DNA of 63,660 nt, from positions 1,376,642 through 1,440,301 of the forward strand of contig BFEA01000007.1 in NCBI GenBank assembly GCA_003427395.1. Reading direction: 5' to 3'. This DNA comes from Chara braunii (Eukaryota > Plantae > Charophyceae). Made by a program: the position numbers and the translations under genes. This document shows, piece after piece, positions 1-63,660 of the stretch. Positions within the stretch are counted from its first letter, which is position 1, and every line of letters begins with the position of its first letter. Below the pieces are notes generated by a model. It was given only the letters and a program-made list of their open reading frames with translations, did not search any database and was not told the DNA's origin.

Positions 1-302
1 ATTTAAAAACACAGTCCTAAAAAAGAAAGAGAGAAGAAAAACAAGGCGAAAAAAAAAAAAAAAAGGCCTAAAAATAGAGAGAGCAAAGGGAAAAGACAGA
101 AGCCGTTCGTGTCATCCGTTAAAATTGGAAGAATGATTTTATTTTTTTAAGAATACAGATATTTTTTATTTTATTTTCTTTTACAGAGAATTTTACTATG
201 GCCCCTGCACAAGTATGTTTTGCATAGATCGACCAAATAATAGTGCGATTACAAAAAAAAAAAAAAAAAAAAGGGGGGGGGGGGGGGGAGAAGAAGATAT
301 AC

Positions 303-461
303 CTTCGGTATCAGTCTGTTCACTCGTTTGCAGACAACCGCCATTCTCATCAACATAAGTGCATCTTGAGCTCCCACCCTAGACAGTACAGCTGTCAAGA
401 TGCAATCCGGCAACAGCCCAAACAAGTCCAGCCGCTGCGACGTGACACGTGTCATCTCCAT
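303..461 (-). CDS. First coding exon of an F-box protein gene (gene continues leftwards, probably off the window)
   Basis: gccATGg start at 461. Translation MEMTRVTSQRLDLFGLLPDCILTAVLSRVGAQDALMLMRMAVVCKRVNRLIPK fits the F-box pattern (LP..IL..IL.R....D......VCKR...L). Ends at a phase-0 donor AAG|GTATAT (GT at 302-301), followed by low-complexity intron-like sequence. Confidence 0.7.
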
Positions 462-722
462 GGCAGGGACCCAAAGGAGCGAAAAAAAAAAAAAAGCAGC
501 TCTCCGGGGGCTAAATCCCACTACCTAGCGGGGGTTCAGTCTTCCTGTCGAGTATTTTCTGAAATATTCTTTGACGTGGCCACAGTGCAGCCGTGAGATG
601 TTCAGATCAGATAACAGAAACCGCTACGTACTCGAAACGAAGTATAAGCCCGCGCAAGTCGGACTTAGCCCCGGGAAGCTGCCAAACAACGCCTCGGCAG
701 TTTCGAGGAGCGGCAATTAACG

Positions 723-740
723 ACAGAGAGAGAGAAGAAA

Positions 741-800
<60 letters not shown>

Positions 801-1113
801 GGAGGAGAGAGAGGAGAGAGAGAGAGGGTGGAAGAAAGAGAGAGACAAGCGGGGGCGGGGAGAGAGAGAGATAGAGCCTGACCACGTGCACCGCCTTTTG
901 TTTTTATTTTGGTTTTCTGTTTGTTTGATTGTTTTTTTGCAATAGGCGTTCACGCCGTCACTGCCATGCCGTCAGCCGCTTATTTCTCACCGTCTCTCTG
1001 AAATTCGCCCGTGCATGTCGCACGGGGGTGAGATCACCTCAGAGAGCCAGGGAAAGACAGCCCAAGGGGATTGAACGGGGGTAGGGGTGTGTGTGTGTGT
1101 GTGTCTGTGTTGT

Positions 1114-1159
<46 letters not shown>

Positions 1160-1207
1160 GTTGGTAAGTGTCTGGAGGGATTGAAAGGGGGTAGGTGTGT
1201 GTGTGTG

Positions 1208-1287
<80 letters not shown>

Positions 1288-1578
1288 NNNNNNNNNNNNN
1301 NNNNNNNNNNNNNNNNNNNNNNNNNNNNNNNNNNNNNNNNNNNNNNNNNNNNNNNNNNNNNNNNNNNNNNNNNNNNNNNNNNNNNNNNNNNNNNNNNNNN
1401 NNNNNNNNNNNNNNNNNNNNNNNNNNNNNNNNNNNNNNNNNNNNNNNNNNNNNNNNNNNNNNNNNNNNNNNNNNNNNNNNNNNNNNNNNNNNNNNNNNNN
1501 NNNNNNNNNNNNNNNNNNNNNNNNNNNNNNNNNNNNNNNNNNNNNNNNNNNNNNNNNNNNNGAGAGAGAGAGAGAGAG
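723..1578. repeat. (GA)n / (GT)n microsatellite cluster spanning an assembly gap
   Basis: Visible dinucleotide runs; N gap 1288-1561. Confidence 0.95.
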
Positions 1579-1889
1579 TTGGTAAGTGTCTGGAGTGATG
1601 CAGCGGTGAGGTGAGGTCGCAGGATGGATTAGGCCGGGGGTGATATGACTGATGTCGAAGGGTGCAGTAGCGAGCACCCCTATTATCTGCACCCGAATAG
1701 AACGCCCGGTTATTATCACTATATCCAGTCTCATATTTCCACCACATACCGCTATAATACCGCCCGTTCTATTCGGGCGAAAAATCGATAATGACCGGGC
1801 GTTCAATTCGGGTGGAAGGCGGGAGAGATAGAGGACGTCATTTGAATCCTTTCATTGGCTCCGAGAAGGAGGATGCTACCCACAACGGT

Positions 1890-3870
1890 AATCAAGGTCC
1901 TCTGAAGAAGAGGATTTCAGTAAATCTGCAGCATATACCATCGGTATGAGTGAAAATTCAGTCATGGTTGGATCAAGCGTGGGGACCCCTCAACACAGTT
2001 TCAGGCCCTGAGCCTCCACTGGATCCAACATATTATTTTGGAGACCTCCTCCCCTGGGTTCCCCTGGCTCTGAGGCAAATCGCGGCGCTGGCCCCGGAGG
2101 CCCCACCAGAAACTGACCCCCTCATTTGGCTTGAGGACAGATACTGGAGACTCCCTAGGAAACATAAGAACGGTGACCCGGCTGACGAGCATTGGATACG
2201 CCTTCTGAGTACGTGGAGGAAGCTCCCATGCCCCGACCGCCCCGCGCCGGACAAATGGGAGGAGATATTCAGACAACCTTTGTTCGGGAATAGATTAATC
2301 ACAGACTCCCTCGGCCAGGTGAGGAACAGCTCAGACTGTCCATGGAAAATTTGGGTGAAACATGGGGTGTTAAGGGTGGGGGACCTCTGGGACGGGGCAA
2401 GTGGAGAATGGAAAAGTACTGCGAGTATGAAAGATGCCTGCGCTATTGCCATTCACTAGATTCAACAACGGAGGGGCTTATTGAAAGCTTTCCCATCCGA
2501 TAGTACACCACGCTTAAAAAAGGTCCAACATTGGAAGTGGATGATTGGGTGGGGTTGCCTGGTCACGAATCACAAGCAGGCCGTGTGCACATCGCAGACC
2601 GAGCTCAAGTCCTGGTTGAATTGTACGATGTCACAGAAACAGGGCAACTATGAGGGAGTAACCTACCTTTCATCTGGAAAAGAAAATCGGATGTCTATCG
2701 CATTAGGGTGGTAGAAGACGAGAAAGGCGGAAGAGTGTATCACCCAATGACCCCGATTGAGAACCTTCCCTTCGATCCCCAGGAATGGAGATGGTCATGG
2801 CAAGGCAGGGGAAGGCGGGCACAGGGGGTTGGAAAGACGGTGCCTTTAGCTGCCCTTAAAACAAAGTTGGCCTACCGAATGCTCAGACCGAAGCATGGGC
2901 TGTGAGACGTGGTCGAGGACAGATGGCAGCGCCACCTTAATATAGACAGTAGCACGCTCAAACCAATTCAATGGTTCAAGGAGTATCATAAAAGGCCGGC
3001 AAAAATTTCCGCTCTCCAATGGCGAATTGCCCATCGATGCATGTCAACCAACGACTGGTTGGTTGATCACACGCAGCTTGAACAGCAAGGAAGGACACTC
3101 CCCTAATGCCGGAGCTGCCGCCAAAATTTCCCCGGAAAAAGGCGGCCCGAGACGATTGAGCACATCTTCCTACAATGCCCTGCTGCCGTCTTATTATGGC
3201 GATGGTGGGAGAGGATCTAGCGGCACATTGTTCTAGGCTTATCATGGTCTTGGGACTGGAAGGCAATCTTGTTGGGGCACTGTCCCCAGCTCCGGGACAA
3301 TGCTTTTGTAGCGAATATGTACTCCCTGGATAGACGTACTGTCCTCTGGACTATATGGTGGAGAAGGTGCATTATAGAATTGGAGGGGGCCAGGTGGAAG
3401 AGGGGGAAGTCACAGAGCAGATACGACTACTTTTCCAGCACGAGATTATGGCACAATGGCAAAGTGTTAAGGAAAACCTGGAGCAGGTGCACAACAAGAT
3501 GGACATCGACAAAATTATCTCCCGGTTTTGTGCGGACTGGCTGGGGGGGAGGAGGGAGGGCTGGGTCACGAGGGTCAGCTGGACAAGAGACAGACTGGGT
3601 CAGCCGCAAAAAGATGGATACGGAGAGGAACGAGAGGGAGGAAGGGAAAAAGACTATCAACTTCACTTCAAGGACTGGATAAAAATAGATCCCAGGGAAC
3701 AGTTGAGACCCGCCCAAGACTTCCCTGATCTCTTTCCCCCTCACCCGTTGGCCCTGGAAGAATATGTGGGGGCTAGTGGGGGACTAGTGGTAGGTTTTCT
3801 CTGCGTTTTTTTTGTGTTTTCCTGTGGTTCTCTGGTTTCCTCCCTTTTCTATGTCTGTGGATGCTAGAGG
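1890..3870 (+). mobile_element. Decayed L1-clade LINE fragment (ORF2 C-terminal region)
   Basis: EEIFRQPLFGNRLITD...WVKHGVLRVGDLWD..SGEWK resembles the post-RT region of the L1 at 48439-49089. zf-RVT-like CRSCR...ETIEHIFLQCP at about 3107-3180, and LWTIWWRR. Many stops and frameshifts. Confidence 0.8.
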
Positions 3871-4206
3871 TAGGTGACTATACCACCATCTTTACTTTTG
3901 ACATTTCTTAGACATTTTCATACATTCTCAGAAGGAAGTGCGATAGAGTGACCAGGAAGGTGGGCCGGGGACCAAACAGGGATTACTGGTGCCCCCCAGT
4001 AACCCTGCTGGGCCCCTACCCTAGGTCTCGATTTGGACAGTACAGGATAGTTAGTGAGGGGACGCTGGACCCGGTTTCCAGCATGTTACCTCTGAGGAAG
4101 TCCATTCTGTATATGGGACGGTGAACCCGTTTTCCAGCAGGTGATGCTCCTCACCAATAGATGGAGCCTCTCCCCGAGTGGTAGTGGTGTCTGCTCTTAC
4201 CAGCAC

Positions 4207-4243
4207 CTGTCTCTTATACACATCTAGATGTGTATAAGAGACA
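4207..4243. other. Nextera mate-pair junction adapter (assembly artefact)
   Basis: CTGTCTCTTATACACATCT+AGATGTGTATAAGAGACA, i.e. two head-to-head Tn5 mosaic ends, about 35 bp from an N gap. Confidence 0.97.
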
Positions 4244-4403
4244 TGTGTAGGGAATGGGGAGGAAGAAAGGAATATGGNNNNNNNNNNNNNNNNNNNNNNN
4301 NNNNNNNNNNNNNNNNNNNNNNNNNNNNNNNNNNNNNNNNNNNNNNNNNNNNNNNNNNNNNNNNNNNNNNNNNNNNNNNNNNNNNNNNNNNNNNNNNNNN
4401 NNN

Positions 4404-6316
4404 ATCTGGTCCACACTGTTGGGTTGCTGGGCACCTATGTCGGAGATCAAAGTTTCACTCAGAGGCCTGCACAGAGTTGAGGAGCACAGGAACCAAGTAA
4501 TTAAGGCCATCCCTCAATCATGGTTGGAATTGCTGGGCCCAGAGGGCCTGGACCCCTCAGGCACGTGGTACAGCTCGGCACAGGAGGAGGAGGCGAACGT
4601 CGTTTGGACAGTAACACAAATCACCCAGAGCGGGTTCAAAAAGGTAGAGAGGTGGAAATGTGAGGGTCCATGCAACACGCTGTCCTTCGTAGAGGAAGAA
4701 GTGATCCGCACCTGGGACAACCCAACTCAGATTAAGGTGGTGGAAGATCGGAGCAGAAAACCCGTGACAAGAGTCCTCACCTAGGTAGGAAAAGTTCCTC
4801 TGAGAAAATTGTGTCGGAGCAGAAGACCCGTGGCAATAGTCCTCACCTAGGTAGGAAAAGTTCCTCTGAGAAAACTGTGCATTGATCCCACAGCCTGGGG
4901 TTGGTCCGTCAACGGAGGTTCAACAAGTCCTGTACCTGAGAGAGTACGCAGTCTCCAACGGCTATCATCTAGCGGCAAGTAACCTCAAAACACCGGCCAA
5001 AATAGCCATCCCACGCTGGCAAGCGATCTGCTCGGAGGACTTAACTGATTCGGAACCCGAATTTAGAAGATTATTGGAGTCCCTGACCAACTTACCGAAT
5101 GGTAAACAAGTCAGCATCTTGTGGCTGTTGTCATTGCTAGTCACGCCTTCGACTGTTTGGTGCTTGAGCAAGGGGATGAAGGTAAATATGGGATGTTCGA
5201 GATGTCGGTGGCCATTCGAATCCACCCGTCACCTGTGGTGGGAATGCCCCGCGTCCAAATGGGTCTGGGACTGGTGGTACCACTGGAAGGAACTCGAAGG
5301 CCAAGATGTACAGTGGAAAGAAAGATGGGTTCTCCTGGGATTTCTTTTCCCAGGGGTATCCAGGAAAAGAGGATGGGGCTACATTGCGCATGTGATGAGA
5401 GGTGTGATATGCGAGGTCATTTGGATGGAAAGAAACAGGTCGAGGTTCCAAGGGAGACCTTTCTCTGACCTGGAAACCAAGAATCACATTAAGCAAGGCC
5501 TGAAACTGGTGATCAGAGTTGACTGGAGGAGAAAAGCGAGATGCGGCAAGGGTACCAGGAAACAAATCAGATGGTTTTTACGCACCTGGGCGAAAACGCA
5601 CAGGCTGGCGGTTGTGCACAATAGGAAGGGGCTGATTTTGTCCAACTGGGTCCTGGATAGCAGCAACAGTACGTAGAGGCCTGGGAGAGTAGGGCGAGAG
5701 CGATGTAAGCATGATCGGAGAGAGGGGAACCTGGAGTCCGGAGGGGTACCCTCGACTGGGAGGTCCCTAGTACCAGGGCACTCGGTATTTTAGGGCCGCA
5801 GTGGGCCTGTAGGAGAGTGTCAGTAGGACAGGGACTCAGTCCGTTGGGCCGGTTTAGTCCCAGTTTGAATCTCCTTACCTATTAGTTGAACAAGTTATTC
5901 TGTGAAATTTGGGAGAGAACAAGTCTTGGTTAAATCTAACAACCCCTTTTTTATTCAGTGTTTTCTTCAATGATTGATTAAGATGTTCTTTGAAGGTGAA
6001 GTACACTTCAGATAGCTTGTTCTCAGATTAGTCAGTATAGGCACATTCCCACCCAAACTGCTCAGCAGTTTCGAAGAACTATTGTCTGCCTAGTGAAGAT
6101 GAAGTGGTAACTTTTTAAAGTACAGTGTTGCTAGGCTCAGATATTATGAAGGAAACTGAATAGGAGTTTGGAAAGTTGGCAGAACCGACTTTCTGCAGGT
6201 GCAAACCTGTAAGCTAAGCTGGCTGATGCTGTCAGTACCTCCGACTAGAATTGTGAGGTCCCCGGCCTCTGTTTGATTGATATCTAAGGAACTATGATTT
6301 GTAAAAAAAAAAAAAA
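4404..6316 (+). mobile_element. 3' portion of a second L1-clade LINE with 3' UTR and poly(A)
   Basis: ORF 4882-5676 contains CSRCRWPFESTRHLWWECP (zf-RVT) and IWMERN. Internal 66-bp tandem duplication at 4748-4879. A-tract at 6303-6316. Confidence 0.85.
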
Positions 6317-7785
6317 TCAGCACAAGAAGTACCTACCCTGGATATGCGACGGCGGCACTCGAAGGAGCAGTTATTGGTCGGGTAGCACCTGCGTCAGCAA
6401 AAGGGGTAGCCGGTGGCAAGGTGAATAATTGCACCGAAGGCCTCGGAACCCCTTGACCCGAGAGATCATTTGAAGGAGCCTCAACAGCAAACCCTTCCAA
6501 GCAGGCGCTAGTCCGGTAAAGGCCTCCAGGACTGATCGGCCGAAGCAAAAAGGAAGGAGGAAAACGGGCTACGGAAGAATCTCCGCAGGCCTCCAGTAAA
6601 CTGATGGGACCGCTGTCGGACAAGAGTAAGGGTATTTGGCCATGCTTTTGCAATCGACAAAATGACGACATCGGCCACTATAACAAAGTCGGTCCGAAGT
6701 TCAAGGCGCGTGCATTTTTCGCACGAAACTTTTAAACGATTTCCTCGACCATTGATGTCAGGGCAAATCGGTGATAGAATTTCATTAAGTAAGCGCGCGC
6801 GTTATTGAGATGCGCGCTCTGATGGGTACAATCGATAGTAATATCCGTCGACCGAGAAGGTCGAAGGGTCGATTGGGTTAGTGTTAGGTCAGGTAGATCT
6901 ACGACGCACACTGAGACATAATCGTCAGTGCGTTAGTTATGATGAATTTATTTTACACCCCGACCGTACAGTTGGAGCAATTAAAACTGTGTGATCATCG
7001 GGTTTGCTGTAGCGCCTGGATTGCTAGCACTTGCTCAAGCGGTACCTCTTACCTTACTCGTATATCGCACGTGAGGTTGAGACTCTCGCTCAGTCTCCCA
7101 TGTGTAGGGAGGGATCTGCCTCTTAGACAATGACTTCCTGAGCCCGTGGTCACCCAAGCAACCGTTATTCCCTCCCTTCGAAAGGGAACATCATTACGGG
7201 CCTTGTATCATTCGCACAGGGTCTAGACTCAGGCTACTTGAACGGGTACTCACAGATCTGCCGGTTCTGGGCGGCTAAAAGTACCAATTTTTGTCTACTT
7301 ATACTCGGTCTCGAGTACATGCCACATCTACCTTTACTTGGTGTGGTACCGACCGACATGCTACTTTAATGTTTTCCGTTGCTCTCAAGTGTTGCGGGCC
7401 TCCTTCCCCGCCACTTGAGTGTTTCCCCCCCGCAATCCTCAATATCACGGCCACAGGTAAGAACCGGCCCTTCGGCCCTTCCAATCAACCAAGTGCCCTT
7501 GCGGGTCACACACACACTCAAACCGACAAGCACTCAAACGGACATGCAGACCAGCAAGCATGCACACACACACACACACAAGACTTAAAGGTGGACTTAG
7601 GCCACTAGTCGGGTTGAGTCAGTACCCTATATATATCAAAGTTGCTCCCCTTTTATTTGAAGTGGAAGTTAGCTCAATAGGTTTAGGTGTTGTTCGCTAC
7701 ATAGGGGATGCATGGATCGAGGCCTACCGACCTATGGGCTAGCTCCCTTTTGACGAGGAGCTCAATTGTATTTTGCCCCTGTCTC

Positions 7786-7857
7786 AGACGGTCGGGACTC
7801 GAACCCACGACCTCATTATCAAAGTTAGTTGTAGTTTGCCCCGTTGAGACAAGGCTT
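7786..7857 (-). pseudogene. tRNA-derived sequence (SINE head or tRNA pseudogene)
   Basis: Minus strand reads ...TGTCTCAACGGGG...GAGGTCGTGGGTTCGAGTCCCGACC, giving a strong B-box/T-arm and a degenerate A-box. No intact cloverleaf. Confidence 0.55.
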
Positions 7858-8859
7858 GACACTTTGAAGGTTAGAGTAATTAGTTGTTAGATTTTGTTAG
7901 GGTTTTTTTTTTTTTTTTCCTATTTTCATTTATCTTTTATTTTTGTTGATTTATTTTTATTTTTTTTTACTTTCATGCCTCCATTTAACAAACTTACCTT
8001 AGTAAAACCACCCCGATTTGTGGGCAGATTCATTACGGGGTAGTCCTCGACATTCTGCCACAATAGCAAAACTTCGGGCGTGGTTGGTCTGCCCCTGCCT
8101 GCCGTACGGTAGACAAGGACTCAGAGCTCGGCCAAACGTGAGAAGGCGACGATAAACACGGGAAGGGAATTGAAGGATGCGCGTGATGGAGGAAGATACG
8201 CAGGCACGGGGAGCAGAGGAGATGGCAAAGACGGAGGCAGACGAGCAGCGCGAGGAGGTGGAAGAAGGTCTCGCACAGAGAGATGGTAAATAGCACTGAA
8301 AGAAGAGGCACCATGTCGTAGGAAAGGGGAGCATCAAGAAAGCGGAGAGGAGAACCACACTGCGGAGTCGCGCTAGCTAGCAAGCAAGAGAGAGCAGACC
8401 GCATGGAGGAATAAGAAAGCGAGAAGTAGGAGGCCCAACATCCGCTGTCTACCGTATGAGAGGGTGGAGACTGCATCCGCCTATGACATTACGAGGTCGG
8501 ATCCGCCATCCGCCCGATGTGTTGAATGTGCACTTGTGTCCTCCATATGGTGGTCTCAACGTGTTGCACTTTGTGACAGATCGTGTTGAGTGCGCCATCG
8601 ACAATGGCGACGAGCGAGAGAGTGATGAAAGGTAAGTCTCCTTTCCCGCGACGGACCTCATGGTACTTCCATCAACAGGGTAAACATATCGAATGAATCT
8701 ACCACTACAACAAGGATATATGCATTACTATGTGTATGTATACGTGTGTGTGTGTGTATGCGTGTGTGTGAATCTCGCAACTGACATCATGGTACTTCCA
8801 TCGATAGGATGAACGAAATCTAATGAATATACCACTAGAATATGTAAATATACACTGAT

Positions 8860-8863
<4 letters not shown>

Positions 8864-8955
<92 letters not shown>

Positions 8956-9110
8956 NNNNNNNNNNNNNNNNNNNNNNNNNNNNNNNNNNNNNNNNNNNNN
9001 NNNNNNNNNNNNNNNNNNNNNNNNNNNNNNNNNNNNNNNNNNNNNNNNNNNNNNNNNNNNNNNNNNNNNNNNNNNNNNNNNNNNNNNNNNNNNNNNNNNN
9101 NNNNNNNNNN

Positions 9111-9202
<92 letters not shown>
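8864..9202. repeat. (GT)n(GA)n microsatellite with gap
   Basis: Visible runs flanking N gap 8956-9110. Confidence 0.95.
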
Positions 9203-9205
<3 letters not shown>

Positions 9206-9227
9206 GCACTCGTCAGGAACAGCGTTT

Positions 9228-9456
9228 GGACGCCTAATAAGAGCGAGTCATCAGCTCGCGCTGATTTCGTCCCTACTCCTTGTAACACACCACCTGTTAT
9301 TCCTATCAAGTGAATGGTCCGACGTAGAGTCTTGACCGAATTAATCTCAACAGTTTGTCATTGAGGGTGTTGTAAGAAGTTCATTGAACATTATCATTTA
9401 AAGGGAGGAGAAGTCGTAACATACTTTCTGTGGGTGAACCTGCAGAAGGGTCATTG
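9228..9456 (+). pseudogene. Degenerate fragment of the 3' end of 18S rRNA
   Basis: Colinear matches to conserved 18S motifs: GCGAGTCATCAGCTCGCG, TTGTA(A)CACACC, GAATGGTCCG, GAAGTTCATT, GGAGAAGTCGTAACA, GGTGAACCTGCAGAAGGGTCATTG. Many substitutions. Confidence 0.9.
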
Positions 9457-9625
9457 ACACATGAACGGCTGATCTTCGGTATGTGCGACGACGGCTACTC
9501 TCATTTCACTGCCCTCAACCCTCCTGCTCGATTCGCTGCTGAACAAGTTTTTTCCTGGGTGGAAAGCGCCATATAATTATCGCATTTGACTGGAAAGATA
9601 GCCGTATCCATTCATTATCATGATA

Positions 9626-9700
<75 letters not shown>

Positions 9701-9703
9701 CAT

Positions 9704-10456
9704 CAGGGTAACCGGCGTTCGGGACGGGCCGAATGCCCGAACCCGAACGCCCAAACGTATGGGACCCCTTGGGGATGCGTTCGCCTGTTCGGACCGAACG
9801 CGGACCCAAAAAAAAAAACAAACCAAGTCATCAAAAAAATCTGAAAAAAAGATATGTTATGGAGAAAAATAAATTAAACAAGATTTGCTTGAGCATTACA
9901 TCCGAATTCCTTACCAAATTTGAAATAAAAATAAAATACGGACAATAAATACTAATAATAAAAATAAATAAAAATAAAAAGAGAAGTAAATTTAGTGAGT
10001 GCGCGAGCATGTTTTCGACACCGCTATCTTTGGCGATTTTTTATTTTTTTTGGCATAGATAAATGCCCTGAAAATTTACAGATGTGTACTTCACATAACA
10101 CAAAACCCACTAAAAAGTTTCAAAAATTAATAAAATTGTTTAGACCCCGAACTAAAGTGAAAACAAAACGTAAAAAGTGAAAAAATACGTGGGCGAGCAC
10201 GTTTTGACACCGCCATCTTTGGCGATTTTTAATTCTTATTTGGCTTAGTCAAATGACTTTAAAATTTATAGACATGTACCTCACGTCATAGAGAACTCAC
10301 AGAAAAAATTCAGAAAAAAATAATTATTTTTAGGCCCCGAAATAATTTATGGCGGGGGCCGAACGCCGTCAGGTTCGGACCCCGTACGGGACCCCGAACG
10401 CCCGTACGTACGGAGGTTCGCCCGGGGGCCTCCGTACGTATGGGCTGATAACCCTG
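9704..10456. mobile_element. hAT-like MITE inserted in an (ATT)n microsatellite
   Basis: Termini CAGGGTAACCGGC and GCTGATAACCCTG (10/13 inverted match). Flanks ATTATCAT and ATTATTAT give a near-perfect 8-bp TSD. Subterminal CCGAAC repeats and an internal ~190-bp duplication (10003-10340). Confidence 0.65.
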
Positions 10457-11209
10457 ATTATTATTATTATTATTATTATTATTGTTATTATTTTATTATT
10501 ATTATTATTTATTTTTATTGTTACTATTATTGTTGTTACTATTATTGTTGTTACTATTATTATCATCATAATTATTACTATTATTATAGCGGCATTTTTA
10601 ACCACTCTTTTCATAGGAATTGCTCAAAATTCTTGGTTGGATTTGATCGTGAAGATGACCAGGTGCATGCGAAGGGCATGGGAGTGTGATTGTAGAAAAG
10701 GAGCACGCACGGAGAGAGTAGGGATGGGGTAGAATGAGGAAGACAAGGAAGGTAGAGGCGGGGAAGGGGAATAATGTTGTTGGATATTTAGATGCGAACG
10801 GATGGCGGAATCATTCAACCTCCCGATGAGTTGGTGAACTGCCATGAAAACAAGTTGTCACAAACCATCATTTAATTTTCCTTCCCCTATTTGGCTAAGG
10901 TTGAACAAGCTACTTTCCGTATTGATGAATTCGTTCCACGTCATATCTTATGCTGCCTTATGGCGTTTGTTATTATGTATATACTGGATCTGGATGCAAT
11001 CAGACTCGACTTTCCGACACTTCAGCATGCATGCAAACAGATGAAGATCAAGCTGGCGACTTGCGCACACACAAACTTGAAGCTCAGAGAAAACGAAGCC
11101 AAAAACACAGATGTGATTCAAACTTGTCTCGGTCGGCTACGGTCAATCACTGTACTTCCAGCAACTTGTTCGCACACCCCCCCTCGGATCTCCCTGGATG
11201 TCCCGCACT

Positions 11210-11400
11210 CACACATACAGACACACAGTAACACGGAGATACAGGGACATACACACACAAACACATAGTAACAAAAATATACAGGGACATACACACAAAG
11301 ACACACAGTAACACGGGTATACAGGGACATAAACACACAGACACAAAGTAACATAGATACACAGGGTTATACACACAAGATACACAGTGACACGCAAGGA
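11210..11400. repeat. ~40-bp minisatellite (ACACACAGTAACACGGAGATACAGGGACAT...)
   Basis: About five degenerate tandem units. Confidence 0.85.
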
Positions 11401-13179
11401 GAGACACATAGAGGGAGTGAGAAAGAGAGAGAAAGATATGTACAATCACTACAATTATAGCACAGTGGCATGATTTTTGCACCCTTGTGTACATAGGACT
11501 GTCCCTTCTTTCCTGCCTGCAGGCACCCTCCGAATGTTGGACACTATATGCTCGTTTGTGGTCATTGATTTTATTTTGAATGCCAGTTCTTCCTTCGTGT
11601 TGGCCTGCAAACTGCATGACAATTGTTGTATTGAGAATGCTCAGCTAGGTTTTACGTATCCATATTTCTCTCATCCTTACAATGTGTGTCCTCTCTGTCA
11701 TCAAGGACAGACTGATTCTTGAACCTTCCTATGCTTTCTTTATTGTTCCATACTCCTTACTTACTTTCCCTTGATTTCCCTCTGTCTTTGTTTGATATAT
11801 CTTCATTTATCCCGTTGCCTTTTACTCTGCTTCCTTTGACAACGGAAAAGTGGGCCGCAATATCACACACGGATGCGGGCAGTTTGTGCTTGACTTCATC
11901 AACGTGGCGAGTTTGTATGTGAGAGACGCAAAGAACATGATGCGTTGTACAATTGAAGCCCAGGGTCGAGTGGTTGCACGCATTGTGAGACCAACACATC
12001 ACTCAACAACCGCGGAGGAATGAAAATGCATCATTATCGTCACACAACTTTCGTAAGCCAATAAGAATGCCACAAACACTTGTGGCCTAGGTAGGCAAAG
12101 CGGACACACTGTTGCAAGGCTGCACAAATGCCTACATGTGCACTAGCGGCCATAGTCGGGCTGCAGGGCGCGAATACAGGGAGGTGAGATCGTGGTAGGC
12201 AGGTAGAGAGTGAGTGGGTGAGCGGGGGTTGTTCGTAGTCAGTCATGAGAGCGGATGTTGTTTGCAACCAATCGAGTGAGTGGATGCAGTAGGATATGTT
12301 GAATTATGTGGTGTGCTCACACTTTGGTGATAACCTTGGTCACGGGAGAAGGAAAAGAGTAAGGTAAATAAAGTGTTGTATGCGGGAACTTGAACAAACT
12401 CAGATGGAGCCAACTAGCGTTGGGGTAAGCAAGGTCCCCTTTCCTTTTCCCAACCTATGTACCTTGTATCAGTACTACCCTGGACCACTATGCATGCACC
12501 AATGTCTGATTACATGAATCCGTGGTTTCTTCTGGATTAAATCTGAGCTAGGAAATTGCTATGCCTGCATGAGCAACGCTTGAAGTGATTCTGGTTTTCT
12601 TGTATTGTGAATACATGATGGAACGTGGATTCCGTGCAGGCCAATCTCTTTGTCTGACTGTTGATATGGGTTGTGTTAACTGTTTCTAAAAACACATGGT
12701 GAGAACGAGAAACTCTCGTATGGGTTGTCTCACCGTGTGTGTGTGTTTATTTTTGGGTAGATGAGGCAGTGGGGATGTAGACTTCGTGAAGTCCTGCCCT
12801 GCTTGATAGGATCTTCTAGCATTGATGAGGGTTGAGGTCACTACAAAAGTTATTGGATTGTGCATTATTATGTATGTTTGAGATTATTGATTGGATAACC
12901 CACGACGTATGTGTATATCATTCTCAAAGCACGCTGACTTACGCTCACCTTCTCTAAGTTGGACGGACTCAAGTCAAAAGTCAGTTGAAGGTCTTCTGAG
13001 AAATATGTAATGAGGTGAGAGTTCCCGTGTGAACTTCCTCATTAGGTGTTTCATTGAGTCATTGGGATGTGGCCCCGTGTGGCCTGCTTGTATGACTCTA
13101 AGGCTTTCGATTGATCTAAGACACAATAACTCTTCTAAAGGGATTAACTAGCAGAGGTAATAAGAGGGGTGAGGTCCCG

Positions 13180-13425
13180 AGAGACCCGCCTTATTACTTG
13201 TATCTGTTGTAAGCAAGAAAATGTTGTAATAGGAAGAGCAAGGTTTCGTGAGACCTGCCCTATCGCCGACGAATCCTGGCAAAATGGGATGGTGATAGAA
13301 AAAGCAAGGTTCCGTGAGGCCGGCCCTATCGCCGACAAATCCTGGCAAAAGGGGATGGCGATAGGAGGAGCAAGGTTCCGTGAGACCTGCCCTATCGCCC
13401 ACAAACTCTGGCAAAAGGGGATGGT
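13180..13425. repeat. 66-bp tandem repeat
   Basis: GAGCAAGGTTCCGTGAGACCTGCCCTATCGCCGAC...TGGCAAAAGGGGATGG occurs 3-4 times and is interrupted by the LTR at 13430. Confidence 0.85.
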
Positions 13426-13429
13426 ATTA

Positions 13430-13750
13430 TGTAGCGGACCTCTGGTTGGCCTGTGAGACCAACCCATTGGCCTGTTCTCACAGGCCTATGTTGTATTTGG
13501 GGTAGTCCAGTCCAGGCCGGTACCTCTGTTGGTAACAGTCAGTCCAGTCCAGTCCATTCAGTTCGCTAGGGTATACCCCAGCCAGAGTTTGTACTTTGGG
13601 TCATTCTACATTCGCACAGTTTGGAATACGTGCGTTGGAGTCCATGTGGGAGCTGCGTTGTGGCATCTTACTCCACCCTCATCCTCCATCTCCATCTCTA
13701 TCCCAGGCGGAGCACTTCATCTGGTGGGTCCGCCACACTGGTATCAGAGC
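13430..13750 (+). mobile_element. 308-bp LTR (13430-13737) followed by an initiator-Met primer-binding site (13739-13750); 5' end of a truncated LTR retrotransposon
   Basis: TGTAGCGGACC...GGTCCGCCACA inverted termini (10/11), then C + TGGTATCAGAGC, the classic tRNA-iMet PBS. No partner LTR seen in the window. Confidence 0.85.
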
Positions 13751-14010
13751 GGGAACGGTGCCCGTTCCAACCCGCCCTCCCGTAATCCCGATAGTGGTAT
13801 TTTCAGTGTTTTTCAAGGAGGAAACGACGAAAAACAACGGAAAAATCAGCAGTGTGGAGTGGCAGACATGTGGCGAAAAAGGAGACTTCTAGCATGACGC
13901 GCAAGCACAAGCGCCGAGACCTAGATCACCGCACGCGTGTGTGCGCCACGTGCCCATGCTGCCCCGATGCCCCGCCCCGCCCCGCTCCCGGATCATATAT
14001 CATCAAGATC

Positions 14011-14092
14011 CGTTGCTGCCGAGGTTTGAACTTGGGTAGTTGCCACTCATGCGTGTGCGTGGCCAATGCCTTAACACACTGGCCAAAGCCAC
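14011..14092 (-). pseudogene. tRNA(Ser/Leu)-like degenerate sequence
   Basis: Minus strand GTGGCTTTGGCCAGTGTGTTAAGGCATTGG...CCAAGTTCAAACCTCGGCAGCAACG shows A-box-like and B-box-like motifs at long-variable-arm spacing. Confidence 0.5.
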
Positions 14093-15705
14093 AATCTGAG
14101 TTGATATCGTGGCTCGCTGGCGTTGAACAAGTGTCACGACAACTATTTACCCCCGCCCCGCCCCCCCCTTCCCGTCGGCGAGCAGCGAGCAGCGTGCGGC
14201 AAGAGAACTATTTGCCCCCCCCCCCGGTGGTCGTGGATGCTGCTGCCTGCGCACGTGGCTGGTATCTGGTACCTATTTGCAGCGTCACGTGGCAGCTTGT
14301 TGTGGATCTTGAAGACCCTCCTGGCTTAGGGGCTGCACTACAGTGACATCTGGGTGGCTGATCAAGATCTCAGCCCACCCCAATTTGTTTTTATTTGCAG
14401 TGACATCAGGCCAACAGCATCTTGAAGGCCAAGATCTTGTGGATCTTGGTAGTGCTCTGCTCTTGGTCTCCCAAGCGCTCGGTATCACCATCCTACCCAC
14501 TAACCTATTCTTCCCCAACCCCTTTTCTCTCCCCCCCTATCATCTAATCATCCTTTCTAACCCTACCACTACTCCCTCCTCCGTTTTCACTCATCTTTCA
14601 AAACTTTTTTTTCCCCCTCTCATTTCCTCTCCACTCACCATCCTTCTTCTAATCTCATCTACCTGTCTTCACCTTTTCCAAATCCTTCTCTCCCATTTTA
14701 CCACCCTCCTCTTCCTCTGTCCCCCAACTACAACCCCATCATCTCCCCCAACTCCCACTTCACTCTTTTCACTTTCTCACATATTCCTCTCTTCCTTCTT
14801 CACTTTTTCATTCCCTTCCCCCCCCCAACTTCAAAATTTGCTGTTTTTCTTCTTTTTGTCTTTCTTTTGATTTGCATTTCCTCTTTCTTCAAAAATTCGA
14901 ATTCTCTTCTTCTTTCTACAAGTACTTCTTTTCTTATTTTTTTGATTTATTTTATTTTTATTTTTATTTTTATTTATTCTGAAATTTTGAATTTTTCTGC
15001 GGCACCTTTAGATCTGTTTAGGACTTCGTCATTTCAGCTCTCGACGCACATTTCGACCCCGTGGGGGTAACGAAGTGCTGCCAAATTTCTTTTTTGTCTT
15101 TTTTCCCTACTCTCTCCCCTCTTACTTAGTCATATCTTTGTCGGCATCCTTCGACCCCATGAAGGTAACGAAATGCTGCCAATTTTTTAAAAAAATTCAA
15201 CACTTAGTCTCTCTTCACTCTCCACCGCCTCATTTATTTATTTATTTACTTATTATTTCTTTATTATTTTTCTGAAATTTATAATTTACGACATTTTGAA
15301 ACTTCGTGTGCTTATCTTGGTCTCTCCTTCCTCTTGGCACATTTTGGACCCCATGGAGGGTAGGGACATGCTGCCGAAAATTATAAAAAAAAAAAAAATT
15401 CTCTCTCTTCACATTTTGTTTATTTATTTCTTTAATTATTTTTATTATTTATTCTTTTTTTTTCTCTCGAAATTTTATTGTTTATTTATTTTTCTCTCCC
15501 TTTCCCCCTCCATGGTTGCTATTCTTTTTTCTTGATCAGGCCACTGATACCCTGCCCTAACCACTCAAATTCCGGTTAGGGTTTTTTTAGTGTTGTTTAG
15601 GGTTTTCCTAACCCCCATACTCTCTCATCACTCCTTCTCCCTACTTTCCCTCCCCATTCGAGCACTTTGGACCCGAATCACCCCTCCCCCTTTGACGGCG
15701 CCCGC

Positions 15706-18490
15706 GCTCGACTCGGAGCACAGTGAAATTCAGGGTGGGCAAAAACAGGCTCGGAGGTACTGGTGGTTTAAGGTTTTTCCTTTTCTTATTCTTATTTTTT
15801 TTCAAATTTTATTTATTTTTTTATTCTTATGTTATTTTTTTAATAATATTTTTTTTTTCATTTCAAGCGTGAACGTTACTTCAGGGAATCAATTTACCTT
15901 CATGTCCATTTTGGTCATCGACGAGTTTCGACACTAGGCTTTTTTTGGGGGGGGGTAAGGGGTACGTAGGTTAAGTTTTTTTTTTTGTCGTCGAAAGCAA
16001 GCGGCTCGTCCATTTACTTGTCGACGAGTCGACTTTGACCTTTTTTTTTGCTAGGCGGGTTGTCGATTTGATCGTCGACGAGTCCTCGACTCTGACTTTT
16101 TTTGGGGGGGGGTTGAAATCGAAAAAAAAATCGAGACGAGTCGTCGAGAAAAAAATAAATTTAAATAAATTTAAAATTTATTTTCGTTCGTTTTGTTCCA
16201 CGAAACGAACATTCAAGCGCGAACGTCACCTCAGAGAACCGATTCACATTCACGTTCAATTTTGGTCGTCGACAAGTCTTGACCCTAGGTTTCTTTGGGG
16301 GGAAGGATAAAGGGTAGGTGGGTTCAACTTTTTTTTTGTGTGTCAAAAGCAAGCGGCTAGCCGATTTGCTTGTCGACGAATCGACTTTGTTTTTTTTTTT
16401 GGCTAGGCGGGCAGTCGATTTGATCGTCGACGAGTCGTCGACTCCGACCTTTTTTTTGGGGGGGCGGGCGAAATCGAGATTGAGAAACAGGGTCTTGTTT
16501 TCTCAACGAAAGCCTGTTCTTAGACAAGCGGGTCGTTCGATTTGGTCCTCTATCAGTCAATAGTCAAGTGTTTTTTTTTTTTTTTTTTTTTTTTTTTCCT
16601 TTGTTTTTTTCCTTTCTTTCTCGGTTGTTCTTTTTCCCTTCTTTTTTTCTGTCAATTAGCGAACAACTTTTTCTATCAATGAACGAACGATTGAATGAAG
16701 GTCCGGTTGAGGTTGTGAAGTATGACGTGACTGGTCTTAGGCAAGGACTGAAATTCAATTTATTTTTATTTTTATTTTTTATTTTTTTCGTTCTTTCAAG
16801 TCGATGCTTGTGCCCCTACTGAATCTTACTTCTGTGCTTTCAGCTCTACGAGAGGCATAGAAGTGGGATACGATTCATACCAAATTTGTGTATAAAAAGT
16901 TAGTGTGGGTGGAGAAAAAAAAAGTATACGAAATACGGATTATGCAGTCGAAGGCTGTTTTCGTTACTGTAGTTAGTGAGAACGAAAGAAGGAAGGAGAG
17001 TGAGAAGGAGAGCAGGAAAGAGAAAAGCAAAAAAAAAAAAAAAAAAAGTTGTATTCGTCTTTCTCGGCTCCGTGCCTTGACGACGCTGGCGAAGGAAAAG
17101 TAGACGAAGCAGGTGGTGACGAGAATGAGGCAGGTGAGCGTAATTCAGTGGATAGATCTATGAGTAGAGCAGTCTTTCACGTACTATTGGTGTTGTTGGT
17201 GATGGAGAGAGTATTTCTGAGTGATTCGGGTCAAGGTCGGAGTGCAAGAGTCGTTCACGTAGGCGGGGGGACAGGGAGAAGAATTGGCGGGAGTGCAGGG
17301 GTGGTTCACGAAGAGTGGAACGCAGCAAGAACAACTCCCGCTAGCCATTAGTGGCGGTTCTTGTTTCACTCAGCAGGAACTTTTGAACTCCGAGCGCCAT
17401 AGCCAGCAGTTCGTCGACGTGAAAAAACTGTGAGTTACTTTTTTTTTTTTTAACTTTTTTCTTTTTCTTCATTTGTTTTTCTTTCTCTGCTACTTTATCT
17501 CTTTTTTTCTCTTTTTCTCTTTTTTTTTTCTTTCTCTCTCTCTCTCTCATTTTCTCTCTCTCTTTCTCTGTCTTTGTCACTATCTCTATGTCCTTCTCTC
17601 TTTCTCTCTCTTTGTCTCTCGCTCTTTCTCTCTCTCTTTCCCTCTCTCTTTCCCTCTTTCTCTCTCTCTCTCTCTCTCTCCACACACACACAATCTCTTG
17701 ATGATTCGGTAAACGGAACAGTCTGGCACTGTCATGCTTGACTTTTGTTTTCTTCTTTTTTTGTGGAGTCGTGTATAACTAACATGACAGCAGACACACG
17801 CACGCACACACACATGCACACACACACAGACAAAAAATAAAAAAAGAGAAAAAGAAAAAACTAGGGCGTGGTGAGGGTTCGAGTTTGAAAATACGTTTCG
17901 AACTGCCGTTTTGAAGTCCAGTCCCGTCTAAAGTTTACACTGCAGGCTAAACTTCTCCGTCGCGTGGCTATCGCAGAGCAGAGTTTGTAACTGCAGTCTA
18001 GTGATCTATGTCCGAAGGGCAGGTTGTTTTTGCAAAAAAAAAAAAAAAAAAAAAAAACCAAGAAGAAAAAAGAAACGATCGTGGCGCTGTATCTTTCCAT
18101 GTTCTAGTGGAAGATTCACTCTCAGTTTCCACGATTGATCTCAAAATGTGCAAAACGAGAGTGAATCTTTGCTATAACATTGAAAGATACAAGGCCATGA
18201 TTTTTATCTTTTGTGCAACGGAGATACAGAGGCCCAACGAGATACACAGGCTGATAACAACGTAGAAACCCTAGGGGAACCACGTGCTGACAACGACGCA
18301 GTTTCTTTTCTTTTTTTTTCCCTTTTTGCTTTTCCTTCTCAGAGTTCCGGACCTATGCGTGTCATCCTTAGGGCCTCGTAGTCGTGCATGTTCCCATGTT
18401 CTCGCATAATATTCACTCTCATTTTGCACATTTCGAAAGTAGGGGAGCCCCCCTGGCTCGACTACTCTCGAAATGTGCAAAAAGAGAGTG
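15706..18490 (+). repeat. ~2.8-kb composite repeat, copy 1 (inverted relative to 42635-45447)
   Basis: Colinear reverse-complement identity throughout, for example GAGGTACTGGTGGTTTAAG, the GTCGAC-rich ~360-bp subrepeats, the shared translation MSRAVFHVLLVLLV.ER, and the palindromic TTCACTCTC...GAGAGTGAA modules. Confidence 0.9.
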
Positions 18491-18567
18491 AATCTTTCCC
18501 TAGAACATGAAAAGATAGAACGCCCTGATTTTTATCTTTTGTGCATGTTAAGAATAGTGGAGCAAGA

Positions 18568-18598
<31 letters not shown>

Positions 18599-19726
18599 CA
18601 ATCTCATCCCCGTTGCATGGCTGGCCACGACCACAATGCTTCGAAGTGACCGGGTCGGATCGTCCTGGTTGGTGCTGGATGTTTCAACAGCCAATAAAGT
18701 GACACATCATCTCGATAGAAAATATACTGCACTAGAGCACCGATCAAAACGTCCATGTAAACTAATACTATGGCTCCAGAGGGGTGATTGTGCTTCCAAA
18801 CTTCCAGTCAAACTGTTCTAATGCATCCACAGTACATGCCACATCAACTACAAAGACAATAGCACTGTACTCAGCAACTTCACTCACAGTGGCTGCCGCA
18901 CACTTGTATTATGGCAACACGAGTATCTCCACAATCAGTACGCCGAATCATGATTTGACTTCATGGACTATCTTGCCAAACGGTTTGACACCAGTTCGAG
19001 TCCGGATAGAGCAAATCGAATTAAACCCTCATTGCTCCCAAACCTGTTTTGATGAACCCATTGGCTCACTCGACCCTGAAGCACCAAACCAAAAAGCTTT
19101 GGGCATACAAGGAGCGCTCACACTAGCAGGAGTATCACGTATTCTGGAATATCGTGCAATGAAGAAAGAGAGGTAGAAAGTATGCTTGCAGGAGCCTCCC
19201 ATTGCATTGCATGCATGCCCTTAAGTGCTTAGAGATGACTCACCCAGACACGTGCTCTCTCACCTTTGTGCATCAGCAAATAGCTCTCCACAGAATCCGA
19301 CATGTGACAACTACCCTTCACAGTCAAATTCAACCAGAGTCAAACGAGACGTCGAGTCCAAACTATACTTGCCAATGACCTCTCGTTGTGCATTGAGTCT
19401 CTTACATCGACAAACCACCTACAATCGAAGTAGCCAGGCTCCTTGAACATCTCAGAAATGGTCGAATTTTCCAGTGCTGTTGAAACAATTACCAGGCAAT
19501 CTGCAATGACAACTGCATGCATGTCATCCTTAATGTTTCTTATGTACTCTTCACACAAGAACAACGAACCCATACTACTGTAACATCGATAGGACCATAA
19601 TGGAACGCAGAGTCACGACTCCATAAAAATGAAACAAAGCAGAGGAGGCGGACGACATGGATATTAAGCAGAAAGCGAAATCAAGCAATCTGAGACTCTT
19701 GAAATCTGCACGCCCATGGCTCGGTA

Positions 19727-20041
19727 CCAGCATAATCAAAGTTACCACCGGTCCAACGAAGAGGTACGGCGCATCGCAGTGCTCCTACTGCCATCAACAA
19801 ACCCACAGTTACTGCCGTTACTGCAGTTACTGCAGTTACCGCAGTTACCATGCCACCTCATAGCTTCCACCCCCTGCTCTGCTCCATCCCTTCCAGCGTA
19901 ATCAAAGTTACCACCAACAGAGAGGTACAACGTATCGCAGTGTCCTTACTGCCATCAGCAAACCCACAGTTACCACAGTGAATCAGTGACCACACCACCT
20001 CATAGCTTCCACCCCCTGCTCTGCTCCATCATCCCTCCAGC
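19727..20041. repeat. ~160-bp tandem duplication containing 9-bp CAGTTACYG subrepeats
   Basis: CCAGC(A/G)TAATCAAAGTTACCACC...CTCATAGCTTCCACCCCCTGCTCTGCTCCATC occurs twice. Confidence 0.85.
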
Positions 20042-20812
20042 TCAACTTACCCGCCCTACGTGTACAACCAGCCCATTTTGTCATGGTGCCAAGTCGTTCG
20101 GACGCGACAAGCCCGTTGGACGCCTGGGCGTAGTACAACCTGGAGGTCGTGCCGCCTTGCAGCCGAGATCTGACCAAAAAAGGTAACGACGAGAAGCAGT
20201 CCTATTTATAGACCGTGAAATGCGGGGAAGGATCCGTGCCGATAAAGTGCAGAGACACGCGTGAGGAATGGGTGGGCCCAGGGAGATGAGCAATTTCCAC
20301 AGAAGAAGGAATTACATGGGAAGAGGAGGAGATGGCAGACAAATTCAAAAAGTTAGCGAAATCGGATGAATGACCACGCTGCACGGGCTGTCACCCTCCA
20401 CGCACCTTGTTCCGACCAGCTTCTGCCCAACCAATGGCCCGCTAAAACAGCGAGAGGCGGGGGACAAAGAGGCGGAAGAGAGAAGAATGCGTCGAAATTA
20501 GAGGAGGAGGGTGAGCAGGAAGCTGGTTCGCTCACATGCATGCATGCACATAAACTCACGTCACGCACATAAGCAAGACCGAAACAACCGAGGATGCTAA
20601 AAATAGACAATGTGGCTCAAGACTCTACATGCCATCTGGCAGTGGCGGGGGAGTCATGTGTCAGTAACCCAAGGACAAACTCTCAGACAACAATTGTACT
20701 CCTGCATTGGAAGACCCAATTAAGTCCAAGTAAATTGGGTTTTGTACCATGGGTTACCGTACCCCTTACGGCGAGGCACGAGATGTGGATCATCACAGGG
20801 AATGGAGGGCGG

Positions 20813-23800
20813 TGTCGGTGCGAATACCCTGACAAGGGTATCCGCCCTAGTTTTTGCAAATGACGGGAAGTAAGTTTAAAAGTCTAAGTAGGCCGCGCGA
20901 GTCGCGACTAAGTCTGTTGGGCTACATTGATAGGATGGTTGACTAGAGTAGAGCATGAGTGGGCACGCAATCTTAAGGCACGCGTGTGATTCATCCGTTT
21001 GATTAGGCAGCCGGCCTAGTTGGCTGGCTTGAATCTTTTTGTTATTAGGAATAAAAGGTTCGTACTTATTCAAGACAGTTGACCGTTGGTAGTCCGACGT
21101 ACGGAGAGGGATGCGAGGCGACCACGGCACAAAGAGGGCAAGCCCGTGCGGATGCCTAGCGACAACGTGCCTAGTTAGAAGAAGGAATGAGGGCCTAGGC
21201 CTGGGGGCGGAGCAACACCCATTTATATAGGATACCGCGCACATTAGTCCCAGGTGTGGGCTTAGCCTTATAGGTTACAGTACTGGACTGGCACGGCGGA
21301 GGTGCGGGGATCGAGACAGGCGGCGGCTTAGGAGCATTGGCGCGACGAAGGGCTGGGGGTTGAGGGTCCCGCAGGACTATCCCTCTTAGTTTTGCTGGGG
21401 GAGTCCGAGCGCGGGCCCACTTGCTTCATCTTTTTTTGTTGATTTTACTTTTTATTTTTTGCTAGTTATTTTATTTTGGTTTTATCTTGGCAAGTGCCGG
21501 CTCCGAGACCGACCGTGGCCGGAGAGTCGGTTCTGAGGATATACCACTGAGCTATTGGGGGATAGGCCTGCATTTAAATCCCGATGAACGGAGTGGATGA
21601 GTAAAGCCAAGAGTCCTGGGTCATCACGGCGCGATGGGCCGGCAGGTGGCTCGTCCTTCCGGACATCCGTTAAAATTAGAACGGTATAGAGAAGGTTAGC
21701 TTGGCCCCTGCGCAAGGCTGATGCGCGCATAAAGCAGGGGAAGGTTTTTCCCAAGGTTTTTTGTGACTACTTGCTATTTTCGCGGACTCCTCACGTTCAG
21801 GCTTTGCAGCCCAGTACGGTATCGGGTCGCAGTGCGCTCCCGAGGTGAAGCGCAGCGCCCGATTGACGACAACGAGGACAGGCGAAGTTGGAGATGGCGA
21901 CGGACTAGGCAGGGCGCAGTGGAGCGAGGATAGCGCGTATGGTCGTTGATGAGACTGGGCGAGGGAGGAGACTAAGTAGAGGTTTTTGGACACCGCGAGT
22001 TCAGTGGTGCGGTCAGATTCCGCGATAGGGGTGTGGGTTGAGTGTTCTGGGATTCGTGGGCTGCGCGAGCCACGGAAGAGCGGAGTGTGAAGTCCCCGGG
22101 CGCTTCCGTGTGAGACCGGGCGGAGGAAGATGCAGACTAAAGGTTGTAAGGACAGACGAAACCTATGGTGAAGACGGATTAGCGTGAGAGTTAGTAGGGG
22201 GGCAAAGGATAGGAAGAAGGAGCAAAAAGAAAGGGGTGGGGAAGAGCTAGCACGTACGTGGCCATCTATTGGCAGGAGGTCCATTCGATTGCGACGTGGT
22301 CCCTCAACGATAGTAGTAGATGGATTATTCAGAATGTGCATGCATACTTCCGCATGCTAGAAGAAGATTCATGTGGGGTTGCTTACCTGAGAGAGCAACG
22401 TAGGGGGAGACAGCGGGAGGCGGCATGGAGGTGGCAATAGAAAGAAGTGGGGACAGTGAAGTTCAGCGAAGCAGAATGCTTAATAAGCGGTTTGAGGCGC
22501 GACGAGCGTAATGGCGATGTCAGTGTCACCTATGAATAAGTGGTTTGGCTAGAGCAAACACAAGGAGTTGCGCCTGGGAGAGTGTTTCGGGGTTGCGAAG
22601 AATATGCAATGCATCTTCTCTCGTTTGAAGGGAAGATTCATTCTCTTTTTGGCATGGATCAGCCATAGGCACAACCATGTACCAATTGAAGGCGAACGAA
22701 AGGGAGGATACTCACCTGGTTGGAAGGACTAATAAGACCGACCACATGGGAAGGGGAGACAGCCATGGTAAGGAGTCGGAGATACGGTGTAAAGGAGACG
22801 AACGAATTTGTTTCTTTTCGACGAAAAGATTCATTTAGCTCAATATCCCCTGTCGACTGAGCGAAGTAGCGGGGGATGTGTCTCGGGGTTGGAGACTTAC
22901 CTATGCGTTGCTTGGTGTGTTGGTGGATGTAGCGCTTCCTTGCTGTTCTTCGTGTATGGCTGAGAGCTGTGTACATCCCCACCTTTCAACGGAAGGCTTA
23001 TCTTGGTTTTGCCAACGTTGATAAAAGCGGCCAATCAGTCTCGATCCCGCAGTCAGTTCCTGTCGAAATCTAACCGATTCAGCTACCCGTGCTTGTCATA
23101 GTATTTTCTACTATTGGAGTTGACCGCAGTGGCTACTAGCTCTATCAAGCTTACGGCCTAAAGTTGGGCTTACTGGTGTGGCTCAATCTTCATGTCCGCC
23201 ACTAGGGTCACGATATGGCTCGCCAAGAAGACTGCCTACAACCAAAGTATGTAGAATTGGTAGGGTACCGAGAGAGAGGGAGAATATATATATATGTATA
23301 CTTGCCTCAGGGAAGAACGTTGCACTCAACGCATGATCGTGTATTGACCAGAGTATGGGGTGCCAATACATCTGCCTATAACCCAGCGGTAGACTCATTG
23401 TCATTGCACATTCTTGATCAGTGGGGCACGACTCGTCAGGACATGTCTCGATTAGACGCTACGGTCGCTTCCTGCTTCAATAGCGGTGTCCCAATGTACA
23501 TAGTTTGACGCTCTTTTTTTTTTTTGACTAAGGGAAAGAGGTGGAGGGCATACCTGCTAGCCTAAGTATCGCCCATCCGTGGTGCGAGATTAGAGACTAG
23601 CCGGTTGGCCGACTTACTGTTCATCTGGCCAGCGGAAGCTGCAGTAGGACCAGCTACGAAGCAGGCAGTCTGCGGGGCTGGCGGTCTGCAACTTTTCGCA
23701 CAGTGGCTACCGCTAACAACTACCGTGTACTGTGGATGTGTCGGGGGGGCAGTGCACGAGCTGCTGCCGCCGCGGACTGGGCTCAAACTGTCACTATTGG

Positions 23801-25690
23801 CCACCGCTGTGCACAGGTTACTGATTGCGGGTTGCTGTTGGTTGTGTACGGGCTGCTCCGCATCACTGTGCACAGCTACTGCTGCTGATTGAGTGTGTGC
23901 AAACTACTGCTGCGGGCTGTTGTTGACTATGCACAGACCGCGGTTGGGTATTGTGCGCAGACGGCTGCTGTCGGGCCTGCTGAGCTGCACGCGGACTGTT
24001 GCATACCGCTGTGTACTGCTGCGAGTAACTAAAGGCTGCCACCGAGCACTGCTGTGGGTTGCTGAGTACTAGGCACAAATGTCTGCTGCCTGCGGTTGAT
24101 TACTGCGAACTGTTGCTCAATGCTCCATACTGATGCACATGGCTGCTGGCTGCTGCATGTTGCAAATGACTGCTGCAGGTTGCTGTTGATCAGCGTTGGG
24201 AACTGTTGCTGCTGAAGACTATTGTTGTTACTGTTGATCAGCGCAGAGAACTACTGATGTTGGTAACTACCGCGGTTATTGAGGACTGTCGTTAAGTATT
24301 GCTGCTGCATCCAAGGATTGTTACAGGTTGTTGGGCGACTGCGATTGGGCTTAGAGGAGTGACTGAGATTGGGAAAGAGGGGGGTTAGTATGATGATTTG
24401 GGAGGTCGGCAGAAGGGCGACTTCGACAGTTTGGCGTGGGAATTGACCAAGTTGCTGCGTACTTGGCTGCCATTGCGGGACCCTCAGGCGCATCAAGGAA
24501 CGAAGGCCCTCTCCCTTGCGAGTCTGAGTGCACCCTCCTTGGATCTGAGAGTCTCAAAACTTTCTCTATCTGCCCTTCTCACTCTAAGTTTGATCTATTT
24601 GGTTATGAGATGAAGGCGGCAGGCGGGATTGCAACCTGTAGGACCGCAACAAGACTCTGCGGAGAGTCATCCCACCGATTGCAGGAGCTTTATCGGAACC
24701 TAGGTGAGGTTCTGGAGGCAGGGAACCATCAGATAATCCATCTCTGTCTGTACATCCGACTACACCCATGTTTGTCTATTCCCCCCTGTAGCTTGATTGA
24801 CGTATGCATGCCTGTCCCTATGATTCTTGCTTTCTTTTCTGGAAATAACCAGTTTAAGTAAAGAAATGCATGTGTAATGTCAGTTTCACCTTCTTTGCCT
24901 GATTGAAAGCAGATTGTGGGGTTGCATCTGGGGAAAGGGTGGGGGAAAGGTTGTATTGCCTGAAGTTTGACCGGGCCAACCAAAGGCTGGGCCAGTTCCA
25001 TAAGTTTGGGAAGACCCTGTGCTATGTTTTATTTTGAATTGCCTGGAGAGCCAGACATGTTCTATAAGTTTGGGTGGTTTTGGTCCAACGCCTCGCACAT
25101 GCTAGAACCAGAAGGTTATAATTTTGTTATACTTCATTATTATATTATCTATGAACAGGTTAGTCAGACAGGGTTCCATAAGTTTGGGTGGTCTTACTAT
25201 AACTTATCACCAACTGCAGAGAGTATTAATTATGAATAAACTTGTGGTACGAAGGGGCAGGCTGAGTCTTGAGCTGAAAATGATCGGCTCAGCTATATAC
25301 TACCTCAAAAGACTAAGTGCAGACAATTATATAAATCCTGGATACTTAAACAGGCTTGAGTCTTGAGCTGAATAAACGCCCTCGGCTTGTCCACCTCTGC
25401 AATTGACTGCAATTGCAGCTGATCAGCTTTCGTACTGTGGACTGGTAGCTTGGAGGGGATACGCCCACCGAAGGGAGGTGGCAGCGCCCGTAAGGTGGAG
25501 GTAAGTCGTGCCTTGCGTAGGCCCTGTCCTGTTGTAGGGGCTCGCGAGAGGTATGGCTGGCACACTCGGCCGGAGCGACTTGCGGAAACTCCATGTATAT
25601 TCGCGACGAGGATTGAGACCAACTCCTGCGTGACGCGGTCGGGAGGGTCATGCGCTACCCTTGAGTAGTGTCGGGCCGATGCGCTCAACA
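20813..25690 (+). repeat. 5' LTR (4878 bp; lacks a 2.44-kb segment present in the 3' LTR)
   Basis: Colinear with 31908-36454 plus 38892-39198. Confidence 0.93.
21653..21762 (+). ncRNA. U6 snRNA-derived sequence in the 5' LTR
   Basis: GTCCTTCCGGACATCCGTTAAAATTAGAACGGTATAGAGAAGGTTAGCTTGGCCCCTGCGCAAGGCTGATGCGCGCATAAA...TTTTT. About 54/61 identity by hand over the core to plant U6 as I recall it. Starts at the U6 +1 G and ends in T-runs. Confidence 0.92.
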
Positions 25691-25692
25691 GG

Positions 25693-25710
25693 TGGCGTCG
25701 TTGCCGGGGA
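25693..25710 (+). promoter_or_regulatory. Primer-binding site complementary to the tRNA-Asp(GTC) 3' end
   Basis: TGGCGTCGTTGCCGGGGA, 2 nt after the LTR end; matches the Athila-type PBS TGGCGCCGTTGCCGGGGA at 17/18. Confidence 0.88.
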
Positions 25711-28475
25711 TAACGGTTGCCTGCCGTTGTCCCTGGTGGAACGACATTCGGGTATGGGAATGTGAGAAATAGGTAAAGTGGGAAGTTTTCTTTGGGTTTT
25801 TGTGATTAATCGATTGATGGTATTCGATAGAGACCGAATGAGAGTTGATTATGTGAGATGGTAGTGGCTAAGTGCAATAACGATGTCGCATGAAGAATAA
25901 ACATTTTGGCTATGCGGTCAAGTACTTTAACTAGCCTGGTGGTAGGTGGAATTGATACCCTCTCCTGACGTTAAAAGTTGGTAAGGTTTTGGACGATGCC
26001 TCGGATGACCAATATGGCTAAGGAGAAATGAGGGGGTATCAACACGCTGAGTGTGAGGGTTGTGGGAGTTGGCCTTGTAAAGGAGCCTATTATGTTAGAA
26101 GTCATTGAAGGGCTTCGAGGAAAGTCGGGCTAAGGAGGCCAAAAGCTTTATGAACTTGGTATTGGGGTCCTTGAGTCTAGGTTCTAAGCGGTTGTTTGGC
26201 CTATATAGTCATAGGAGTGTGAAATTTGTCCCACGTGATGTGTTTGAACCAGACGTATGGGACGACAGATAGGTGCAGGGAATGCCGCATTGTTACCTCA
26301 CTGGAAGTGGCTACAGAAAGTAGTGAATTTGCATGACGCCTTCCCCTATTAAGGAAATACCTGATCTGAGGGGGTAATTGTAATAACAGTGAAGTAGCTA
26401 ACGCTTAGACTATGTTGCTTACTTTTGATGGGGCGATGACTTGTTGCTGATGTTAGACCTTCGCTTGAATCTTTTCAGGTTTGGACCATCCACTTTAATC
26501 TATAGGTTGAAGTTAAGGACTTGAGACTAGTCTTTTCTAAGGGCATCCCTTACGAGTTATATGTTGAACTCATCCATATATGCCAGATCTTATATGCGTA
26601 TGTTTGCTTAATGTCTAATTATGTGAGGCTATGTGCTTGATGATTATATTTCCTTTAATAATTATCCTTGTCAGAAATATTTACATAGGCCATGTACCTG
26701 AAGTATGCATTTGAACTATTCAGTTTGCAAGGATTTATATAAGTGTCTCAAGTCCAATTACCGATTTATGGCTGTCTATTAAGGTTTGTATGTTTGGATT
26801 GCTCCTCAAAGAGGGGGTAGAGATATTATGCAGAATCCATGTATGATGCGGATTCAGAGGTGAATGGAGTAACCGCTTCTTGAGATAAGTATTTCTCAGG
26901 AAGTGATCAATGTCTAAGGCCTGCCCTAAGGAAGGTTGCAATCCTATATTATTATTCCCTTAAGAGGTCGCTTTGAAGAAGCTATAATTTTGTCTTATAA
27001 GTAGTAGTGAGACCCACGCCGGAACTAAGTTCCTCGTCCATAGTGGGGTGTTGTTGTTGTATCTCCTGTGATAAAATGACTACACTACTACTGAATAGGA
27101 GGAAAGTGTTTGAGCCTTGTTAGATCATGGTCTATAAGGGAAGTAGCTACTACTTGCCACAAGAAACGTAGGGGGTGAATCCCCAACTATTTTTTGTGTC
27201 AAGTGGGTTCACCAGCGCAGGACGGGGTGGCACCACCCGAAGCGTGTATCATGAGGTTGTTTGTTTTATTGACAAGGGTCTGCAAGGAACGGACGCTGGA
27301 ATTGGAGGGAAAAACCGTGAGGTTTGATCCTTGAGTGGGACTCGGGGAGTTGAGATAATCCTTTCTAAAGAGGATTACACTGCCCCTCGCCACAGTATGC
27401 TTCTGTCAAAACTAGGGGAGTAAAATATGGTACTTTCACAAGAATTATATTTGTGAGTACTAACTGTTGGTAATCATATCTTTGACCATAATGTGTCTAT
27501 CATATGTTATGCCTGTCGATATAGACCTGTTGATATGAGATATTTGCATATGCTTCGAGTAACTGACTAGCTTGTGTATGATGTGTTTAGATTATTATGA
27601 GTAGTATTGTTGTCAGTTACTAGGGAAATATATCATTTTTCATGAGTATTATAATTGTGAAATTTTTTATATCTATGAGTGTAATATTATCGTGATATAT
27701 TACCATTATTATTTTCTCTAGGTTGGGTGGTCATAAACACTGGAAATGACGCATTTTAGGAAAAGATGATTTGAAGCCGAGGCTTCAGGAGTAGGGATTG
27801 TATAACATGAGTATCAATATGATAACGGAAGGCGTATGCTGAATTTGGGTTTCCTTCTGCCCCATTGCAAGTCGTCCTGCCTGAGTTTCTGGTAGAGAAG
27901 TGTTTCAGGGGACAAGAGAGAATAAAGGCTGCAGCGGAAGCCGCTTTGAGAGCACGAGAATGGGGGTATGAGCGCTATACGTGCGAGCTGATATATGACC
28001 TATATCTGGATCAAAGATTCTTACCCCATGGTCAAGGACTGAGGAATTTGGTCAACATAGTTGATGCCTATGCTTGCTCTCATGATCCAGAGAAAAGAGC
28101 GCTGACTGGGATGAGATTCGGGCGGTAGTGAACCAATAGAGAGTATCCTCATGCTCTGCCAAGTGCGTCACCCTCAGACTCGTCTACGGCCGCCTTACTA
28201 TGTAGTACGAGTGCGAGAGTCAGTGACGTTTGTGATAATAATTAATATCTGCCTATGCCTAGCTTTGAAAGTTTTGCCAATGTGGAATGTATATTGTTCA
28301 TAGTACCCTTAAAGTTAAAATAAGGATGACTAAAGCATAAAGTCTTATTTGCGTATATAAGGGAGAAAAGAGGTGTGATCTGAATATTAGAAATACTTTT
28401 GTTGCCCCCACCTAGCTTAAGGAGACAATCTGATGAGTTGTTAATTGCTATGCGTATCAGGCCAGCATCGACAAC

Positions 28476-29849
28476 ATGGAGGAAGAAAGTGGTTTCACTA
28501 AGATCCTGCTTTGGAGGAGTGCATACCTCACTAAAGTATTGTTGTGCAAGTCAGTACAAGATTCGATGTCTCCAGACCTGCGGGCCTTGCTGTTTCAGGG
28601 GAGGAGTTTGCCTGTCTTCCTGAGCGGCTATCGTGACTTCAGTCTCGCGAAGAGGTGGGATGAGAAGGCGATGTGGAGCATATTGTCGTTATTCGTCTGT
28701 GAAGAATTGAGCGAGGAAGTATATACCTTTATGTTAAAGTCGCGAACTTGGAATGAGATAGAGACCACCTTGAGGATAAGGTTTTCAGAAGATGAAGCAG
28801 AGGTTCAGCGAAGTGGAAGCCTTGTGCAACGAGTCGGGGTCGCGCCAACAGTAGAAGAGTTAAGTGGTATACAAAGGCAAGTGGGGGTATTGGAAGAGAG
28901 GTTGTCGCGACTGGATGAAGCCAGGCAAGGCAAACGGAAGGCTTCAGAGGGCGCCTCAAGTGAGTCGGCTGGTCAAGGTGAGGAAGAGACAAGAGGGAGT
29001 CATCGAGAATCACTCCTCGTAAGAACCCCGACAAGGCGGACTAGCGTCCAAGGAAGAGATAAGGGCAATGAGATGGTTGAGGTAAAGGAGGAGCAAAAAT
29101 ATAGCATAGCCCTGTCTATCGTTGCCTCTGATTCAAAGAGGGGGCGGGTTGACGGGGAAGCGTCTACAATTGCAAGTCGGAAGGAACGAAGGAGTGGGAG
29201 ACAGTGAGAGCGCTGGGCAAAGATGGTGTGCAATTGTTGTGAAAAAGTTGGTCATACCCCTCGGAGATGCAAAGCAAAGGGGATGACAAAGGAAAAAGAG
29301 AGGCCTAAATCTCCCAAGTTAACGAAAGCTCAGCGGAAAGTGAAAAACCTGGCCCAGGGAGGTCAAGGTACCGGAAAAGGGCAGTGTTCGCGGCAAGTGG
29401 CGGCCGCCCGTCAAGAAGTGGGGGACAAAGCAACACAAAAGGGGCCTCTGTTGGCTGAGCAGGGACTAAATGGGCAGTGGGCACCGTGTCTTCAAGTGGG
29501 TCTGTGGTCGATGTATAATCCATGTGTGCCATGGACACAATGCAGTTGTTTGGGCCCACAAATGAGTATGATACCGCCTAGGCCTCCTGCAGCCCAGACT
29601 TGACCTCAGCCCATGGGACTGTTGCAGCCGCTGACACAACAAGCGTCGCGAGGCGGCATGGCCAGTGGAGGAAGCGAAAGGCAGCAGGATGGAAGGGTCC
29701 GCGGGGATGGAGGACGCGACAATAGAGGACGCGGTGGCAATAAGGGTGACTTTGGAGGAAAGGAAGCAGGTTGGGAAAAATACATTTGCAGACATTGTGC
29801 CAAAGAAGAGCACATAATGAAAATTTTGTCGAGAACGAAGGGTCGATGA
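28476..29849 (+). pseudogene. gag: Decayed gag of the LTR element
   Basis: ORF pieces 28476-29207, 29223-29603 (CNCCEKVGHTPRRC, CCHC knuckle) and 29613-29849 (RGG-rich, then CRHCAKEEH). The N-terminal FQGRSLPVFL...W...TWNEIETTLRIRF segment is capsid-like. Confidence 0.75.
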
Positions 29850-30289
29850 AGCAAGTGGTTTAATAAGGACTAATATTGAGGGAGATGTTTTCGACAAGGC
29901 TGGGGAGTATATCGATCCAACCATCCCTGGGGGAACACAGAAAGAAGCTTTGCGGCGAGATGGAGCATCGAGTATTGCCTCCTTAATGTACTTGTGGAGA
30001 AGAAAGGCTTGTGTGAGAAGGGCCTGGAGTTTTGAGTAGACTACAAGTATAAGCAAGAAATCTCAATTATGTAGCTGCGGTAAATAGGCACAGGGTACAA
30101 AGGGAAAGGGTTTCGTAATAATGGTCCGGTAAGACAACCCGAGTTGCAGGTGGGAGGAACCCCAATAGAACAACTATATATGTGGGGTATGTTAGGACTG
30201 TCTCAAATCGAGTTATTAGAATGTCTCCGAGCGGATAGAGCAAGGAGTGAGTTTTTAGGACATTGTTACGAAATGAAAGTCTACTCCAC

Positions 30290-30390
30290 TAGACTTATCA
30301 TTGGGAGAAGGGGATATGGGGCCTACTTCGTGTCTAGGTCCAGATGAGTGTACATATGTGAGAGGTATGAGAGACTTGGGAAGAGACCTC
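30290..30390 (+). pseudogene. Possible aspartic protease remnant
   Basis: LIIGRRGYGAYFVSRSR*VYICERYERLG resembles the (AL)LDSGS..N.I.E...ERLG pattern at the expected position after gag. The catalytic motif is destroyed. Confidence 0.3.
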
Positions 30391-31449
30391 AGTGTGTGTG
30401 ACGTAGACTCTCTAACCTAGAAGTGTAGTAAGGCTTGTGTATGAGTAATTCGTCGTGTTGCTTAGTTATTTAGATATGTCTTTAGATTCCTCCGATTTGA
30501 GGGATGCGACTACGCTCTGACTGAGACTGTTTCAGTTTGAACTCTAGTCAGTGTTGAGTTGTTTTATGAATTAGACCCCTTCAGTATGGGAAGGTGGTCT
30601 TGTGCTTATTGGAAGACTCATCTTCAAAAAAAATAAGATGTTTTAATAAAAGGTCGCGTGAGAGTTCATCCTAAACAGAGAAGGGATGACTGGGAGACCT
30701 GTTGAGTGGGACCTGCTTCGTATGGAAGGGGGTGAATAGATTCAATGGTATGGTAAGTTGGTTTTTAACGATAAAAGTCTGATGAGGAGGACCACGTTTT
30801 TGCTTGGTCATTGGTGGAATTATAAAAAGGTCGCAAAAAGCTTCATCGTGAGATGTCTCGGGATGTGTAGTTTTCTTGCCCTGGTCAAGTAAGGGGGCCA
30901 TGGCCTTGCGGACCTGGAGGTCATTCTGTTTTGTGATAGTGGAGAGGCTGCCATATTATCTTTATGTTGACACACAGAGGGCTGGTAAATGTCTTTTATG
31001 TGTGACCAACCTTTGCGTTGTCCCGCAGTAGGCCTGTATCGTTGCGACACACCGTTTAGCCGCTTGTGCTAAATCCTGGGCATTTATGAGAATACCAAGC
31101 TAATGGTGAAGTTTAGCATCACTGGGGCGCAACCCTTAGTGTTGGCTGCTGACCGGCGCAACCTGGCAGTGGGCCCACGTCTCGCCCAAAGGGGTAAAGA
31201 CTTAAGGGGTGTGGCCACCCAGGAGGGTTTTACCTGCCGCGGGGGGCGTGGGATAGGAGTCGAGTCTTTTTTTTGAGTCCTGATTGAATGCTTATCAAGA
31301 GAAAAAACCTATCTTGGCGCAACCTGCGAGGGCACTACCGCTAAAATAACAAATGCGGTGGACCGCAGACCTGGCACGATCACCCAAACTACGGTGGGCC
31401 AAGATGGAGACCTAGCCTTTCTGTAATACACTGCAGGAGGTGTGTTGAG

Positions 31450-31509
<60 letters not shown>

Positions 31510-31907
31510 TGTTAAATTGTGAGGATTGTTGGAAGAAGGCGAAAGTGCCTTCTAAGGTCTCGGTTAGGTCAAAGTCCTGCTAGCAGGGTAGAGACCAAGG
31601 GCACTTAACGAGAAGTCGGCGGTTGTCTATGACAAAGGGGAGAGGACGGGTAAGAGGGGCCGTTGAGACTTATGCTGTAGTACGTATGTCCAGTACACCG
31701 ACGTCCTAGTGTCAGGGCGATGGAGACCCAGGTTGGAACCCTGGCGGCATATAGTTATAAGGACTTTGATTGTTGGAGGCCTCAGCCCTGCGTCGGTCGG
31801 CTAATCGGATTGGTTCCTTTCTCGTCGGCATTTGGAGTTGTGAATGGATTTATAGCTTTTCGATCTTGCGAAGCGACGGGGACGTCGCTTAATATGGTTC
31901 GGTAAGT

Positions 31908-34900
31908 TGTCGGTGCGAATACCCTGACAAGGGTATCCGCCCTAGTTTTTGCAAATGATGGGAAGTAAGTTTAAAAGTCTAAGTAGGCCGCGCGAGTCGC
32001 GACTAAGTCTGTTGGGCTACATTGGTAGGATGGTTGACTAGAATAGAGCATGAGTGGGTGCGCCTTCTTAAGGCATGCGTGTGATTCATCCGTTTGATTA
32101 GGTAGCCGGCCTAGTTGACCGACTTGAATCTTTTTGTTATTAGGAATAAAAGGTTTGTTCTTATTCAGGACAGTTGACCGTTGGTAGTCCGACGTACAGA
32201 GAGGGATGCGAGGCGACCACAGCACAAATAGGGCAAGCAAGTGCGGATGCCTAGCGACAGTATGCCTAGTTAAACGAAGGAATGAGGGTCGGACTAATTC
32301 CTAGACCTGAGGGCGGAGCAACACCCATTTATATAGGATACCGCGAACATTAATCCCAGGTGTGGGCTTAGCCTTATAGGTTACGGTACTGGACTGGTAC
32401 GGCGGAGGTGCGGGGATCGAGACCAGCAGGCGACGACTTAGGAGCATTGGTGCGACGAAGGGCTGAGTGGTTGAGGGTCCTGCGGGACTATCCCCCTTAG
32501 TTTTGCTAGGGGAGTCCAAGCGCGGGCCCACTTGCTTCAACGATTTTTGTTGATTTTACTTTTTATTTTTTGCTAGTTATTTTATTTTGGTTTTATCTTG
32601 GCTAGTGCCGGCTCCGAGACCGACCGTGGCCGGAGAGTGGGTTCTGAGGATATACCACTGAGCTATTGGGGGATAGGCCTGCATTTTAATCCCGACGAAT
32701 GGAATGGATGAGTTAAGCCAAGAGTCCTGGGTCACTACGACGAGATGGGCCGGCAGTTGGCTCGTCCTTCGGGACATCCGTTAAAATGAGAACGGTATAG
32801 AGAAGGTTAGCTTGGCCCCTGCGCAAGGCTGATGCGAGCATAAAGCAGGGGAAGGTTTTTCTCAAGGTTTTTTGTGACTACTTGCTATTTTCGCTGACTC
32901 CTCACGTTCAGGCTTTGCAGGCCAGTACGGTATCGGATCGCAGTGTGCTCCCGAGGTGAAGCGCAGCGCCCGATTGACGACAACGTGGACGGGCGAAGTT
33001 GGAGATGGCGACGCGCTAGACAGGGCGCAGCGGAGGGAGGATGGCGCATATAGTCCTTGATGAGACTGGGCAAGGGAGGAGACTAAGTAGAGGTTTTTGG
33101 ACACCGCGAGTTCAGTGGTGTGGCCGGATTCCACGATAGGGGTGTGGGTTGAGTGTTCTAGGATTCGTGGGTTGCGCGAGCCACGGAAGAGCGGAGTGTG
33201 AAGTCCCTGGGCGCTTCCGTGTGAGACCGGGCGGAGGAAGATAAGGACTAGAGGTTGTAAGGACAGACAAAACTTTTGGTGAAGACGGATTAGCGTGAGA
33301 GTTAGTAGGGGGGCAAAGGATAGGAAAGAGCAAAAAGAAAGGGGTGGGGAAGAGTTGGCACGTACGTGGTCATCTTTTGGCAGGAGGTCCATTCGATTGC
33401 GACCTGGTCCCTCGACGATAGTAGTAGAAGGATTATTCGGAATGCGCATGCATACTTCCTCATGCTAGAAGAAGATTCATGCGGGGTTGCTTACCTGAGA
33501 GAGTAACGTAGGTGGAGACAGCGGGAGGCGGCATGGAGGTGGCAATAGAAAGAAGTGGGGACAATGAAGTTCAGCGAAGTAAAATGCTTAATAAGGGGTT
33601 TGAGGCGCTACGAGCGTAATGACGATGTGAGTGTTACGTATGAATAAGTGGTTTGGCTAGAGCAGACACAAGGAGTTGCGCCCGGGAGAGTGTTTCAGGG
33701 TTGCGAAGAATATGCAATGCATCTTCCCTCGTTTGAAGGGAAGATTCATTCTCTTTTTGGCATGGATCAGCCATAGGCACAACCAAGTACCAATTGAAGG
33801 CGAACGAAAGGGAGGATACTCACCTGGTTGGAAGAACTAATAGGACCGAGCACATGGGAAGGGGAGACAGCCATGGTAAGGAGTCGGAGATACGGTGTAA
33901 AGGAGACGAACGAATTGGTTCCTTTTTGGCGAAAAGATTCATTTAGCTTGGTATGCTCCGTCGACTGAGCGAAGTAGCGGGGGATGTGTCTCGGGGTTGG
34001 AGACTTACCTATGCGTTGCTTGGCGTGTCGGTGGATGTAGCGCTTCCTTGCTGTTCTTCGTGTATGGATGAGAGTTGTGTACATCCCCACCTTTCAACGG
34101 AAGGCTTATCTTGGTTTTTCCCAACATTGATAAAAGCGGCCAATTAGTCTCGATCCCGCAGTCAGTTTCTGTCGAAATCTAACCGATTCAGCTACCCGTG
34201 CTTGTCATAGTATTTACTACTATTGGAGTTGACTGCAATGGCTACTAGCTCTATCCAGCTTACGGCCTGAAGTTGGGTTTACCGGTGTGGCTCATCTTCA
34301 TGTCCGCCACTAGGGTCACGATATGGCTCGCTAAGAAGACTGCCTACAACCAAAGTAGGTAGAATTGGTAGGGTATGGAGAGAGAGGGAGAATACATATA
34401 TATATGTTTACTTGCCTCAGGGAAAAACGCTGCACTCAACGCAGGATCATGTATGGGGCTGTCAGTTCATCTGCCTATAACCCAGCGGGAGACTCATTGT
34501 CAATTGCACATTCTTGATCAATGGGGCACGGCTCGTCACGACATGTCTCGATTAGACGCTACGGTCTCTTCCTGCTTCAATAGCAGTGTCCCAGAGTACG
34601 TAGTTGGGCGTTTTTTTCCTTTTTTTGACTAAGGGAAAGAGGTGGAGGGCATACCTGCTGGCCCTAGTATCGCCCATCCGCGGTGCGAGATTGGAGACTA
34701 GTCGGTTGGCCGACTTACTGTTCATCTGGCCAGCGGAAGCTGCAGTAGGACCAGCTACGAAGCAGGTAGTCTGCGGGGCTGGAGGTCTGCAACGTTTCAC
34801 ACAGTGGATACCGCTAACTACTACCGTGTACTGTGGATGTGTCGGGGGGGCAATGCACGAGCCGCTGCCACCACGGACTGGGCTCGGACTGTCATTATTG

Positions 34901-37900
34901 GCCACCGCTGTGCACAGGTTACCGACTGCGGGTTGTTGTTGGTTGTGTACGGGCTGCTCCGCATCACTGTGCACAACTACTTCTGCTGATTGAGTGTGTG
35001 CGAACTTTTGCTGCGGGCTTTTGTTGACTAGGCACAGACTGCGGTTGGGTATTGTGCGCAGACGACTGCTGCTGGCCACTGCTGTCGAGCCTGCAGAGCT
35101 GCGCGCGGACTGTTGCATACCGCTGTGTACTGCTGCGAGTTACTGAAGACTGCCATCGAGCACTGCTGTGGGTTGTTGAGTACTGGGCACAAATGTCTGC
35201 CGCCTGCGGTTGATTACTGCGAACTGTTGCTCACTGGTCCATACTGTCGCACATGGCTGCTGCATGTTGCAAATGACTGCTGCGGATTGCTGTTGATCAG
35301 CGCTGGGAACTGTTGTTGCTGAAGACTATTGTTGTTACTGTTGATCAGCGCAGAGAACTACTGATGTTGGTAACTACCGTGGTTATTGAGGACTATCGTT
35401 AAGTATTGCTGCTGCATCCAAGGATTGTTACAGGCTGGTGGACGGCTACGATTGGGCTTAGAGGAGTGACTGAGATTGGGAAAGAGGGGGGTTAGTATGA
35501 TGATTTGGGAGGTCGGCAGAGGGGCGACTTCGACAGTTTGGCGTGGGAATTGACCAAGCTGCTGCGTACTTGGCTGCCATTGCGGGGCCCTCAGGCGCAT
35601 CAAGGAACCAAGGCCCTCTCCCTTGCGAGTCTGAGTGCACCCTCCTTGGATCTGAGAGTCTCAAAACTTTCTCTATCTGCCCTTCTCACTCTAAGTGTGA
35701 TCTATTTGGTTACGAGGCAGGCGGGATTGCAAACCGTAGGACCGCAACAAGACTATATGGGGAGTTAGCCCAACGATTACGGGAGCTCTGCCGAAACCTA
35801 GGCGAGGTTCTGGAGGCAGAGAACCATCAGTTAATCCATCTCTATCTGTACACCCCACTACACCCATGTTTCCCTATTCCCCCCTGTAACTTGATTGAAG
35901 TATGCATGCCTGTTCCTATGATTTTTGCTTTCTCTTCAGGACATAGCCAGACTACTAAGTAGAGGAATGCATGTATAATGTTAGTTTCAACTTCTTTGCC
36001 TGATTGAAAGCAGATTGTGGGGTTGCATCTGGGGAAAGGGTGGGAAAAAGGTTGTATTGCCTGAAGTTTGACCGGGCCAACCAAAGGCTGGGCCAATTCT
36101 ATAAGTTTCGGAAGGCCGAGTGCTATGTTTTTTTTTGAATTGCCTGGAGAGCCAGACATGTTCCATAAGTTTGGGTGGTCTTGGTCTAACGCCTTGCACA
36201 TGCTGGAACCAGAAGGTTATAACTTTGTTATACTCCATTATTATATTATCTATGAACAGGTTAGTCAGACAGGGTTCCATAAGTTTGGGTGGTCTGACTA
36301 TAGCTTATCACCAACTGCAGAGTGTATTAATTAAGAATAAACTTTTGGTACGAAGGGGCAGGCTGAGTCTTGAGCTGAAAATAATCGGCTCAGCTGTATG
36401 CTACCTCAAAAGACTAAGTGCAGACAATTATACAAATTCTGGATACTTAAACAGTTTAGGACGACTAGGGTGGCCTAGTCACAAACCCAAAGAAGAGAAA
36501 AGTTGTTGTGCCCTATGTTTGTGTATACTTCATGGTTGGGCTAGACATGTTCCATAAGTTTGGGTGGTCTAACCTTATGCCCTATGTAAGGGTGGTATGA
36601 GGGGATAAGTTATTGAAAGACTATGAACTATTGTTTGCTAAATTGACTTGAGGATGGTGAAAGCACTTACCTTTGTGGTTTGGCCAACATATGGCTGAGT
36701 GATGCCCCTGCTTCGTCTGATTTTCAGTTGATAGGTAGTTGCTTTAATTGTTCGCCACGTGTTAGAGTCATAGGAGTTAGTTTCAATTCCTGCTTTTTAT
36801 GGGCTAAGTTTTTTTTACTAAGATCAATTTCTGCATTTTTTTGGATCTTTTATTTTTACTTGGTCCTGTATAAATCTCGGTAAGCCACTTTCTCTACGGG
36901 AAGCGCTGCCGAAATTTCTACAAAACCAAGGAGTTTGTTAAAACTTTATCTTCTTCAGGATCCGGTCTTGTTGGTTTTTTGACCTAGTAAGAATCTGGGA
37001 AACCTCATTTTCTAAAGGAAGTGCTGCCCAAATTTTTGCTAATTCAGGGAGTTAGACAAAATTGGGCCTTGAAGGGTCAAAGTCATTTCAGATTCTAAAC
37101 TTAGCTTTGTATAAATCTTGGAATAACACTTTCTCTACGGGAAGCGGTGCCGAAATTTCTACAAATCTAAAGAGTTGGTTAAAACTCTCTCTTAACAGAA
37201 CTCAGACTTTATGTCTGAGTTCATATCTGACTTTGTATAAATCTGGGAAGTCCTCCTCTCTAAAGGAAGTGCTGCCCAAATTTTTGTTAAGTCAGGGAGT
37301 TAGGCAAATTTTGACTTTCTAGAATCCAAAAGTCTGATTTTTGGGCTAGTACAAATTATGCGATTGCACTTTTTCTACGGGAAGCGCTGCCGAAATTTTT
37401 CTAACTTAGAAGAGTTAGATTGTATTTCGTCAGGTGGCAAGTTCTGGGGATCCCCTCTGCGTAGGGGAGATTATGCCAGGGTCTACCCTTGCTCTGGACA
37501 CGGCTTAGTAGTAGATTCAAGCTTAGTCGAATAGGGTAATTTGAGTGAGATCGTGATATGGAGGTTATTCTCCACGAACTTATAGACTTACCTTGGGGAT
37601 TGGTCTGTCTTGTGTTACAGGTTTTCTTGAACGAATCGATTCAGGATTTGGGCTAGATTTAGTTTGATCCTACAAGGATCACCTTCTGTTATCACTGATA
37701 ACAGGTCGGTTGCCGATTCGTCGGTCTACGACTCAATTCCAACTCACCCTCAATACTCAACCTAAAAAGGTTTTAGCCTTGGAGATTTTTATTGTTTTGT
37801 TAAGGTTTCACCCGGACTTTTATTGAATGACCATTTAACAAAGGTACTGAATATTTAGTTATGGTTGGTTGGCTGGAGGTTGGGGTTTGCATGGCTAAAG

Positions 37901-39198
37901 CGAGGGGTATGAGTACAGAGAGTGGTTGGGGTTGACTCCGTGTAATGTTTGGACTTTGTTGGACTTTTAATGTGATTGCAGGTATGTTCAAGGGTTCGAA
38001 TTTTTTATTTGACTGCCTGCGATCACTCATATACATGTGGTTGTGAGGAGTCTCACTGTGATTGTGATAAGTGATCGTCACATACTTACCCCCTTGTATA
38101 TATATAGATATATATATGTGTGTACCTGTGTTGGAAGTTCACATGACCCAGACCAAGGGGCTAGCGTATTAAGGGGTAAATGGCGGGTGAGGTAGGTAGA
38201 AAACCCCCGCCTCTTGATTGTATATTTTTTATGAGTTCTTAATCGGACATTGGTCCTGGGCCGGGATTCGAGGTCCTTGTCCAGGACATCCCAAGCTTTA
38301 GACTTTACATAGAAGGAATTTTTCCCCGCGCAGAGCCTATTCGCCCCGCCTGCTAAGACACTCAAGCCAAATGCGTCAGGTCTCGTGGTGGCTGCACGAC
38401 TATTCCTTCAACCGTGCAATATCGTGAGAGGGTAGACCCTCAAAATACTTCGAGTCTGACACTTCGGTGTCATAAGTGGTACTCGGATCCACGAGGGACT
38501 GCTTGACTGTGGGCACTACATAGTACGCCATCATTGTGACTGCTTGCGTATGCTTGCATTGCGAGTCGATATGAGTAGGCTCTGCGACCGCGCAATTTTA
38601 TACTAAGTCTCGTGCGCAAACACCTATCCAATTCCGCATTAGGAAGTTATGGGATGGCTACCGAGGGACTAGGAGCGTTGTCGCGTTGTTTGTGTTGCGT
38701 CGTATTGTGCGTAGGTTGTGTGTGTCTTATTTTTACGTTCTTTAGAATGGCGTGCGAGTGGTGTGTGGGATGCGTCCTAGTCGACCGACGACGGGTCGCG
38801 CTTGGGACTTCAGCCCCCCAAGATGTCGGTTCGTGTGTGGGTCCGATAGAGGTGTACTACCGCGCGTACCCCCTATGCTACAGCGAACGAGAAACGCCCT
38901 CGGCTGGTCCACCTCTGCTATTGCAGTTGATCAGCTTTCGTACTGTGGACTGGTAGCTCGGCGGGGATACGCCTACCGAAGGGAGGTGACAACTCCAGTA
39001 AGGTGGAGGTAAGTCGTGCCTCTCGTAGGCCCTGTCCTGTCGTAGGGGCTCGCGAGACGTATGGTTGGCACACTCGGCCGGAGTGGCTTGTGGAAGCTCC
39101 ATGTATATTCACGACGAGGATTTAGACCAACTCCTGTGTGACGAGGTCGGGAGGGTCCTGCGCTACCCTTGAGTAGTGTCAGGCCGATGCACTCGACA
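31908..39198 (+). repeat. 3' LTR (7291 bp)
   Basis: TGTCGGTGCGAATACC...GCACTCGACA. Contains ~120-bp subrepeats (GGAAGCGCTGCCGAAATTT) at 36880-37400. Confidence 0.93.
32764..32873 (+). ncRNA. U6 snRNA-derived sequence in the 3' LTR
   Basis: GTCCTTCGGGAC (5' cUUCGg hairpin) ATCCGTTAAAATGAGAACGGTATAGAGAAGGTTAGCTTGGCCCCTGCGCAAGGCTGATGCGAGCATAAA...TTTTT. Same diagnostic substitutions as the 5' LTR copy. Confidence 0.92.
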
Positions 39199-40756
39199 GC
39201 GGAGAAAGGACGGCGGAGAAGACAAAACAAGCAAGAAAGAGGAGAGGATGACGAAGAAGGACAAGAGACACGAAGGGTCCGAAGGGGAGATATGCACTCT
39301 GCCCGCATGCCAATCCGCATATTTACTTTCAAACATTTTGTGAAAAAAAGCACTATGGAAATTGGAGAGGAAATCGTACAGTGTTATGTTTTCACTACCC
39401 GGACCTGAACTCCATTACCTATTTCACTGACAAGCAATTGAGAGAGGAAGACATGAGAGCGACAACACGTTCAGAGAGCCCCAACTCGTTACCTTTTGGG
39501 CGACCCAAAGCCTTCGACGATTTCAACCTCAGAACGGTAATACTACTGTGCACATGACATTCATCGCAAAAGCACAACATACCGCTCTATGCACACTTGT
39601 TCACAACCAAAGACGACGTCATGGAAGAAGTTAATCAACATCTGACCTTGGACAGAGGCGACGCGTTTTATTTCGTCTCACGATAATGTGGCCTTGCGGC
39701 AAGGTCCTCAAGCACCAGGCTTACATTTTGTTCCGTTGAAAACGAAGAAAAAAAAAAGAAAATAACATTTTTTATAATCTCGAACGCAACCTCTTTAGCA
39801 AGGCAAAATGATTTCTGGTCGTGCGATGCAAGAGATCGGGCAACCACTATTACGTCCACCCACTGACGTTTCTCGTTGGTCCTCTGAGCCTTTTGCTACC
39901 GTCCCCGAATCTGACCAACGAAGTCTGCCAGAGCAATTCGCAATCCACGGGGTTATCGACTCTGGAGCTAGCAGTAAAAACCAGATAAAGTGATTTGTAA
40001 GTAAACACATACAAAGAACTTGCAGGTTATGCATTGATAAGAGACATAATCTTCATTGCCCTTTATCTTTCCTCTAAGACTTCTTTTTATTTTCCTTGTG
40101 CTGAGAAAGAAAAAAAAAAAAAAAAGAGAAAAAGAGAGAAAAATAAATAAATAAAAAAAAATCGACATTAAGACTTAGTTATTTAATGACACTCTGAATT
40201 GACATTATACGAACAACAATATTGAAGAGTTCATTGCATAGTTGATTTTTTTTCAAAAAAAATAAATAAATAAAAAATTCAAATCTTATACATACTTATC
40301 AATGACGAGCAGTTCTTAATAATAGCATGAGTACACATATATATATCTATAAAATGGATGTATCTGAGCAACTGCAATATGCACGTCTTGTATACAAAAT
40401 CCTACATAGTATTAACATGTCTTCATCCTAAATATTATTCATCTATACAATGAATATATCTGATCAACTGCGATATGTATGTTTTATAAACAAACTCCTA
40501 CACAATATTAACGTATTTTCATTTAAAGGATTTTATCTCTAATTAGTTTATTTCTTTTCATTCTTTAGAATTACAATTTATATAATATTGAAGCTAATAA
40601 TTCAATTTATATTTATTTATATATTCATACATACTCATTTAGTTGTTATATATGTTTGTTGTATTGTTTATACTTCTGTTCTTTTCATGAAGAAACAGGG
40701 AAAATTCATTTCAAACTGAGAGTTACATTTTTTGAAATTCACTTTGAAATTCAAGA

Positions 40757-41752
40757 ATGGATCTTCCTTCGAGTACAAGAGAAAGACATATCTGATTTTA
40801 CCGTTCAGCAGAGACACCACTTTTAAACTCTGTGCTTCGCAATTATTATCCTCAAAATGTTCACGCTCTGCCGAATCCGTTCATACCACAGCGAAATATT
40901 CTACCGGGATTTTTCATTGTATTTTCACGAATAGTTTATAGCATCGTCAATAACCCAATTGTTGCACCATCTTTGGACGATTTTTTTGTCATCGATCCTT
41001 TCCGTACAATTTTAATACCGTTCTCACTTTTCGTTCGCCATTAGTATCCCATTGAAGTTACAAGAGCACAATATACATATCATTCCGAATATAATTCTTG
41101 ACGTAACATTGATCATCTATTCAATTTCTTACGACATTCTGCATTATTAACATTTCGTTCAAATGAAAAAATATTTTTCATTATTGAACATGACGTCCGT
41201 GTACGAATATTATTGCACTCATATTTTTCCTACAATATTTTTTCTTTAATCACTTTAAATGGACGTACATTGCATTCTTTATCTTTCTGAGGAACAAAAA
41301 TGTACGATGAAAATGTTGCACAATACGTAAGAGTTAATTGTACTAATTTCATAATTGTCTTTTATTCACTAACAATTTGTTTATGTACATTCATTACTCT
41401 TGTATCAAAATAATTATCCCGTTTCAGAGGATTTTCTCTAAGGCAATTTTTTGTTAACCATTCTTATGATTCAGTTATATTAACATCACTTATTGACCTT
41501 AGCCAACATTTGTTATTTGCTTTCGCTCACAATGAAAACAACAATCCTGCTTTTCTTGCTGAATATTTTCTTTGTGGACCTGGACAATGGTTTTATTACA
41601 TAATTAACCGCATTACTAATTGTTCATTGTCATATTCCTACTTTCCTTCTCATCCTATTCATTCACTGTTGTCTTTTGCACAATTTCAATGTGTTTTCAG
41701 AATCGCTAACAATGCGAATGATTTAGCAATTTTTACAATTCAACCATTATGA
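40757..41752 (+). pseudogene. AT-rich, intronless fossil ORF (~331 codons) of unknown origin
   Basis: One frame from ATG 40757 to TGA 41752 links listed ORFs 40832-41044 and 41510-41752. It has only 5 internal stops (3 TGA, 1 TAG, 1 TAA), each one C>T step from CGA, CAG or CAA, and no frameshift. Confidence 0.6.
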
Positions 41753-42634
41753 AAGAGATTAAACAATATATTCGAAATTTTTTTTTTTCATTCATCAACT
41801 ATTATTTTTTATAATATAAAATGCTTCATTATTAGTTATAATACAAATCATTTGACATTTTTCATAGTTAATCTTTCGAGAAGATAGTCCAATATGTTAT
41901 ATGCAAATTAGCCTAGACATCAGATCAGTATGAAGTGCTTCATGATTAGTTACAATACAGATGACTTAACATTTTTCATAGTTCATTTTTTAAGGAGATT
42001 GAGCAATTTGTTATATACAAATTACGTCAGACATTAGATTAGTAAATAACATTTAGTACGCAACGAATTAATAATAGATAAACGTTTTTTTTTTTGCAAT
42101 ATTCATATAAGTAACATATATGTCTTTATAAATATAAAATAATGAGTAATATTTTAAAATTTCAAAATAAACTTGATCAATAAGATTATTTATTATTGTT
42201 ATTATAAGATATAAGTTTATACATTCTTCGAAATTTTTAATATGTTTTTTTTTTTTTTTTTTTTTTTTNNTTNTNTTTTTCAAATTTTTTTNTAAAATTG
42301 CAAGTGACAAATATTTTTTTTNAAATAATTNNATNNAAAATNTTTTTTTTNNAATGTTTTTTTTTTTTTTTTCAATTGTAGACTTATATATATATTTTTT
42401 GTATCCTTATTTTCTCACTTCAATTGTTTTTACTTTGTTTTTGCAGAAATTCGATTTTAAAGAAAACGCTAGGTCACCAATGGTCCGGGAGCCGGTCGTG
42501 TCCCCTAGACATCTCCTCGGACGTCCGTGGTCCGGGTCGTTCGGATTTCCGAACGACGGTTTTTTCGGGGGCAAAAATAGTCAAAAAAAAAAAAAAAAGT
42601 CTTATAGGAAATAAACCCTCCATATTAGCACGTT

Positions 42635-43043
42635 TTCACTTTCTTTTTGCACATTTCGAGAGTAGTCGAGCCAGGGGGCTCCCCTACTTTCGAAATGTGC
42701 AAAACTAGAGTGAATCTTGCGCGAGAACATGGAAACATGCATGACTACGAGGCCCCAATGATGACACGCATAGGTACGGAACTCTGAGAAGGAAAAACAA
42801 AAAAGGAAAAAAAAAAGAAAAGAAACTGGGTCGTTGTCAGCACGTGGTTCCCCTAGGGCTTGTACGTTGTTATCAGCCCGTGTATTTCGTTGGGCCCCCG
42901 TATCTCCGATGCACAAAAGACAAAAATCATGGCCTTCTATATTTCCATGTTATAGCGAAGATTCACTCTCGTTTTGCATATTTCGAGATCAATCGTGGAA
43001 ACAGAGAGTGAATCTTCCACTCGAACATGGAAAGATACAACGC

Positions 43044-43077
<34 letters not shown>

Positions 43078-43226
43078 GGGGAAAATAGCCTGCCCCTCGG
43101 ACATAGATCACTAGACTGCAGCCACACGACGGAGGAGTTTAGCCCGGAGTATAAACTTTAGACAGGACTGGACTTCAAAACGACAGTTCGAAACATATTT
43201 TCAAACTTTAACCCTCACCGCGCCCT

Positions 43227-43261
<35 letters not shown>

Positions 43262-45447
43262 TTTTTTAGTTTATGTGTATGTGCATGTGTGTGTGTGTGT
43301 GTGCGTGTCTCTGCTGTCCTGTTGGTTATACACAACTCCACACAAGAGGAAGAAGAAAACAAAAATCAAGCATGACTGTGTCAGACTGTTCCGTTCACCG
43401 AATCATCAAGAGATTGTGTGTGTGTGGAGAGAGAGAAAAAAAAAAAAAAAAAAAAAAAAGAGAAAGAAAAAAAAAAAGAGCGAGGGACAAAGAAAGAGAA
43501 AGAGAGAAAGACATAGAGAGAGTGACAAAGACAGGAAAAAAGAGAGAGAGAGAGAGAGAAAGGAAAAAAAAAGATAAAGTAGCAGAGAAAGGAAAAAAAA
43601 AGATAAAGTAGCAGAGAAAGAAAAACAAATGAAGAAAGAGGGGAAAAAAAAAAAAAAGTAACTCACCTGTTTTTCGCGTCGACGAAACGCTAGCTATGGC
43701 ACTCGGAGTTCAGAAGCTCTTGCTGAGTGAAACAAGAACCGCCACTAATGGCTAGCCGCAGTTGTTTTTGCTGCGTTCGGCTCTACGTGAACCACCCTGC
43801 CCTCCCGCCAATTCTTCTCTCTGTCCCCCCTCCTACGTGAACGACCCTTGCACTCCGGCCTTGACCCGAATCATTCAGAAATCCTCTCTCCAACACCAAC
43901 AGCACCAATAGTACGTGAAAGACTGCTCTACTCATAGATCTATTCACTGAATCACGCTCACCTGCCTCATTCTCGTCACCGCCTGCTTCGTCTACTTCTC
44001 CTTCGCCAGCGCCACCAAGGCACACGGAGCCGAGAAAAACGAATACAGCTTTGTCTTTTTTTTCTTTTTTCTTTTTTCTTTCCTGCTCTCCTTCTCACTC
44101 TCCTTCCTTCTTTCGTTCTCACTGACTACAGTAACGAAAACAGCCTTCGACTGCACAATCCGTATTTCGTATACTTTTTTTTTCTCCACGCACACTAACT
44201 TTTATACACAAATTTGGTCTGAATCGTATCGCACTTCTATGTCTCTCGTAGAGCTGAAAGCACAGAAGTAGGATTCAGTAGGGGCACGACAGTCGACTTG
44301 AGAAAAAAAAAAAAAAAAAAAAAAAAAAAACCAATTGAATTTCAGTCCTTGCCTAAGACCAGTCACATCATACTTCACAACCTCAATCGGGCCTTCATAC
44401 AATCGTTCGTTCATCGACATAAAAAGTCGTTCGTTTGTTTATCGACGGAAAAAAAAAAACGAGAAAGAAGGAAAAAAAAACAAAGAAAAAAAAACAAAAA
44501 AAAATCAAACTTGACTGTTGACAAATAGAGGACCAAATCGAACGACCCGCTTGTCTAAGAACAGGCTTTAGTCGCCGAGAAAACGAGACCCCTTCTCTGG
44601 ATTTTCGATTTCGTCCCCCCCCCAAAAAAAACTGGAGTCGACGACTTGTCTCGATTTCGATCCCCCAAAAAAAAAGGCCAGAGTCGACGACTCGTCGATG
44701 ATCAAATCGACTGCCCACCTAGCCAAAAAAAAAAACACAGTCGATTCGTCGACAAGCAAATTGACTAGCTGCTTGCTTTCGACGCAAAAAAAAAAGTTTA
44801 ACCTACCTACCCTTTATCCCCCCCCCCAAAAAGCCCAGAGTCGAGACTTGTCGATGACCAAACTTGAACGTGAACGTGAATCGGTTCTCTGAGGTGACGT
44901 TCGCGTTTGAATGTTCGTTTCGTGGAACAAAACGAACGAAAATAAATTTAAATTTTATTTTAATTTATTTTTTTGTCGACGACTCGTCTCGATTTTTTTT
45001 TCGATTTCGACCCCCCTAAAAAAAAAGCCAGAGTCGAGTGCTCGTCGACGATCAAATCGACAACCCGCCTAGCAAAAATAAAGGCCAAAATCGACTCGTC
45101 GACAAATAAATGGACGAACCGCTTGCTTTCGACGACATAAAAAAAACTAAACTTACGTACCCCTTACCCCCCCCCCAAAAGCCAGTGTCGAGACTCGTCG
45201 ACGACCAAAATGAACATAAAGGTGAACGAGTTCCCTGAAGTGACGTTCATGCTTGAAATGAAAAAAAAAAAAAAAGATAAAAAAAAAAGATAAAAATAAA
45301 AAAATAAATAAAATTTTAAAAAATATAAAAATAAGAAAAGGAAAGACCTTAAAAAAGATACGAGTAAGAAAAGGAAAGACCTTAAACCACCAGTACCTCT
45401 GAGCCTGTTTTTGCCGACCCTGATTTTCACTGCGCTCCGAGTTTTGC
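42635..45447 (-). repeat. ~2.8-kb composite repeat, copy 2 (inverted)
   Basis: Reverse complement of 15706-18490 with scattered substitutions and homopolymer differences. Confidence 0.9.
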
Positions 45448-46751
45448 CGAGCTTGGGACCCACTCCATTTCTTTATGGTACTCTCANNNNNNNNNNNNNN
45501 NNNNNNNNNNNNNNNNNNNNNNNNNNNNNNNNNNNNNNNNNNNNNNNNNNNNNNNNNNNNNNNNNNNNNNNNNNNNNNNNNNNNNNNNNNNNNNNNNNNN
45601 NNNNNNNNNNNNNNNNNNNNNNNNNNNNNNNNNNNNNNNNNNNNNNNNNNNNNNNNNNNNNNNNNNNNNNNNNNNNNNNNNNNNNNNNNNNNNNNNNNNN
45701 NNNNNNNNNNNNNNNNNNNNNNNNNNNNNNNNNNNNNNNNNNNNNNNNNNNNNNNNNNNNNNNNNNNNNNNNNNNNNNNNNNNNNNNNNNNNNNNNNNNN
45801 NNNNNNNNNNNNNNNNNNNNNNNNNNNNNNNNNNNNNNNNNNNNNNNNNNNNNNNNNNNNNNNNNNNNNNNNNNNNNNNNNNNNNNNNNNNNNNNNNNNN
45901 NNNNNNNNNNNNNNNNNNNNNNNNNNNNNNNNNNNNNNNNNNNNNNNNNNNNNNNNNNNNNNNNNNNNNNNNNNNNNNNNNNNNNNNNNNNNNNNNNNNN
46001 NNNNNNNNNNNNNNNNNNNNNNNNNGACATCATTGCAGTACAAAGGCCTTTTTTTTTCATTTTTCTTACGTGCACGACAAAAGAAAACTACGATTTTTGG
46101 GACATCGCCGACCGCGTGTGCGAACCCCCGAAACTTCGGATACTGGCGAGGACAACGTAATTTCCCAACATTGGCGGAGGTACTGGTGGTTTAAGCCGCC
46201 CCGCCCCCCCCCAAAAAAAAAAAAAAAAAAAAAAAAATTAAGGCCAAAAAAAAAAAGATAAACAATGACGAAAAAAAAAAGGGGGAAAACAAATTAAAAG
46301 AATTATTTACAAAAAAAGAAAGAACTCGAAGTGGTGCTGTAAAACGAAACGTCACAAACGACGGCCAATTTGTTTCATGAACAAATCGAACGACCAAAAT
46401 CATTATAAAAAAAATAATAAAAAAATGAAAAAGTCCCCCAATCCATAAAAAACCCTCCTACAACCCCCCAAAAAACACTCAACCCTCCACCTGAAAAGGA
46501 AATGTGGTCGCCGCCCATCATAAGCCTGATGAACCGACCAATTTGCCCAAAGCGTGCGACGACCACCAGCACTACCGGTCTGCCTCCTAACCGCGACCTT
46601 ACCCTTCTCCCCCCCCTCTAAAGCACAAAAACACCCCCCCGAAGCTCATTTCAAGTCCACGATATTTCCCAAACAGGAAAGAAAACCTTGCAACCCAGGT
46701 AAGCACAGCCTCTGGCTGTGAACAGGCCCCAGCTAACTCAAAATTATTTCA

Positions 46752-46822
46752 TGGCGTTCACCTAGGTTCGAACTTGGGTCCATATGTTACCAGTCCATCC
46801 GTGTGCCGAGTGAGCTAAGCCC
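46752..46822 (-). pseudogene. tRNA-derived sequence (SINE head or pseudogene; Thr-GGT-like loop)
   Basis: Minus strand GGGCTTAGCTCACTCGG...ACTGGTAA...CCCAAGTTCGAACCTAGGTGAACGCCA has an A-box and a B-box; the stems are imperfect. Confidence 0.55.
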
Positions 46823-47457
46823 ATTTGGACCATGACCCAAAACGTTAGTAATGAAGCAGGGCCTCGTTCGACACCACTACAAAACCCTTACATGTAAGGT
46901 TTTCATCGTTCCACCCCTCCCTTATCCCGAAGAAAAAGAAGTCGAACTTGTTTTCACATTCGCGGCCGGAAGGGCTGGCCCTACAAAAGTAAGGATTCCC
47001 CAGCCAAAACAGACCTTGATGTAAGGAGGCCCGTGGAGGTGACTTGAAAGTAGGGGGTGGCACCCTTACATCTGCGAAAGAACCATTTTTATTTTTGATT
47101 TTTTCAGGTGTGTCTTTCGGCTACTTAGAAGGCAAACGGAAGCACCTGAAATGTAAGTGCCCCTAAGTGTAGGGTTTTCGTAAGTGGTTGTGGAACGAAA
47201 AATGAGGTAAGGAAAAATTAATAACCTTTTTTTTTTTTTTTTTTTTTTTTTTTCCCTCAAAACCTTGGCTCTTTTCTATTTGTGGGGAGCAGCACCAGCT
47301 GGGAAACGGGCCCAGCGTCCCTCATACACATAGAAACAGAAACACAAAGAGAGTCTTTGGGGCCGGGTTCCCCGTGATCTACCCGGTGTATCTGGAGAGA
47401 CCTTCCAGTATAGGAAAGCTTCGATGTTTCCACGACCACCTCCCCCTTCCCTCTCAA

Positions 47458-50400
47458 CTATGAGCTGCCAGCTGTGGAGGATGAAGAACTGGGATTGGGC
47501 AGGTGGCCCCATAATGACTCTGCGTAAAATATCTTATTCCCTACGGATAATCCCGCCCACTTGAAAGGACTAAACCATTTCCGTTCGAAGAGTTCCTTCG
47601 CTATATCTACCGGAGCACATTGACGCTTGGTCTTGGACCAATCTGCTGTAATCTCCAATCTTAATGATCCTCTAAACTCGGCTAATATGGATGTGAGGGA
47701 AGGTTTGGAGTTAAGAAAACTTTTGTCCCGTCTAACTATCCATAAAGCCCAGAAGGCTCTTCTTCTGAAGATCTGTGCCACCTTGTCCGCCTGTTGATTT
47801 CTGAGAGAATTAGGAACTCTGTTCGTGAGCACAAAGTCTTGGTTCCAAAAGTCTGTAACTGAGTAACTTTCCTTCCAGAGGGAATTGAGAAATTCCCAGA
47901 AACCTCTCGCAATGACACACTCCCACCACAGATGTAGCCAGTCCTCCAGGGACGGGTGGGAACAGGCTTTGCATATTGTTGAGATTTTCATTCCCCTCTC
48001 TGAGCACCAGAGGGCGGTGGGGACGCAGGAGTGAAGATGAAGCCATTGGAGTCCCCCGACTTTTGTTTCCTGTGAAGAGAGAATCAATTGAATAAAGAAA
48101 AGAACCCAAGAAGAAGAAATAAGATTTAGCTTAAGTGATGCCATTCTATGTTGCCAGTTAACCGTCAGGCCAGCTTGGACAATGTGGACTTGTGACTGAA
48201 TGCTATATCCTATTTTGCCAGTATAATAGGTTATCGGTACTTTCTGAACTTCTTTACCTGGAGCAGAAATCTTCCAACCTATTCTATTAATATCAATTTT
48301 CCAGTCCTGGTAACTGTTGAACAAGGTTGAGATCCTAAAGAATTCGTATGAGTCTTGCTGTACTGTTATTTCTTGCATGCCATCCAAACAGGAGGGCGTT
48401 GATGGTTTAACTTGATGGAGGACTGATTCCCTCTGTAACTATTCTGAGGCCTCCACTGAACCATCAGAGTTGACATTTTCCACTCTGAAGAGAGGAGCAT
48501 CGGTGGGTGAGTCCTTGAACCATCGTTGTACCTTGTAAGTCGTTGACAGGTGAGACAAGACCGTGATCCACTTTGCGGGGATTGCTACGATTAATGTTGC
48601 CAGGTGTGTGTCCACTTGACGCAGGCCTGTCAACTTTTGTCTGAGTTGAGATGCATCCTTCCAATCCTTCCTGTCCGTGTCCCAGATGTGACGTACCAGC
48701 CAGATGTCACGCTGCATCCATTTCCTGCCGAAATTTCTGGGGCCCTTTGCCACAGAGAACTGAGATCCTAATTGATTAGTAATCATGTTACTTTCAAATA
48801 GACAGGAGTTGAGAATTTCCTCTGTGGAGGAGGGTTCCTCCAGAGCTTGGGGGAGCAATTTCCCCCAGGCCCTAAGAATTCCTTCCCAAGTTTTCGTCGA
48901 GGGGCGGGCTGTGAAGGGCTTCATTAGTAGGGCTTGCCATATCGCTTCAGGGTCCGACAGTTCCCACCGATCAGCTAAAGAGTGTTGGGCGAGAATGATC
49001 CATGGCTGCTTTTCTTTGGCGGTCAGAGCTCTAACTGGCCATTTCGCCAGTAGTGCCCTATTTTGGGCTTCGGGGTCTAAAATCCCCAACCCTCCTGACT
49101 TATTTTTCTCTGTTATTTTCGACCAGCTAACTTTAGACAGAACTGATTGGGCCTCCGAGTCTCCTTTCCACAGAAAAAGGGAAAGGAACCTTCTAATATG
49201 CGTAGCCGTATTTGGTGGTAGCGATTATATGGATAAAATAAACCATAGCTTTGAAGAAATAAATGTATTTATTACCATTGCTCTACCAAATAGCGACAGG
49301 AACCTTGTTTTAGACCAGCTCGAGCATGTGTCTCTGATGTTATTTTCTATTATAGAGTTTTGTACAGCGTTGGAGTCACCAAAAGAAACCTGAACCCCCA
49401 AGTATCTCTCTGCAACCGCTTGGGGTTTGACTGTTATACCCAGATTCAAGGCCAAGGGTTCTCCATTGGGAGTGAGGGCTACCGATTTTTGCCAACTAAC
49501 TCTCATTTCGGATGCCATTTTGTAGGCAGATATGCATTGTTCAAGGGCCGACAATGATGAAACTGAGTTTTCCGAGATGGCTGAGAAGTCGTCTGCTAGC
49601 GCGGAGACTTTGATAGAATAAGAAGGGGAGACCTGTAAGCCCTCGTAGTCTGGGTGGTGTCTCAACATGTTCAGAATAATTTCCAACTGGATCACAAAAA
49701 GGGATGGAGCCAGGGGGCAGCCCTGTCGCAGGGATCTAGTGACCTTAAAGGGGGAAGAAGGGGAGCCGTTCACTAAGACTCTACCTATCGATGCTCAGTA
49801 AAGAGTTCTTACGAAAGATCGAAATTTAAGTCCTACTCCTACCCTTTCTAATATTGCCTGTAAGAAGTTCCAGTTGACTCTGTCATAGGCTTTCTGAAAG
49901 TCTATCAGGATGACCGTTTTGTTCAGGTTGTGTTGATTAATCCAATCAATGGACTGCGATATCGACGTAACGTTATCCAAGACTTGCCTCCCTGGTACAA
50001 AACCAGATTGGTCCGATTGCACTAGTATGTTTAGCATGGGCTTTATACGGAGTGCTAGGGTTTTAGCAAGAATTTTACCATGGACATTGAGTAAAGAGAT
50101 AGGTCTATAGTTGCGAACATCCGTTCTGTCACCCTTCTTGTATAGAAGGGTAATAATCCCTTCCGTAGCGCTAGGGCCAATGGGGTTACCTGTCAGGATC
50201 TGATTGAATACCCTGAGGATGTCGGGAGCAAGAAGAGACCAAAAACGAAGGTATAATTCTACCGAGAGTCCGTCTGGGCCTGGGCATTTGCCCTTGGCCA
50301 TACTGTTTAGGGTTGCGGTGATTTCCGATAGAGTGATTGGTGATTCTAGTAGGGAGGCTTGTTGATCAGATAGGATTTTGGAAGTAAAACTCCATAGGAA

Positions 50401-51738
50401 ATTTTCCAACTGAGGTGGGATAATGAGAGAATTAGGGGGGTTTTCTTATGTGAGGAGTTGTTGGTAGAAAAGTTTTACATATTCACACAGTTTATTAGAG
50501 TCTTTGGCAGGGGGCATGGATGGGTCATTTGGGTGGTTGAGGGTGGTAATCATGTTACTAGTATTGGAGGAGGGGGCCGCAGAAGAGGTATTAGCATCCA
50601 ATTTGTCAGTGCACAACATTTTTTCGATGAGTCTACGTTGTTCCCATAAGTTATGATATTGGATCTGTAGATTTTGCCATTCCTGTAATAATCTCGCTTT
50701 TCTCCTTTGTGTGACTACCTGGGTGAAATATGAATCAGAAGGTTTCTTTTTCAGGTTTTCAATTTTCCTTTTTAGTTGAATTTCTTTGTATTTGCGATTG
50801 ACTGCTTTCAAACGGGAGATGAGATTCAATTGATTCGAGACGAGCATTAAACCTTTATCAAACCACGTGCCATCATTCGGAAACAGACATGTGTTACTTC
50901 TCCATTTTTCCCACGTTTTCCAGACCCAGTCCACAATATCGGGGTCTTCTAGCACATGTTGACTTAGCCTGAATAGACCTTTTCCTCTCGTGATGTTTAG
51001 TCCGAGATTCATTGAGATTGAGACTGGTTTGTGGTCTGAGAGGGGATCGGTGGTTATTTTCGCTTTATTTATGAGTTGCAGTGCAAAATCGTTGATGAGG
51101 AAGAAGTCCAGTCTTCTCATTGTAGGGGGTCCATTTTCAGAAGCAACCGTGGATGACCATGTGAATGATACCTCGTCTGGGTGTAGTATCCTAAATGGAT
51201 CGAAGAGGCAAAGATCTATCATAAGATCATTGAGTGCTGCAGATTCACCGAGGTGGGAAAATGGAGTGGTAGAGTCTACATCTGCGTTGGGGACTGTGTT
51301 CCAGTCCCCACCCACAATGGTATAGTCTGAATTATGAATAAATTGGTTGATAGAATTGAGGAAGTCAGTTTTCCTAGAGTGATCTACCGGAACATAAATT
51401 GAGAAGAAAGTCCAAGATTTGCCATTAAGCTCCAATTTTTCCCAGCACCAGTGACCTTCTGGGTCTGTTCCGGTTTTCTTTATGTTGTCTGTTAATTTCT
51501 TATGAACTAGGATACCAGTGCCTCCCCTTGTTCCCTGGGTAGGGGCCCAGATTTGGGGGCCACTCCACCATTTAGGCATGAAGTTTAGTTTGTCTTCGCA
51601 TAATTTAGTTTATTGCAGTAGCATTATTGAGATACGGCATGAGTGAATCCAGCTTTTCACTCTTGCCCTCTTGTGTTTCCCGTTGTTATCCACTAGGTCT
51701 CTTACATTCCAGGATGCCACTGAGAGTCTACTGTCCAT
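47458..51738 (-). pseudogene. LINE ORF2 (APE endonuclease, reverse transcriptase, zf-RVT), disrupted
   Basis: APE motifs SWNVR..LQ*TK, GGDWN, RRLDFFL, SDHKPV. RT motifs PGPDG, NYRPISLLN, QSGFVPGR, DFQKAYDRV, RQGCPLAPSLF, ALADD, RYLGV. C-terminal CKAC...EDWLHLWWEC. Several stops and frameshifts. Confidence 0.93.
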
Positions 51739-53788
51739 TTGCTGCAGCGGACTGCAGCCCCCCTTGGATAAGCTCTTGCCGTGTTCCCTTCACCCCTTGT
51801 GATAGGCTCGGTACATCCCATGGGAGTTTCGTGGACTCCGGAATGTATTTGGAAAAGAGGAAGCGCTCCCTTGGAACGAAGTCATCTAATTCAGCAATTA
51901 CATCTCCCAAAATGTCGTCTCCCAATGAGGGGTAGAAGTGTTCTTTGGCGTTATTCTTTTTAAACCAAGCGACCGGTGCCCAAAAGAGATCTTTATCCAC
52001 CACCTGAGGATCTGTGCCTGGGGCCTGGGCTGCTTCCAGACACAGGCTGAGGATGTGGTGGGTTTTGTCGAATTGTCCTTTCCTGTAGGTCGAACTGCAA
52101 GGCATAGTTGGGATTGGTCTCACGAAATACCGTTTGTCCAGCAAATTCCGTGCAAAATTCAGAAACTCGTTCGGGTGAGAAAAAGTGTTGGTTGTGGTCG
52201 AGGGGAGAAACAGATCATTGTTGTCGTTCTGTTGTAGCAGCAAGAGTGTGGTTTGGTTGCTCTGCTTTATGATCAGTGGGGTTAGGACATACAGTGTGGT
52301 CTGCTGGGCTATTGGGTTCACCGGGCCCAACAATTGCGGGAGCTGTGGATGTTGTACCACCTGCGCCACCGTGTCCATCAACTCATCCTCAGTGCGAGGT
52401 TTCTTTTGTGGTTTTGCAGGTGGTTGGGGTGTGACTTCATTCTGTTCTTTGGCAGTGCCTTCAGTGCCCCTGGTGGAGGAGGACGACCTCGTACCCAGCG
52501 CAGGATCCCGTGACGAGGGTCCTGCTTGGTCTGGGGATTGCAAGCCGTCTTCTCCTGCAGCCGTGATCGCAAGTAGTCCCCTGTTTCCCTGAGGTGCCAG
52601 TGAGTGACTTCCGTAACCCAGTGGAATCTGCATTCCGCCTTGTTCTGTGTACTGTCCCGCCGGATGCCCATGCTGAGTGGGTTGAGCTGGGCGCCATTTG
52701 AATTTGTTGCCTGTTAGCGGTTTGGCGTCTTGGTTTGGCCCTGGGGGTGTGCTTCCCCAGCCTGAGAAGGACTGCGAGGCCCCCGTTGGAACTGTCGTTC
52801 CTTGACCTCACTGGGAACCTTTCTTGCGTGGTACTTGTTGTTGGCTGGCCCCCTTTGAGGCTGTTTGCTACTCCCAGTTGTTACGCCAGATTGAAGAAGC
52901 ATGCTAGTGAGAGTTAAAGCCTTGGCGTTCATATGAAGATTTTTTCCTTGCGAAGTTCCCTTTATCTGATTTGCATTCCTTGTTGGTGTGACCATACCTA
53001 TAGCAGTAATCGCAGTAGGGGCAGTCTTCTTGCTTGTGGCCGTACCTGTTGCAGTTTGTGCACCACGGGGTATTCAAATTCACTAGGTCCGCCATTAAGA
53101 AAGCAAATTCATCCCAGACCTTCAGGCATGGTCTGAAACGCTCCTCGGCGCTTGGGTGGAGCTAGTACTTAAGGTTGCCTAGCTTTGGGTCCTCCGGGTC
53201 AGCTATCGGAGGGAACTCACTCACGATTTTCCCCATTGCTGCTTCCAATCCAGTTCGAATGTAGACTGAAGCAGCGATAGGGAAACGCATTGCCATGACC
53301 CAGTAGTTGTTCCTCTTATCCTCATCTCTCTTCTTTTCCCACTCTGTGCGGGGCAACCACTTACGAAAGAAGACAAAGTTTCATTTATTGCCTTCTTTGA
53401 ACTTCATCTCCTTTTTGGTGTTCAGGAGCCAATCCACAACCTTCAAGTTCCTTGCAACATAAGTGATTTGACCTTTACCCTCCATGTGTATCGTTCCTCT
53501 TTCAGAGACGAGTTCTTCCTCTGTCATAACAGACTCTTCCAGGTACCGCACTAGATCAATTTTTTTCTCGTTTGACCAGTCCTTCGTTTCTCCCTGAAAA
53601 ACCACCGACACAGTCATTTGTTTGAGAAATTCATTTTGTGTTTTTTGGAATCTCTCATCTGGTCTTATTTCGATACAATCATCATCTTCATTGATCGTTG
53701 TTTTCACATACTCCGACACATCTTGAGAGACGTGATCAATGAACCAGCCTTTCATGATCTCCGTGATCTTGAGGTTCGAGCTATCCAT
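51728..53788 (-). pseudogene. LINE ORF1, disrupted
   Basis: Fragments 53381-53788, 53162-53356, 52904-53095 (tandem CCHC knuckles CTNCNRYGHKQEDC and CDYCYRYGHTNKEC) and 51728-52633. The stop overlaps the ORF2 start by 11 nt. Confidence 0.8.
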
Positions 53789-56610
53789 CCTACTTATTCA
53801 GTGCACCGAGTTTGCTTTTCTTTCTTCCCCCTTGGGATGGTGAAGTACAGAGAAAGTGACAAAACTCTTATTCGAGAGAGGGACCGTCTCTATTTGCCTT
53901 TCTCCCCTCGTGGGATGGTGAGGTACAATAAGGAAGAATAAGCTTTTCACTCGTATAAGTTATGTTGTTGGGAGTGTGTCTAAGACCCAACGCGTGGCGC
54001 TAGTAGGACAAGGTCGCGTGCCGGTCCGTCCGCGAGGTTTAAGGTTGAATCGACAACCACGAAGTGAGACGAGGAGCTCAGGATATCTGGATAAAAAGGT
54101 CCAAAGTATATATGCGATGTTTTCTTCCGGAGGGGAGGGCGGGGCCTATGGACAATGATTGCGGGAGGTGTCAGATACCCTATTTAACGGACTACCAGGC
54201 GAATGATTACACGGACAGGACAAGAAATCGAGCTATTCGATTTTAGTGCATCTTCGTGTAGTGCGTACGCCTCCGGGAACGGAGGGGGAAAAACTACGCG
54301 GAGGCGGCGTGGTCGGAACAGGCCCGAAAATTCCACATTACCTGATTAATAATGGGGAGGGGGGCAGAAATGGTCCTTGGGGTGAGGGCTGGGATTTCCG
54401 ACGGGTGAGAGTGGGGGGTGTCGTATGGGTAGATTGCTATTACACATATAAAACAGAAGCTGCCTGACAATTCGGGGAGGGCTGTGGACCTAGCGTGGGA
54501 GTGTATGGGAGTATGTTATTCTTAGGGTTAGGGCGGGGGGAATGGGACGTCCGGACGTATAGAAGGTAGAATCAAAGATTGAGTGAATGTAGACTGGATG
54601 TGGTCCCCGACGGTAGGTAATACTGGAGAAAAGAAGAAAAAAAAGGGGGGACTTTGCTATTACACGAAAAAAGACAAAAAGGGAATAAAAACCTAATTGA
54701 GGGAAGGCGGCGGTGGACAATATGGAGTTGAGTTGTAAAATGCTGTATATGGAAAGTTAGGGGGGTAGGACACTGTTTGAGTGAATGTGGCCGAGGGTAG
54801 GGATAAAGTTAGGGAACGGTGAGAAAGAGAAGTTAGGGTCTTCGGCGAGACTCTCTTCCCACAGTCGGAAGTTGCCAAAGAGTCGATCTCACCCCTGGTA
54901 TTGCCCTTGGCCGACTGACGCTCCAATTGCTTCCGCCACTGAAGAGGAGAGGACTGTATCTCGAAAAGCCTCTGAATCTCCGGCGAGATGAATGTACCGA
55001 GAGAACTGTGTACGATGCTGAAAGAAAGCTGAGTGGACAACTGTAGCGGAACGCCCACCTGAGGCGCTACGCTGGTAATTCTGGTTACTCTTGTTGGTGA
55101 GTCTCGTGGTTGGGGGGAGGTGGTTTCCACAAAGATGAAGTTACCATCGCGGTTAGTTCACGCGATGGGGTTAACTTCTCCTCATTACCTTCTGCCCTCT
55201 AGGTAGAAGGTAGGATAGCTATGGTAGCTAGGCGTACAAGAGCAAGCCGGCGCGCCGCTGAGGTCGCGTGCCTGTCCGTCCCCCTTTTTTAATTAATCAC
55301 TTTTTTGCCTTAAGGGCACCGTTACAAAGTAAGGGTTTTGTAGTGGTGTCGAACGAGGCTCGTAGGCGGTACTGTGCATCTAGGTGTGTTTGATGATCAT
55401 AGACGTGGATACGGTCAGGTACGTCCAAACGACGGCCAGGTGTGAATGAAATGGTGGTCTGAATATTCCCTTCAGTTGGAGCGCACAAGTCACCGAGCCC
55501 AAACCAGGCCATGCGGGTAACGTGAAATTGTTAGTAAGGTCAAGGGCTCGAACCCAGCCTGCGATAATCAGAAAACTGCGCGCAAAACGAAAACAGTAAG
55601 TAGGCGGTACTGCCGGTCCACGTTCCTGCCGTACCGGCGCCTTGGCGGGGTCCCAATCATACACCGACCGCGCTCCATACTACACAACACTCTACATGTA
55701 TATGGACGGCTGTGATGCCTATATACATTCGGAGGAAACTCAACATTTTGAGTGTACCCGGACGACGAAAGGGACATGTAGGCTGCTGTGAAGTTGAGTG
55801 AGGCCTAGAGTCAAGTGGAGTGCCACGAAGTAGGGTCGGTTTACCGCCGGTTCAAGGACTTGCCTAATCATGGAGGCAGAGAGTAGCAGGTAGCCGGTAG
55901 CCATCACCGCCAGGACTTCACCAATTGTAATCCTAGCCTTGAGAAGACAGGGTTTCAGAGATAGGCGTGCCCAAGGCCATGCTTGCCGCCGAGGGGTCTG
56001 CAACAGCTGAAGGTACGTAGGTGACCCTCTCTCCCTGAACGTTGGTTCCCCACACTCTCCACTCTCCCTGAACTTTGCTGGCACTCTCCACTGTTCCTTC
56101 TTCGTCTCATCTTGTTCTTCTTCTCCTCCTTCTCCTCTTCCTCCTCTTCCTCCTCTTCCTCCTCCTCTTCCTCCTCCTCTTCCTCCTTCTCCTCATTCTC
56201 CTCCTCCCTCTTCTTCTTGGGGAACTTTAGTGTCAAGGCTATGACCGCTCAATCCGTGCAGATGCTGTAATGCTTCTTTGAGCCTCGCTCCACTACTCCC
56301 AACATGCACAAAAGACAGAAATCATGGCGGTGTACCTTTCCATGTTCTAGCGGAAGATTCACTCTCATTTTGCACATTTGAAGAGTAGTGGAGCGAGGCC
56401 CTTTGAGAAGCGTGAACCTATAGTGACTTAGGCTCACCATCACGATTCTTCGTTTCCCCCCCTTCTTCTTCCCTCGGCTTTTGGTCCATTCCCGCTTTTG
56501 CACATCTTCGTCTCCCTCTGAGCCCTCTCCCTCCTCCTCTTCTCCTCCTCCTCCTCCTACTCCTCCTCCTCCTCCTCCGCCGCCGCCGCCGCCGCCATCG
56601 CCTCTTCCTC

Positions 56611-56910
56611 GAATAAGTCCGAAGGCATCTTCCTCAGATGGCAGCACGGAAGACAGAAAGTTGACTACCTCGGCTGCATCTGTCTGTACTTAGCCGTAAT
56701 TGCGGTCAAGATACGTTCGTGAATAAGTCCGAAGGCATCTTCCTCGGATGGCAGCACGGAAGACAGAAAATTGACTACCTCGGCTGCATCTGTCTGTACT
56801 TAGCCGTAAGTGCGGTCAAGATACGTTCGTGATCGTCCCCCGTATTTCCGGTCAGATACCTTCGTGATCGTCCTCTGTATTTCCGGTCAGATACGTTCGT
56901 CATCGTCCTA
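56611..56910. repeat. 110-bp tandem duplication followed by ~35-bp tandem units
   Basis: GAATAAGTCCGAAGGCATC...AGATACGTTCGT twice, then GATCGTCC..GTATTTCCGGTCAGATAC.TTCGT repeats. Confidence 0.88.
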
Positions 56911-57585
56911 GTCTGAGGGTGGCGTGTCATCGAGTCTATCTGTGTGTATCTGTCTGTGCTTACCCGTAATTACGGTCTGATACGTGCCAATTACAGCAAA
57001 TAGACACGAGTAAGGGGACGGATCGCCGGCGGATCTGATGATGAAGTCGAACGGGCGGGAACAGAGAGGAGGAGAATGAAGGCCGGAGCGATGGCAGTCA
57101 TGAGAGAGAGTGAAGGCGGCGGAGAGAGAGAGAGGAGGACCAGAAGCTAGTAGGGAGGGGCAGAGAAGTTGCGCATTGCACTTGAGCGGCAGGGATATGC
57201 TTCTCCCTCCTTCGGCCTCGTCATCGTCGCCCTCCTCCTCCTCTTCCTCCTCGTCCTCCTCCTCACACCTCTCCCGCTCTTCTCAGCTCTCTTTCGACTT
57301 TCGGTATCAGATTCCTCGCTCATTCCGTTCTTCTTCTTCTTCTTCTTCTTCTTCTTCCTCCTCCCCCTCCTCTCCTCCCTCTCCCTCTTTTGCTTCTTCT
57401 TCTTCTTCTTCCTGGGTTTCCGAGTAGTGAGTGGTCTCTGAAGAAGAGAGATGGTCGAGGAGGAGATCCGTCTTCCCCGAATAGAACGTACGGTCATCAT
57501 GGGTGTAACTGGACTAAAATCTGGTCAAGTACAGAGTACGCGATGAACGGATGGTGTCAAGCGGTAGATGCACACACACACACAC

Positions 57586-57651
<66 letters not shown>

Positions 57652-60201
57652 NNNNNNNNNNNNNNNNNNNNNNNNNNNNNNNNNNNNNNNNNNNNNNNNN
57701 NNNNNNNNNNNNNNNAGGAAGAAGAAGAAGAAGAAGAAGAAGTGGGGGGGGGGAGGGCAGGGGGGGAATGAGGTTTAGGGAAAGAAGAGGAGGGTTTTTT
57801 ATTTCGTTGTTGAAGGATTGAATCGAATTTTGTTCTTGTGAGAGCGGTCGGGGAAGAGAAGAGGACATCTGCAGCTATGAATCGGAGAGGGGAGCGGAGG
57901 GAGGGTTTTTGGTATATCTTTGTTGATGGAGGGAATTGGGTTCGCTGGGATCTCTTTTTTTTTGAAATATTCATTGTTTTGAGGAAATGCGCGGAGAAAG
58001 GGAGAGGAAAAAGAAGAAGAAAAAAAAGGGAGAGTCGCTGCTGCGAATGGGAGAGAAGGAAGAGGGACCAGAAAACCGCTTGGCTTCTTCTTCTTCTGCT
58101 TCTTTTTTTTTCCTTCTTTTTTTTTTTTGTTAAAGAGCACTCCCGGCGGCGTTTCTATCTTACTTTGTCCGTCTTCCATCCTCTGGCAGTGGGAGCTTTT
58201 TTTTTTCCTGTTTCCAGAGTGAAAGCATGTTATTATACAAAAACCCACATGAGGGCGGACCTTACACTGGGAGCATACTTATCCCCTAATATAGCAATCC
58301 TTTTGTTTTCTTTTCTTTTTTTTGCAAACTTGGCATGATGCCAAGCCTCCTATGAATTCTGACGAGCAGTAACAGCCCAGGAGCGAGGTCGTACTAGCAA
58401 AGAGGATTGGATTAAGCACCTGAATCCGGCCGTATTTTTATGAATGGATGCAGAAAAGCAGATCAATCGCAGATTTCTGCAACTTTCGACAAACACGTCC
58501 AGATTCAGGCGTTCAATCCACCTCTCTGCTGCTGTGACCTCTCCCCCGGGCTCCTTTTCCACCACTCACTGCGGTAAGTCAACTCTCAGGCGGAAGTTCT
58601 AAAAATAGTACAATATATATCTGTTTGTGACGATATATATATATTGTCACAAAAATATATATAGGTTTCCTCCTCCCCTTCTTTACCTCTTTGCCTTTTG
58701 GCTGCGTGCAAGTGGGTCCTTGTGACACACGGGGATGGGGGCAGCCAGCGCTCAACCTGTCATCCACGTGGCTGGCCTTGTACGTAAGAGGTTATGAACA
58801 GGTGGAGCTTTCCTTACCTCCTTCCCCTTCCCCTTTTTTCCTTTTCCTTTTTTCTTTCCCCTTTTTTGCGCTCTGATTCACAATGTGACAATATATATAT
58901 CCTTGTGACGAAACAGTTTGTCACAGCCCCTCGTTTGTTGTCCTCTTCTCTCTCTCTGCCTACGGTTTACCGGGCAGTTCTATTTGTGACGATATATATA
59001 TATCCTTGTGAACATCCACATCATCCTCACCGTAGCTGTCCTATCTGCCGAGGTGGGGGCAGGTAAAGANNNNNNNNNNNNNNNNNNNNNNNNNNNNNNN
59101 NNNNNNNNNNNNNNNNNNNNNNNNNNNNNNNNNNNNNNNNNNNNNNNNNNNNNNNNNNNNNNNNNNNNNNNNNNNNNNNNNNNNNNNNNNNNNNNNNNNN
59201 NNNNNNNNNNNNNNNNNNNNNNNNNNNNNNNNNNNNNNNNNNNNNNNNNNNNNNNNNNNNNNNNNNNNNNNNNNNNNNNNNNNNNNNNNNNNNNNNNNNN
59301 NNNNNNNNNNNNNNNNNNNNNNNNNNNNNNNNNNNNNNNNNNNNNNNNNNNNNNNNNNNNNNNNNNNNNNNNNNNNNNNNNNNNNNNNNNNNNNNNNNNN
59401 NNNNNNNNNNNNNNNNNNNNNNNNNNNNNNNNNNNNNNNNNNNNNNNNNNNNNNNNNNNNNNNNNNNNNNNNNNNNNNNNNNNNNNNNNNNNNNNNNNNN
59501 NNNNNNNNNNNNNNNNNNNNNNNNNNNNNNNNNNNNNNNNNNNNNNNNNNNNNNNNNNNNNNNNNNNNNNNNNNNNNNNNNNNNNNNNNNNNNNNNNNNN
59601 NNNNNNNNNNNNNNNNNNNNNNNNNNNNNNNNNNNNNNNNNNNNNNNNNNNNNNTCCCTCTGTTCTATTTGTTTCATTTGGCTGTTCCCTTCCTCTCTTC
59701 TTTGCCTCTTTGCCTTTTGGCTGTGTGCAAGTGGGTCGATATGACACACGGGGTTGGGGGCAGCCGCCGCTCAACCTACATCCACGTGGGCGGCCTTGTA
59801 CGCAAGAGGTTCTGAACAGGGGGAGTTTGTAAGGAAGAAGATTAAAAACGAATTTAAGATTTTTTTGTTTTTTTGGTTTTTTCGCTTAGGCGCTCTGATA
59901 TCATGTGACAATATATAAATATACATATTGTCAAACAGAATATATGTATGTATATATATATCATCAAACAGAGCTGCCCGGTAAACCGTATCCCAGTTAG
60001 GCATTGATGGGATCCCCATCGATGGGATCGTCCTCCATCGAGCGACGCTTGTTCGCATCACCGTCAGTGAAGTACACAGAGCGCTCAGCAGAAGTTCCAA
60101 GAATAGTACAATATGCATATCGTCAAACAGCGCTTCCCTGTAAACCTCGGCAGAGAGGGAGGGAGAAGAGGACAGCAAACGAGGGGCTGTGACAAATTTG
60201 A

Positions 60202-60255
60202 AACTGTTTCGTCGGAGTTTCACCGACTCATCAGGAGGCTGAACCCTCAACAGTC
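60202..60255 (-). ncRNA. Type III hammerhead ribozyme
   Basis: Minus strand GACTGT-T-GAGG(GTTCAG)CCTC-CTGATGA-GTCGG(TGAAACT)CCGAC-GAA-ACAGTT. All three stems pair, the core CUGAUGA/GAAA is intact, and the cleavage triplet is GUU. Confidence 0.88.
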
Positions 60256-61922
60256 CGCAGAATCCCCTAACTGATTACACTGTAAGTGACAATCCACCTT
60301 AACCCCGGTTCTGGTTAAGCGCATCAATGACTAACCGACATATATATTATGAAATATTATATTATATGTAATATATATAGCTGCCCGGTAAACCGTAGGC
60401 AGAGAGGGAGAAGAGGACAGAGAGGGAGAAGAGGACATATATATGTCACAGCCCCTCGTTTGTTGTTCTCTTCTCTCTCTCTGCCTACGGTTTACCGGGC
60501 AGTTCTGTTTGTGACGATATATATTTGTTTGACAATATATTAAATATAATATAATATTATATTATATAATATGAGGTATATTATATAATATGCCGTATAT
60601 AGATAATATCTTTATTACGATATACGTATATAGTGTTATGTATGATTATGTTATTTGTATATAAATAGCGATGACGATTTATGTAGATATATGTAAAATA
60701 ATGTCATGAATTATTATGTGAAATCGATGGTATGTCTGGCCTGGATCACGGGTAATTTTTTTTAGCTTTGTCCCGGTCTCGGCTTTGGTATGTATACCGG
60801 TTAAGTTTGTACGCGGATGAGAGAGAAGTTTTTTTTTTTCCCCCTCTTTTCTTTTTTGTTCTTTTTGAGGTCCTTGATACGATCAGAAGGTAGACCAGGT
60901 TAAGCGTTCGAGGTTTACTTCGACTGACATTACCCTGGATGTATCAGGCCTAGATCATGGGTACATTCTATCAGTTTTGTCCCAGGGCCAAGTCCCATGT
61001 ATTCAGATCCTTCATTCCTGACCGTAGATCGCAGAGATCCACGGTCCCAAATGAAGAATTCCCGCAAGTGGGACTTGGCCCCCGGTCTCGATGTTGGTAT
61101 ATATCTTATCTTCTGCAGTCGCGGGTAATGAAGAATTCCCGCAAGTGGGACTTGGCCCCCGGTGCCAAATGTACACCCGTGATCCAGGCCTGATACATCC
61201 TATCAGCTTGGTCCCGGTCGCGATGTTGGTATCAGGCCTGGATCACGGGTGTACACTCTATCAGCTTGGTCCGGGTCTCGGTGTTGGCATATATGTCGGT
61301 TAGGTTTGTGGGCTGATGAGACAGAAGTTTTGTTTATTTTCTGGGTTTTTTTTTTTTTTTTTTTTTTTTTTTGGCTGTGCTTAGTTCTGAGACGACCCGA
61401 AGGTCGGCGAGGTTAAGCCTTCGAAGTTTACTTCAACTCACAGTACCCTGGACGTATCAGGCCTAGATCACCGGTACATTCTATCAGTTTTGTCCCGGGG
61501 CCAAGTCCCACTTGTCCAGATCCGTCATTCCTGACTGTAGATCGCAGAGATCCACTGTCCCAAATGAAGAATCCCCGCAAGTGGGACGTGCCCCCCTGTC
61601 TCGATGTTGGTATATATCTTGTCTTCTGCTGTCGTTGCTGATTGCCCAATTAATGCAAATTTATTATTTTATATTTTCTCTTTTTAGGAAACAATTCGGA
61701 CTTGTTCGGAGAGGATTCTTAGGACAATCATTTTTGCTTTTCGCACTCAATCTGTCTTTCTTTTTTTTTTTTTCTTTTTTTTTTTTCCCTAACAATCTGT
61801 GCCTTTTGTTATGCCTGTTTGGGAAAAAGAAAAGTTATGTCTTCAGGAGCAAACTCAGAGCTTGAGCTTCACTTATATTGATTCAGAGCTTCGCTGATGT
61901 ATATATGTCTGGCGATATATAT

Positions 61923-61968
61923 AGGGTTCAGCCTCCTGATGAGTCGGTGAAACTCGGACGAAACAGTT
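61923..61968 (+). ncRNA. 5'-truncated second copy of the hammerhead ribozyme
   Basis: AGGGTTCAGCCTCCTGATGAGTCGGTGAAACTCGGACGAAACAGTT. Lacks the 5' strand of stem III and the cleavage site; one mismatch in stem II. Confidence 0.75.
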
Positions 61969-63660
61969 TGTCACAGCCCCTCGTTTGTTGTCCTCTTCTC
62001 CCTCTCTGCCTACGGTTTACGGGGCAGCTCTGTTTGACGATATATGTGGATCGGAGTTTTTTTTGGTAACCTTGTCTGCATCCCGGTTGGCTCTGTCCCG
62101 TTGTTCGGTCTATTTTGGGAGAATGGTAGCGATGCTTCATGTGGGATCGGTCATCCGGGTTCTTCTTTTTTTTGGCTGTTTCCCGTTGTTCGGCCTACAC
62201 GGGGGCGGTGCTTTTACGAGGGAATCGTCATCTGGGATTGCCTTTCTTTTTTTTGCAGGTAAGGTGTTCTTTGCTTCAGATTCTTTGCTATGGATATGGT
62301 AGAATCTGTTCTTTGGTTTTCATTTATGTTGAAAATGGCCTGGCTCATCGTTCAACCATCTCACAGTTCCCGTGTCTTGAATCCTGGCTGGTTTGTCCCG
62401 TCGTTTGGCCTGTGCTGTCGGGGGTGGTGTCTGCATGTGGGACTTGTCATCAAGGATTCGTTTGCCTCCTGTTCTGTAATGTTTGGCTGTTCCCTTCCTC
62501 TTTTCTTTGCCTCTTCGCCTTTTGGCTGTGTGCAAGTGGGTCGATATGACACACGGGGGTGGGGGCAGCCGCCGCTCAACCTACATCCACGTGGGCGGCC
62601 TTGTACGCAAGAGGTTTTGAACAGGGGGTTGTAAGGAAGAAGATAAAAAATGAATTTATGTCTTCTTTTTTTCGCATTTGCGCTCTGATAAATTTGTGAC
62701 GATATATATATATTGCATCTGCTGCATATAGATATGTATCTGGGATTCCTTGTTTTTGCAGACAAGAGTTTAATCCTGGGCGGTCTTGTCCCGCCGTTTG
62801 GCCTGTGAAGGACGGGCAGTGCTTGCATGTGGGACTTGTCATCTAGGATCCGTTTTTGGTGCTGTTGCTTGTTGCCCCCTGTTTTGTTGTATTTGGCTGT
62901 TCCCTTCCTCTTTTCTTTGCCTCTTTGCCCTTAGGCCGTGTGCAAGTGGGTCGATATGACACAGGGGGGTGGGGGGCAGCCACCGCTCAACCTACATCCA
63001 CGTGGGCGGCCTTGTACGCAAGAGGTTATGAACAGGCGGAGTTGTAAGAAAGAAGATAGAAAAAACGAATTATTTTTTCTTGCTCTCTTCTGTTTCTTTC
63101 GCCTTTGCGCTCTGATATCCATGTGACGATATATATATATTGCAGGCAAGGTGTTTTGATCTCCTGGTTGGTCTTGTCCGGGCGTTTGGCCTGTGACGTG
63201 GGGGCGGTGCTTGCATGTGGGACTTGTCATCTAGGATTCCCCCCCCCCTCCTGTGTTGTTGTGTTCGCCTGTTTCCTTCCAATTTTCTTTGCCTCTTTGC
63301 CCTTCGACTGTGTGCAAGTGGGTAGATATATGACACACGGGGTGGGGGCAGCCGCTGCTCAAACTACATCCACGTGGGTGGCCTTGTACGCAAGAGGTTC
63401 TGAACAGGGGTAGCTGTAAGGAAGAAGATGAAAAAACGAATTTTTTTTTCTTGTTTTCTTGTTGTTGTTTTTTTGCTTTGAGCTCTGACAACTCTATGAC
63501 GATATACATATATATGCTATGCCAGCGGCGTGTCTGGAGTGTATTTTTTGGCTGTGACAGACCTTTCTTTGTTTCGTGGATGTTTTGCTGGCTTGTGATG
63601 GGGTGTGAACCGACAGTCTGTAGAGTTTTTCATCTGGTGTGGGTGAGTGATAGTCTACTT

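What the first reader, a model, noticed from the sequence alone, without database searches (positions are those of the whole stretch)
21653..32873. LTR retrotransposon carrying a variant U6 spliceosomal snRNA in both LTRs
Seen: a near-full-length U6-like sequence lies about 850 bp into each LTR (21653-21762 and 32764-32873), so it was part of the element when it inserted rather than a later pseudogene insertion. It starts at the U6 +1 G with the 5' hairpin, keeps the AGC triad and GGCCCCTGCGCAAGG, and ends in T5/T6 Pol III-type terminators. Both copies share the same departures from canonical U6: ACAGAGA>ATAGAGA in the 5'-splice-site-binding box, AGATTAGCA>AGGTTAGCT, and GGATGA>GGCTGA. Established: Cassandra elements carry 5S rRNA in their LTRs, U6/L1 chimeras exist in mammals, and U1/U2-derived SINEs exist in crocodilians; I know of no LTR family carrying U6. 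Inference: the element may use U6 for Pol III-type transcription, La/LSm2-8 binding and nuclear retention, escape from small-RNA silencing by mimicking an essential RNA, or as a splicing decoy.
Basis: partly seen in the sequence, partly recalled or inferred. Interest (0 to 1): 0.92.

Follow-up and report, generated by a model that had tools for sequence, protein, structure and literature searches.

The report
Decayed U6 copy riding in giant LTRs
An old, gag-only retrotransposon of the alga Chara braunii carries a promoter-less, mutated copy of the splicing RNA U6 in both of its 7-kb terminal repeats; it looks like an RNA-derived hitch-hiker, not a working part.

Summary
Rfam's U6 model (RF00026) matches full length at 21653-21749 and 32764-32860 (59.7 and 58.8 bits, threshold 44), at the same place in two direct repeats.

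The repeats are true LTRs of an 18.4-kb element (20813-39198):
- TG..CA ends and a 4-bp target duplication (GCGG).
- A primer-binding site conserved in relatives.
- A gag-only interior.

The LTR is about 7.3 kb, not 4.5 kb. The 5' copy has lost 2.4 kb. All protein relatives are from Chara braunii.

The functional reading is not supported:
- No upstream USE or TATA promoter.
- Seven of 45 core U6 positions are changed.
- A related element (L002) carries U6 cassettes with different invariant residues hit.
- Nine of ten related loci lack LTR-borne U6.
- The U6 diverges as fast as its flanks (3/97 against 6.8%, P=0.10; 73% against 77% identity to L002).
- This LTR variant has about two to three copies in the genome. 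No poly(A) RNA read came from it.

U6-like sequence is very abundant elsewhere in the genome.

Verdict: an RNA-mediated capture carried as a passenger. I found no published report of U6 in LTRs. This scan found the same arrangement earlier on other DNA of this genome (s1-529360, s1-529338).

The parts
20809..20812 (.). Left target-site duplication GCGG
   Evidence: The same 4 bases flank the 3' LTR at 39199-39202.
20813..25690 (+). 5' LTR (TG..CA), carrying a 2.4-kb internal deletion with 20 nt of filler at 25354-25373
   Evidence: 92.1% identity to 31908-36454, and 25374-25691 matches 38890-39199. More than 100 DNA contigs and 87 RNA reads break at 20813. The missing segment is present in the LTRs of L001-L010.
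21424..21566 (-). tRNA-like / SINE-like fragment with an A-rich tail, antisense to the U6 and present in both LTRs
   Evidence: The sequence shows a box-A-like TAGCTCAGTGG followed by an A-rich tail. ARAGORN and Rfam do not call it. Some genomic contigs join 21394/5 directly to 21653 and so lack this piece.
21653..21762 (+). U6-like copy in the 5' LTR, from U6 +1 to the T5/T6 runs
   Evidence: RF00026 59.7 bits, full model, 21653-21749.
25693..25711 (+). Primer-binding site, 2 nt after the LTR end
   Evidence: The same 19-mer is conserved at the same place in L003, L004, L006, L007, L008 and L010. The window's copy differs from most of them by one C>T change. Assigning it to tRNA-Asp rests on my memory of plant tRNA-Asp and was not tested.
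27826..30036 (+). Decayed gag region in several frames, with a CCHC zinc knuckle near 29229-29270; no pol
   Evidence: ORF pieces. 16 homologues at 40-62% identity, all from Chara braunii. No Pfam hit. The C-terminal part is 45% identical to the region upstream of the protease in an autonomous Ty3/Gypsy element nested in L007.
31908..39198 (+). Intact 3' LTR, about 7.3 kb
32764..32873 (+). U6-like copy in the 3' LTR
   Evidence: RF00026 58.8 bits, full model, 32764-32860.
39199..39202 (.). Right target-site duplication GCGG

Best explanation
The window holds an old, non-autonomous (gag-only) LTR retrotransposon of Chara braunii. It is related to the alga's Ty3/Gypsy elements, spans 18.4 kb and has LTRs of about 7.3 kb.

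About 850 bp into the variable 5' (probably U3) part of the LTR, an ancestor of this copy acquired a cDNA copy of U6 snRNA. The copy starts exactly at U6 +1, runs to the U-tract and brings no gene promoter, so it was copied from the RNA and not from the gene. Either of two routes could have done this, and I cannot separate them:
- The element's reverse transcriptase switched templates onto a co-packaged U6 RNA.
- A LINE-type retroposition of U6 landed in the LTR of a then-active copy.

Reverse transcription then copied the module into both LTRs at every later transposition. That explains why both LTRs carry it with the same mutations. It has since decayed like the surrounding LTR and does nothing detectable.

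Shown here: the anatomy, the absence of a promoter, the decay, the patchy distribution, the low copy number and the silence in poly(A) RNA. Inferred: the capture route and the lack of function.
For: - Element anatomy: TG..CA ends, TSD GCGG, conserved PBS, gag homologues, LTRs shared with L001-L010.
- The U6 starts at +1 in three separate LTR cassettes (window, L002a, L002b). Their upstream sequences are unrelated and their 3' ends vary.
- The 100 nt upstream hold no TATA at -30 and no USE-like motif; the sequence there is G+C-rich.
- Seven of 45 near-invariant core positions are changed in the window. L002a instead has GGC for the AGC triad and ACAGAGG for ACAGAGA.
- Between the two LTRs there are 3 substitutions in 97 nt of U6, against 6.8% overall (P=0.10). 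Pooled with the L002 cassettes the count is 11 of 282 against 16.3 expected (P=0.11).
- The window's U6 is 73% identical to L002a, no better than the 77% of the nearest alignable LTR block.
- U6 is absent from the LTRs of L003, L004 and L006 even at E<=1, and from L001 and L007-L010 at the gathering score. On the gag tree the U6-bearing L002 is sister to the U6-less L007.
- DNA depth next to the U6 is 22-29, where single-copy depth is about 9. That means roughly 2-3 LTR copies in the genome.
- RNA depth is zero across 21726-24290, and at most 1 of about 2,600 laid reads is 99% or more alike.
- The fold is not unusually stable (z = -0.63).
- Retroviruses selectively package U6 snRNA (PMC4378196, PMC1885669). 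A poly(A)-tailed U6 retrocopy at window 100-262 shows that U6 retroposition happens in this genome.
Against: - The U6 is an island of detectable similarity between the window's LTR and L002's LTR, inside about 3 kb that is otherwise unalignable. This could hint at retention. Independent captures from the same host RNA explain it equally well.
- The first roughly 30 nt (5' stem-loop and following bases) are nearly identical in all six LTR-borne cassettes, even where the rest has decayed.
- All LTR-borne cassettes seen here are in sense orientation, though there are only 2-3 independent cases.
- U6-like sequence is very abundant in the genome (342 scan notes), so some carrier families may be successful.
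- Only oligo-dT RNA-seq could be examined. A 100-nt Pol III transcript would not appear in it, and the reads tool silently removes human-like reads.
Confidence: 0.75

Rival explanations
1. The U6 module is a selected cis-acting part of the element. It could be a Pol III unit, as in Cassandra/TRIMp3 elements. Or it could act within the element's Pol II genomic RNA as a protein-binding or nuclear-retention signal (5' stem-loop, La/LSm site).
For: - U6 modules recur in the LTRs of at least two diverged lineages, at a similar place downstream of a homologous block.
- The 5' 30 nt are well kept in all cassettes.
- All cassettes are in sense orientation.
- Many notes of the scan report U6 in Chara LTRs.
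Against: - As far as is established for land plants, streptophyte U6 genes use upstream USE and TATA elements and have no internal promoter. None is present here.
- The neighbouring tRNA-like piece is antisense, so it cannot drive the U6.
- The module is missing from 9 of 10 related loci.
- Its divergence equals that of the flanks.
- This lineage has only about 2-3 LTR copies and no poly(A) RNA.
Confidence: 0.12
2. The copies are working variant U6 snRNA genes of the host that happen to lie in LTRs.
For: They pass the Rfam gathering score over the full model length. They keep the AGC triad and the GGCCCCTGCGCAAGG core, and they end in T-runs.
Against: - ACAGAGA is changed to ATAGAGA.
- The A of the C-A wobble in the internal stem-loop is changed to C, and the U4/U2-pairing bases are altered. 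The 3' third is rearranged.
- There is no promoter.
- Nearly all U6-like DNA and RNA reads carry the canonical G at 21678, not this variant's A.
- The two copies drift apart at the neutral LTR rate.
Confidence: 0.02
3. The two copies are not LTR-borne. A segmental or tandem duplication of about 11 kb, or a later gene conversion, placed a U6 pseudogene twice.
For: Two direct repeats spaced 11.1 kb apart would also fit a duplication.
Against: - The repeat has TG..CA ends flanked by the 4-bp duplication GCGG.
- A conserved PBS lies 2 nt after the 5' repeat, with gag between the repeats.
- Ten related elements elsewhere in the genome have the same layout.
- Hundreds of contigs break exactly at 20813.
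Confidence: 0.03

Closest known systems
Cassandra, Helenus and Ajax (TRIMp3: non-autonomous LTR retrotransposons with 5S rRNA- or tRNA-derived sequence in their LTRs; PMC10886601, PMC10853983)
   Same: It is a non-autonomous LTR element whose two LTRs carry a sequence derived from a small Pol III RNA. Kojima proposes that such elements arise when a small-RNA retroposon inserts into an LTR, which is one of the two routes considered here.
   Different: - Those elements are miniatures, with LTRs of roughly 100-300 bp and no ORF. This one is 18.4 kb, has 7.3-kb LTRs and encodes gag.
- 5S and tRNA sequences carry internal Pol III promoters and are conserved across copies. U6 relies on an upstream promoter that is absent here.
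- The U6 module is decayed and is patchy among relatives.
- The Kojima paper holds neither 'snRNA' nor 'small nuclear'.
U6 retropseudogenes and U6/L1 chimeras of mammals (PMC4476161, PMC11838501)
   Same: It is a full-length, promoter-less U6 copy starting at +1, made from the RNA by a reverse transcriptase and later decaying neutrally. The window also holds a free, poly(A)-tailed U6 retrocopy at 100-262.
   Different: This copy sits inside an LTR and is duplicated by LTR-element replication. No poly(A) tail, no LINE 3' fragment and no clear target duplication flank it.
Host-RNA packaging and transduction by retroviruses (U6 and 7SL in virions; PMC4378196, PMC4997597)
   Same: This provides a plausible route: U6 is selectively packaged, and reverse transcriptase can switch onto co-packaged RNAs.
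   Different: Packaging by Chara retrotransposon particles is untested. The cited work describes packaging only.
TR-GAG / gag-only non-autonomous LTR retrotransposons
   Same: The interior encodes gag only, and the element presumably depends on an autonomous Ty3/Gypsy partner for pol.
   Different: The LTRs are exceptionally long (about 7 kb) and have a hypervariable 5' part that collects small-RNA-derived pieces.

Membership tests
U6 spliceosomal snRNA (Rfam RF00026), as a functional gene | Covariance-model score at or above the gathering threshold over the full length | tested here: met
   59.7 and 58.8 bits against 44, model positions 1-105.
U6 spliceosomal snRNA (Rfam RF00026), as a functional gene | Invariant ACAGAGA box, AGC triad and internal stem-loop with C-A wobble | tested here: not met
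   ATAGAGA replaces ACAGAGA. The AGC triad is kept. The wobble A is changed to C. In all, 7 of 45 core positions are changed.
U6 spliceosomal snRNA (Rfam RF00026), as a functional gene | Upstream type-3 Pol III promoter (USE near -70 and TATA near -30 in land plants) | tested here: not met
   The sequence from -100 to -1 is G+C-rich with no TATA at -30. The promoter of Chara's own U6 genes is not known to me, so this rests on the land-plant rule.
U6 spliceosomal snRNA (Rfam RF00026), as a functional gene | Expression as a discrete RNA of about 100 nt | tested here: inconclusive
   No read from this variant in two oligo-dT RNA-seq runs. Such libraries do not capture small Pol III RNAs.
LTR retrotransposon | Two direct terminal repeats with TG..CA ends, flanked by a target-site duplication | tested here: met
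   20813-25690 and 31908-39198, with GCGG on both sides.
LTR retrotransposon | Primer-binding site next to the 5' LTR | tested here: met
   A 19-nt site at 25693-25711, conserved in six relatives. The tRNA identity was not tested.
LTR retrotransposon | Polypurine tract before the 3' LTR | tested here: not met
   The 30 nt before 31908 are not purine-rich, although family RNA reads show the same kind of sequence there.
LTR retrotransposon | gag and pol coding capacity | tested here: inconclusive
   A gag homologue with a CCHC knuckle is present. No protease, RT or integrase is recognisable in the 6.2-kb interior, and related loci share the same short interior. The element is therefore non-autonomous.
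Cassandra / TRIMp3 | Miniature size (short LTRs, no ORF) | tested here: not met
   18.4 kb, 7.3-kb LTRs, gag present.
Cassandra / TRIMp3 | The small-RNA-derived LTR segment supplies an internal Pol III promoter and is conserved across the family | tested here: not met
   U6 has no internal promoter in plants (established knowledge). The module is absent from 9 of 10 related loci and diverges like its flanks.
U6 retropseudogene (RNA-derived copy) | Starts at U6 +1, ends in the U-tract, lacks the gene's flanks | tested here: met
   Three cassettes share the +1 start and have unrelated upstream sequence.
U6 retropseudogene (RNA-derived copy) | Poly(A) tail or LINE 3' fragment with target-site duplication (LINE-mediated route) | tested here: not met
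   There is no A-tail after the T-runs. The only flanking repeat is a weak GTGRCT. The downstream flank is low-copy.

The most novel reading that the evidence does not exclude
Chara braunii LTR retrotransposons repeatedly recruit and retain U6 modules, above all the 5' stem-loop, in sense orientation. The modules would act as a cis-element of the element's RNA or as a Pol III unit. That would define an snRNA-bearing counterpart of Cassandra/TRIMp3 and would help explain why U6-like sequence reaches thousands of copies in this genome.
Probability: 0.1. Interest if true: 0.7.

Novelty: new variant of a known kind. Interest (0 to 1): 0.4.

Why it matters
LTRs carrying 5S- or tRNA-derived sequence are known. 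In the library I searched I found no report of an LTR carrying U6. So the arrangement itself extends the list of host small RNAs that LTR elements can pick up and spread.

It also matters for annotation. Chara has a very large number of U6-like sequences, and some pass Rfam's threshold, so snRNA gene counts for this genome will be inflated by retrotransposon-borne copies.

For this particular copy the evidence points to a neutral passenger, so its biological weight is small.

Tried and rejected
- The 221-aa ORF in the LTR beside the U6 has no homologue. Ten ORFs from the interior, the LTRs and the left flank have no credible Pfam hit; the only match (PsV capsid, 14.3 bits against a cut-off of 27) is far below threshold. 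They are probably not genes.
- I first read 36455-38889 as an insertion into the 3' LTR. Related loci and reads show the opposite: the 5' LTR has a deletion.
- ARAGORN and a permissive Rfam scan find no tRNA in the LTR. The tRNA-like piece is only a fragment, and it is antisense to the U6.
- The idea that the rewired 3' end gives the U6 a special fold (note s1-552467) found no support: the minimum free energy is -31.6 kcal/mol and z = -0.63 against shuffles.
- The test for slower decay of the U6 between LTR pairs was not significant (P = 0.10 and 0.11).
- No tRNA gene was found in any locus to check the PBS assignment.
- P0008, which looked like a gag-PR-INT polyprotein, is a gene model that merges a gag-only element with a nested autonomous Gypsy element.
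Full report
**Observation**

The two U6-like sequences are real. Rfam's covariance model RF00026 matches end to end (model positions 1-105) at 21653-21749 (59.7 bits) and 32764-32860 (58.8 bits). The gathering score is 44. A permissive scan of the LTR finds nothing else.
- a start at U6 +1 with a short 5' hairpin;
- the AGC triad and the GGCCCCTGCGCAAGG core kept;
- T5 and T6 runs at the end;
- three departures shared by both copies: ATAGAGA for ACAGAGA, AGGTTAGCT for AGATTAGCA, and GGCTGA for GGATGA.

In all, seven of the 45 most conserved core positions differ from the family consensus, and the 3' third is rearranged.

**The element**

A direct repeat of 92% identity joins 20813-25353 to 31908-36454. 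It resumes at 25374-25691 and 38890-39199.

Ten related loci were fetched from the Chara braunii assembly GCA_003427395.1 through gag homologues. In their LTRs, the stretch equivalent to 36455-38889 is an ordinary part of the LTR. RNA and DNA reads that reach 25374 continue upstream with the sequence found at 38860-38889. So the 3' LTR (31908-39198, about 7.3 kb) is the intact form, and the 5' LTR (20813-25690) has lost 2.4 kb.

The repeats begin with TG and end with CA. GCGG flanks both sides as a target-site duplication. Two bases after the 5' LTR lies a 19-nt primer-binding site that is conserved at the same place in six relatives. From memory it matches the 3' end of plant tRNA-Asp; I could not test this.

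More than 100 contigs and 87 RNA reads break exactly at 20813.

The 6.2-kb interior holds only a decayed gag with a CCHC knuckle. It has no Pfam match. Its 16 homologues, at 40-62% identity, are all Chara braunii proteins. Related loci have the same short interior. The C-terminal part of gag resembles the region upstream of the protease of an autonomous PR-RT-RNaseH-INT (Ty3/Gypsy-order) element nested in L007.

The element is therefore a gag-only, non-autonomous LTR retrotransposon of 18.4 kb. The two LTRs differ by 6.8% in substitutions, with transitions twice as common as transversions. It is an old, dead copy.

**Was the U6 in the element before insertion?**

Yes. It lies at the same position in both LTRs with the same derived bases. 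That is what replication of an LTR element produces. The duplication alternative fails on the element anatomy described above.

**Does the element use the U6?**

Seven lines of evidence argue against it.

1. *No promoter.* By established knowledge of land plants, U6 genes are driven by an upstream USE and a TATA box and have no internal promoter. The 100 nt upstream of both copies are G+C-rich and have no TATA at -30. The adjacent tRNA-like fragment with an A-rich tail (21424-21566) lies on the opposite strand and cannot drive the U6.

2. *Different damage in different lineages.* One related element (L002) carries two tandem U6 cassettes in each LTR, with Rfam scores of 45-48 bits. There the AGC triad reads GGC and the box reads ACAGAGG. 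In the window it is the ACAGAGA C and the stem-loop wobble A that are hit. Nothing keeps the U6 catalytic core intact.

3. *Neutral rate.*
   - Between the window's LTRs the U6 has 3 changes in 97 nt, against 6.8% overall (P = 0.10).
   - Pooled with the L002 cassettes the count is 11 of 282, against 16.3 expected (P = 0.11).
   - The window's U6 is 73% identical to L002a. That is no better than the 77% of the nearest alignable LTR block.

4. *Patchy distribution.*
   - L003, L004 and L006 have no U6 even at E <= 1.
   - L001 and L007-L010 have none at the gathering score.
   - L005 has only a 5'-truncated, near-canonical U6 piece outside a clear LTR context.
   - On a gag tree the U6-bearing L002 is sister to the U6-less L007, and the window sits on a long branch of its own.

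5. *Low copy number.* In DNA contigs of the species, single-copy depth is about 9. The LTR just downstream of the U6 has depth 22-29, and the LTR centre has depth 5-60. This LTR variant therefore exists as this element's two LTRs plus at most a few others. A few contigs join 21394/5 directly to the U6 +1, so a small number of relatives carry the U6 without the SINE-like piece.

6. *No transcript seen.* Two oligo-dT RNA-seq runs give zero depth across 21726-24290. At most one of about 2,600 laid reads is 99% or more alike. Reads over the U6 cover only its first 40 nt or so, carry the canonical G at 21678, and run on into canonical or other U6-like sequence. They come from other loci. Two caveats apply: such libraries cannot show a 100-nt Pol III RNA, and the tool silently drops human-like reads.

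7. *Fold.* The variant's fold is not unusually stable (z = -0.63).

**How it got there**

Three cassettes (window, L002a, L002b) all begin exactly at U6 +1. Their upstream sequences are unrelated and their 3' ends vary. This is the mark of a reverse transcriptase running to the 5' end of the RNA, not of DNA-level gene capture.

Two routes fit, and I cannot separate them.
- *Template switching inside the particle.* Retroviruses selectively package U6 (PMC4378196, PMC1885669, PMC4997597). The sense orientation of all LTR cassettes seen here fits this route, but there are only two or three independent cases.
- *LINE-type retroposition into the LTR of an active copy.* Kojima proposes this route for TRIMp3 elements (PMC10886601). 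The neighbouring antisense SINE-like piece with an A-rich tail, and a free poly(A)-tailed U6 retrocopy at window 100-262, show that such events occur here. The LTR-borne U6 itself has no A-tail and no clear target duplication.

**Genome context**

The first 40 nt of U6 reach a summed contig depth of 38,000-60,000 per bin, and more than 200,000 at position 21678, against about 9 for single-copy sequence. At least 86 distinct contigs contribute, and their upstream flanks are heterogeneous and A-rich. The tool warns that this depth is not a copy number. Even so, it is three to four orders of magnitude above single-copy depth. It agrees with the 342 notes mentioning U6 in the 828 windows of this genome scanned so far.

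Two earlier follow-ups on other DNA of this genome reached compatible conclusions:
- U6 copies in very long LTRs, picked up more than once (s1-529360).
- A promoter-less captured U6 in a solo LTR (s1-529338).

I used these as leads only. The tests reported here are my own.

**Comparison with known systems**

The nearest described systems are Cassandra (5S) and Helenus/Ajax (tRNA, 5S). In those, a small-RNA-derived segment with an internal Pol III promoter sits in the LTRs of miniature elements and is conserved (PMC10853983, PMC10886601). This case shares only the bare arrangement. It fails the size, promoter and conservation criteria.

It shares its origin with mammalian U6 retropseudogenes (PMC4476161). 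It differs from them in being embedded in, and multiplied by, an LTR element.

My literature searches found no report of U6 in LTRs and nothing on snRNA expansion in Chara.

**Verdict**

- The structural interpretation is right, with corrected LTR boundaries.
- The functional interpretation is not supported.
- The most likely reading, at about 0.75, is a neutral, RNA-derived passenger.
- A selected cis-role remains possible at about 0.1. This rests mainly on the well-kept 5' stem-loop and the recurrence of such modules. Genome-wide rate and orientation tests, together with small-RNA data, would settle it.

Noticed in passing
window 100-262: A third, heavily decayed U6-derived sequence. Pieces of the U6 5' region, the ACAGAGA box and the central core are interrupted by AT-rich stretches and followed by a run of about 21 A. 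It looks like a free, LINE-type U6 retrocopy outside the LTR element.
   Followed up: partly
window 9175-9448: A fragment of eukaryotic SSU rRNA (RF01960, 62.4 bits, two separate parts of the model joined). It is flanked by GA microsatellite and assembly gaps, and may be another host-RNA-derived piece in repeat DNA.
   Followed up: no
window 15767-18492 and 42635-45353: A large inverted repeat of about 2.7 kb at 86-90% identity brackets the U6-bearing element and its surroundings. It could be two copies of another repeat in opposite orientation, or the ends of a larger structure.
   Followed up: no
window 21424-21566 (minus strand): A tRNA-like / SINE-like fragment with a box-A-like motif and an A-rich tail, 90 nt upstream of the U6 and antisense to it, present in both LTRs. 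Some genomic contigs join 21394/5 directly to the U6 start and so lack it.
   Followed up: partly
L002 1421-1505 and 1767-1866; 14837-14933 and 15183-15282: Two tandem U6-derived cassettes about 345 bp apart in each LTR of a related gag-only element. The upstream cassette keeps the first 30 nt or so almost perfectly while the rest is badly decayed.
   Followed up: partly
L007 13377-32257: An autonomous Ty3/Gypsy element (PR, RT, RNase H, integrase; LTRs of about 5.4 kb, 98% identical over most of their length) is nested inside a gag-only element. The public gene model for P0008 merges the two.
   Followed up: partly
   Followed up: no
window 31860-31907 and family reads: The sequence just upstream of the 3' LTR is not purine-rich, yet family RNA reads show much the same sequence there. 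The family seems to lack a classical polypurine tract.
   Followed up: no
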